Below are positions 1 to 64,000 of a stretch of DNA of 64,000 nt, piece after piece (position 1 is the first letter of the stretch; each line of letters starts with the position of its first letter). The stretch is from contig OX597816.1 of assembly GCA_951406725.2 (NCBI GenBank), positions 61,194,001-61,258,000 of the forward strand. The letters run 5' to 3'. The position numbers and the translations under genes were made by a program. Under the pieces are notes generated by a model. It ran no database searches. It saw nothing but the letters and a program-made list of their open reading frames with translations, and was not told the origin of the DNA. This stretch comes from Octopus vulgaris (Eukaryota).

Positions 1-210
1 CAAGCTGTCAGAACTGTTAAGTACATCATGCAAAATGCTTAGTGGCATTTTGTTGTCTTTAGGCTCTGAGTTCAAATTTCACTGAGATTGACTTTGCTTT
101 TCATCCTTTTGGGATCAATAAAATAAGTATCAATTGAGCACTTGGGTTGATGTAATTGACTTACCCCTCCCCAAAACTGATAGCCTTGTGCCAAAATTTA
201 AAACCAATAT
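1..210 (+). mobile_element. tRNA-type SINE, family 1 (about 200 bp)
   Basis: B-box-like gagttcaaatt, then gactttgcttttcatcc and a ccttgtgccaaaatt end. Related copies at about 18208-18415 (-), 38560-38750 (+, decayed) and 58428-58625 (+). Confidence 0.75.
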
Positions 211-1172
211 TTTGCCACAATTTTTTATTTTATTTTATGAAATCTTTAATGTTATATTTCTTTAAATTTTATAATTGAAACAACACTCTAATCTCAAAGA
301 GAAAGGTTATATTTCTGATTGAGTATACTTCGTAGAAAATAGCTATTTGAGGTGTTGGTTGTTTTACTTTTAATTCTGATGTAGTTTAGATTTTTGCATG
401 TTCCAGACTTTCTTTTATTGTATGCTTTGAAGTATACTGTGTTTTTAAAGGGATCTCTCCTAGAATGTAATACCACAACTACCAACATTTAACAACACAC
501 ATGATGTGATATTGATAATATTTTTATAGTTTATTTCTCTTATATATTTTTGTTATATAACCTTTTGTTAAAAATAGCTTTTTTTTTAAACATTTTGTGT
601 AAGTTTGTCTAACACTTAATTATTTTTAATTTCTTTAGTAGATAATATTTATTTATTTAAAAATCCCAGTCGTTTAACTATACTCTTTAAAGTCTAGCTT
701 AAACAAGTTACGGTGCCAAGAAGTCTTCTGAAGTTTCACATTGGTCATGTGGCTTATGTGCTCTCTGTTGATGTAAGAAATATATTCGTCTTACTACAAA
801 CAGAGCAATTGGAGTTGGTAGTACCATGAATTGAGAAGTTGAAGGCTCTTTGTACCACAGCCTGTGTGTGAAAATGCCTGTTTGTATTAATTTTTTTTTG
901 CCTGAAAATTCTCACTTTTCCAGATTGTCACTTAGACATTTACTAACATAACCAAGTGTACCGGTAATTATTGGTATAAACATGGATTTGTAATTGGGGT
1001 AGAAGTGTAGGTTTTGAAGCAGTTGTGCATAAATATTCTATGTTTTGCAGATCTCTTGGAAGAGATTATCTGCAGGGCAGTTAAACTGTATGATTTTTCT
1101 TTTCTGTTTTAAATAACTGTTTAGAGTTGGTAGAAGTATTGATGAGAATGTTCCACCAGTCTTCTGTATGTA

Positions 1173-1920
1173 TGATGGTCAACTGAAAAGTTCATAGGCT
1201 GATCAAGATACTCATGGAATGTAACCAGTTGTGGTTTATTATTCAACAGGAACAACATACTCTTCTTCCATCAGTGTTGTCTTTTGCATCCCCAAAAGCT
1301 GAGTCCATCACCTTCCCTGCAGATGAAACGACCTTGGCCTTCTTTGGAGCTGATGTGGTGGGGTGTTTCCACTGCATAGATTGTCTCTTTGTTTCTGGCC
1401 AACACTTATTCTGGTTTTCGGAAATGTTTATTGGAACCAGCTGGATCTGCCTGAAACAATGTCAGGTTCTGTTATGATGTGATCAGCCTGGTGCATTTTT
1501 GATAGGGTGTCAGATGTGGCAGCCACTGAGCAGAAACTTCAGTCATACCGAGTTCATTGTGCAGAATATTCTCAATCTGTCATAGGATTTGCTATTTGAT
1601 TTATAATCAGTTGCCTGTCCCTTCCCTTCTTAAATTCAGCTGCCCACTTTTGCACTGTTGATACAGCTTGAGCATCGACCCCTAATGTTGCAAGTGTATC
1701 GGCATGAATGTCCTTGGGGGTTAAACTCTTTTCCTGTAGATACTTGTTAACACCACAAACCAAATTTTGCCCATTTTCAAGAGAAGTTGCTACTAAGTAT
1801 TTTTGAAGTCTTTGAACAGTGTACCTGAAAGAAACAATGCAGATGTTAAGTTGAAATTAATGCATGCAGCTCTAGCATCACCCCTTCGTAGCCAGTCTAG
1901 AACTTTTCAGCTTACTCTTG
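1173..1920 (-). mobile_element. Internally deleted mariner element
   Basis: TA-flanked imperfect TIRs (tgatggtcaactgaaaagttc / gaacttttcagcttactcttg). The minus-strand ORF 1572-1763 has a mariner HTH-like segment, KDIHADTLATLG...STVQKWAAEFKKGR. Confidence 0.8.
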
Positions 1921-3002
1921 TATTTAGTAGCAGAGTTGTATATATTTACCCCAGAGCAATCTTTTCTGTGGATGGCTTTGTATGTTATTTTAGCAACAAC
2001 ATCCTGTCATACATCAATGAACTTTTGAGTAGGTGCTGATTACATCATGTATGATATCTGTCACAGAAGAGTAACACAACTGACTCATACAATTTGAGAG
2101 TTTAAGGGCTTAATTGTCTCATTTGTTTATTAGGTATTTTGTTAGTATGTCCTCATGGGTTGCAAAAGCATAATCTTTATGATGACATGCTGTAATCGTC
2201 ATGAGTCTAAGATAGGCTATACTTCATATTAATATTACCATTTTCAAGTTTACAGAAAACATACATTTATTTAATGGTTAAAATTTTTATGCCAAACAAT
2301 ATTAAACATATTTTTGTAAACATCAATTTGAGGTTGAAGAAGAGTGAAAAAAAAACCACCTTTGGGACATGAACTCTATGCCTGTTGCTTGCATGCTTTT
2401 ATTTTACTGATTAGACCACACTGAGCTTAGGCTTCTGTTACTGTGTTTAACAGCAAAATATTGAAGTTGGATTTGTTACAGACAAAAGTTAACTACTAGA
2501 ATATGAATAATTAATTACTTACTAAAATTTTTAATATAAGCTATATAAATTTTATACTTTTGTAAATGTCAACTTGAGATCAAAGAAACTAACATCTGAA
2601 ATTGGTGTATACACAGATATCATCATCATCATTTAATGTCTATCTTCCATGCTGGCATGGGTTGGACAGTTTGACAAGAGCTGGTAACCAGAGGACTACA
2701 TGAAGCTCCACAGTCTATTTTGGCATGGTTTTTATGGATGGATACATTTCCTACTGCCAACCACTTTACAGAGTGGACTGGGGGCTTTTTAAGTGGCACA
2801 AGTACTAGCAAAGTCTGCTTTGGCATAGTTTTTACAGCTGGATGCTCCTTCTAACACCAACCATTTTACAGTGGACTGACTACTTTTTATATGGCACCTT
2901 GCTTACTCGATGGAAAAGGATTGGGCCATCACTGACCAGTGGTTCATTGTCTGGTGTATACACAGATATACTTAATAATGTTGCTTTTATATACATATAT
3001 AT

Positions 3003-3345
3003 ATCATCATCATCATCGTTTAGCGTCTGTTTTCCATGCTAGCATGGGTTGGACGGTTCTGCTGGGGTCTGTGAAGCCAGAAGGCTTCATCAGGCCCAGT
3101 CAAATCTGGCAGTGTTTCTACGGCTGGATGCCCTTCCTAACGCCAACCACTCCGTGAGTGTAGTGGGTGCTTTTTACGTGCCAGACAGAGCTAGCAAGCG
3201 GCCACGAACGGATGGTGCTTTTTATGTGCCACCGGAGGCTGGCAACGGACACGAAACGGGGCGGTGCTGGCAACGGTCGCGAAACGGAAGGTTCTCTTAC
3301 ATGCCACCGGCACTGGTAACACATCTGCAATTTCCATTGATCGAT
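3003..3345 (-). mobile_element. 3-prime tail fragment of the RTE LINE family seen at 40166-42274
   Basis: (CAT)n, ccatgctagcatgggttggac and ggatgcccttcctaacgccaacc are the reverse complement of the LINE end. Related tails at about 2620-2900 (-), 35290-35560 (+), 39472-39700 (-), 45660-45890 (+), 49170-49470 (+) and 49850-50130 (-). Confidence 0.8.
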
Positions 3346-4527
3346 TTCCATATATATATATATATATATATATATCAACTGTGATCCCCAATTTCATGCT
3401 GTATCTCCAAAACAAAGTCTGGTAGAGTAAAACTGATGGCATATTTGGTATAAGTGCCTCAAACATATTCCAGGGTGGGTGCTAGAAGTTCTTCGTTTTT
3501 GCTGCCTTGTATATCAAAGGCATTCCAGCCATAACCATCCTAACTTTTTTTCAAACTAGGACTACATTTTCCATTTCTTTTTTTTTTTTTAGAAGCAGGG
3601 TGTAATTTGAATGAGATTTGGCTGCTTTTTCTAGCAGTTGGAGTATTGAGCAAAGATTTAGATTAGATTAATGTCTTTGGTTTTGCAAAATAAAACTAAA
3701 CCATATCTTTGACAAGCCACTTAAATAACAGTAAAGTACCATTTCTGCCCTAGTAAAGCAATTCATTTTTATATCAATTTTTGCTTCATTTATTTATTTA
3801 TACTTGGAGTGCAAATATTAAACAGGCTTTTAATGATTTATGTCAAAGCATAGGGCACCAAAAATCTTCTTGTTTATTAGACCAAGGAGTAATTCAGGTC
3901 AGCAATGTGGAAGAAACTTCATAAGTTTAGTCACAGTCATGCTCATAAGAATATATGTATGCATCTTCATCAAATCAGTGAGGGAACTGCTATGTAGTGT
4001 TCGACCTGCTAGAAAAAGCAACCACATTCCATTCATTGAGTTAGACGTTACCAGTAAATGAAATGATGAAAGAAAGTAATTAGAAATTTATATGTATTAT
4101 TCGGGGTGGGTTGTGAGTGGGTATTTTTTTGCTGAGGACTGAGTTTTTTTGTGTTCTATTTTACCTGTCTTGACCTGAAAGGACAAAATTTTCAATGTGG
4201 GACTTTGCTTTGAGTAAAAACTAATTTTTAAAAGATTTTCTGGGGTTATTTATGATGTGATATAAAACCATAAACAAAAAATCTCAAAATCTTTTGGCAT
4301 TTAAGGACATGTTAAAAGTGAAGAACTACATTTTAGAACCAAAACTTATTTAGCATTTTTCTAAATTTTACTAAGTGAAAATATAGTTCCTAAAATAATA
4401 ATTATTTTTATGTAGTATATTTAATTGTTTATTTCAGATTTGAAAGACTTTAACAAAACTGATGTAAGATTTTTCTATATTCTCTAATTTTTTATTTCAA
4501 AGCTAAGGACCAGATTGTAAGTACTTA

Positions 4528-5887
4528 TCATAAAAAGCCATGTAATTTGTGCACCTGTGTAATTTACGCAGGTGACTCTCAGGATAAAATTTGCTAAAAA
4601 AAGTTTCTCATGTAAAATTCACACCCACAAGTTTACAGAATTGCCGATATGGCCAGCGGGGAAAAAGGTTTTCAATTTAGTTGTATTTAGCATAATTTCA
4701 CTTAGTTATGATTAGATTTTATTAAATCTTCATTAAATAAAAATAATTTCTGTTTAACAGGTATCACACTGAAAGCTATTAAATTATGAAGTCTTTGTGT
4801 TATTTATAATAAACTTTATTTTACATCTTGCCCACAAGAGATTATATCGAAACTCAAGCATACTTCTGTATGTCTTCTCAAATCATGATCACAGGAAAAG
4901 TTGTTGATAATTCTTATCAACAAAATTAAAGCTGATAAATATGCACAAGTGTTGCAAAATAAGTTTAATTACCAATAAATGTCAGCTTGGATGACACTTT
5001 ACTCAACCGACAGAGAAAGGTGACTGATCAAACTGATTATGTAAGCTGAATTCTGATTGGTCGAAAGTGTCTTCTTGTCCCAAGCTCTGATTTTCTGCCT
5101 ATTCTTGTCGAAACCTTTGATATGGAGTATCAAAATTTTAATCCCTTTCACACTTATAAAATGTCAAGCAAACTTTAAAATATTTGCCATTACCGTTTTA
5201 GCCGGGAGACCCAACTGATAGTTTGGTAACCCACTAAAATAAACATTAAAACTCGAAAGGAGAAAATAAACTGCTTTGCAAGTTTAACTCAGTGTTTATT
5301 GAACAAGAGAGGTGCGAAATTTAAGAAGCAACTTGTTAGGATATACACGTCTGTAAGGAGACATAAACAAGAATAGCAAAAATCTACTATACCAAAAGAA
5401 CTGGTAATACATACATTACAAGTGTTCTTTGAAGAGAACATAAGATTGTTGCATAATTCAACCTGAATGTGAAACATTAAACATCGTATAAGGTAAATGA
5501 AGGGTTCTGTAGGAATGCTAAGTCATATTCATTTGGTGAGTTTACATGCGCAAGGATGAATTATGTTGTTGTCGGCATTAGATTCAATAAAATATGGTCC
5601 AGACCATGATTACCAACATGAACATCAAACTTCAAAAAGTAGTTAACCGTTTTAGTAAATTTATACAGAAAAAGTAAGCATTATACTGACCAGCATAAAT
5701 AAAAATCAACTTCATTATATTTTTTCTGTAAAAACCTATTCTGAATGTTTACATTTGTACGTCATTTTGCAACAATAAAATTTCTAAAGACATTCTGGAA
5801 ATGATCTACTCGTGTAATTTACGCATCACCTAAAGTTTATTTTGGTTTTTGTGAAAAAGAGTGTGTAAATTATATGGGTTTTTACAG
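4528..5887. mobile_element. Non-autonomous DNA transposon, probably Tc2/pogo-like
   Basis: Decayed TIRs (aaaaagccatgtaatttgtgcac / gtgtgtaaattatatgggtttttacag) and a subterminal gtgtaatttacgca repeat near both ends. An inverted homolog lies at 44036-44665. Confidence 0.65.
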
Positions 5888-7666
5888 TGTATTTGAGACT
5901 TCCTTTTAATGAGACTACAGATAGCTGCTAAAGACTCAAACTGAACTGTTATACATCTCTGGGAGCAGATGTATGCTCTGATGGCAGATGTTGTGTGTAA
6001 AAAATCTCAAGATGAAGACATTTGCAAAACTGTGTGTTTTGTAAGTCTAATGCATATAAATGGTTTGATGCAGACAACCTCACAACCATGTCTGCCCTAA
6101 ATAGTAAAATTGGACTTTGTAGGCTGTGAAGAAAGAGTCAGTGTTGAAGCCATTTCTTTGGCAAAATAAATCTGTTGTTAACAATACTCATGTAGCTTTC
6201 ATAAAACTAGTATTGCATGAGTGGAAAGAGATCACCTGTAGCACAACAGTTGTTTGATTTTATACTTGAGCAGTCATTTATATTTTACAAAGAGAAATAT
6301 TTTATTAGACATAAATGATTCCAGACAGGTGCAGTCTATGACTACATCCCTTTATCAAACAGCTTACTTGAGCAGATACTGCTTAGTAATCTTGTTTGTG
6401 CCAAGCCATTGCTACTTCCATGTGCTCAGTTAAGAGAACAAACCAGGATTTGCTGGCTATCTGACCTTGCTGATAAAAAATGTAAAAACAATCCTTATTG
6501 ACTATCATGTAGGCTGGGCACCTGTAAAGATGAACAGCATACCACAAAGTGATATTAGTCATCGTCTTTTTGGGAGAGGTATGTTTCCAGATTGTGAAAA
6601 GAGTAAAATTGCAGTACAAGCATCATAAGTATTAGGTCTGGACACTGATGTTGCACGAGTAACTCCTCTCCATAACACTAATTGCAGATCAGTAGAAAAA
6701 CCTGCTGACAATCTAAATATGGAGAAGTACTTGACCAAGTTCAGCTATCTTGCTTTCCAGTTGGCCCAACAGCCAATATGCTGTTCAAAGCACAGAAAAT
6801 CAAAGATCACATTATGCTTTACAAATAACCATGTCAATGAGTATGTGGTCAACCATTGCTGTCTTCAAATACCTAGATGCTATGGAGCAACAAAAAGAAA
6901 CAGAACAAATATTAGTTGAGGGAAAGCCTGGACAAGAAAGTGAAGGTCACTGATTTTGTTGACCAACTTGTGAAATGCAAAAAACTTGGAGCATATCTGT
7001 CAGACAAAAAAAATAATGCTTATCTGTAAGAAAGTACTTGACCTAAAAAATCACTTGAGTCAGTGGATGCTATACCAGCAGATTACTTATGAATGTGATT
7101 CAGATATTTGCAGTGACCATTATGAGGTCAATAAATTGTTAGAAAATGAAGTGTTTGAAAATCTTTCATTCTCAGAGATGATTATCAACCAGAAGAGGTA
7201 TTGGTGTTAATGTGTGAGGATGAGATAATGAAAACATTGACAGTAGTTCAAATGTCACGGGAGATCTCTCAGAAAGACCCTGTGTTTTGGTCCAATCAAT
7301 CACCCAGTTTCATCTGGGATGAGGGAGGCAACAAGATTGTATATTGGGTTTTGTTTGTGGTAAAGGCAATAGAATCACCTGTGAGCTAGCATTGGAGATA
7401 AAATTTGGCTACAGCTATCTAGCAGGCAAGATATATAGGACATTATTAAACAGCAGATTGTATTGATGGCAGTTTCAGGAACCTGGGACTTACATTAGAG
7501 GAAGTCGTTTTGTTTCAATAAAATCAACGATGTTTAGTGAAATAGGCTAATTAAAGTAAGTTTTGGCTCTAAAATATATTTCTTGACAGGTAATTGTATT
7601 AGTCAATTATGTTTATGACTTTATCATAAATAATCATAGAAAACTTGCATGAAATTTTTTATTTAA

Positions 7667-8689
7667 CCCTTTCGTTCCCAAACCGCCCAAAGCCGCCCGA
7701 ATTTACCTATTCATATTTAAATGAGAATATCAGAGCAAATCTCTTTAGTACATTCGTGAAAACACTTGATTATGCTTTGTAAACAGTTCATCTACAGTTT
7801 TGTACAAAGATTGACGTGTAATTTTAATTCCCTGAATTTTGGGAGATTTTTTTTGGCATCGATTTTTCTTCAACTTTGAAAATAGATAGTTACATGTTAT
7901 CAAGCATTGATTCCGAATTGGAAAATTTGTGAAACAAATACTGGGTAGTTGTGGATTTAGTTTTTATACAGGGAAACTAATGTTAGTCAGCATGGCTTAG
8001 GGTATGATGTGGTCTGGAAGTTATTGTTTGAAGCGATCAATGAGGAAACAAACTTACGCAGAATGTAAACAAACACAAAATGGGGGTTCAAATTTCGGAA
8101 AATTTGTGAAGCAAATACTGGGTACTGCGTGGATTTAGTTTTTATACAGGGAAAATAATGTTAGTCAGCATGGCCTAGGGAACGATGTGGTCTGGAATTT
8201 ATCACTTCCATACCATAACCAGGGCCGTATATTATTTTTTGACCGATTTCTTTAGTTCAGTCAAACTTACGGTGGATTCTAGTATTTCACTTTATTCCAC
8301 TTTTATGGTACACCTGTTGTGCATTAAATTCAACTGATGATATAGTGATGTGCACAATTCTTCTTTATCAAAATTTTGTTGCATACCCATTTGAATATTA
8401 GCTGATGATTCATTTTCTATGGTGATGTTTAAACAAAATTTTAATATTTTTACCTTTTGCTCAATTTACCTGGATTTACCTGTAATTAAAGTCACTTTGA
8501 GACAAAAGTTATGCAATAGGATTGATTAAGAACCCTTTCTTTAATTATGTTCCAAATATCACATTAATATGTTGATAAGTAAAAAAGTTACAGTTATTTA
8601 ATGAAACAAGCCTAGATTCATGATTATTTTAGAATTTAATTGAAACTCGTGAGGGGTGCATTTTGGTCAGAAATATAGTAACGGAAGGG
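7667..8689 (+). mobile_element. piggyBac deletion derivative, copy 1
   Basis: TTAA|CCCTTTCGTT...AACGGAAGGG|TTAA ends. Frameshifted core transposase remnant KWGFKFRKICEANTGYC...YTGK...HGLGNDVVWNLSLPYHNQGRILFFDR. Confidence 0.88.
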
Positions 8690-9311
8690 TTAAAGCGGAA
8701 CTTGAGTTATGGAAAAAAAAAAAAAAACTCTTAAAATCAACTCTTGCTACAAAAATTAAGGTATGGTGTTGCAAAAAGGTGCAACACGCTTTCTCCTGGA
8801 CCTCAGGCTTAGCATTTTTTGTTTTACTTCATGTTAGGATTGGCAAAAATAGAACACAAAATCTCAATCCTTATATAAAAAAAAAAAAAAATTTGTTTAC
8901 CTCTATATAGCACTCCTATTATTAGTATTTCAGCACCATCATCCACTTCCTTTGGTGCTATGGTCATCATTTTCCTACAGGTTTTTTTTTTATCTATTTA
9001 AATATCTTATTCTGGTGTTTGTCTATGTTTTCCAGTTATTTTAGCATGTTTTTGTGAATGTCGTTGCTATTATGTTAAACTGTCATATGTCCAAATTTGG
9101 CCAAATATGTTTTTTTTAAATATTTATTGTTGCTTGCAATAGCCCTTTCGTTACCATATTTATTTTGAGATGCTTTGTAGTTCTTTCAATTACTTTAACC
9201 CTTTAGTGTTTAAACCGGCCATACCTGGCCAAAATATTCTACCTATTTTATGTTCAAACTAGTCAGATATGGTCATTCATAGCTATCTTATTGTGTCATT
9301 TTAAAAATAAA

Positions 9312-9531
9312 CCCTTTCGTTACCATATTTATTTTGAGATGCTTTGTAGTTCTTTCAATTACTTTAAATATAGCAATGAATTTAGTAAAATAACTTAGTT
9401 ATCATTAAGCTAGTGTTAGGAACATAAATTTTGACTAAGGTTTGGTGGCAGATTTTATTCAGAACTTTTGAAAACAAGATATTTGTACTACAGAGTCAGA
9501 GGCAGTTTCAACCAGGTTGTTATCGAAAGGA
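9312..9531. mobile_element. piggyBac-type MITE B (about 220 bp)
   Basis: CCCTTTCGTTAC...TATCGAAAGGA|TTAA; ends match the 7667 and 33789 family. Other copies at about 15576-15782 and 32695-32916. Confidence 0.8.
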
Positions 9532-9674
9532 TTAAATGCCAAAATATCAAAAATGGTCAGACTGTAATACAACGGTTTTGCTAAGGAATGATGAAACTAT
9601 TTTCTTGTTTTCTGGAAAAAGCAACATTTTGGACTTAAGACACTTTTGCATAATAGCAACGATGTGTAATTGTG

Positions 9675-10050
9675 GTGGCTGTGTGGTAAGAAGTTTCTTT
9701 CTCAACCACATGGTTCTGGGTTCAGTCTCATTGTGTGGAATCTTGGGCAAATGTCTTCTGCTATAACCAAAGAGTGGATTTGGTAGATGAAAACTGAAAG
9801 AAACCCATTTTATATATATGTGTGTGTGTGTGTGTGTGTCTGTCTGTCTGTGTTTGTCCCTCAATCGCTGCTTGAGAATCGGTGCTGGTGTGTTTATGTC
9901 CCTGTAACTTGGTGGTTCAGCAAAAAAGACTGAAAGAATAAGTATCAGGCTTAAAAAAAAAAACAAAAAAAAACACACTGGGCTCATTTTGTTCCACTAA
10001 AATTTTGCAAGGTAGTGCTCCAGCGTGGCCAGTCCAATGGAAAGATTAAA
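9675..10050 (+). mobile_element. tRNA-type SINE, family 2 (about 380 bp, internal TA/TG microsatellite)
   Basis: A-box-like tggctgtgtggtaag and B-box-like ggttcagtc head; ggatttggtagatgaaaactgaaag core; ctccagc tail. Confidence 0.85.
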
Positions 10051-10169
10051 GATCAGTTTTTAGTTTATCAAGTATGTTTTTGTATTATTTTATGTCCACT
10101 ACTACCACTAAATACATGGTGTGTATATGTGAGTTCATAAAAAGGTGTTCGTATGTTTAAATATGTATT

Positions 10170-10542
10170 TTATCTTTTACCTGTTCCAGTCATTAGACTG
10201 TGGCCATGCTGGTGCACCACCTTCAAGTATTTTTAGTTGAATGAATTGATCTCAGTATCTTTTTAAAGCTGGTACCTATTCTATCAGTCTCTTTGCTAAA
10301 CTGCTAAGTTACAGGGATGTCAACATATTAACAATGGTTGTCAAGCACTGGTTGGGGACAGACAGACAAACACACAAGCAGGATGGGCTTCTTTTCAGTT
10401 TCTATCTATCAAATGTACTCAAGACTTTGGTTGACTTGAGGCTATAGTAGTAGACACATACCCAATGTGCCACACAGTGGGATTGAACCGAGAACCTTGT
10501 GGTTGGGAAGCAAGCTTCTTAGCACACAGCCACGTCTGCACC
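10170..10542 (-). mobile_element. tRNA-type SINE, family 2, inverted copy
   Basis: Reverse complement of the same consensus. Confidence 0.85.
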
Positions 10543-10931
10543 TTTTATGTTTTTTTTTATTATTATTATATATAATGAAATAGTGTATTTGTTCGTAGTA
10601 CCAAAGACAGAAGTAGTATAAAATACATGAAATTTGGAGTTGGGAGTTAGTATAATAATATGGGAACAAAGCAGTTCCAAATATACCAACAATGGAAGAT
10701 GCATGATATGTTTAATTGGAAGACACCTAGTTACAAGAAAACTGCTGTTGATTCAAATTTTAGACTTACACTCTTTCAGAGATTTTAAAATAGTAAATGA
10801 TAGAATAAAACATGTTTGAAAAGATTGATTGTGTAACTGATATAACCTAAGGTGGAATAGAAAAAGCATTTTCAATCTTAAAATATATTTATTTAGATTA
10901 TTTCCTTTTTAAATATTTTTCTTTCAAATGA

Positions 10932-11230
10932 AAACTGTTAGATTCACTTCAACATTTAAATTTAATTTGTCAAAATATTTTCATCGTTTTGAGACCGCGA
11001 CCTGTTCACTGACAAAACTTCGTGACGTAGCACGAAGTTTTGTCAGTGAACAGGTCGCGGTCTCAAAGCGATGAAAATATTTTGACAAATTAAATTTAAA
11101 TGTTGAAGTGAATCTAACAGTTTTTGTGTGTTTCTTATGTGGCTTAGAAACACCTTCCAAGCTGCAATTGTTTTCATTCCAGCACACGATCTCAGATCAA
11201 GTCACTCGCTATGCAAGTACATCTCCGTAA
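10932..11230. mobile_element. 299-bp insertion with a 13-bp TSD containing a 94-bp inverted repeat (possibly a Penelope-like inverted terminus)
   Basis: ttctttcaaatga at 10919-10931 and 11231-11243. Arms at 10931-11024 and 11031-11124, 6-nt loop, one mismatch. Confidence 0.75.
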
Positions 11231-13111
11231 TTCTTTCAAATGATATATGAAGAATTAGTTAAATGATAATTAGAATTATAGAGCATAATTTAGCAATAAC
11301 TGTTGACACCTGCTCAACTATTGTAATTTCAAACTATTGTCACACAAACCTGTAGTGTATTGGAATTGTAGGTTGTCGTTTAGTTGATGTTTCTGTATCA
11401 TGACATTGCTCAATTAGAGTTGATATAAGCTATTCAACAAAAACAGTAGTTGATAGAAACTTGCAGGACATTATACTGTTAATCAGAAAACATTTATAAG
11501 GAAAAATTATTTGTAGACATTGATAGAACTTGGGTTGTTTTCTTAACTCTAATTGAGCAAATCTATTGATCAAAGACATTCCAACCATTGCAATTTTATC
11601 CTTTATTGGGATATCTAGAACTACATTGTCTAATTTGTGCTTTTGTATTTTTAAGGTTGTAGGGTGTTTTTTTTTTAAAGATGGTGTTACAAAGGGTTAA
11701 CATTGTGTCTACTATATTGATATTTTCAAGTATTCTCTTTATATGGGGTTGGGCACAGGTACTGGACAACTAACACAATGTTTATCTGGTACTATATTGT
11801 CATTATGGCCAAGAATTACTTAATTCTGAATGTTACAGTCTATTTAGTCTACTTAGCGGAGTCTTTTTTCATTGTTGGAGGTGTATATGTGTGTGTGTGT
11901 GGGGGGGGGGGGTCAGTGAAGTGATACTTAATTCTTGTTTTTCTCTTTGCATATATTATATATATATGATTGTATCTGTTACAGATTACTTTTAATGAGA
12001 TGAAATCAGTACAGTAAATCAGTTTTGCAATGCTGCTCCTGTTTACATTTGTTAACTCTATCTCTCCAAGTGGGACTTTTGTATTCATTCTGGCTGTCCT
12101 TCTGTTTTTAAGACAGTAGGGATAGATTTAGTGACTATCTTTCAGTCAAGTGACCAGATAGAAGTTTCTTCATTGACTCTTGTATGTTAAAGGTTTTAGT
12201 GCTATGACTGCTCTCGTAATGTTATTAACTTCAGTATTTAAAGTATGTTTACCTTTCATCATAACTAGTTTAAACTGTACTGGCCAGTTAATGTTTTAAC
12301 CTATTTTAAATAGTTTCCTTTATTTAATATATAACTATAAAGTAGATTTTAATAAGCTTTATTATTGGTATTGGTTGAATAAAAATTCTAAGTCATATTA
12401 AAGCAATTTTCTTTTTATTAACAATATGAAAGTTTTACTCAATGCACTGTAAAATAGGAAATACTAAAAGTAACTTGTCTGGACAAAAGATAAATATGTT
12501 CTTTTGCAAAAAGCTGGCATATTTTTTGTTGTTGAAGTTCAATTTACATTTACCATTATGCTAGATTTCCATTGTACATAATTTTGTCAACTCATCTCTC
12601 TATCTTAGATAGTTAAATTATGTCTCCGTAAATGTAAAAGGTCATTTGCAAGCCATTTTCTTTTTTGCTAGGTGGGTAATATGTATTTTGTGTGTGATCA
12701 GATTCTTTCTGTTGAATTTTTTGTTTGAATAAAATGAATGTATTGATGTAAAGAAAGATTTGATTCTTTATCAAAGTTATTATAAGCATCCAGATTACTC
12801 TTCCAAATGTAATGCTTATTTATTCACATTGTTTTGAATTAATCATAGGGTTAAACAGGAACAATGCTTATCAATTTCATATAATTTATGAACATCTAAA
12901 TTTGATAACCTTGCATTTTGGTGGTGGACTTATTGCCTGATTTGACATCACCACCTGGCTTATTGGATTCCTTTAGTAATGCCCACTGTATTGCAAGCAT
13001 TCAGACCAGTTCTTTGGTTTGAGAATAACTTTCTCTCTCCTGCTTGCTAGTCTCCGGCTATATATAAATAAGATTGTAGGTACTGCCTTTCTCATTGATT
13101 AAGATTTTCAA

Positions 13112-14233
13112 CACTAGTAGGACCGAGTGTGTCAATTGATGCATTTTGAAGTCTTAATTGCACACAACTCAAAAACTATTGTAGATTTTGACATCATGGT
13201 GCTTGACTTTTCATAGTTTTATGATATCTATATACACTATAAATTATAGGTTGTTTGCACCTATAAGGACCACATGTGTCAATTGATGCACTTGTAACGT
13301 TTGAAACTTGCACCTGCTTTCGTTTATTAATACATGTGACACCGTTTTAGATATTCAGTAATTGCTTAGTCTTTGCAGCTCACAAAACAAAACTGCAGTT
13401 TAGCCAGAACAATTCGTCACAGCAGAAGGGAATTACCAGAAGCAGTAAAACAGGTGAAACCAGTCTGTGAAACTGTAGTTTTGAAATCCACAGAGAAGCC
13501 TACTGTCACACATCATACCAGTGCAAAAAATCATGAGTCTGTTGTTGGTACCTTACATCAACATGTAGAAGTTCCTTCTGAAAATAAACCCAAGAAGCCT
13601 GACACCATACTTTTTTTTTTTTATAACAAAAATAAAATAGGTGTAGACATGCTTGACCAAATGGCAAGGCATTATTCAGTCAAAGCAATCAGTAGATAAT
13701 GGCCAAAGCATGTTTTTTTAATATTTTGGATGTTGCTCTTATAAACAGCTTATACGCAAGTGTTTGCAACTCAGTCATTAGTGAACAGGAATATATTCAA
13801 AAAGTTGCTTAAGAACTTTGTGGTGATTCACCTCATGGTTGTTCATGTACTATCAAACACCTACTGAGGAAACATCTACCTCTAAAAATAAAGTCAGATG
13901 TACATGTGTGAAAACAAATTGCAGAAACAGAACCACAGAAATGTATGGAGTCTGTAAAAAACCTCTGTGTGGCAAATGTGTGCTAAAATTTTGCGATAAA
14001 TGTTTAGAATTTCAATAGATTTCTTTCTAATTTGTAAGGATAAATTTCTTTCAAAATATCAAACAATTGTGACTAATATCATGAAATCATAAAATCCAGT
14101 AGATTCATATATTTAATAATGGTTTTCTACTTATCCTTTTCTCTTTTGTTTCCTTTCAAACTGAGAAACCTCTTTGCCTCAAATGACACATTCTGGTCCT
14201 TAATGGTAGGTGAAAAGTCCGGTCCTTCTAGTG
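13112..14233 (+). mobile_element. Second piggyBac family (CACTAG termini), deleted fossil
   Basis: tcaa|CACTAGTAGGACCG...CGGTCCTTCTAGTG|ttaa. Retains YNKNKIGVDMLDQM (third catalytic Asp region), WPKHVF, and a C-terminal Cys-rich remnant (CKKPLCGKC). Confidence 0.85.
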
Positions 14234-15137
14234 TTAAAAATGTAAACAAGGCAAAGTGTTGTAAAGCAAAAGATCTTGCTGTAGGTTATCATTAAAACAT
14301 ATAAAGACAGTAATCCTATTAACCCTGATTGAAACAGGTCATTTGATCAACGCTATTCTAGTCATGACCATTCTGTCTATTTTCATAGAGTATCCAAAAG
14401 CCCACCATCCACTGTATCTTTTTGTTTTTATATTTTTTCAACATACCTTTGATTTAAAGATGATTTGGTTGCTAATCTTAGCAGGTCAGATAACCACGTC
14501 AGTTAACACGTTGATATACTTTGTTCCTATACGTCTGTTTTAATTTATTTTGCTTCATTGTTTTGTTTTGTTTTTAATTAAAAGTGTACTAATATATTTT
14601 AGCTGTGTGGTTAAGAAGCTTGCTTCCAAATCTCATTTCAGCCTTAGTTCCACTACAGGGAACCCTGGGCAAGTGTCAACCCAGGGCTGACCAAATCTTT
14701 CTGAGTGGATTTGACTGATAGAAACTGAAAGAAGCCTATTGTATATATGTGTGTGTGTAAAACATTTAGTTTCCTAAATCCCTCCAAATTTTTGATTTTT
14801 AAAATAACTGAAACTCATAAGCCAATTTCATTAAAAATATGGTTACAAACGGTTTCTAGGACAAGTGGTTAATTATATTCCCACCTGTAAGGAAACTGAA
14901 ACTAAGTGACATTCACACTTCATGATTGGATGGTTAATAGTAGGAAGGGGTCCTGAACTTTATTAAATTTCTTGTTTTACAAGTTAATACTAATAGTCCT
15001 CAAGATCTTTCTCTTTACACACACACACTTTATATTTTTCACACAGTAACTAGTTATGATAATCAAATGTATGAATCTTAAGCACTGCCTGATTACAAAT
15101 AGAAAAAAAAAAACATAGTCTGTATGGTAAGAAGTTG

Positions 15138-15560
15138 TGGGCACAGGTGTGATTGTGGTAAGAAGCTTGCTTCCCAGTCACATGGTTCTGGATTCAGTCT
15201 CACTCCATGGCACCTTGGGCAAGTGTCTTCTATAACCTTGGGCTGACCAAAGCCTTTTGAGTGGACTTGGTAGATGGAAACTGAAAGAAGCTTGTCGTGT
15301 CTGTATGTATATATCAGTGTGTGTGTCTTTGCATCTGTGTTTAACTACCCCCCCCCCCCATCACTGCTTGACAACCGGTATTGATGTGTTTGCATTCCAG
15401 TAACTTAGCAGTTTGGCAAAAGAGACTGATAGAATAAGTACTAGGCTTGAAAGAAAATAAGTCCTGGGATTGATTTATTTGACTTGAAATAAAAACCATT
15501 TAAGGCAGTGCCCCAGCATGGCTGCAGTCTAATGACTGAAACGAGTAAAAGATAAAAGAC
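15138..15560 (+). mobile_element. tRNA-type SINE, family 2
   Basis: Full-length match to the family consensus. Partial copies at about 14600-14760, 20825-20975 (-) and 53990-54150. Confidence 0.85.
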
Positions 15561-16172
15561 TGAAAAATGTATTCAATCCTTTTGCTATATTTCTATTGAA
15601 ATGCACCACCTGTCTTTCAGTTGATTTTGAAAATAATGAATTTAGTAAAATAACTGTCATTAAATTAGTGCTTGGAGTATAAATTAACATGAGGTTTTGC
15701 TGGAAGGTTTCCATTTCCATTAAAGTAGGGAGTTTGTATCATAGAACTAAAAGCAGTTGCAGTTTTGATAATATCAAAAGGATTAAAGCAGTGAAGGTGT
15801 TTTATTTGAGTTTCACTAGTTGCTAAAAGCTTAACATATCAAGTGGTTAGCATTGTTTATTGAATTGAAAACCTTTAGATCCTCAAATAGATTTTCCTGA
15901 CTGGAAAAAGCATAAAAAATTAATGAGGATAATTATTCCAAAGTGTTAATATTATTTTTTTATTAACTATTTACAAGAGGATTTGTATTTCTTCATGTCA
16001 TTTATATATGTTGTAGTATACTATCAATATAAAGAGTTGTTGATTAAAATTAATCCACTTACTTTCCATAAATTTATTATGTATTTGGAATTTGTTAACA
16101 AAAAAGTAATTTTATTTTTCTGTTTTTTATTTCTAGTTATCAAATACCAGTCTAAATAAAATATTGGCCAAT

Positions 16173-17086
16173 ATGGAAACTAGTGTTGATAATATATCCA
16201 GTTGCAATGCTTCAGCAAACCAATTAAATGATCAAATGGCTGAGGCTGATTATTTAGATACTTTAATTGCAGCTGTTACCAGCCACAAAGAAGATACTCA
16301 AGAAAATGATAATTTAACTGACATTCAGAATGAAGTGAATTTTGATAGTGAAAAAACTGAAGATAAAAATATTGAAGAAAATCTGATTGGTAACGATAAG
16401 ATGGATCCATCTTCACCCCAAGCTCATTCAGAACAGTCTGAAGAAAGAAATGATGACGACGAAGAGGAGGAAGTAAAGAAAGAAGAACCGAATACTGATG
16501 GCAATAAAAAGAAAAAGAAACATAAAAGAAAAAGAGCGAAGAAAGTTGAAAATGATGATGATGAATCTGACAGTGATATAGTGGAATCGAAACAATCAAA
16601 AATTGAAATGGAAGATATTAAAGACATAAAGGAGGAATCTGATGTGTCCTTTACTCCAAAAGATGAAAATGAAATCAAAAACGAATCTCCATCTTCAAGT
16701 GAAGATAATGCTGGTAGTGAAAGCTCAAATTCTTCGGATTCTGATAGCAGTAGTTCAAATTCATCTTCAAATGAAGACGGTGACTCCTCATCATCTTCTG
16801 GAGATGATGACGATGAGGATGGAGAAAATGATGACGATGATGATGCTGATGCTGATGATGATGATGAGGATGATGATGATGGGAAAGATAATGAGGAAGA
16901 GGAAACACAAAAAGATACGGAAAAGGTAAAAAGCAAAGAGAAGAGCTCTCGTAGTAAAGGACGCAAGAAGAAGAAAAGTGATAGCAATGACGAAGAGAAG
17001 CCAAAAGCTTCATCTCGAAAGCGTAAACTAACACTCAAACGTCAACGGAAGAAAGAGAAAGAAAAAACCAAAAGACGAAATATTAG
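16173..17086 (+). CDS. RAD54L2: RAD54L2/ARIP4 helicase, first visible coding exon (acidic, Ser-rich N-terminus; exon acceptor at 16137)
   Basis: Polypyrimidine tract plus ttctag ends at 16136. First ATG is at 16173 (METSVD), but the frame is also open from 16137, so an upstream coding exon is possible. Ends KRRNIR at AG|gtaagc (phase 2). Confidence 0.85.
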
Positions 17087-17439
17087 GTAAGCATTATTTT
17101 GTTCAAAAATTTCATCGTGAGTTTTATGTGTGTGTGTGTGTGTTTTTGTTTATATAAAGTTCACAAAATGAAATTATTTTGCCTTGAGGAAGAAGTGAAG
17201 TCTAGCATTTCCAACAGAATACTTCATTGGACATACTAATTGTCAGTGAAATCCAACACTAGTTTTCTCACATTCTTCTGTATCAATTACCATATATGTA
17301 TAGGAATATGGACTTAAAAAAAAAGATTTCTCAAAACCAACAACCATCCTTACTATACCGAGTATAAAATCTGAATTTTAACCTGTGATTCCAAGAAGCA
17401 ACCTTTTCTTAATATATTGCAATGTAATAATATACATAC

Positions 17440-17820
17440 TGGCTGTAAGAAGCTTGCTTCCCAACCACATGGTTCTGGGTTCAGTCCCACTGTGTGGCAC
17501 TTTGGGCAAGTGTCTTCTACTATAGCCTCAGGCCGATCAAAGCCTTATGAGTGGATTTGGTTGACAGAAACTGAAAGAAGTCCAGCATATATATATATAT
17601 ATATATGTATTTGTGTGTCGGTGTTTGTCATCCCACCATCACTTGACAACTAATGTTAGTGTGTTTATGTAACTGAAGCTTAGTGGTTTGGCAAAAGAGA
17701 CCAATAGAATAAGTATTAGGCTTATAAAGAATAAGTCCTGGGGTTAATTTGTTTGACTAAAAGATGGTGCTCCAGCATGACCAATCAAAATGACTGAAAC
17801 AAGTAAAAGAATAAAAGAAT
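17440..17820 (+). mobile_element. tRNA-type SINE, family 2
   Basis: Same consensus, with an aaaagaat tail. Confidence 0.85.
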
Positions 17821-18459
17821 ACTGTTAATAAATAACTCCATTTGAAGTAAATGATAAAATTATTCTTGATACCATGTTAGTTCCTATAAAATAAACTGAT
17901 ATCTACACTACACCAGTGCATTTGATTTACATTATGGTAAGTAATTGAATGTTTTGCCATTATTCACTGCCCAGTCATTGAGATAGCTATTAAAAGACTA
18001 TTAGGGCAAACTCTCAGCAGTAAATGCTGGATTCCAATGCCCCTGTGGCTGTTGGAATGCTGTCCTTATCACTGAGTAGAAAACTTTATAACTTTGATAA
18101 CCTGTTGGTTTTAGTTCCATCATATGTTAAAACATGCTAAAAAACACATGTGCCTGTCATGTGTTGAACCATAACTAAGACTTGTAGCCTACTGCTGTGA
18201 TATGTTTGTTTCAAATTTTGGCACAAGGCCAGCAATATTAGGGGTAAGTCAATTATTTTGACTCCAGTGCTTGACTGGTACTTATTTTATCGACCCTGAA
18301 AGGATGAAAAGTGAAGTCAACTTTGGCAGGATTTAAACTTAGAATGTAAAGATGGATGAAATGCTGGTAAGCATTTTGCCTAGTGTGCTAATGATTTTAC
18401 CAGCTTGCCACCACCTTACTGCCGTGACATATTGTCATGTAGTCTTATACACCAACATA

Positions 18460-20045
18460 CGCACTTGCCAAAATAAGTTAAAGACCGATGTCGACATTTC
18501 GGTTCCTTCATTAATATATTTTTAACAAATCTGTATAAAATTATTTTACTTTTTACAGTGTATGTAGAATTTGCTTCTCTTTCAAAAGACATAGGAGTTA
18601 TATATCTTTCTACAATTCAAATGATTAGAAGTTTAGACCGTACCAAGATTATACAAATTGATAAACCAAATGGGTGGTCATATGGCTGGTCAAACTACAC
18701 TGTTTTGTTTAATAATTGAGTATTGTCACACATTAATTAACTCTGGGAAAGCGTCGTGGTATCAGTCCAGTTACTAGGTCAAAGATTATGTTGCTTCATC
18801 AGTAAAATATGTCCTTCATGAACATTAGCAAGCAATTAAGATGCAGCAAAACAGCTTGTGTTCAAGCATGGAAGCTTTACCAAGCCACTGCTCAATACAA
18901 AGATCAGCAAAGAACGGGCACTCTGAGAAAAATAAAAAGCAATACAGATGGATCGGCGAATTCATAGGCTCTCTGAAGGTAACCGAATGCTAACTGCAGT
19001 GGACATTTGGAAGCAATTTTCTGATGAAACGGACATCAGCTTTACACCACAAACTGTCAGAAACTGCCTAAAAGAATTTGGACTGTTCGGCCGGATCGCT
19101 CAAAAGAAGCCGATAATTTCTGAGACAAACCGGCGGAAGCGGATCAAGTTTGCTAAAAGCCATATTGAATGGATGGCCAAAGACTGCTCAAAAGTTCTTC
19201 GGAGAGACGAATCCCACTTCTGCATCTTTGGATCAGACGGAAAGACTTAGGTTAGACGCTGTCCAATTGAAAATTTTTGTCCTAAGTGTGTCAAGAAAAC
19301 AGTACAAATGGGAGGTGGTGGGTAATAGTGTGGGTTGCGTTCAGCAGCTTAGGTGTTGGTCCAATTGTTAAGGTTGATGGCAGATTGAGGAGTGTAGGCT
19401 ACCTGCAATTAGTAAATGAAAATGTGCTGCCGTATTTAAATAATCAGATGCCACCGGGATCTATTTTCCAGCAAGACAATTGCTCCGTTCATAAGGCTAG
19501 GAAAGTTTTGCAATATTTTGAGCACAATAATATGGTGGTTATTGAGTGGCCTCCGCAGAATCCGGATTTGAATCCGACAGAAAATTTATGGAATTATCTT
19601 CCTAAAAGAGTTCATGTTATATATAATTGTCCCAATTATATAATTTTATTGAAGAAATATGGCAGAACATTCCAAGTGATTTTTGTGCTAATTTGTCGAA
19701 CTCCATATCACGCCGTTGTAAGGCCGTAATTGAAAATAATGGCTATGGAACTAGATACTAATAATAAATTTTTGTTCGTTGATCATTTGTAACGTAAATT
19801 TTCAATTTAAACAAAATAATGTTGGTATGGTCTTAAACTTATTTTGCCGACAATTTTTAGTCATTTGAATTAATTGTGCATTAAAACTGTTCAAATTGTA
19901 GATTGATATATAACGCCTGTATCATTCGAAAAAGAAAAAAATTCTACTGTAAAAAGTACAATAATTTTATACAGTTTTGTTAAAAATAAATTAATGAAGG
20001 AATAGAACTCTCACCATCGGTCTTAAATTTATTTTGGCCAGTGTG
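18460..20045 (+). mobile_element. Near full-length Tc1 (DD34E) transposon with long IR/DR-type TIRs; transposase is pseudogenised
   Basis: About 190-bp inverted repeats (cacttgccaaaataagttaaagacc / ggtcttaaatttattttggccagtg) with inner direct repeats. Fragments RDESHF, FQQDNCSVH, WPPQNPDLNPTENLW and a GYGTRY* end at 19761, with stops and frameshifts. Confidence 0.92.
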
Positions 20046-20320
20046 TGTGTTTGTATTTGTTCACATACATATATAAAGCTGTTATATTGAAGGTACAAGC
20101 ATATTAAATTTAGTTTTTTTCATATAGTTCCCTGTTAGTCTTTTATGTTTAATTTGAATGATGGTAATGATGTTGTGTTTAATAGTAGATAGCAAGGAAT
20201 AATGGGAATAATGTTGTGATAAAACCATTCTTGTGTGTGTCTATTTATTTGCCATCTTATTCATTAGCTGGAAAACATAAATTGTTAATGTTTTGGATGG
20301 AATTGTCTTAATTTCTTCAG

Positions 20321-20523
20321 ATCAATTTTACGTGATGACCAACTTGAAGCAGAAACCCTTGCTGCTCAAAATGAAGAAATGGAACGGCAACGGCGCTTGC
20401 AAGAATTGAAGAAACAAATGCAGCAAAAAGTAATAAAGCCAGAAGAGAAAGATTCTCAACTGAAATCTCTACTACAAGGCGATTGCTCATCTGCTGCTTT
20501 CTATTTGGGAACTGATCAACTTG
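20321..20523 (+). CDS. RAD54L2: RAD54L2 exon 2
   Basis: ttcttcag acceptor and G|gtgagt donor. SILRDDQLEAETLAAQNEEMERQRRL resembles the conserved ARIP4/ATRX RNIR...L...T..A..EE.ER..RL segment. Confidence 0.9.
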
Positions 20524-20992
20524 GTGAGTTTTCTTTCTTTCTTTTTTTTTTTTTATAAATCTTTATTTAAAATGATGTGTATTATTTTTAATTAGTGTGA
20601 GAATCAATAAAAGAGATTCCAGCCGTCTCAACTGAAAAAAACTGTTTTTGTTATTAAGATTTTATTTCTATTGGTTTATAGAAGGTTAGTGATAATGGCT
20701 TTTTTCAGTGCTGCCTCTGAAACTCACAATGTAGTGACTTTCATGAAATGCATCCAACAGCCTGGTAGTAATGTTAAAGTGTGTGACTGATTAAGTCTAC
20801 CACTTAAGAACAAACACATTTCTGACTGGCTTCCATCTACCAAATTCACACACAAGTCTTTTGTCAACCTGGCACTATGGTAGAAGACACATGCCTAAAG
20901 TTCTGCACCATGGCATTGAATCTAAAACCATGTAGTTCTGAAATGAACTTTTTAACCATGCAGCCAGTTCTGCACTTCTAAGAATAATTTAA

Positions 20993-21213
20993 CCCTTTAG
21001 CATTTAAACCAGCCATATCTGGCCTAAATATCCTATCTGTTTTACTTTCAAACTGGTCAGATTTGATTTCTCACACCTACCCTACAATGTCCTTCAAAAA
21101 TAGTAATAGCTATCTCATCAAAATCTCATGGCTACAAGCTAATGCATGACCAATTCAAGACAATGGGAATAGATAAGCATTACTTTTGACAGAATAAAGT
21201 GAATGCTAAAGGG
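20993..21213. mobile_element. piggyBac-type MITE A (221 bp)
   Basis: TTAA|CCCTTTAGCATT...AATGCTAAAGGG|TTAA. Other or partial copies at about 9199-9310, 23040-23237, 39135-39318, 44666-44713, 49753-50224 and 56313-57794. Confidence 0.88.
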
Positions 21214-24052
21214 TTAACGCTCATAAATGTTTTCACTTCTTAGTCATTCCATTCTTCCAACATCTCATTTCATATAAAGCTTCTGTCATTGTTTTAATTG
21301 TCATTTACTTTCCCGTGATTTCATGAGTTTCATAGGCCTGCAGTAGCAGAACATTAAGTGCCCAATATTCTCAGTTCAACCATGCCTCATCTTATATTTT
21401 CTTCTGTCCTCCTATGCCATGGCTACCTCTCACCATTAATACATGAACTTTTCAACTGTGACATAACTTAGCATTACAAGTCTTTGCCAGTGCAGTTGGC
21501 TAATATCTTATGTCCAACCACCTTCCTTTTCACTTTTGCTCTGCCTATAATACAAGTTAATATTGCACATATGATGGGTGTAGTCATATTTGATATATTC
21601 CTCCTCATCTTAACAATTCTATATTTAACACTAATATTTCACACAATTAACATCTCCCTAAATATTACATCTAGCACATCTAAGTTCCTGTCAATCAATT
21701 TTATTTACCCATTGATTACATAGTATTGAGTTTCTACCAACTTCTGAAATTTCAAGGTTATTTTCTGGTTACAACTATGATTTCATATTTTGTTATTTTA
21801 CTTTGGCCTTTGCCATATTGACAGTAAAATTTTTTTAGTCTTGACTTGCAGTTCTTTAAGTGATTATATAATGAGAACCAAATTATCGTTACATAAAAAT
21901 TCCTAAGCACATCCAGGAAAAGGACAGATCTGGTTAACACTCAGAAGTTCCCACTAAATTCCTCACTGAATTCACTACCAACCTTCATCTTGATTATGCT
22001 TTCTTCATACATTTCCAGAATCACTTTCATTATCAATTCACGAAATACTAATTTTTCTAAGTGTCCACCAGACTCAGAGCATAGGTGATTGAGATAAAGT
22101 CTTCTTATGGTTGATTTATAAAATGTTGCCTGTTCTTAGCTAAGGACTTAACAGTTTTCTCTTTAGAATATGGTATTTGTGGCCAAACCAAAACTGTATG
22201 TCAGTAGGCCTATCTTTGTCATGTACAAACATTGCTAGAATGTAACCCTGTTTAATTACATCTTGCTAATTCATTTTTATTGCCTTAGTAGTTTAGTGGT
22301 ACTGCTATTCCAATGATTAGGAATAAAACCTTGCTGTACTTTACTAACTAAACAAATATTAGTTTCATACGGACATAGTATTAAGATGCTGAAAGTATTA
22401 GGCTATTCCTGATGGGCCTGCAAATTTTCTAGCCTTCCTTATTTATCTCAGCAGCCATACTTATTCTAATGCTGCCCATCTTTTCCTCTAGAGGTAGTTC
22501 TTATTATTTCATTCATATTCTTCGTTCAGTAACTTCTCTTAATGACAGCTTTTAAACCTTTTTCAATTCATTGTCATGAACAGTAAAAGTATGTGTCATT
22601 TCAGTTCTACTTCAATGACTTCCTGATCCATACAAGTACTCCGTCTTGAATACTTCATACCACTTGTCTTTACAGTACAGTAAATCTTATACTCTCTGCC
22701 TCTCTTCTTGTTATGTGAACCTGTTGCTTAGTTCCTAATCGAGTCTCTTGATATTGGAAGTTATTCTATAAAGACATATCATTTAACTTTCATACTTTCT
22801 CCCTTGTTATTTGTCCCATAATTTCCCCCACCTTCAACATTTGAAAGCATGTAAAATTGAGTGTGACAGGTAGAGCACATGTGTTAATTCATTCGATGAT
22901 CAGCTTTCTGAAATGAGTTTGATGAATTCAAAGTAACAATCAGAATAAATTGAATAATATATCCCCCTTTCTCATGATGTAATATCTCTGATGGATAAAA
23001 ACCACCATATTTTAGTAAATGTTATTTTAAAAGATTATCACTTAACTAGCCATATCTGGCCTAAAATTTTCAACTTATTTTATGTTCATAGTGGCCAAAT
23101 CCAACCCTATACTATCATTCTAAACATAGACAATCACATCATCAAAATCTCAAAACTACATGATAATGCATGATTAATTCAAAACTGTGTGAATTAATAA
23201 GCATAAAAATTGGCAGAGTAATCTGAATGCTAAAGGGTTAATTGATGAAAGGTTAATAATAAAAATGGTATAAAAAAATCATAAATTTCAATGAAATTTA
23301 AAATCACTTCAGCTTGATTATGAAATAAAACAGATAAATCTATTTATTGTGGTTTCTCTATCTCTTTCATGGTCAAGTTGAATTGTTATAATTTCCAGTT
23401 AAATTTGTCATCATTTTTTAATCACTTTTTTATCATTTGAACTTTGTTGATTAATTGATAATATTTAGATAAAAAAAAACCGTTCACTAAAATATGATAA
23501 GCTTTATCATGCAATGGAGAATCTATATTAGTCTATTGCTCGAGGTGCCATACAGTGGGACTTGGGTTCAGTCCCACTGCATGGAGTAGATCTGGTGAAT
23601 GGAAACTGAAAGAAACCTGTAGTTTATGTATGTATGTATGTACTTTTGTCTAGACATCACATGATAGTTATAAACATGCTTCACCATCATACAATCGATG
23701 TTGTTTCCAGTTTTTCCATGGAAAAACATGTCTGGCCATGGGAAGTATTACTCTGCTTGGAAACAAGTGAGGGTTGGCAACAGGAATGGTGTCCAGTTAC
23801 AGAAAATCTGTCTTGACAAATTCTTTCCAACTCATGCAAGCATGGAAAAGTGGTAGATAATGTTAATGATGGTATTCAGATTGTTAATTCAAATTCTGCC
23901 AGCAAACACTGATTGTTGAATGAGTTAGTGCACTTGCTTTCTACCTGCCACACTGGATTTTGGAATTTACTTGTTTACAATTGTAAAACTTTAATAGAAG
24001 TCCTTGTTTTAGTATTCAAATTTTAAAATCTGTCTACTTATTTTATTTATAG

Positions 24053-24130
24053 GTACTGAAGAAACTAACAAACAATTTAGCAAAGATGATGTTATCCTTC
24101 TTGACAGTGGAGATGAGAACAAGAAGAAAG
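24053..24130 (+). CDS. RAD54L2: RAD54L2 exon 3 (78 nt, phase 1-1)
   Basis: tttatag acceptor and G|gtaatg donor. Reads TEETNKQFSKDDVILLDSGDENKKK and keeps frame between neighbouring exons. Confidence 0.7.
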
Positions 24131-24167
24131 GTAATGCAGTTATTAAATTTACAATGATTCACATAGT

Positions 24168-24395
24168 ATTTCATTTCATTTCATTTGAGTTTGAGTCCAT
24201 GCTCAGGCCAAGTCGAAGACTCCACCCTCAGAGTCTGGTGTGGTTGCCAGGTTGTATTCTCTGTTTAATTTTGACATGTGTAGGAGCGAGTTTGAGTCAG
24301 TTTGTGCTCGTTGTGTATATCCTGGGAGATGGGGTTGATCTCTAATGGTGCTTAAGTATCTATCCAGCTGCAATTTGAATGATTCCACACTGCAA
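24168..24395 (-). mobile_element. 3-prime end of a CR1/L2-like LINE
   Basis: Minus-strand ORF ESFKLQLDRYLSTIRDQPHLPGY...SNSL is typical of such ORF2 ends, and is followed by a (GAAAT)n tail. Confidence 0.65.
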
Positions 24396-25010
24396 GTGAA
24401 ATTTGCTTTTATTTTTTTTATACTGTATAATCATAATTTTGATTTTTTTTTTTTGGAGGTGTGTTTATTAATATTAGTAATTTGAGAAAATGACATATTG
24501 TTTATAAAATTATACTGTCACTGAAATGTTATGTTAAAAGAGAGCTCCAAAAGAGGAGATTGTAAACCCCACAATCAAAAGACTCATTGACTATAAGAGG
24601 AATTTAAGAAGAGCTTAAGGGAAGCAGTTCAAAAGATATCCAAATAATTGAAACTCTCCACGGCAGTTACCAGATCCTGTGATTTTGGTGGTGGTGGTGG
24701 TTCACTTTTTGGCAGTGACTTGTATGGTAGACATTTGGATTAAATTTTGTCTCACAAGAGAATATGGATAAGTAAAGTACTTGCTGATAAATTGTACAAC
24801 CAAGACTGATTAAACTTGGTGGTAAGAACTGAAATCCTTTGGACATCTGAAAGAATGTTAGAAATGCATAGTAAAATATTTTATAATTATTGTTGTTTGT
24901 ATACAATTACTGAATAATTAACTTGAATTGAATAAAAAAAAACTTCAAAATATTTTAAATAGCAACATGCACCTATGAGTATTAATATTTTATTATATTA
25001 TTAATTTTAG

Positions 25011-25255
25011 TGTTGACTGACATCATTGAACTTAGTGATGATGATGATGTTGTCATGATAAAAAGTGATGAAGAGCCTGAGGAGGCAGAGGAAGAAGAAG
25101 AGGAAGAAGATATGGATAATGTTGGTACACATATTAACGATGAATTGAATCAACCAGATGAAACCGGCAATGTTTTAATTAATATTGGTCATCCTGAAGG
25201 TGACCCTGATGTTTTCCTCCCTCCACATATTGCAGATGTTATTAAACCACATCAG
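25011..25255 (+). CDS. RAD54L2: RAD54L2 exon 4
   Basis: ttttag acceptor and CAG|gtgaa donor. Encodes DIIELSDDDD...NIGHPEGDPDVFLPPHIADVIKPHQ, ending in the Q-motif start. Confidence 0.92.
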
Positions 25256-26840
25256 GTGAAAATTAATTTTCAATTCTTTACTCGGATATTTTGTTTTATT
25301 TTTGGGAGAATTCTCAACAGATATTTCAAAGTAATGATTTGCTAAATATATTTTTTTAATAGAATTGAAACCGATTCAGTTGTCTTGATGAAGTTACATT
25401 TTGATTAGTGTGCTAGACTGGAATTAACTTTTTTTTTTCATGCTGTTTGTGTTTGTTTTGGTATGTGGATCATATTTTTCTGTTGAGATAGCTGAAAGAA
25501 AGTTCTTTAGAAATATCAAACAATTCTAGTTTGCATTTATTGATTAAGAGAAGGCTTTTTGACTGTGGTCTGAGTCTTTATTCTACATCCTGATAGCCAT
25601 TGAAAGGTTAAGTGTGAAAAACTGATATATGAGTGTTGTGAATGCCATTAAGAGAGAACCTAAAAAAATTGAATATATAGTGTGTGTATATATATATATA
25701 TATATCAGTAAGGTTTTGCTAGGCCCTCATTCTCTTAATCTTAGTAGTGAAAGCCAAATGCTTATAAAAGCTTCAGTTTGTAAATGACTTAGTTTTCATT
25801 GCAGTCATAATCTTTGTAATATGATTACAATGATAGGGCTTGATTAAAAGTTCTGAAAGTAAACCTTAAAGATATTAATTGGTAGTAAGAGGCCACTGGA
25901 AACTTATTATTTAGGGGAATAGCTATGTTGAGTATTTAAGAAAATAAGTAGCAATTCTTTATCATATAGTCAATGATGAAATGAAACCTTTGACTGATAG
26001 GCAATCAAAATAGTTTCTAGCCTGTTTAGTGATTATGTAGAAGTTCCTTAATTGTAGGTAAAAGAGTTGAGAATTAGTGTTTTATAATAATAGGACAATT
26101 GAGTGCAAATGTTCAGAAAACATTTAGTCAACAAAAATATCTTCTTGATGTGTCTAAGAGGTAACTATCCTGGCAAGGACTTACAATGCAACTAGATGCT
26201 TCTTGCTGAATGCAAAAGTTAAGTGTAGAACTCAATTTATGTATATTGTTAAGGTAGTAGACAAGTCTTAGAATATTAATTAACTTGTATGATGTAAAGT
26301 CTAGATATATGGATAATGCTCTACTGCAGAAACTCCCAGCCTATGTTGTTATGGAAATGCAGATGTTAAAAGTAGCTGGCTCTTTGTCCAAGTTATTATA
26401 CATAGGTGTGTGTAGGCCTGTGGTTATGTGATTAAGGTATTCAGCTCATGATTGTAAGGTTGTGAGTTCAATACCTGGCAGCATGTGTCCTTGAGCCAAA
26501 CACTTTATTTCATATTGCTCTGGTCCATTCAGCTGACAAAAATGAGTTATCATGCTGATTCTCTCTGAGAACCATGTTAAGGGTTTGTGTGTCTAAGTTT
26601 GAATGCTTTTGGCATAAACCCTGCTAAAAACTAGTATGGACCAAACTAGTTAAACCGGTTAGTTGATTAGGTTCACCATTCAAGAATTACTTTCTTTAGT
26701 CTCTGTTCCATTCCCTTTTCTCTTTTGTTTTGTTTGTTTTTTTTTTGCTTCTATAAGAATATTTGAGTAATGTTTTTTAAAGCAGAAAGGAAATAAAATC
26801 AAAAGTATATTTGAGTTTTCTAATATTTATTTTATTTCAG

Positions 26841-27189
26841 ATTGGTGGTATCAGATTTTTGTATGATAATGTGATAGAATCCCAAAGCCGATTTAAATCC
26901 AGCAGTGGCTTTGGCTGTATCTTAGCTCATAGCATGGGCTTAGGAAAGACCATTCAACTCATTGGCTTCATTGATATATTTTTGCGTTTTACTGAGGCTC
27001 AATCTGTGCTTTGCATTGTCCCAATTAATACCATACAGAATTGGTTAGCTGAATTTAATATGTGGTTACCTGAAAAATCACCCGAGGACTCTGAAGATAA
27101 AGCTAATCTTGATGTCACAACTAGAAACTTCAAGCTATTTGTTATCAATGATAATCATAAAACAACTTTAGCTAGAGCAAAAATACTAG
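26841..27189 (+). CDS. RAD54L2: RAD54L2 exon 5 (Walker A and motif Ia)
   Basis: IGGIRFLYDN...GCILAHSMGLGKT...IVPINTIQNWLAEFNMW; tttcag acceptor and G|gtaagt donor. Confidence 0.96.
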
Positions 27190-29361
27190 GTAAGTAAATG
27201 TGACTTCTATTTGAAAAATAAATTTCTAATTATAGTGGAAAAGATTTTTGTAATAACTTTTTTTTTTTAGGTTTTAAAAAAAAAAGTCTTTGTCATAAGA
27301 GAAAGGGCATTATCCATGATTCCTTTTAGGACCTCTGTGACTAGTGGGAGGAAGGAAGAAATTTATTTTCAGATTAAGGACCTGATCTAACTGCTTGAAA
27401 CAGAATGGCATTTGTTAAAGACACCCAGAGGGCCAGGTGGTGGTGTTAAACTGAACAATGAATTATCTTTATCATTAAGTAACAGCCTGATTGAGTATAG
27501 AAATCTGTTTGAGGGCTTCTAGTTTCCAAACATTTTAGCATTTTAGTTTCCTAAGGCTTGTCAGGAGACTTAGCAAATGAAGCAACACTTTTATAAAGAC
27601 ATGTTATGAGAACAAACATAGGTTGTACAAAGCAAGCTCAACTGATATCTTTGGTTATACCATGTCAATGATGTATGATGCTGGAAATATTGGGGTAAGG
27701 TAGACTTTCTTAGTGAAGTATAGCCAATTTGAGGTTGTTGGAGTACAGAGTGGAGAAGGAAAATCTGTTTTTTTTTATTTTTAATACCTATTATTAAAGA
27801 AAAAATGAATTTTCAAATTTTAATGATTATCCTTTTATCATTAAAACTTGTCCTGTAAGGGTGTATATTAGCTGAAGTTCAAACCCCAACTTGCTTTTTA
27901 TCCTCTCAGAAATAATGAAATAAATACCAGTCAAGTACTGGTATCAATTTAATTGTGGTTTTGGTTGAACCTAGATCATCATTTTAAAAATAAAATCAGG
28001 TGTCTTGTTATTTCCTAGTTTCAGACATGGTTCGTTTGCAGTAAAGTTGAATGTTTTAGTTCTCTGAAATAATTCTAGTTAGAATTAGTTTACTGCTAGT
28101 TGATTTGGTGAGCCCAATTTATTGAACTATTTTTCTGTCTTTTACAAACATGATGAAATGTATAAGATCCACAATTAAATTAGCTACTTTATGTTACACA
28201 TCTTCCATGAAGACCACAATGTTTGTTGAAGCCCATTGATGACCATACAATATCAAGTGCTCGTATAAATTATGGTTATTCTTGATGTAATATTTTATAA
28301 TAGAATTGAAAGCTGTTCTGGAGAATGAATCAGTTCTGCTTCTATTTTTATAATATAATTGCTTAGTTGAGTGAGAGAAAAATTCCCAAGACTTGAGGCA
28401 GCCAGTTCTTAAGTTTTCAAATTAGGATGACTGAATGTACTAGTTACTTATTTGGTCATCTATACCCACAAATATGTCCAGATTTCCACATAAATTGTTC
28501 GTTATGTTTATGCCAATAAGAGAGCATCTACATGGTTGCACACAACCTGCTAAATGTTTCAAATCACATTCTTCCATCAAAAAGAAAGACACATTGAATA
28601 ATATAGACCTAAAAACATGTATTTAACCTTGACCTCAGTACACCAAGTGTATATAGGTTTCAACTGGAATGGCTTGGATCCTAAACCTGCAGGTTCAGAA
28701 TTAATTTGTGGTTAAACTATAACCTTTTCCTTTACATTTCTTTTATTTAGTAAATCTCTTTGTCACTATCTATAGTATATTTCTAGGAGATGAGAAAAGT
28801 TGGAGTAAGGCCATTAGTGTATTTTCCAACTTGGTTTACCAATCATGTAGATTAAAAGCAAATTTGATCCCTTAACAAGATCAAACTTATTTCTACACTT
28901 CACTCTTTGCCTTTCACTCTAGTATCAATAAAACAATTTCTAGGAGTTGTTGATTTCATTGATTTAAAAAAAAGGGGTTTTGTATCATCATCATCATCGT
29001 TTGTCTGCCTTCCATGCTGGCTATCTATGTAAAAAGTTGGAAATTTGATTGAGATATGTTGATTACAAAAATAATCTGGAAGACTTCAAAGAAAATTTCA
29101 GGAACAATCACACTGCATGTAGACTATTTTACATGTGAATAAATACAATATATGCAAATGTTTAGCCACTTCATTATTCCTATGTTTACATATATTGAAT
29201 TTAATCAAGTTTAACAGTTAGTTGAAATTACTGGTGTCTCAAACTTTTTAAAAAATCAAAAACATTTTTCTTGTTAATTACAGATCAACTTTACATTTAT
29301 GTTTGAATATTATCTGATTTTAATGCAAATTTTCATTAATTTTATCTTCTTTTTTTCCAAG

Positions 29362-29532
29362 ATGAATGGAGTCGTATAGGGGGAGTACTTTTGATGGGAT
29401 ATGAAATGTACAGATTATTGGTAACAAAAAAGTGCACTTTTGGTCCTCCTCCTTCTCGAAGGAAAAAGAAGAATAATGAACCAATTATTATAGATATTGA
29501 GGAAGAAGATATGAATAAAAAATTACATTTAG
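29362..29532 (+). CDS. RAD54L2: RAD54L2 exon 6
   Basis: EWSRIGGVLLMGYEMYRLL...PIIIDIEEED; ttccaag acceptor and G|gtaaga donor. Confidence 0.93.
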
Positions 29533-30542
29533 GTAAGATTATTTAAATTTGATGTTTTGCACATATATTTAGTTCTGTTTGCCATTTATTTAAATAGAAG
29601 GAAAACTAGATTGTATCCTGAAAAGCAGGAATATCAAAAGATGTAATGATAATTAATGAATATCAATTAGCAATACAATACTTATATGATAGTATTAGTG
29701 TGACTGTACATAAACCATAGTTTTTACATCCATTTTTCCATTCTGACATGGATCAGAATAATCTCATAGCATCTCACTCATTGTAGGCCTCGTCATCTGG
29801 CACCGACAGCATCAAAGATAATCAGACAACTCTGTACCTAATATCGGCCTTCCTAGATATACCATGTGACAACACATGGAGTTCATGTTCCCAATGTGTA
29901 TTCCATTTTTAGCATGGTTTCTAAAGTTAGGTGCTTTTCCTATTACTAACAATTTGACAACAACAAAGGATTTTAATTACTTCTTGTATATATTTCTGAC
30001 ATCAGTACTTCACAATTTTCTGCTGGCCGATAACTAAGTTTTGTTAAGTAACTATTCAAACATTAAAAGGAAGAAATTCATTCCTTTTTCTTTTGCTATT
30101 TTACTAATGTAAACTTTCTAAGCATCTTAAATAAATTTAGTTCTTAGATAAAAAAAAAAGGAATTTATTTATTTATTTGTTGCCTCATCATGCAGATAAT
30201 AAAAAACAACCATATATGGCATTTTGAGAAATGTACATTCTAAAGAATGTTATTGGGATTTCGTTTGAAGTTATATTTCGGTAAATTTTTCAGTGAAAAG
30301 TACTAATCTGATATGGTCTTTCTAGTCAGTATGAAGATTTGAGACATAAGTTGCAGAGAGACAAAAATTTGAGGCATGAATTGCAAAGAGACAAAAATAC
30401 AGAATTAATAAGGAATTTAAATAGAACAAAAAAAAAATCTGTGAAGTGTTCAGGAAATTGTGTTATGTTAAGAGGCCACTTTATGATATGAAGCTGTTTT
30501 TTGGAAGTTCTTTTGTAATTATAACTAAATTATATGTTCTAG

Positions 30543-30657
30543 GCATTCAAAAAGCACTTGTGAATCCTGGACCAGATTTGATTGTTTGTGATGAAGGCCA
30601 TCGCATAAAGAACAGTTTATCTGGAGTGGCTCAATCATTGAAGAACATTAAAACAAA
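30543..30657 (+). CDS. RAD54L2: RAD54L2 exon 7 (Walker B, DEGH)
   Basis: ALVNPGPDLIVCDEGHRIKN; ttctag acceptor and AA|gtgagt donor. Confidence 0.96.
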
Positions 30658-30816
30658 GTGAGTTTTATTTAATGTAAAAATTTTCAAATATGTATTTCGT
30701 TTCCATAAGTTTTTTTGTTAATTTCTGTTGATGAAATATTTAAAATTGTGCAATGTTGATGATTATTGTCAGTAAAACTGTTCAATTATTGGAAGTGATG
30801 GGGGTTATTTTGTTAT

Positions 30817-30907
30817 ATTTTTCTCATTATTTTGATAGCATCAATTTTTCTCATTATTATTTTGATAGTATCAATTTTTCTCATTATTATTTTGATAGTA
30901 TCAATTT
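30817..30907. repeat. 30-bp tandem repeat, about 3 copies
   Basis: Unit tcaatttttctcattattattttgatagta. Confidence 0.9.
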
Positions 30908-31267
30908 CTTTTTCAAGTTAGCATAAGTTGAGCTAGTTTTATTTGGTATCTCTTGTCTCCAATTTCAGTGATTTATTTATAAGAATTAGTATTGGCCTTA
31001 CTTTATGTCATCCTTAGCTTACATTTACTTTGTGCACCAATGAATCCTATCTTATGAAGATTTTTCAATTATATTGCCTGATTAAAAAAAAAAATTGTTT
31101 TGTTTTTTTCTCTACCTAGTTCTTCTCTCACCCTCAATCTCTCAATTAAGGCTGTTTTCTTAATCTGAATTATCTTGAACTTTATACAATTGCTTGCTCA
31201 GGCACATTTTATTCCTAGGCAAGTTAAGTAAGGTTTTGGTGGGGAAGCATTGTGTTATATACCACTA

Positions 31268-32012
31268 TCATCAACATCATCATTGTTTAACATCCGCTTT
31301 CCATCCTAGCATGGGTTGGACGATTTTGACTGGGGGCTGGCGAACCAGATGGCTGCACCAGGCTCCAATCTTGATTTGGCAGAGTTTCTACAGCTGGATG
31401 CCCTTCCTAACGCCAACCACTCTGAGAGTGTAGTAGGTGCATTTTACGTGCCACCGGCACGGGGGCCAGTCAGGTGGTACTGGCAACCACCTCGCTTGAA
31501 TCTTTTTACACCTGCCACCAGCACAGGTGCCAGTAAGGCAACGTTGGTAACGATCATGCTCAAATGGTACCCTTTTACGTGCCACTGGCACGGAAGCCAG
31601 TTGGCTGCTCTGGCAATGATCATGCTCGGATGGTGCTCTTGGCACTCTACTAGCACAGGCACAAGTGCCAGTAAGGCGATGCTGGTAACGATCACGCTCG
31701 AATGGTGCTTTTTATGTGCCACTGGCACAGAAGCCAGTTAGCCACTCTGTCAACGATCACGCTCGTATGGTGCTCTTTGCACCCTGCTAGTACGGATGCC
31801 AGTCATCGAATGTGATTTTGATTTTGATTTCACTTGCCTCAACAGGTCTTTGCAAGCAGAGTTTAGTGTCCAAGGAAGGAAAAGGTATGCATAAGTGGGC
31901 TGGTTACGCTCCTGGCATGGGCCACAGGTTATGGTCTCGTTTGGCTTGCCAGGTCTTCGCAAGCACAGCATAATTCCAAAAGTCTTGGTCGCTAGAACAT
32001 TAGGTCTCACTG
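31268..32012 (-). mobile_element. 5-prime-truncated RTE LINE (ORF end plus 3-prime UTR)
   Basis: Reverse complement of about 41640-42274. Confidence 0.88.
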
Positions 32013-32374
32013 AGGAAATGACAAGGAGGAGGAAATGAGGAAATATAGTAATGATTAAATGAATTCTTTAGTTTATTACTTTTCCAATTCGTTAAATGCC
32101 ATGAATATATACAGTTAATTATTTTCTTCAAGTATTCCAATTCTCTCAAACTCTCACTACACATTTTATTAATAGGATCTTTCGTAATGTAGAATTCACA
32201 GTGTACATTCACCTGCTTTATTACTAGTTATAGAAGACTTTCTGCCTAAACTATTTTGGAGAGAAAAACCACATTGTTGTCAGTAAAGGAAAATCATTTT
32301 TGTGTTTGATAATTTAATCTTACAAATTAGATCTTTTAGCTAATGTTATTTTCAAAACAATTTTTTTTTTCAAG

Positions 32375-32602
32375 GAGAAGAATTGTACTAACTGGTTACC
32401 CGCTACAGAATAATTTATTGGAGTATTGGTGCATGGTTGACTTTGTGAGACCTAACTATTTAGGTACAAAAGCAGAATTTTGTAACATGTTTGAACGACC
32501 CATCATGAATGGTCAATGTGTTGACAGTACACGTGAGGATGTCACTTTAATGAGGTACAGAGCCCATGTTCTTCACAGTTTGTTGCAAGGATTTATTCAG
32601 AG
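32375..32602 (+). CDS. RAD54L2: RAD54L2 exon 8 (motif III)
   Basis: [30 protein letters not shown]...FIQR; tcaag acceptor and AG|gtaaga donor. Confidence 0.96.
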
Positions 32603-33788
32603 GTAAGAAATATTTTGAATTTTTACTTTTAATAAAGCAAGTGGATGACAATTGATAGATTACCAAATATAACATTTTTAATGTTTCGAATTAACCCTTT
32701 TGTTACCATCTTTCTGTTGAGGTACTATGTGTTTCTTTCAATTAATTTTAAATATAACAAAGAATTTAGTAAAATAACTAAGTTATTATTAAGCTAGTGT
32801 TCGGAACATAAATTGTGACTAAGGTTTGGTGGAAGATTTTGATTCAGAACTTTTGATAACAAGATATTTGTACTACAGAGCCAGGGGTGGTTTCAAGCAA
32901 GGTGGTATCAAATGGGTTAAATTCCAACTAGGTTTGACTTTGTCTTTCATCCTTTTGAAGTTGATAAGCACTGGTCAAATACTGGTTTTAATAGACTACA
33001 TTTCTCTCTCAAATTTCTGACCTTGTGCCTAAGAAATAATATTTAAGCAAAGTAAATAAGACAAATGGAAGTATGCTTAACAGTGATCAGTTTCATCCTA
33101 CTTTTGCTCTTTTAAATACCACTGAGCTCCACCTTCGCTTTTTAACATCTAGGGTTAATGAAACAAGTCTAGTAGTTTTTGTTGGGGTCACTTCAGTTAC
33201 CCATATACTAGTCTCCTATAAAAATTGGCTATATATTAAGGAAAAATTTTCTAAAAATAAAATTTTTTTCATGTATTTAAATCTTACTAACATGAATTTA
33301 TTATGGTCTGTGCACTGCACATTGACACATTATTTCCTGGCCTTATTTGATTTAACTGTTAACATGTCTCATTTATGTTCTACTTTGTAAATGAATAATT
33401 AACAATAGAATGAACATGCATCTGTATAAAAGAATTGCTTTATTGTTATGTAATATTCTTACTAACCTGGGAAAATGATTACGAAACTTTGCAAATAATA
33501 CTTTTGATTATCACAAAGTTATGAATTTCACTTAACAGTATGGAATATAGAAAAAACAAATTCTGTATTTTGGGTCTTAACAAACCAAACCAAATGATGA
33601 ACTAAAAACTGTTATGACATGTGCAATATAGCAAAATGGGCAAGTTATGACATTGACATCAAACAATAAACTGACAGATGTATATTTCCTGACAATTGTA
33701 GCTATGAGTGCCTTATGCTCGCCACCACACTTTTATCTCTCTATTTATTTGCACATGTCAAAACGATTTAGATGTTGTTTAATGTTAA

Positions 33789-34865
33789 CCCTTTCATTAC
33801 TATATTTCTGACCAAATTACACCCCTTATGTGTTTCAATTAATTTCTAATGTAATCATAAATTTAGTCTGGTTTCATTAAACAACTATAACTTTTTTATT
33901 TATCGATATATTAATCTGATTTTTGGAAGATAATTTAATGAAATATTCTCAACCAATTCTATACTATAATTTTTGTCACAAAGTGACTCTATTTGCAGGT
34001 AGATACAGGTAAATTCCACAAAATATAAAATTATTAAAATTTTGTTCAAACATCGCTATAGAAAATATTAGCTAATATTCAATTGGGTATACAACAAAAT
34101 TTTACGATAGAATTTGTTATTCTGGGTAACTTTCTGATACCCATAATAATATTTATGGCAAAATAGGCCTTAATTTCATTTAAGGTTGTGGGAAATAACA
34201 AACTATCCTTTCTTTCGTTTTGTTTACGTTTAGCGTAACGGTTCGTTTTCGCTGTAATGATTTCAAATAGGCTCATTCGAAAAAGTAAATAGAAATAGTC
34301 TAAGGCTTTACCCTTCTGGGAAAGTCTGTGGCTTGGTCCAGTTTCTGCAGAAAAATCACCGAAAGAAACAGTTTTTAAATTTTCACTCCATTCAGGTGCC
34401 AATTCGTTTTCTTTATCGCTATCGGAGATCTCAGATTCACTGTTTTCACTTTCGGAAAATGAAACATCAAATTCATTATCAAATACCATGTGCTTTTTTT
34501 TTTCAGTCATAGTTAGATTTATGGTCTTCAGTAGAAAATCCTTCGAATTCTGACTCGCTGCTTGATATAATGAAATTCGTATCCATTTTTTGTCAGAATT
34601 ACAAATTTTGAAAACACAATAGGAACAAATTTCGGAAAAAAATCTCCCAAAATTCACGGAATTAAAATTACACTTCGATTATTGTACAAAACTGTAGTTG
34701 AACTGTTTACGAAGTATAATACGTGTTTTCACGAATGTACTGAAGAGATTTGCTCCGATATTCTCATTTAAATATGAATAGGTAAATTCGGGCGGCTTTG
34801 GGCGGTTTGGTTTCATAAACCAAAATTTTTTTCGGGCGGCTTTGGGCGGTTTGGTAACGAAAGGG
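33789..34865 (-). mobile_element. piggyBac deletion derivative, copy 2 (inverted relative to 7667-8689)
   Basis: TTAA at both ends. ORF 34079-34657 carries a piggyBac-like acidic N-terminus and YFYLLF...TNRYA...TTLNEIKAYFAINIIMG. Confidence 0.9.
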
Positions 34866-36034
34866 TTAATATTTCATTTTGTAATTTTTACTTCCTGATT
34901 TAGTTTTGTTATATTTCATCTTAAATTTCTAAATTGTTAAATGACTTTCCATCCTCTCAGAAATAATAAAATAATTACCAGTCAAGTACTGGTAACCTAA
35001 GCTATATGACTATGCTTTTACTAAACTACAAGTTCTAGATTAATTTTCTTTTTTCTTTTTGTTATTTTTAGATATCACATTTTACTTTTAATTCCTATTT
35101 TTACTTAGCTGATAATTTTTTTATAACTGCCAGGTGGACTCTGGTTAAGTAATTAAACATTTTTATTAGAATGTTAGTGATATACTTTTCATTAACACTA
35201 TTATAGCATAATAGTTGTTAACGTTCTTAAAATATAAAAATAAACAAGAATTTAGGAGAATTTATTAGCGAAAATAAAATGAAAAGAGGGAAGCAATGAC
35301 AAGTGATCGAGACCTTTGGCAATTTGTTGTGCTTGAGAAGACACATCAAGCCAAGTGAAATTGTAGTTGTGGTAAGTGTCGGTGACACATAAAAGGTACC
35401 CATGCTGGTGACATGTAGCGTGGTTGATATTAGGAAAGGCTTCCAACTATAGAAACCAAGCCAAACTAAACTTGAGCCTGGCACAGCTCTCTGGCTGACC
35501 AGTTCCAGTCAAACTGTGTAACCCATGCCAGCATGGAAAACGGGTGCAAAATGATGATGAAATCTCTCAAAGTAGCATTACTCTTTGATAGGAACTCATA
35601 AAATATTCTGTGTTCATACATATTTTTTTAATGTTTAGTGAGGAAGCCTGAGATTAGGATAATTTTATGAGGATACTTGAGTTGTTTGTGGTTTGTTTCC
35701 ATGCTACTTGCTTGTAAATAAAAGTGAATGTTATAGCTATGATTGGTTCTTGTGTTTGTGATGCTGTGAGTTATCTTAGTTACCTAGAGACTGGATCCAA
35801 ATTGTAATTGCAACCAAGTGGACTTTTTTAATGTGAGGTTAAACTGTAGAGGATTAATTCTATTACCCAAATTGAGTCATTGAAAAAATATGAAGCATCA
35901 TATGTGAGTGCTGTATGTGCAATAGCAATATTGAATACATGGATAAGCATCATTAAAAAATGATTATCAAATCTACTTTCTTATTTTTTTGTTTTTGTAA
36001 ATTAATTTACTTCACATTCTTTTCATTTTAACAG

Positions 36035-36212
36035 GAGAGGCCATTCAGTCCTTCAGTTTAGTTTGCCCCCGAAACAAGAACATGTCTTTACTATCCGAAT
36101 GTCAAATATCCAAAGACAACTTTACAAGAAATTTATGGACTGCATTTCAGATTGTGAAATGGGAATGTGGGCAAGCTACAATCCCTTGAAAGCTTTCTCT
36201 ACATGTTGTAAG
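36035..36212 (+). CDS. RAD54L2: RAD54L2 exon 9
   Basis: RGHSVLQFSLPPKQEHVFTIRMSNIQRQLY...NPLKAFSTCCK; aacag acceptor and AAG|gtaatt donor. Confidence 0.94.
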
Positions 36213-36522
36213 GTAATTAATTTTCTGTAAAAACAATATTTATTTTATGACTTGCATTTGTCTGGCAAGTGAAAAATGTTTGCTTTTGCATTTTATAAAT
36301 TATAAGAAACTCTTCCTGGATTATCATTATTAAATTATGAAAAAACCTGAAATATCTTACATTAATTTGCTATAGAATTATATGTACATTTTTAAAAAAT
36401 AACTCTTTTTTTTTCGTTTGCTAAATTTAGAATATTGCATCTGAATTAATTATTGAATATTTTAAATCTGATTTTAATATAGTCTTTCAAAAAAAAGTAT
36501 TAATATCTATTGTCAAATTCAG

Positions 36523-38208
36523 ATTTGGAACCATCCAGATGTTATGTGGAAAATTATACAACATCAGAAAACTCTTCTTGAAGACAATGACTTGGATTTT
36601 GAACCTGATGGAAAAGTTAATGGTGTTCAGTCAGGTGGTAAAAAGAAAAACAAAACTATTGGCAACTCTACTCGTATGAATGCAAATACAAAGAAAAAAA
36701 TACTTCCTGAACCTATTAATATGAAAAATAATGCTCATAAGTGTTGCAGCAACAACAGATCAAATACAAGTGACAATTTGAACCTTGGTTTTCAACCAAA
36801 AGGAATGGGAATGAATAGTTGTAGTGGATCAAGGGACAACAGTTGTTGTAATTATAATTTAGGCCAGGATCTAGGGCTTTGCTGTAATTCTGGAATGCAA
36901 TCATGTAACAGTCCTGGGATGAATAATACACCTAGTGGTAATAATACTTGTAATGATAACAGCCTTGAACAGAACATGAATTTTATGAGTTCTAAGATGA
37001 GCAATATGAAGGACAATAATAACCAGTTGAGTGCTTCCTACTTAAGTTCAACTTGCCATAAGGATTCTAACAGTGGTATAAGTACCATTAACCAAGGTTG
37101 TCATATAAATAATGAACCTAGAGGAGATATGGTAAGAAACCTGGAGCCAGGAGAATGCATGACTAGAAACGAGTCCAGTCAGAATAATTGCATTAATAAT
37201 GACCACATGATTCCTGGTAGTCATATTGGTATGAATGCAAGTTGTGATCAAACTAATACAAGGCATCTAATGGACAGTGGAAGTATGAACAGTGAAAATC
37301 ATATTGGGTCTTTAGGTTATTTGAATACACATTCAAATAGTGATGCTCATGGTTGTTTGAATGCAAGTAGACATAATGATGTTAACAATGTTATGAATGC
37401 TAATGACCAAATGAATTTAAACTATGGTTTGAATTCTGGAAGCCATATGAGTGGCAATAGTATGAACATGGTTAGTAGAGATGTAATAAATTCCAATTGT
37501 GCCATTGGTGATTCTAGCAATTTAAATTCTTGCCCTCCTAGTGGTTTGAATTTTGGCAATCAGTCTCATTGTTATGATGCCACAAATAGCAATCATAACA
37601 TGGGCCTTTCCAGCTTGAAGTCTTGTGCAGCAAATACAAATAATCACTTGGGTGGTGGTAGTAGTATGAACTACATGAGCCATTTGGGACCTAATATCAC
37701 TGCTGGTTGTTCCTTGACAAATGATACCATGAAAAATATAAACATTGATAGCTGTGAACAAATAACAGACATAAAAAGTAATGTCACCTGCCAAATGAAT
37801 AACATGAATATAAATCCTTGTCAAATGAACAGTGATAACCAGAGTCATTTGAACAGTAACAACACCCTTGGTATGGGTAACATGCTGCTGAGCAATACGA
37901 ATCAGAACAATCAGGAATCAAAAGACGACTACAGCAGAGATATCGGTAGTCACATAACTCCCAACACTGGTTTGAATAGTTGTAGTAACAACACCCAGTT
38001 AAACACAACTGCTAAAGATTGTAAAAATGTAAATATGTGCAACAAAGTTTCCCAGAACATGAATATGCAGAGCACAAATATGTTTGGTGGCAGCAACTCA
38101 ACTGCTGGTGCTCATGTGTGCAACCAAAGTGGAACACAAGGAAATATACCTACTACAACTTCAACAACAGAGAAGAAGTTAGACAGCAATGTCCTTTCTT
38201 TAGACTGG
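36523..38208 (+). CDS. RAD54L2: RAD54L2 exon 10, 1686 nt: conserved IWNHPD start followed by a long Asn/Ser/Met/Cys-rich insertion
   Basis: ttcag|ATTTGGAACCATCCAGAT at the start, 562 uninterrupted codons, and LSLDW|gtaagt at the end. Phase 0 on both sides. Confidence 0.88.
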
Positions 38209-40165
38209 GTAAGTATATAAATATATGTATGTATAGAGTGTTTGAAGTGGTGTACAGATATTGTATTTTAAGAAGAAGGAGGCAGTCAGAATTTTGGATA
38301 ATTCTTTATTAGCGCTTTTATCTGTTCAGTGGAACTCTTCAGATATGATGCACAGAAAAATTCTTCAGCCTTATATACAAATCGAAAAAAGAATATTGTT
38401 TTGTTTTGTTTAGATGAAGAGGAAGGAAGGGAGGAGGGGGATGAAGACAGAGAGAAACGAAAGTAAAAGAAATCCTGTATCTTGGAGGATGGTCTTTGAC
38501 TAACATGTGGTTGATGCTAAATATATGTATATACAAATAGCAAAAGTAACTAATATGATCAGTAGAGCATCTCACAAAATACGTTGTGGTCTTATTTGTT
38601 TATGTCCATTTATATTCTGAGTTCAGATTTGACCTTGATTCACTTTGACTTTCACGCTCCAGGGTTGAGAAATGAAGTACTGGGGTTGATGTAATCAGCT
38701 ATACTCTAGAAGTGGTGTGGAAATACGACTACAGTTCAGTGACTGAAACCTTGAAAAAATATTTTCCTGAACTGGGAATCCATAGATGAGTCTGTGGTTT
38801 CTCACTCTGGACGAAACAGCTGGTCACTGTGAACCATTCAATTCTTTGAGCAAATCTTAACTCTATAAATCCTCTTTCTTAGTATTAGTACACAAGTACG
38901 CCCAAATTAGTAGTGTTTAAAGTAGAATGCTATTACAAAATGTGACTCGAATAAGATATTGTTTCAGCTAAACCCCAAGTTTAACTTGGCGTTTTTCTTA
39001 ATGTGTTTTCTAAAAGAATTAACCTCGTGCAGCATGTTTTGATATTTTGACTTATGTTGCTTTAAATTGATTTTGATTGTTATTAGATGGGTACCTAATT
39101 CAGATTTAATTTGAACCAGGAGTCTATTTTTCAACACTTTGATATTCAAGCCAGCTGAATCCGGCCCAAATATTTTTTTTGTTTAAACCGGCCAGATCCA
39201 GCTTCTCACACATCACATCATTAAAGTCTCGAAGCTACAAGACAGTACATGATGAATTCAAAACAATGGGAATAAATAAACATTACATTTAACAGAATAA
39301 TCTGTATACTAAATGGTTAGAGTGATAATGCTCTTAACTTCTAGATCACCATTGCTGATACATTTTTAGGTTACTTACCTTTACATTTCTCTTTTAGTGA
39401 AAGCAACCATATTGAGCTGACATCAGCAATGGGCTTTCGATAGGCTTATCAGCAAATATTATATATACTGTCATCATCATCATCATCATCATCATATTCC
39501 ATGCTAGCATAGACTGAATGATTTGACAGGATCTGATTGGTCTGAGGACTGTGCCATGCTTCAGTCTCTGCTTTTGGCATTGTTTCTATAACTGGATGCT
39601 CTTCCTAACACCAGCCATTTTATAGCATGTACTGGGTGGGTTTCTTTATGGCACCAGCACTTGTATGGTTGTCAAGCGGTTTGCAAGAATAAGTGCCCTT
39701 TCTACTGAGTGGAGCTACTGAGGTGAGTGAGATTGTTTTATGCTGGTCACTGAGATGTTGAAGTAAGAGAGGAACTGGTCTCTTGCTGTAGAGGTGCTGT
39801 GTGCCTGCTGACAATATAGAAGAGAAAGTAAGAGTGACTGGAGTGGAGTGGGAAAGAGATAAAAACAGTGGTGATGAGGTATTAAGGCGGACCCTCAATG
39901 TAAGGGATGAGTAGGAGTGAGCGAGGGAATAGAATAGGGAGTGTTAGTTGGTAGAGGTTGCCCTAGTGTATGGGATTCAGAGATGGTTGGAGATGGGGAA
40001 TGAGTGAGGAAATGAGGATAATGACTGAAGACAAATGATAGACTCTGTCCTTGATTTTTCTCAGTTTACAATGTGGTTGTCTATCAGTTATCAAAATTTG
40101 ATTCCATAGTGGTATATAATTTCTTTTCTCACTCTTGAAGATTTATGAGCTTATTAACAGACAAT

Positions 40166-42274
40166 TCAGGAATCACTGCAGAGTTGCTCAAAATATCTGG
40201 CGGTGTTGGCTTTAGCCTAGTCATCCATATAGTTAACCAGGTGATACACAAAGGAGTCATACCCAATGACTGGTGTAGCAGCACCACAGTCAACTGCTAC
40301 AAAGGTAAAGGTGTCGCTTTAGATACAAATAATTATAGAGTTATCAAGTTCTTGGATCAGGTAACGAAGGTCACAGAGAGGGTCATAGCCCAACTAATTA
40401 GGGAGAGAGTCAGTTTAGATGAGATGCAGTTTGGGTTCGTGCCAGGGAAAAGCACCAATGATGCTATATTTCTGGTAAAACAGCTGCAGGAGAAATACCT
40501 AGCCAAAGATAAACCTCTGTACCTGGCTTTCGTTGACATGGAGAAAGCCTTTGACAGGGTTCCCCAATCCCTTATCTGGTGGTCAATGAGGAAACTAGCG
40601 GTAGATGAATGGTTAGTGAGAGCTGTGCAAGCCATGTACAGAGACGCTGTCAGTAAGGTGAGGGTTGGTAATGAGTACAGTGAAGAATTCTGGATAAAAG
40701 TGAGGGTCCACCTAGGATCAGTCCTCAGCCCCCTTTTGTTCATCATAGTCCCCTAGGCAGTAACAGAGGAATTCAAGACAGGATGCCCTTGGGAGCTTCT
40801 CTTTGCTGATGACTTTGCTCTAATAGCTGAGTCACCATTAGAACTAGAGGAAAAGTTTCAGGTGTGGAAGCAAGGTCTAGAATCGAAGGGCCTTAGAGTC
40901 AACATAGCTAAACTAAAGTCCTAATAAGTAGGAACGCAGACAAACTACAAATCCCTTCAGGTAGATGGCCCTGCTGGATCTGTAGAAAAGGCGTAGGTAG
41001 AAACTCCATAAGATGCACCCAGTGCAAGCTATGCATACATAAAAGGTGCAGCAATATCAAAGGAAGGCTCACTAGGAAGATAGTTTTTGTATGTGCAGAT
41101 GCTTAGGAGCAATAAACACTGAAAATGTGCAGAGAAAAACTAGAACTAGTTGATAGCTTCCGTTACATAGGTGACCAAATCAGTAGCCGGGGAGGGTGCG
41201 CTGAAAGTGTAGCTGCTAGAATAAGAATAGCCTGGACAGAGAGCTCTTACCTCTACTGGTGACAAAGGGCCTCTTGCTCAAAGTAAAAGGTAGACTTTAT
41301 GACGCATGTGTACGAACAGCCATGCTATAAGGCAGTGAAACATGGGCCGTGACTGCTGAGGACATGTGTAAGCTCGCAAGGAATGAAGCCAGTATTCTCT
41401 GCTGGATGTGTAACGTCAGTCTGTATACTCGACAGAGTGTAAGTACCTTGAGAGAAAAGTTGGACCTAAGAAGCATCAGATGTAGTGTGCAAGAGAGATG
41501 ACTGCACTGGTGTGGTCATGTGGCGAGAATGGATGAGGATAGCTGTGTGAATAAGTGCCACACCCTAGCAGTTGGGGGAACCTGTGGAAGAGGTAGACCC
41601 AGGAAGACCTGGGATGAGGTGGTGAAGCACAACCTTCGAACATTAGGCCTCACCGAGGCAATGACTAGTGACCGAGACCTTTGGAAATATGCTGTGCATG
41701 AGAAGACCCGGCAAGCCAAGTGAGACCATAACCCGTGGCCTATGCCAGGTGTGTAACCAGCCCATTTATGCATACCTTTCCTTCATTGGACACTAAACTC
41801 TGCTTGTGAAGACCTGTTGAGGCAAGTGAAATTGAAATCGAAATCAAATTCGATGACTGGCATCCATGCTTGTGGAGCGCTAAGAATACAATCTGAGTGT
41901 GATCGTTGCCAGAGCAACAGACTGGCTTCCGTGCCAGTGACATGTAAAAAGCATCATTTGAGCGTGATCGTTACCAGCGTCTCCTTACTAGCACTTGTGC
42001 CGGTGGCACATGAAAAACATTTGAGCGAGGTTGTTGCCAGTGCCACTGGACTGACTCCTGTGCAGGTGGCACATAAAAAACACCATTTGAATGTGGCCGG
42101 TGACACATAAAAGCACCCACTACACTCTCAGAGTGGTTGGCATTAGGAAGGGCATCCAGCAGTAGAAACTCTGCCAGATCAGATTGGAGCCTGGTGCAGC
42201 CATCTGGTTCGCCAGTCCTCAGACAAATCATCCAACCCATACCAGCATGGAAAGCGGATATTAAATGATGATGA
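40166..42274 (+). mobile_element. 5-prime-truncated RTE-clade LINE with decayed reverse transcriptase, 3-prime UTR and (TGA)n tail
   Basis: QFGFVPGKST, AFVDMEKAFDRV, GSVLSPLLF, LLFADD and GRGRPRKTW motifs; ORF stop at 41723; in-frame stops and frameshifts. Confidence 0.93.
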
Positions 42275-42727
42275 GGAGGATTTAGATATTTAACTGTTTC
42301 AAGTTTTTAGCTTTCCTTGATGCAATTTGTTTTTTGTTTTTTTTGTATTTGATGGCAGTATTATCTTATTTGTTTGCATTTATAGTTTATATGCTTTGTT
42401 TAAAGATTCCAGTGCAGTGAATTCTCTTTATTTTTCAGTATGAATTCTTTATTCACTTTCTGTTTTGTTACTTCATCTCACTCTGAAATTTTCTCCATTT
42501 TGTTATTAAATTATCTTAAGTTAATTATTAGATAAATATTATCTAGTGGTAAGTTGTTGACATTAGGCTATAGAAACCATGCCAAAGCTGACATTGGAAC
42601 TTGGCATAGCCCCGCAGCTCACCGTATTCCCTCAAACCATTCAACTGATGCTAACATGAAAAACAAGCGTTTATTGATGAGTATAAATAATAAAGGCAAA
42701 TAAGAAAAGTATATCAAATTGGTTATA

Positions 42728-43110
42728 AGGCGCAGGAGTGGCTGTGTGGTAAGTAGCTTGCTTACCAACCACACGGTTCTGGGTTCAGTTCCACTGTGTA
42801 GCACCTTGGGCAAGTGTCTTCTATAGCCTCGGGCCAACCAAAGCCTTGTGAGTGGATTTGGTAGACAGAAACTGAAAGAAGCCTGTTGTTTATATATATA
42901 TGTGTGTGTATGTGTTTGTCCCCTGCAACATTGCTTGACTACTGATGCTGGTGTGTTTACATCTCTGTAACTTAGCAGTTTGGTAAAAGAGACCAATAGA
43001 ATAAGTACTATGCTTACAAAGAATAAGCCCTGGGATCGATTTGCCCGATTAAAGGCGGTGCTCCAGCATGGCCACAGTCAAATGACTGAAACAAGTAAAT
43101 GAGTAAAGAG
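42728..43110 (+). mobile_element. tRNA-type SINE, family 2
   Basis: Starts ggcgcaggagtggctgtgtggtaag; full length. Confidence 0.88.
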
Positions 43111-44035
43111 TTAATAATGAATATATGTTAAAAATTAGTGTAGACAAGCTAAACATTGAGAACTGGGCAAAAGACATTAACAAATGTAGTCCAGATGTGT
43201 GGTAGGTAGAATAGAGCTTTGGTTATTAGACATTGTGAGTAGTTTTAATGTGGGCATTGTAAAAAGTACCATGTTATCATTTTGTATGAAAACCATAGAT
43301 GATACATTACATGTTGAGAAATAAGATGCCTACTTTTTGTGGAAGTAAATAGTGTATTTTTGTTGTATTGTCTCATTTGTAGACCCTTCAGCAGGAGTTC
43401 AATGGATACTGTTTTTCAATTTTTTTTTATATTCATGACACCAAATATCCTACATCTCAATATTCTCCTGCTTAGAAAATTGGTTTTCCATTCTTAATGT
43501 TTTTTGAAATCTTTTTTGTTGAAAAAAGATGTACAAAATGTAAACATTCATTTGACTCGTTTAATGTCAGAATAGGTTTTTACAGAAAAAAATGAAGGCT
43601 TAAATATAATGAAGTTGACTTTTATTCGTGCTGGATGGTATAATGCTTACTTTTTCTGTATAGATTTACTAAAACCGTTAAATGGTTAACTACTTTTTGA
43701 AGTCTGACGTTCATGCTGGTAAACACGGTCTGGGCCATATTTTACATTGCTTTCTACTTATCGCAATGGAGCACCATTGATATACATAGTGATATGGATA
43801 TTCCTGACTGAAAAAAAATGTAACGATAATGGATAATCTTGATTGTATGTTTTTATTTATGTCTGTTTATTACTAAGCACAGTTTTAAGTCTGTTGTCGT
43901 ACTGTTTATGCCAATTTCGAACATTGGCTTCATTAACATAAAAATGCCTTCTGGCAGCTCTATTGTCACGTTCAAATGCATATTCAACATATTTAATTTC
44001 TCCTTCACAGTAAACAATTCATAATATACAATAAT

Positions 44036-44665
44036 GGTAATGACAAATTTTTAAAGTTTGCTTAACATTTTATAAGTGTGAAAGGGATTAAAATTTCGAT
44101 ACTCTGTATCAAAGGTTCTGACAAGAATAGGCAAAGAATTCTGTTTACATAATCAGTTTGATTGGTCGCCTTCCTCTTTCGGTTGAGTAAAGTGTCATCC
44201 AAGCTGATGTTTATTGGTAATTAAACTTAATTTTCAATACCTGTGTGTATTTATCAGCTTTGTTTTTGTTAGTATTTCTTATCAACAACTTTTCCTGTGA
44301 TCATGATTTGAGAAGAGGCACAGCAGTATGCTAAAGCTCAGACATAATCTCTTGTGGGCAAGAAATGTAAAATAAAGTTTATGATAAACAACACAAACAC
44401 TTTGTAATTTAATAGCTTTCAATGTGATACGTGTTAAACAGAAATTATTTTTAGTTATTGAAAATTTAATAAAATCTAATCATAAGTAAGTGAAATTATG
44501 CTAAATACAACTAAATTGAAAACCTTTTTTTTTCCTGGCTATATCGGCAATTCTGAAAACTTTTGGGTGCAAATTTTACATGAGTAAAAGATGTTTTTAA
44601 CAAATTCTATCCTGAAAATCACCTGTGTAAATTACACAGGTGTCAAACTACATGGGTTTCTACAG
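44036..44665. mobile_element. Inverted partial copy of the 4528-5887 DNA transposon
   Basis: About 630 bp is the reverse complement of about 4530-5195, with a small internal deletion. Confidence 0.8.
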
Positions 44666-46129
44666 TGAATGAATAAGCAATACATTTAACAGAGTAATCT
44701 GAATGCTAAAGGGTTAAAGTAATAACAAATATTAACTGACATGTTCTGTCACTGTTTTAAACAGATTTTGGGAAACGTTATATCTTTTACAGGTTTAGAC
44801 TCTGTTTATCATTAGATATATATATTTGGCCTATTATTGTTGTTTCATAAATCTGATCATTTATCCTTGTAGCTTGGACTAGTCCTATTTACTTTACATT
44901 GTTTATTTTATTTAAGAGACACGGCATCAGTTTGTACTAATATAATGAAGACTAGGGTATATGCAGAAATGAATGTAGATAAATTTTGTGAGATATGCAA
45001 CTGTATCAGAATCAAATTATGCTCAATCATTTCTGTGAAGAAACTCTTAGATATTACAAAATAGCATCTAAGAGATAGATATCATCTAAAAGATGCTAAC
45101 ACCCACACTCACTCACTCACTCTCTGTCCATAAATGAGATAAAAGTGGGTTGCTTTTTGTTAAACAAATAAGAAAAGGCAACAAAAATATTAAAGAAACT
45201 TAAGGGGATAATGATTGTATGCATATATACATATATAAACGTGATGGAAGCTGTTTATTATAATCATGGATAATGTTATCAGATGATTATTATCACCAAA
45301 ATTAGTAGATCCCAAATTCTTCATTAAATGAAGTAAAAGTCATCTGGATCTTATACATACAGGTTTAGGTCTTATCAAAATTTTCAAGTAAACCGCTATA
45401 ACCATTACAACTAATATATGAATTTTTACATAAGTCACAAGCAAATATCAAAACAAAAGCACATTAGCTTTGGAGACTTGATATTGATAAATAAATGATG
45501 ATGGTAGCAATTAGCAGTTGTGATAGTGGGGGTAGAATCATGTTTGTGCTAGGAATGGAGGTACTGTTGGGTTAAATTGCTTGTTGTGGCCAGCATTGTT
45601 TGTGTCTCAGCATTTTCACCTCCTTCAGTACTAAGTTGAGTACTTACACCAAGTACTGGCAAAGTTGAGTGCTTTGTGAGTACTTGGTGACCTTACACGT
45701 ACTTAGTATCATAAAAAAAAGAAAGCACCCAGTACACTCTAGAGTGGTTAGCATTAGGAAGTACATCAAGCTGTAAAAACCTTGCTCAGGCAGATATTGG
45801 GGCTTGTCACTATTCTCTGGTTTAATGGTTCCTGTCAAACCATCCAACCCATGCCAGCATGGAAAACAACCATTAAATGATGATAATGAGATGATAGATA
45901 CATACATTCATGCATACATACACACAGACAGACACAAACACTCATGAATGTTAAATGGTTGCTTTATCAGAATTAATGTGCTCTAAACTCTGAGATTTTG
46001 ATGACTTTATTTATTTTTAGAATGACTGTAGGGTCGGTATGAGAGGCTAGATCTGGCAAGTTTGAATATCAAACAGGTAGAATATTTGGGCTAGATATGA
46101 CTGGTTTAAATGCCATTGAGTTTTTGACA

Positions 46130-47234
46130 TAGGTTTTGTTGTGATCATTGTTAACAGCAGCACAGAGTGGCCAGAAGTATGCAGGTGCAATAAATCCACT
46201 GCAAAGATGACAATAAAGTTCCTGTATGAATTATTTTCCCAATACAGTGGTCCAGACACATTGGTATCAGATAATGGAACACAATTTACAGGTAGCAAAT
46301 TCAAAAATTTCTGCAAAATATATGCAATAAAGCATATTTTTATCCCAACCTACCAACGAAGCAGGTAGAAAAATTTGTTAATACTTTCAAATGAGTATCA
46401 GAAAAAGCAAGGGATGATGTAGGTAATGATAAAACGCTAATGAATTATTGAGGGTATATAGAGTAATACCCAAATGAATACCAGTTCAGGAATGTCTCCA
46501 GCTGAGTTATTGTTTGTGCGGAAAATAAAATCTATCTCCGATAAATTATTGCCAAGCAATATGTTTTCAAAGGAAATACAGAAAAGGCAACAAAAATAGT
46601 AAAGAAGGCTGGGAGGATGATTTTGTAACTAAAAGATTAGGAAACATGGTGTATGTAATTAAAGAACAATGTTGGGAACATAAGAGACACCTAAACCAAT
46701 TAAAGACTTGACATACTGAAAAATGAAAGGAAATACCAATGGAAGTTTGCTATGACATGTTTGAGATGCCAGCACCGATAGAGATTGAGCCTTGTAGAAG
46801 CAGCAGTAGAAAATGGAAACAGACAGTACACTTAGAAATAATGCCAAAATGAAAAAGATATTAAATTTTTTAAGAAAAACAAAAACAGAGAGAGGGAGAG
46901 TTGTTGGAAAAAGAAAAAAGAAAATAAATTTGACTTCTTATGGAAGTTGAAATCTCAAAAGGAGAAATGTTGTGATGAGAGTCTCACCATCCCCTTGCAA
47001 GAAATAGGCTGGACCGAGCAATTATAAATAATAGCGGTCAAAGTGAAGTTTGTGTGTTAATTCGAGTTGAGTTTGCAGTGAATTCGAAAGGTATCAGTTG
47101 GTTAGTTTGTATGGAATATTGATTGTTGGCTTGTGAAGAGATTGTTGGATTGTTACATTGTTATTATGGCTGCATCGTTATCTTGTTTACTATTACTACA
47201 CTGGTACAGTGTATCTAAATCATCTGTCACAATA
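46130..47234 (+). mobile_element. Gypsy/Ty3-like LTR retrotransposon remnant: integrase core, PPT and 3-prime LTR (about 46968-47234)
   Basis: EWPEV...PDTLVSDNGTQFTGSKFKNFC and MSPAELLF. Polypurine aaaaggagaaa is followed by TGTTGTGAT...GTCACAATA, with an internal TATAAATA at 47023. Confidence 0.8.
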
Positions 47235-47566
47235 TCATGGTGGTTCCATGACATATTGGAGATGGCAGATACAACAGGTTTAGTGGATGAGGTAAAATAG
47301 GTCTATAAAGTTAATTTACGCAGTATTGGTACACAGCTAGCTAGTTCAGAGTATCTGAAATTATTGTATTTGTAATGGAAGAGACACAGGCGGGCTAGAG
47401 TATATTAATGGCCTTCTGTTGATCTTAATAAATTATCCTGTCATTAATGTTTTTCTTTCTTTCTTTCTTTTTTTTCAGATTTAATTAAAAATGTGATATG
47501 TAATGTTTTCAAAAACATTTTACTGAGGTGGAAAATAAAATATTGTTTTTGTAATTTCATTAAAAG

Positions 47567-47685
47567 GTAGCGGAAATAATGAAAGACTACACACCAGAAT
47601 TACTGGAAAATGGTGGTAAAATGGTATTGCTCTTCAGCCTTATTGAAGAATCTTTGAAAGTTAGTGATAAGATGTTGGTTTTCAG
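47567..47685 (+). CDS. RAD54L2: RAD54L2 exon 11 (start of helicase C lobe, motif IV)
   Basis: VAEIMKDYTPELLENGGKMVLLFSLIEESLKVSDKMLVFS; weak taaaag acceptor and AG|gtaagt donor. Confidence 0.9.
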
Positions 47686-48016
47686 GTAAGTGAAATTATA
47701 AGGAAAATTTTAACATATGGTGTATATTTTTATCACATTTTAATATCTATATTAAGCATTTCAGCTGCTAGCCTTAACTTGTAATTCCCATTTTTTTTAC
47801 CTAACTTGTTTCTTTTCTTAATTTGTACTCTAATTATCATCTAATATCAGCTTGGACCTTTTTTCTATCACCTGCTGTTACTTAATTTGAATATTGACTC
47901 TCACACATGCGACTGATGCCACATGCAACAATCACAGTAGAAGAGGATCCTTTCTATTAAAAGCAAGCTAAATATTTCAAACCCTTTTAAGTTTAATCAG
48001 TGTAATAATAATAATA

Positions 48017-48497
48017 TTTTGTTTTGGTATAAAAGATGGGATACTGCAAATATTCTTGCTCAGTACCACAAATTTGCTTGTCAGTTGTTTAACTGTAACC
48101 AGTTGAGCATGTCCCTTAGTGGCTGATAATATGTGCGTCTCTGTTCATGAGCAGAAGTAGTGGGTGGGGTATCAAAGCCATGTGTGGAGAGGAATTCTTT
48201 GGGGTTTGGGTAATTCACTTCTGGTAACATGGGTGTCTCGTTCAACATCCTTAAACAACTCTAATTTAGGGACCTTTTGAATGGGATGAGCTACTCAACC
48301 TGAAGAAAATTCTGACTGGGCCCCACATGAAAGGTTGTGCACTGTTCATCTTGATATGAGATAACCATGCTGTTCACATATGGTTGTGATGCATGTGCCT
48401 AGTGTATCCTTATCAGACAGGTAGTCATGATGGGTATACTGGGCTTTCTATATTTACTCCAGTGTCACTTTGATGGCATGCACTGCTCTCTCACGCA

Positions 48498-48536
<39 letters not shown>

Positions 48537-48810
48537 GTCTTATGTAGTACCAGGCACTGGCTCTCATAGCTTCTGATCTTAACTGATTGTAAGTGTTATC
48601 ATGTACATGTTTTGTCTTGGTATAAAAGGTGGCCTACAGCAAATATTCTGCTCAATACCACAGATCTGCTTGACTGTAACCAGTTGAGCATGTCTCTTAG
48701 TGGCTGACGATATGTGCATCTCTGATCACGAGCAGAAGTAGTGGAGGGAGCATCATTGCCATGTGTTGAAAGGAATTCTTTGGGGTTAGGGATTCTCTGG
48801 AAGCATGGAT
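48017..48810 (+). repeat. Two tandem partial copies of a non-LTR-like 3-prime end with a (TAA)n tail
   Basis: 48017-48230 is similar to 48610-48810; (TAA)n at 48500-48534. Confidence 0.6.
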
Positions 48811-50475
48811 ATTTCGCTCATCTTTAAGAGGACACACTTTATTGCCTTAGTGTTGTCTGTATATCCCAGCTCATGTAGGATGCTTTTAAGTATACTGAAC
48901 AACAGAATCAATATGAAGAACTGATATATAACAAAGTATCTCCTTTACAGCAGCACACTTGTTTATGTTCTATTTCTTGTTAACTCTGTCTTCTCTCTCT
49001 CTCTCACATACTCACACTAACTCACTGAGTAATCATGTACCTCCTCTGTAGCAACCCATCTATTTCTGACTGTGTCTCTCTGTCACACTCAGACCTTTCA
49101 TCATTTGACACAAGATCAATTCCTCCTCTGCCCCATCCTCTCCCAAAGACTCCTTGTCTTGTAAGTTACTTGGTAACTTTTCTAGTGCTGGTGCCACGTA
49201 AAAAGCATCCAGTCAACACAGTAAAGTGGTGGGTGTTTGGAAGGACATCCAACTGTAAAAACCATGCAAAAACTGATCTCGTCTGTGCTGGTGCCATGTA
49301 AAAAGCACTCAGTCCACTCTGCAGGGTGGTTGGTGCTAAGAAGGGCATCCAGCCGTAAAAACCATGCCAAAACAGACACAGAAGTGTCTGGTGCAGTCTT
49401 CTGCCTGGCCAGCCCCTGTCAAATTGGCCAACCCATGGAAGGCAGCTGTTAAAAGATGATGATGTTGATATGTAAATGTTTATAAGCATAAACAGTTTGG
49501 TAGTGTACAAAATAGTGTATAAGTAATAATAATGCAGTTAATCAGAAGAAATAAGGGAATTTTTTTCTTAATTAATTTATGCACAGAAAGTTTTAAGTTT
49601 TCCAAGGAAATGAAATAAAATAAAATAAGTTAAGAAGTAAAATGTTTATGTTGTTATATTTCCGTTTTACAGTAAAAGCACAACATTCTCAAGCTCGATA
49701 TGCTTCAGAATGCTATAATGAAAATGTTCTACTTCATTATATATCTATTTAACCATTTAAACCGGGCCATATCCAGCCCAAATATTCAAATTGGCCAGAT
49801 GTGGCCACTTACACCTACCCCACAGTGTGATTCTAAAATTTAACAGTTACATCATCATCATTGTTTAACGTCCGTTTTCCATGCTAGCATGGGTTGGACG
49901 GTTTGACTGGGGTCTGGGAAGCCAGGAGGCTGCGCCAGGCTCCAGTCTGCTCTGGCAGTGTTTCTACAGCTGGATGCCCTTCCTAATGCTTTTTACGTGT
50001 CACCGACACGGCCGCCAGTCAGACGGCATCAGCCACATTCGGAAGGTGTTTTTATGTGCCACTGGCATGGGTATCTTAACTACAATTTCCGTTTGATTTT
50101 TATTTTGATGTTGGTGTTGACGTACTTGACTCAAAAATCTCAAAGTTACAAGATTATGCATGATTAATTAAAGACGTGAATAAATAAGCATTACTTTTGA
50201 CAGAATAATCTGAATGCTAAAGGGTTAATTCCGTTTGATTTCATTTCCTTGGAAACTTTGGGCACTTTCTGTACCCATATAAAAAATAAACTGTGAAACA
50301 ATTGCAAAAGGATAAAAATGAGAACATTATTTCAATTTTTAATACAGTTAAAAATGATGTTATGTTGAAAGTTAAAAAAAAGCAAATATATAACAGCGAT
50401 TCAGTTTGAGTTAGTAATTTGTTCTGTTCAAATAAACCTCTAATATATGTGTCTGTGTAGCACTAATAATTATAA

Positions 50476-50795
50476 CTAGCACTAAACAGCTGCGTGCGTG
50501 CGCACATACACGCGAGTACTGTCCAAATCTCCGACCAATCACATGCAGCTAGCTGGCACTCAATTGGCGTATCTGGTTTCGGGCATTTTGATTGGGTTTT
50601 GGATAGAAAATTCACAAAAAGGTCAATTCTATTGATTTTTTAATGGCTTTGCATGGTGACTGGGGAAATGTAAAGATGTGCACAACCACCCTTGGGTGGT
50701 TTTGAATGACTATAGAAGGTGCGAGCCCTCTAACTGAAAAATTGTGGATTTGTATAAAGGACACACACACAGACATTTTGCCGTTTATATATATA
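50476..50795 (-). mobile_element. Putative non-autonomous Helitron (left member of the stack)
   Basis: Minus-strand end gtgctag|t after a GC-rich segment; TA-rich 5-prime end tatatataaacggcaaaatgtctg, with no clear TC start visible. Confidence 0.55.
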
Positions 50796-51433
50796 CTAGC
50801 AGTATCGCCCGGCGTTGCTCGGGTTTGTAAGGGAAATAACTATATAAGCATTTTTAGAGAGTTATAGCCAAAAAATAGCAAAAAATGCATTAAAAATGGA
50901 AAAAATATGATGGTAAATTTTTTTTTAAATCGTTGACTCATCGTAGACATTTTTAGAGAGTTACTTCCCTTATATAATAGCGAAAAAATGCATTAAAATG
51001 GAAAAAAAAACGATGGTAAATTTTTTTTTAAATCGTAGACTCATGTAGACGCTTTCTTAGCCATTTCTGTTTTGGTGTCTTCAAGCCATGAAGTCGTTGT
51101 TCTAAAAGAACACTGGTCTCCTTGACAACGCATTACGACGTTGATTTCCTTACACTCCCTTCCCCACAGGTGCAGGTGTGAGCGTGGACGCCAACTCCGC
51201 CGCCATCGACACACGAAAAATTATGCATTAAAATGGAATAAAAAATGATGTTAAATTATTTTTAAAATCGTAGACTCATCGTAGACGCGCGCTAATATTC
51301 AGACGGGCTCGATATGAATCACGACTATAAGCTACCCGAATTTGGTTAAACTGTACCGCAAAATGTGGGAGTAGTTAGGAATCTAAATCGAAGGGGACAG
51401 ACACTCACACAACTACAGTTTTATATATATAGA
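50796..51433 (-). mobile_element. Non-autonomous Helitron
   Basis: Minus strand reads A|TCTATATATATAAAA...CCCGAGCAACGCCGGG hairpin...CTAG|T. AT target, no TSD, internal aaaaatgcattaaaatgg repeats. Confidence 0.88.
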
Positions 51434-51544
51434 TATACATAGCGCAGTAGTGGTGAGATATGACAGCAAAGAAAAGCATACATTCACTCTCTGCATGCAA
51501 TTAGACTCGGAAAGTTCGTGAGGAACCCATTGACCCAATTTGCT

Positions 51545-51860
51545 GACTTTTCCGATAGCACACAGGTGTCAATGAATGGTTGAATGACCAAATCCAAGCT
51601 TCTCTGCTAGTTCCTCAACAGTTACGATGATATTTTGTTCCACCAGGGTTTTCAGGATGTCCTTGTCGAGTTCTACAGATCTTTCAGGATGAGGCTCGTC
51701 TTCTAGGCTGTAGTTTATGGCTCGGGATTTCTGGAACCACCATTGACACTGCCTTACGCTTATTGTCCAATCCCCATATACTGCATTAATATTTCTTGTA
51801 CTTTGCACACATTTATATTCTGTTATTCTTTTATATGTTTCAGCCTTGAGGTTGTGGCCA
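51545..51860 (-). mobile_element. Mariner transposase N-terminal fragment
   Basis: RNINAVYG...SVRQCQWWFQK...SLEDEPHPER...TVEELAEKLGFGHSTIH. Confidence 0.8.
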
Positions 51861-51868
51861 TGCTGGAT

Positions 51869-51870
<2 letters not shown>

Positions 51871-51910
<40 letters not shown>

Positions 51911-52146
51911 TATCTGTCTGTCTGTCTGTATGTATATATGTATATGTATGTGTGTGAACAATAATATTTTCAACAGATGTGTTGCAAATGTATCTGATTG
52001 TTCTCAAGCTTCAATACTGTGTATGTGTGTGTGTGTGTATGTATGTATATGTATGTATGTATGTATGTATATGTATGTATGTGTGTATGTATGTGTGTGT
52101 GTGTGTGTGTATGTGTGTATGTATGTATGTATGTATGTATGTATGA
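51871..52146. repeat. Compound microsatellite (TG)n/(TCTG)n/(TATG)n
   Basis: Directly visible. Confidence 0.95.
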
Positions 52147-52694
52147 GTGTATTTTTACTTTATTACTAATTACTCTCTTCCAAGAACATTTTCACTCACT
52201 CTTAGCTCTTAGCTTCCCATACATTTTACTCATGTATCTATCAGCGTCATGGACAGAATACTTTCACTTTAGTCTTCCTCAAATCTCTCTGTCGCTATTT
52301 ACTTTCATTTTATTCATTGCCCACTGTGTGTGTGCGTTTGCGTGTGGTGTAAACCAGACTAAGAAAAGCATTTGACACACACACCAGAATGTGAGTTTTC
52401 TGTAAATTTTGCTTAATTGGAGTTTAAATTTTAAAAACTGGACCTGGCATGACGCGATGCATTGTACTCTCAAAACTGCTAGGTAAATTGTAATTGAAGA
52501 AATCCTATATTGTAGATTTGTATAACTCCCAAAGGGAGGCAGATAAAATCTGCCTTTTATAATAAGAGATATAGAAATTTAGACTTGAGCATATATTTCA
52601 GTACGTTCTTTTTTTTCTTTTCATTTTTTTTTTTTCAGTTAGTTACTTTCTATCTGTTGCATGTATAATTGTTTTTCTCATTTTTGTCTTCTAG

Positions 52695-52798
52695 TCAAAG
52701 CCTCACCACTTTGAATGTTATTGAAGATTTCCTCAACAGACGTCAAGTCCCACGACCAGAAATGAATGAGAACTGGTGTAAAAATAAAAGCTATTTCC
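52695..52798 (+). CDS. RAD54L2: RAD54L2 exon 12
   Basis: QSLTTLNVIEDFL...WCKNKSYF; ttctag acceptor and C|gtaagt donor. Confidence 0.93.
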
Positions 52799-52819
52799 GT
52801 AAGTAGCTTATTTCTTTTA

Positions 52820-53030
52820 TTTCTTCTTCTTTCACTTGTTTCAGTCATTTGACTGCGCTCATGCTGGAACACTGCCTGTAGTTGAACAAATCAACCCTAG
52901 GACTTGTTCTTTGGAAGCATAGTACTTATTCTATCGGTCACTTTTGCCGAACTGGTAAGTTACGGGGACGTAAACATGCCAACATCAGTTGTCAAGCGAT
53001 GTTGGTGGGGGACAAATACATACATACATA

Positions 53031-53064
<34 letters not shown>

Positions 53065-53237
53065 TATATATACAGACACACAACAGGCTTCTTTCGGTTT
53101 CCGTCTACCAAATCCACTCACAAGGCTTTGGTCAGCCCAAGGCTATAGTAGAAGACACTTGCCCAAGGTGCCATGCAGTGGGACTAAACCAGGAACCATG
53201 TGGTTAGGAAGCAAGCTACTTACCACACAGCCACTCT
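52820..53237 (-). mobile_element. tRNA-type SINE, family 2
   Basis: Reverse complement of the family consensus. Confidence 0.88.
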
Positions 53238-53315
53238 GTTTTTAGTTTCTCAAGTAGCTTTTCTTTTCAATTAATGTATATGTATGTATTATATATGTAT
53301 AAGACAGAGTGTGTA

Positions 53316-53370
<55 letters not shown>

Positions 53371-54567
53371 ATATTAAAAAGTCGGGATACAATATGTACC
53401 TTTTGCTTGAAAGGTGCACCTGTTTACTTGAAAGAAGAATTAAAACTCAAAACCACGTGACTCTCACTTTATGTAAACACGCACAGAGAATATAGCAAAT
53501 ACATTTAGAGATAGTCTTTCCATTTATAAAATACAAATAGGAGTGTAGACATCCTAGTATCAATTGATTTCTCTTTTTGTGTTGAACCAACATTTAAAGC
53601 TCATCAGCTAGGCTTACTATGTTAACTATTTAAAAAAATATATATTTACCTCTCTGTGCATGTTGTTCAGCTGAAGGCCCCGTGACTTCCAAACGAACAT
53701 TAGCAAGCAACTAAAATTCAAAATTCAAATAAGTTATTATCTTTTAAAAAATAATGATAAAGTGGCCAGCAAACAATCCAAATATGCAAAATATATATTA
53801 AAAAGCCAGGGTATATATATACACACACACACTAGAGAAAGAGACATGTACACATGCATTAACACACACATACTGTGTCTGGTGTGTGTGTGTATATATA
53901 TATTTGTCTATATATATAGAGATATGTGTGTGTAAATGCATATATACACAAGCAAACATACACGTTATACATACAGACATACACACACAGGCAGGGCTGT
54001 GTGGCTAAGCAGTTTGCTTTGCAAATATGTGATTCTGAATTCAGTCTACTATTTGGCACATTGGGTGTTTTCTACTACATCCCCAGATTGGCCAAATCCT
54101 TGTGAGTGGATTTGGTAGATGAAAGCTGAAAGAAGCTGTGTGTGTGTGTGTGCATGCGCCTTCGTGTTACTTTGTCTTTTCCATGCAATAATTGTGAATG
54201 AATGTCACTTATCCAAGTGGTGTGGTTCATTTGCAGTCTTTCAAGCTGTTGTGCTATCACATTCATAGGACGAGGGGAACTCCATCTACTGTTAGGATGC
54301 AACACATGTCTGTACCAGTGTAGGCTTCTTTCTTGTACACTATATATATGATTCCTTTTTAATCCTGATTTTATCTCTCACCTCGTTTCTATTCCATCAT
54401 TCATGCTCACTCACATTACACATCTCGTGAATTTTTGAAGTTGAGCCACTCATTTCAAAACCAAGTTACTTTTGATGAAATAGAAACTAAAACCATTCTT
54501 ATATTTGATGTGTGAAACTATAAAACAAGCATTGATTATTTATTTATTTTTGTTTTTAAATTTTAAG

Positions 54568-54667
54568 GACTGGACGGCAGTACTTCTGCTGCAGAACGAG
54601 AGAAATTGATCAACCAGTTTAATTCTCCTGATAATAATAGAGTTTGGCTATTTTTATTATCAACAAG
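54568..54667 (+). CDS. RAD54L2: RAD54L2 exon 13
   Basis: LDGSTSAAEREKLINQFN...LFLLST; ttttaag acceptor and AG|gtaaga donor. Confidence 0.95.
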
Positions 54668-55024
54668 GTAAGATTTTTAATTTGCCTTACTCAACATATG
54701 TCTCTTTATATTTAACAAAAATCATTTTCACAGCAAGAAGAAAAACAATTTCAAATACGTTCACAAAATGGCAAACATAAATTATTTTTAGACAAGATTG
54801 CTGGGAAATTATAATTATTTTGTGTAGCAATCATTATCATAATCTTAACATCCACTTTTCCATACCTGCATGAGTCAGATGAAATTTTTTTGAGGCAAAT
54901 TTCTACAGCCAGCTGCCCTTTTTGTTTAACTCTCACCTGCTTTCCAAGTAAGGTAATATTCTTCCATAGTTAGGCATGTGTACACAAAGGCCTGGAAATG
55001 AGTGGCTCTTCTTGTATGATGGTG

Positions 55025-55290
55025 CTTGTCTTGTCTTGAGACAGCATTCACCTGAGTTGGGTTGAGCTGGCTTCATTCATCCTCAATGCTGCATCTCTCA
55101 CAAACGCTGACCAGACCTGGCGATTTGAGGCTAACGACTGCGTGATCTCCAACCACTCTCTATTCCAGCAGCGAACGCCGTTGACACGGGGGCCTAGGTT
55201 GGGTTCCAGACCAGCCTTGACTGTCATCAGCCAGGTTTTTTGTTGTCCACCACATCGTTTTCGCCAACTTTAAAGGGAAGCTGAGGCAAC
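55025..55290 (-). mobile_element. 3-prime end of a second RTE-like LINE
   Basis: Minus-strand WRKRCGGQQKTWLMTV...LASNRQVWSAFV, followed by a (CAAGA)n tail. Confidence 0.7.
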
Positions 55291-55438
55291 TCCTTTATAA
55301 CTATTCTGTGATGTCAAAACACACACACATGCATGTGAACTTCTCAACCACCCAGCCTTGTCTGCATCAGTATATTTAAAGGAAAATTTTTACCAAATAT
55401 CTATGTATTTAATAAAAAAATTTTGATATTTCTTACAG

Positions 55439-55644
55439 AGCTGGATGTCTCGGTATCAATCTTATTGGAGCTAATCGTGTTGTTATTTTTGATGCATCCT
55501 GGAATCCATGCCATGATTGTCAAGCTGTTTGTCGTGTTTATCGATATGGACAACAGAAGCATTCCTACATATACAGGCTAATAACTGACAATACTTTGGA
55601 GAAAAAAATATATGATAGGCAAATAAACAAGCAAGGCATGTCAG
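55439..55644 (+). CDS. RAD54L2: RAD54L2 exon 14 (motifs V and VI)
   Basis: [38 protein letters not shown], an ARIP4-type motif VI; ttacag acceptor and G|gtgagt donor. Confidence 0.96.
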
Positions 55645-55763
55645 GTGAGTTCGCTTAAAAAGAAAAAGAAAGATTTTAGTGTTATTTAGAATTGCAAAAC
55701 TAACAAAATTTTATTATTATATACCTAATTGGTTCCTTTTGCAATCTGATTTTGTATTTGTAG

Positions 55764-55837
55764 ATCGAGTTGTTGATGAGCTAAATCCAGAAAATCAGTT
55801 CACAAGACAGCAAGTTGACAGTCTCTTACATTATGTT
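55764..55837 (+). CDS. RAD54L2: RAD54L2 exon 15
   Basis: RVVDELNPENQFTRQQVDSLLHYV; ttgtag acceptor and gtatgt donor. Confidence 0.92.
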
Positions 55838-56419
55838 GTATGTATTTTATTTTTCTTAAACATGTTTCTCAAGTAAGAAAATATATTCTTTTTGAAAATG
55901 CACCTTATAAAATGCTCTTTAATTGTATGTAAAAACAGATGCAATAAAGAAGAAAAACGTCTAGATGTTCCTTTATGATCTATAATTCTGTATATTTACC
56001 AACCCTAGTATTTATATAAAAATGTATGCTTGATAAATTTGTAGTAAATTCAAGTTATTTATGCTCAGTATTAAAAAAGTGTGTGGGTAACCAAATTAGT
56101 GAAATCTCAAAACGCTTGATGTGTCAGCTCTTCATAACTTGTCACCACTATTGTTATATCCATAGTTAATACATCTAACCTACATCTGTGTAAGAACTGT
56201 GCAGGGCATATTTTGTGGTCTATGATGAGAGGTACCCTAACTAATACCATAGAATCTTTTTATATGGTAGGAACTAACTTTGTCCATAACATCCTTCTAA
56301 GATGAAATTTAACCCTTTAGCATTTAATCCAGCCATACCTGGCCCAAATATTCTACCTGTTTTATGTTAAGACGATCCAACCTCCCACAACTACCTTACA
56401 AAATCTTTCTAAAAATATA

Positions 56420-57689
56420 TTGGGTTGCCAACTAAGTTCCCGCTGTTTTTTTAAATTTTGGAATTTATTGCGTTTTTAAATTTTGGAATCTATTTTTTCG
56501 AGAATTCTATTTTTGAATCATTTTGGAATCTATTTTTTTTTTTTTTTCCTAGTTAGTTTTAGTTAATTTTTGTTTATTTTCAGATCATTAAAATGGAATG
56601 TCAAGTTAAGAAAAACGAGCATTTTCGACACCTTCTTTTTGCTTTTAATCAAGGTTCTAAGGCTGCAAAAGCTGCTCGCGACATTTGTGCTATGTATGGA
56701 GAGGGTGCCATAGATGAAAGAACTGCTCGTGATTGGTATGCCATGTTCAGAAATGGAAATTTTGACCTCAAAGACGCACCTCATTCTGGCCGTCCAGTTG
56801 AGTTCAATGAAGAGCGATTAAACCAACTTTTGCATGAAAATTCTCATCAAACAACAAGGGAACTGGCAGGGAAAATGGAATGTTCCCACACTGCTATAGA
56901 GAAGCATCTTCACTCGATGAGAAAGGTTCAGAAGTATGGAGCATGGGTCCCGCATGCTTTAAGTGACAACAACAAAAATCAACAAGCCACAATCTCCACT
57001 GGTTTGCTTGCTTGTCACTGCTCAAATCATGAACACAAGCAACGATTTCTTTACCAAATCGTTACTGGCGATGAAAAATGGTGCCTGCACATCAATATGA
57101 AGCAGCATAAGGAATGGCTTAGCCCTGGATAACAAGCGACACCACACGTAAAACGATGTTGTGCGTATGATGGGACTGGGAAGGGATTATCCATTATGAA
57201 TTGCTTGAATGGAACCAAACGGTTAATGCGGAACTCTATGTTCAACAGATGGAATAACTCAACACGGCTTTTCAAGAGAAAAGACCTAATCGGCAGCATG
57301 GAGTTCTGCTGCACGACAACACTCGCCCTCATATCGCCAATATGGACCAAAGAAACCATTCAAGCACATGGCTGAGAAGTACTGCCACACCCGCCGTACT
57401 CTCCTGATTTGGCACCAACGGATTTCCACCTCTTTTGATCTCTTTCAAATGCTATGTGCGGAGTTTCGTTCAATACTGATGCAGTATTGAGAGCTTGGTT
57501 GGATCAATTTTTCGAGTCGAAATTGGGTGATTTCTACCAACAAGGTATTGAAAAATCTTGTTGAACGTTGGGAAGAAGTTGTAAACAACAAGGGTGAATA
57601 CATTATTGATTAATTAGTTGTTATTTTTTATTAAACCTTTTAAAAAATTTAAACTTAAAAAAACTGCGGGAACTTAGGTGCCAACCTAA
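56420..57689 (+). mobile_element. Full-length mariner (DD34D) with disrupted transposase, nested in MITE A
   Basis: TA|TTGGGTTGCCAACTAAGTTCCCGC...GCGGGAACTTAGGTGCCAACCTAA|TA. WVPHAL, TGDEKW, LLHDN and YSPDLAPTDF motifs; premature stop at 57130. Confidence 0.95.
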
Positions 57690-58120
57690 TACAAACACAC
57701 CATTGAAATATTGAAGATATAAGAAAATGTGATTAATTCAAAGCTATGTGAATAAATAAGCAATACATTTGACCAAGAAATGAATCTTAAAGGGTTAAAG
57801 GAGATTTTGCAGACATTTCAGGTTGAACAATCTCCTAGAGGCTTTCTAAGTTGCACAGCTGCATGGACCTTAATTCACTGCTATCTGAAATGGTAGAACT
57901 GGAATTAACAAATATTTTGTCGGATTGCAGTGATAAGAAAAGACTAGTGTTTATCAGTGAAGGATAGAAATGTGAGAAACTGTAAAATTGTCTTGTCACT
58001 GTTGCTGTCAGAAATGTAGCAGACTAGTTGAAAACATCTTGTAATACTAAATAAATAAATAACAGTTGATAATTTGAAAATTATTTCTAACCCACTTGTA
58101 TTTACAATGCTTTGAAATAG

Positions 58121-58219
58121 GACCAAGACTTACCTGAAGTTAAGTTGGATAACTTTGATAGTGAAGGCGATTCTGTTCTGCAAACTGTCCTTGAAAAAGA
58201 TGGGAAATGGCTAACAAAG
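58121..58219 (+). CDS. RAD54L2: RAD54L2 exon 16
   Basis: DQDLPEVKLDNFDSEGDSVLQTVLEKDGKWLTK; aaatag acceptor and AAG|gtaagt donor; phase 0-0. Confidence 0.85.
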
Positions 58220-59195
58220 GTAAGTTTATTATATTAACAGTTTATAATGAAGTAATGAATTTTCAATAAGCTCTCCTTAGTTATTAAAAGATTGGGTTAG
58301 ACTTGGGTGGTGATGATTGTGTTTGTGTGTGCGCAACAGCACAAGGTAAGCAAGTTTTAACAAATAGGCTATAAGCTTAATGCCGTTATGGAAAGAGAAA
58401 ATGGTTTAATATTTTGGACATTAGTAAGGCAACCAGCTGGCAGAATTGTTAGCATACTGGGCATAATGTTTAGCAGCATTTCATCCATCTTCATGTTCTG
58501 ACTTCAAATTCCACCGAGGTTGACTTTGCCTTTCATTTTCTAAGGGTCAATAAAATAAGTTCCTGTTGAACATTGAAGTCAATCTAATTTATTTGCTCCT
58601 GGCCTTGAAACTGCTGGCCTTGTAGTCAGTATTTTGGACATTAGTCCATCATTCTTATTTCTTTTCCTGAGTGTGATGAGCATGAAATATCATTATCTTA
58701 AAATGAGTGTCAGCTATTTTAGATAAAGTAAATTATATAAAAAACGACATTGTTTAATTCTTAACTCAAAATTATTGTTTACAATATCATCATCATCATC
58801 ATCATCATCATCATTTCCACCAGCAGCAGCAGCAGCAGTTGCATTCTGCCTTTTATGCTGGCATGGGTTGGATGTGACATTATGGTCTAAATTTGTTCTT
58901 ATTCAGAGTTACTGCCCACTTGATGGATCAGAGGACCACATCTCAGTTGCATAGTCCATCCAAGGGATTTTTAACCCAGTATTTTACATGCTGTTATTTA
59001 TAGCTTTATCGGCTTTGAGTTCCACGATTCAAGATAATTTATTTCATGTCTCTTGAAGGTTCACTATCATTGTCATTTTCTGAATTCTTATGGTGCAGAC
59101 ATTAAAGATGAATATTATTTTCAAGATGAAATATGTATCAATTTATACTAATACCCTCAAATATTCTTCAAAGCATTATTTTATTTTTATTATAG

Positions 59196-59386
59196 GAACC
59201 ATTTACTCATGAATCTTTGCTGTTAGACCAAAAAAGTCTACGATTAACCAAGAAAGAAAAGCAACTTGCCAAACAGGGTTATGTTATGGAGAAGAAAATG
59301 AATTTGAATTACAGTCGACAATCTTATACCATGTATTATCCTAAGCCAGGGCAGTCGACACAATATTATCAAGGTCCTGGGCCATG
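59196..59386 (+). CDS. RAD54L2: RAD54L2 exon 17
   Basis: EPFTHESLLLDQKSLRLTKKEKQLAKQGY, the conserved post-helicase HESLL segment of ARIP4/ATRX; tatag acceptor and TG|gtaagt donor. Confidence 0.92.
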
Positions 59387-59541
59387 GTAAGTACTGCTTT
59401 TTTGTGTATATATTCTTTTGTCTCACTCATTTGGCCATGCTGGAGCGCTGCCTTTAGTTAAACAAATTGACCCCAGGACTTATTCTTTGTAAGCCTAGTA
59501 CCTATTCTATCAGTCTCTTGTGCCAAAATGTTAAGGGGACA

Positions 59542-60786
59542 TAAACACCTTAAAATTTCAAACAAATATATTTTAATATTGGGTAGGACCGCCTTTGGCA
59601 GTAGTTACAGCTTCAATTCTATGAGGTATGGACTCGTACAAAGTTTGAATTGTTTCCAAATGAATTTTTGTCCATTTTTCAGCTAAAACAGCCTCTAGTT
59701 CTTGTAGTGATGGTGGAGGATATTGACTCCTTACTTGTTTTTCTAAAATGCACCATAAATGTTCAATAATATTGAGGTCAGGGGACTGTGGTGGCCAGAT
59801 AAGATGTTCAGCTTCACTAGAATGGTCCTTGTGCTGTTCAGTAACAACTTTAGCTGTGTGAATTGGTGCATTATCATTCTAAAAGATTGAGTTTCCCTCC
59901 AGAAACAGCTCCGCAAGCATAGGATGAATTTGATCAGATAAAATGCTTAAATAGTCATGACTATAAGTTCTGCCATGTAAGGAAACCATTGGGCCGGCAG
60001 ATTTCCAAGATATAGCTCCCCCCCCATCAACACAGATCCTCCTCCATATTTAACAGTTGGAAGAAAGCAGTCTGGATCAAATGCTTCTTTTGACTGTCTC
60101 CTCACGTATACTTGGCCGGTAGTCGGAAATATGGTAAAGGATGACTCGTCCAAGAAAATAACATTCTTCCGCTGCTCTAGGGAGCAATTCTGTTGGTTTT
60201 TACTCCACTCTAAACGCTTTGCAATGTTTGTTTTTGAAAGTAGTGGTTTTCTGATTGCAGCCCTTCCGTGAAATCCGACTTTGTGCAGCTCCTGGCGAAC
60301 AGTTTTTGCGGAAACTGGGTTCTCGAGGTGGTCATTAAGCTCTGTAGTAATTTTGGGAGCTGTACATTTGTGATCCTTTCTAACAATTCGCGTAAGAGTC
60401 TGACAGTCCCTACCTGAAAGTTTTGGTTTTCTTCAGGAATTTTGTTTCTACAAGGAGGTTTTTCCCTCTTTCTCAAAGGCTGTCATTACTTTCGAGACAG
60501 TAGCTCTTGAGACATCAAACAATTCAGCTGTTTTCGTTACGCTAGTGCCTGCCTTACGAGCACCAACAATTTGACCTCTTTGAAAGTCTGATAGATCTGT
60601 CATTTTAATGAATTTTAATTACCTTTTTCTGATGATATCTGGAAAGAAACAGCAATTTTAGCAAAACATATTAAGCAACGCTAACAATAAATCAAAAACC
60701 ATAAAAATAAACAAGCTTTTGAAGGTTTTATAGATATTTCAAAATTATGATGCTAGGTGCTTCCATTATTTTGTCCAACCCCTATG
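59542..60786 (-). mobile_element. Tc1 (DD34E) transposon, decayed, one TIR truncated
   Basis: ATG at 60603 (MTDLSDFQRGQIVGAR), DESSF, WPPQSPDLNIIEHL and a KGGPTQY* end at 59573; TIR ggggttggacaaaataatgg. Confidence 0.9.
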
Positions 60787-61449
60787 TATATATATACAAA
60801 ATTAATAAATAAAACATATGCATATATACATACATATATGTACGTACCTACCTATCTCTACATGTATATATCCATACATATATGGGTACAGGACACCAAA
60901 AAACGTCGAACATAATGAGAAACGAAAACATAAACACACAAAACCAAGGAACTGGACATTTTTCTTAAACAACGAAAAAATAGAGTACAGGACAAATAAC
61001 ACAAGGGAAATTCTCCTTCTTCAATCGCCATGGGTTCATCTACTCTGCGTTTCGAAGGTGAAGGCGATACGCATCTTCGATAGAAACTTTCCTTCCCACG
61101 AAAAGCAAATTAAATAAAATTTGAGATCTTTTTGCGGAGGGGTAAAAATGGTAACAAGAACAGGACAGTAACGACAGTACAAAATATAAACAGTAAAAGA
61201 CAGGACAAGGAGAAAAACAAGACAAAAAGGGCTGTTAAGCCGAGCGAGATAAAGTATATGAACGCTATTTTTAAGAATGGCGAAGGAGCAACAGAAAATG
61301 CCATTTACACTTCAAGGAAACCAGGTCAGAAAGACAGTAGTAGAGCTCTCGTCTCGGGTCAACGATGGGAGGGAGGAGGTGGAGCAAGAGAAAGAGAGAG
61401 AGAAAAAGGGAATGGTTGTGAGGAAACCAGAAAGAACACACATATAAAC

Positions 61450-61615
61450 ATGACGGACTTGTTTCAGTTTCTATCTACCAAATCCATTCACAAGGCTTTG
61501 GTTGGCCGGAGGCTATAGTAGAAGACACTTGCCCAAGGTGCCACACAGTGGGAATGAACCCGGAACCATGTGGTTGGTAAGCAAGCTACTTACCACACAG
61601 CCACTCCTGCGCCTA
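61450..61615 (-). mobile_element. tRNA-type SINE, family 2 (5-prime half)
   Basis: ccacacagccactcctgcgcc is the reverse complement of the SINE head. Confidence 0.85.
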
Positions 61616-62679
61616 CATACATATATTCATGTATTTATGGTTTGCGTATTGTGTATATTTAATTTAGATGCCTCAACTTTTTTATCCATCTAAAAATACA
61701 GATCCAATGAAATGTAATTTTTACAGTTGTCATAACTATAAAATGTTTTAATTCTGTAGCTAATATTCAACAACAGAACTCTACTTGCTTTTGTTGACTC
61801 TAAATTTAAAAGCTACAAAATAATTAAATGAAATTAAAAAATTTTAAATAGATAATTGGGGCAATGTATTTATTATACAAACAGGAAATGAAAAAAAAAA
61901 ATTGCAAGGATCAGATGGGTGTTGAACTCCTATTCCTGTGTTAATACTTTAGGACATTTACTTTATGATTCTTTTTTTTATCTGTTTCTTTGGATTTTAA
62001 GTAATTGTTACAATGTTTCCACTTTAAGAATTCAATAACTGATGTAAAAACACATGCAAACAGCCACTTGTGTTGAAACCGGAGTAAAAGATGTTATTTA
62101 TGTTGTAAACTTTGCAGTGAGACTGAATGGTGCAACATCAGTAATTTTGAGGATTGTATTATAATTTTTCAGATTATTAACCCCATCTTTAAAGAAACAT
62201 GTTTTAAATATTTACATCAACAACTTGCTTAATTAGTTTTTATCTGTGATTGTCATCATATATATCTCATTTCTGCACTACATTTGCACTAATAACCTTT
62301 ATTTCTTAAATAAGTGCATTAATGCTCTTATCCAGAAACCCTCTGACACATTCAGGAATATGACATTTGGTGATGATTGGAGATAATAATTCTAATTGAA
62401 ACATAGTGTAAAATCTTTAATGTTTCATTTGTGAAGATGAAATCAGTAGTTTATAATGTTTAACAGCAGAACATCTCAGACGTTTAAACATAAAGGTAAT
62501 GTACTAGGACTCTAACCAAGAGACTTGAGTTTGATTTCCTTTGTTATTTTGTCACCACATTGCCATGCAATAGTTTCAAAACAATAGTTAAAAATCATAA
62601 ATTAAAACTGTAAAGAAATTCTGTTAAAAATGAAAAATAATAAAAATTTAAAAAATGGTATAATTGCTGTTAATTTCAG

Positions 62680-62867
62680 GCCAAATAATATGCAAGCAGG
62701 TGAACGACCAGTTGCAAGTGTCAAACCGATTATATCAACTCCTGTACCAATGTCACTTCCTCAAGTCAATTTCCCACTCAATCAGATGTTGCGTTCTACA
62801 GTATCAGGACAACAAGTGAAAGTAGTCAGACCAGGTGTATCAGTACATCAAATTGTCACTACAACAG
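62680..62867 (+). CDS. RAD54L2: RAD54L2 exon 18
   Basis: RPVASVKPIISTPVPM...VHQIVTTT, resembling ARIP4 C-terminal motifs; tttcag acceptor and G|gtatat donor. Confidence 0.88.
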
Positions 62868-63987
62868 GTATATTTTGTGGCTGTTGATAATCTAAAACTG
62901 ATAGCAAATCATTTTCATGTGGTTTTAATCTTTATTTTTGCCAGATGAAAGAAATAATTACAGTTGATGGATCAGTGTCTTAGTTTAATTTATGGCCATT
63001 GTTTGTATATGCTATCTCTGTAGGTGGTAGTTTATGAACATAGAGAACTCTCTAACAATCTTTTTCAGTGACATTCTTGTTCATTTCAGCACATAGAATA
63101 GTATTTGGAAGTAGTTTGCTATGACATGAAATTAAATTTTAAGCTATTTATTTTAATGAAAAATATGCATGGACACAAAAATAGTATACATAAAATAGTA
63201 TAGCATAGCTATATCAGTTGGCTGTTAAAATTAAATGCTTCATATCTTACAATTTAGGCCTGATTGTGCTTCCTGTAATTGAGATAGTAAAGGAGTTGAC
63301 AAATTTAGTTGAGACATTCGATTGATTTGGTAACTATAGAGACCACAAAAGTGGGATATAGTTTTTAGAAAAATGTTTATGAAAGCTAATCAGATAATGT
63401 TTCTAGACCTTATGTCAAAATGACCTTATGCTGTTATGGATATTTTGTCAAACAAAAGCAACAGTTGTCCCCCACAAACCAATGGAGTTGCAATATGGCT
63501 GCTCAATCTACCAGAAATAGTAGCCAGCTGTCCCTCAGATAACATTCCATTGCCCTGAGAAGGGAAGGACACATTGGATAATATAGTCCTAGATATGAAA
63601 TGTCTAAGAGGACTCAATAATCATGGCTGGAATGCCTTCAATCATTCTGGATTTACATGACACAGAAGCAACACAATTTGGTCATAGGCACTTCAAGAAA
63701 TTCATATCATTTTTACTTTTGACTTATTTTCAAATATTTATTTATTATATATAAGATTTTTTTTATTTATGTAATAATTACCTTCTGTTTTTTTTTATTT
63801 CTTTTTGTGTTTTTTCTCATGCTTGAATGGCAGATATTTAAACCATTTAAGTTTTTATTATGCCTTGGTTTACATATTCAAAGTTCCTGTATAAAAGATA
63901 CAAAACTTAGTATCACTTTCATTCTTTCCCATATCAGCTTGTTCTTCATTCCTGGCATTGGTTTTTGTCCTTTTTTTTCTTTTATAG

Positions 63988-64000
63988 ATATTATGCTTCC
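63988..64000 (+). CDS. RAD54L2: RAD54L2 exon 19, truncated by the window end
   Basis: Long polypyrimidine tract plus tatag. Continues TTT-D-IML in the expected phase. Confidence 0.75.

What the first reader, a model, noticed from the sequence alone, without database searches (positions are those of the whole stretch)
36523..38208. About 560-aa Asn/Ser/Met/Cys-rich exon inserted between the two RecA lobes of RAD54L2
Seen: one stop-free 1686-nt exon in AT-rich DNA, starting with conserved IWNHPD and ending LSLDW just before the ENGGKMVLL of lobe 2. Asn is roughly one residue in five or six by eye, with many Met, Ser, Gly and Cys (several CC pairs) and few charged residues in the middle. Knowledge: this is the SNF2 major insertion site, and as I recall the vertebrate RAD54L2 linker here is under about 100 aa. 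Inference: a lineage-specific, prion-like or redox/metal-sensitive disordered module on a chromatin/TOP2-related ATPase, possibly affecting condensate formation or lobe closure.
Basis: partly seen in the sequence, partly recalled or inferred. Interest (0 to 1): 0.75.

Follow-up and report, generated by a model that had tools for sequence, protein, structure and literature searches.

The report
Overgrown motor loop in octopus RAD54L2
In octopuses a loop of about 70 residues on the DNA motor RAD54L2 has grown to about 560 residues inside one spliced exon; insects have lengthened the same loop as much or more, so it is a recurring, likely floppy add-on that likely tunes chromatin contact, not a unique octopus sensor.

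Summary
The exon is real: 1686 nt, AG/GT ends, 562 codons, 19% Asn, spliced whole in contigs from four studies, and already in octopus ARIP4/RAD54L2 database models. It looks like an old exon that grew, not an inserted one. It maps to the lobe-2 loop that ATRX calls its disordered insertion region, which contacts histones. The loop is 120 aa or less in 108 of 119 first-set orthologs (mostly vertebrates and molluscs), 529 in Argonauta and 189 in cuttlefish. In 108 insect-query hits it is 230-1837 aa (median 566), so the 'equally long and widespread' refuter is met for length; my searches found no description. AlphaFold gives no fold. Octopus-Argonauta changes are far more conservative than a neutral model (z about 8), as in the protein's C-terminal tail. 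Cys and Met are not specially kept, all three CC pairs are lost in Argonauta, and prion-likeness is weak, so a redox or metal sensor is unsupported. The octopod flavour is a degenerate (G/S)-(M/L/I)-N-(S/A)-C repeat shared with cuttlefish. Best reading: a composition-constrained flexible loop whose conserved root likely keeps the ancestral chromatin contact. New variant of a known kind.

The parts
36523..38208 (+). Expanded coding exon of RAD54L2/ARIP4 (562 codons, residues 828-1389 of P0001): end of the WNHP helix, the lobe-2 disordered insertion, and the conserved LDW
36523..36660 (+). Conserved root (aa 1-46): WNHP helix, acidic EDNDLDFE patch, basic GGKKKNK patch
   Evidence: 32 identical residues in a row against Argonauta; a loose acidic DLD-like pattern in 231 of 231 orthologs and in 38 of 74 diverse representatives; helix predicted
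36661..38178 (+). Octopod-expanded Asn/Ser/Gly/Met/Cys core with degenerate (G/S)(M/L/I)N(S/A)C units; no predicted structure
   Evidence: no Pfam hit, no Atlas hit
37288..37353 (+). 22-residue block identical between Octopus and Argonauta; candidate short docking motif
   Evidence: a run of 22 or more arose in 0.6% of 5000 shuffles; chosen after the fact
36035..36212 (+). Upstream exon (RGHSV...STCCK), spliced to 36523 by a GT..AG joint
47567..47685 (+). Downstream exon (VAEIMKDY...ENGGKMVLL...MLVF), start of the lobe-2 core
16173..64000 (+). RAD54L2/ARIP4 gene, from the start codon to the window end; the last exons lie just beyond the window
   Evidence: tblastn of P0001 on the window and on L002

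Best explanation
This exon encodes the lobe-2 insertion loop of the octopus DNA motor RAD54L2, grown from about 70 to about 560 residues and spliced in whole; the long part is predicted to be disordered and likely loops out as a flexible polar chain that tunes how the motor meets chromatin and partners, while the short conserved root likely keeps the ancestral contact. Shown: exon, splicing, homology to the ATRX insertion site, length distribution, conservative substitution pattern. Inferred: growth by internal duplication of a short MNSC-like unit (present in cuttlefish, about three times longer in octopods); selection on composition (polar, uncharged, few aromatics) rather than on particular Cys or Met residues; a role in residence time or partner reach by analogy with ATRX and INO80. 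The same loop was lengthened independently in insects and a few other lineages, so the site is an evolutionary hot spot.
For: Single contigs join upstream exon, whole exon and lobe-2 exon in runs X2, X13 and X18; X7 and X1 also carry the whole exon with both splice ends; four studies in all. Octopus WNHP..LDW aligns to ATRX WTHP..PDW in 9L06; with the construct starting at 1251 the reported insertion 1905-2000 falls between them (my offset arithmetic, which also puts F1873 on an F). Deleting that region in ATRX lowers nucleosome-stimulated ATPase and sliding (bioRxiv 10.64898/2026.01.04.697590, passages). AlphaFold: pLDDT under 50 for 437-970 of the O. bimaculoides fragment with confident flanks; 29 for the exon alone. 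All ATPase motifs are present. Octopus-Argonauta changes in the core have mean BLOSUM 0.41 against -0.49 under a neutral two-lineage model (z 8.0); O. bimaculoides z 3.4 on 20 changes. [MLI]N occurs 30 times against 16.2 expected, and NSC is enriched in cuttlefish too; the C-terminal tail shows no such excess. 15 of 16 DNA repeat families in the exon are spaced in frame. The long label needs 5 changes on a 55-row tree, at least 3 forced.
Against: No functional test exists. The core is only 68-69% identical to Argonauta, the same as the N-terminal tail and below the C-terminal tail (79-80%). The C-terminal tail is similarly conservative (z 5.2), so the signal may be generic selection against harmful residues. 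Most animals do with 120 aa or less. The ATRX region is acidic, about 96 aa, and from a paralog; no paper I read tests this loop in RAD54L2. Low pLDDT with shallow alignments (5 homologous rows) does not prove disorder. No dN/dS could be computed because no relative's DNA was available.
Confidence: 0.5

Rival explanations
1. Tolerated filler: the surface loop accepts any benign polar chain, slippage in an AT-rich genome lengthened it, and selection only removes frameshifts, stops, charges and aromatics.
For: Identity to Argonauta equals that of the N-terminal tail; unrelated compositions in insects, Babylonia and coleoids, with no significant BLAST match between octopus and non-octopod loops (best E 0.36, to cuttlefish); AAT/AAC codons dominate; earlier unchecked notes report other giant exons in this genome.
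Against: Length is nearly stable (561 against 529) since a split calibrated at 29 Ma or more (PMC12682272, passage); substitutions are strongly conservative; a 22-residue identical block; [MLI]N spacing kept in Argonauta.
Confidence: 0.32
2. Cofactor docking arm, as in INO80/SWR1: short motifs in the core recruit an octopod-specific partner.
For: INO80 uses a long insertion at this location to recruit Rvb1/Rvb2 (passage); two blocks of 22 and 15 residues are identical in Octopus and Argonauta.
Against: No predicted helix or strand in the core; no SIM or SUMO site in the core by pattern; both blocks are absent from cuttlefish.
Confidence: 0.1
3. Redox- or metal-sensitive, or prion-like, switch built on Cys and Met.
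For: Cys 4.8% against at most 1.8% in 108 insect loops; Met 6.2%; Cys-rich in cuttlefish too (6.3%); His 3.6%.
Against: Cys kept 17 against 15 plus or minus 2 under neutrality; Met kept 14 against 17; 13 of 15 Met changes go to Ile/Leu/Val and 0 of 3 CC pairs are kept; no CxxC, Cx3C or Cx4C; Q/N maximum 26 per 80; PLAAC-like score 12 against an insect median of 36 (parameters recalled).
Confidence: 0.07
4. Artefact: an intron read through or a mostly skipped exitron.
For: One in-frame GTAAG donor-like site at 37132; contigs drop rare isoforms.
Against: Whole exon in spliced contigs from four studies; frame open in three Octopus species, an unnamed relative and Argonauta; use of that donor would lose the Trp that is invariant in 34 of 34 aligned rows.
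Confidence: 0.01

Closest known systems
RAD54L2/ARIP4 subfamily of Snf2 ATPases (PMC10699775, PMC10699776; passages read)
   Same: Ortholog: Pfam SNF2 and Helicase_C above cut-off, ATPase motifs present, groups with ARIP4 apart from ATRX-like rows, SIM-like patterns in the N-terminal part.
   Different: Lobe-2 loop 561 aa against 83 in mammals; TOP2 and SUMO roles are shown only in human cells.
ATRX disordered insertion region, 1905-2000 (bioRxiv 10.64898/2026.01.04.697590; PDB 9L06)
   Same: Same position between the W[TN]HP helix and the DW; disordered; closest solved structure (E 8e-131).
   Different: About six times longer, polar rather than acidic beyond the root; the residue aligned to the ATRX F1873 pin is Leu here; function untested.
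INO80/SWR1/SRCAP major insertion (PMC3781322 and passages)
   Same: Long insertion between motifs III and IV at the same location.
   Different: There it docks Rvb1/Rvb2; here no fold is predicted and no sequence match to it was reported.
Insect RAD54L2 orthologs (CG4049 family)
   Same: Long polar N/Q/S-rich loop at the same site, median 566 aa in the set measured.
   Different: Not alignable to the octopus core; richer in Q, P and Y, almost no Cys, more prion-like; likely a separate origin.

Membership tests
RAD54L2/ARIP4 | SNF2 N-lobe plus Helicase_C domain | tested here: met
   PF00176 162 bits, PF00271 63.6 bits on P0001
RAD54L2/ARIP4 | Intact helicase motifs (Walker A, DEGH, III, IV, V, VI) | tested here: met
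   all seven patterns found once
RAD54L2/ARIP4 | Groups with ARIP4 rather than ATRX | tested here: met
   quick lobe-1 tree, 55 rows, SH-aLRT 100 for the split; top named hits are ARIP4
RAD54L2/ARIP4 | DNA-dependent ATPase, SUMO-TOP2 binding | not testable with these tools
   only SIM-like patterns seen
Snf2 major insertion / ATRX DIR | Position between the NHP helix and the DW-SGK start of the lobe-2 core | tested here: met
Snf2 major insertion / ATRX DIR | Histone contact that stimulates ATPase | not testable with these tools
   shown for ATRX only
Intrinsically disordered region | No predicted stable fold | tested here: met
   pLDDT 29; under 50 over 437-970 with confident flanks; FoldIndex -0.04, marginal
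Q/N-rich prion-like domain | At least 30 Q/N in 80 residues (threshold recalled) | tested here: not met
   maximum 26; 70 of 108 insect loops meet it
Q/N-rich prion-like domain | PLAAC core score | tested here: inconclusive
   own approximation with recalled frequencies: 12.2, positive but below the C-terminal tail (19.2) and insects (median 36)
Cys-based metal-binding or redox module | Conserved, patterned Cys/His ligands (CxxC, CC) | tested here: not met
   0 CxxC, Cx3C, Cx4C; 0 of 3 CC kept; Cys retention not above neutral
INO80/SWR1-type Rvb-docking insertion | Structured insertion that binds Rvb1/Rvb2 | tested here: inconclusive
   no structure predicted; binding not tested

The most novel reading that the evidence does not exclude
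The lobe-2 loop of RAD54L2 is a repeatedly reinvented regulatory arm. Insects (Q/N/Y/P-rich, up to 1,800 aa) and coleoid cephalopods (MNSC-type repeats) separately built a long low-complexity chain at the spot where ATRX grips histones, and use it to concentrate or gate the motor on chromatin, with the octopod Cys/Met version possibly oxidation-tunable.
Probability: 0.2. Interest if true: 0.65.

Novelty: new variant of a known kind. Interest (0 to 1): 0.36.

Why it matters
The site is functionally important in the closest paralog, ATRX, and in INO80/SWR1. Repeated 5- to 25-fold growth of this loop in RAD54L2 gives a natural series (about 50 to 1,800 aa, several chemistries) for asking whether the length and composition of a disordered insert tune a Snf2 motor. 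It is testable in Drosophila CG4049 or by loop swaps in human RAD54L2 knockout cells. The octopus exon alone is one instance, already in database gene models, and not evidence of a cephalopod-specific sensor.

Tried and rejected
No listed run was on record as RNA; transcription is inferred from spliced joints only. Tandem Repeats Finder found two weak arrays of 19 and 30 nt, no real tandem array. Pfam, ESM Atlas (low recognition score, uninformative) and Rfam gave nothing for the insert. The fold search returned only Snf2-family ATPases at Z up to 17 and did not test the insert. dN/dS was not computable. Flaus et al. 2006 was not held, so the block C/K definition rests on one passage of bioRxiv 10.1101/2023.08.09.551721 and on recall. 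Searches for a published description found none: 5 papers, none on this by title or abstract start; 0; 0; 5, listing only; 0; 0; most subscription papers are not searched. The one-direction neutral simulation overstates gain counts, so I rely on the two-lineage version for symmetric measures. The careful tree did not finish; the quick tree is reported, with Strigamia dropped and a 180-aa cut-off that I chose. Earlier findings near this place, by words and by sequence: none.

Full report
Observation. Window 36523-38208 is a 1686-nt stretch flanked by AG and GT, phase 0 at both ends, that reads 562 codons from IWNHPD to LSLDW; the other five frames hold 19-80 stops. Asn is 19.0%, Ser 13.0%, Gly 8.0%, Met 6.2%, Cys 4.8%, with three CC pairs. 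The start of the exon matches once in the genome. The lobe-2 exon follows at 47567 after 9358 nt.

Identity. The peptide is 100% identical to part of a 2248-aa protein labelled Octopus vulgaris helicase ARIP4; Argonauta matches at 66% over the whole query and cuttlefish over a quarter of it. O. sinensis and O. bimaculoides models carry it too. Pfam domains and ATPase motifs are intact, and a quick lobe-1 tree of 55 rows puts it with ARIP4, apart from ATRX-like rows.

Splicing. No run was on record as RNA, but spliced joints show transcripts. Of six transcript-like runs laid, three (X2, X13, X18) have one contig joining upstream exon, whole exon and lobe-2 exon with contiguous coordinates. X7 and X1 carry the GT..AG joint and the whole exon running on into the next exon. 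X3 shows one contig over 36592-38211 only, in a cut table. That is four studies. In one search the only joint listed is the normal intron; the joint table was cut (447 rows hidden). Contigs drop rare isoforms, so a minor exitron is not excluded.

Where it sits. Octopus WNHP and LDW align to WTHP and PDW of ATRX in 9L06. The ATRX construct starts at 1251; with that offset the reported disordered insertion region 1905-2000 lies between the two anchors and ends at the DW. The preprint places it within lobe 2, shows histone contact, reports lower ATPase and sliding on deletion, and notes that INO80 has a longer insertion at the same place for Rvb1/Rvb2 (bioRxiv 10.64898/2026.01.04.697590, passages). 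[quoted passage not shown] Three unrelated records break right after the C-K that precedes IWNHP and two run into other sequence just before the post-W residue, which suggests that both exon borders are old. I infer an exon that grew.

How unusual. I measured W(NHP) to the W before lobe 2. In the first set (127 proteins; best 120 of 964 hits plus cluster members) 119 could be measured: 108 are 120 aa or less (median 74 over all 119; mammals 83); the 11 longer ones are five Octopus entries (561), Argonauta 529, cuttlefish 189, Babylonia 305, two beetles (440, 446) and a bee (823). In the beetle-query set (best 120 of 1502 hits, 117 new) 112 were measured and 108 anchored on W: 230-1837 aa, median 566, 105 of 108 at 300 or more, 58 of 108 at 561 or more. 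All named rows there are insects; some rows are unnamed, and the set is biased to close hits. Among 74 diverse representatives 49 are 120 or less and 13 are 180 or more. Named points: horseshoe crab 90, tick 133, centipede 115, mayfly 232, Scaptodrosophila 226, nemertean 80, Lottia 48, C. remanei 149, Mesorhabditis 312, a choanoflagellate 339. The long label needs 5 changes on the tree, at least 3 forced by strong branches. Octopus and insect loops do not align. So the length is matched or exceeded across insects, likely by convergence.

What it is made of. AlphaFold gives pLDDT 29 for the exon alone. In a 1016-aa O. bimaculoides fragment the lobe and both flanking helices are confident while 437-970 stays under 50. 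There is no Pfam or Atlas match. The core has a recurring unit: [MLI]N 30 times against 16.2 expected (p 0.0005), [GS][MLI]N[SA] 5 against 0.7, and NSC 5 against 0.5 in cuttlefish, where MNSC repeats are plain to see (16 patterns tried after viewing the sequence). The protein's C-terminal tail shows no such excess, and 1 of 8 other long loops does weakly. 15 of 16 short DNA repeat families are spaced in frame. Growth by internal duplication of a short unit, in two steps (coleoid, then octopod), is my inference from only one decapod sequence.

Selection. The core is 96% identical to O. bimaculoides and 68-69% to Argonauta, against 69% for the N-terminal tail, 79-80% for the C-terminal tail and 92-94% for the lobes. 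Changes are much more conservative than a neutral two-lineage codon model (mean BLOSUM 0.41 against -0.49, z 8.0; N-tail z 2.5; C-tail z 5.2). The model is simple and this is not dN/dS. Cys is kept 17 of 22 times (neutral 15 plus or minus 2), Met 14 of 29 in the core (neutral 17), 13 of 15 Met changes over the exon go to Ile, Leu or Val, and no CC pair survives in Argonauta. There is no CxxC. Q/N peaks at 26 per 80 and aromatics are 2.7%, against a median of 32 and 8.4% in insects (thresholds and PLAAC-like weights recalled). One 22-residue block is identical in Argonauta (p about 0.006).

Mechanism. Most likely (0.5) the motor folds normally, the conserved root with its acidic and basic patches keeps the ancestral chromatin-side contact, and the core loops out as a polar chain whose composition matters and which tunes residence or partner reach. 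Rivals: tolerated filler (0.32), cofactor-docking arm (0.10), redox, metal or prion switch (0.07), artefact (0.01). Human RAD54L2 needs its ATPase and SIMs to remove TOP2 (PMC10699775, PMC10699776; passages); nothing I read tests this loop.

Novelty. The exon is in public gene models. I found no paper describing the expansion in cephalopods or insects (open-access library only; no supplements were read). Earlier unchecked notes report other giant exons in this genome, which would make this one of a series. Verdict: new variant of a known kind, interest 0.36; the recurring expansion at a site that is functional in ATRX is the more interesting part.

Noticed in passing
window 37696: A>G in one contig of run X1 (Ile to Val codon), absent from X7 and from DNA-like runs X15 and X17; A-to-I recoding or a private allele. 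37693 A>G (Asn to Asp) is in DNA-like runs and in the O. sinensis protein, so it is a SNP.
   Followed up: no
window 36033-38211, run X1: Contig depth falls from 22.7 (upstream exon) and 18.2 (junction) to 4.9 over the long exon; a retained-intron contig of depth 2 covers 36183-36550. The tool warns against ranking by depth.
   Followed up: no
window 37132: In-frame donor-like ATG|GTAAGA inside the exon; use would drop the invariant Trp; no such joint listed.
   Followed up: partly
window 38208-38212 and 47567-47570: Two database isoforms differ only by VAEIM against VTEIM, which fits both splice sites shifted by 4 nt; the contigs laid read VAEIM.
   Followed up: partly
proteins P0181, P0190, P0180, P0175: Stink-bug (Nezara, Halyomorpha) and unnamed orthologs carry 1,666-1,837 aa of Q/N/H-rich sequence at this site, the longest seen.
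   Followed up: no
proteins P0163, P0169: Cricket and stick-insect loops converge on an octopus-like N/S/G/M composition (Met 5-6%) without aligning.
   Followed up: partly
P0001 residues about 818-829: The position aligned to the ATRX DNA-intercalating F1873 is Leu in octopus RAD54L2.
   Followed up: no
window 18936-19729, 56563-57132, 59573-60432, 40139-40756, 34079-34678: Intronic open frames that look like Tc1/mariner transposase, reverse-transcriptase and piggyBac-like remnants (recognised from recall).
   Followed up: no
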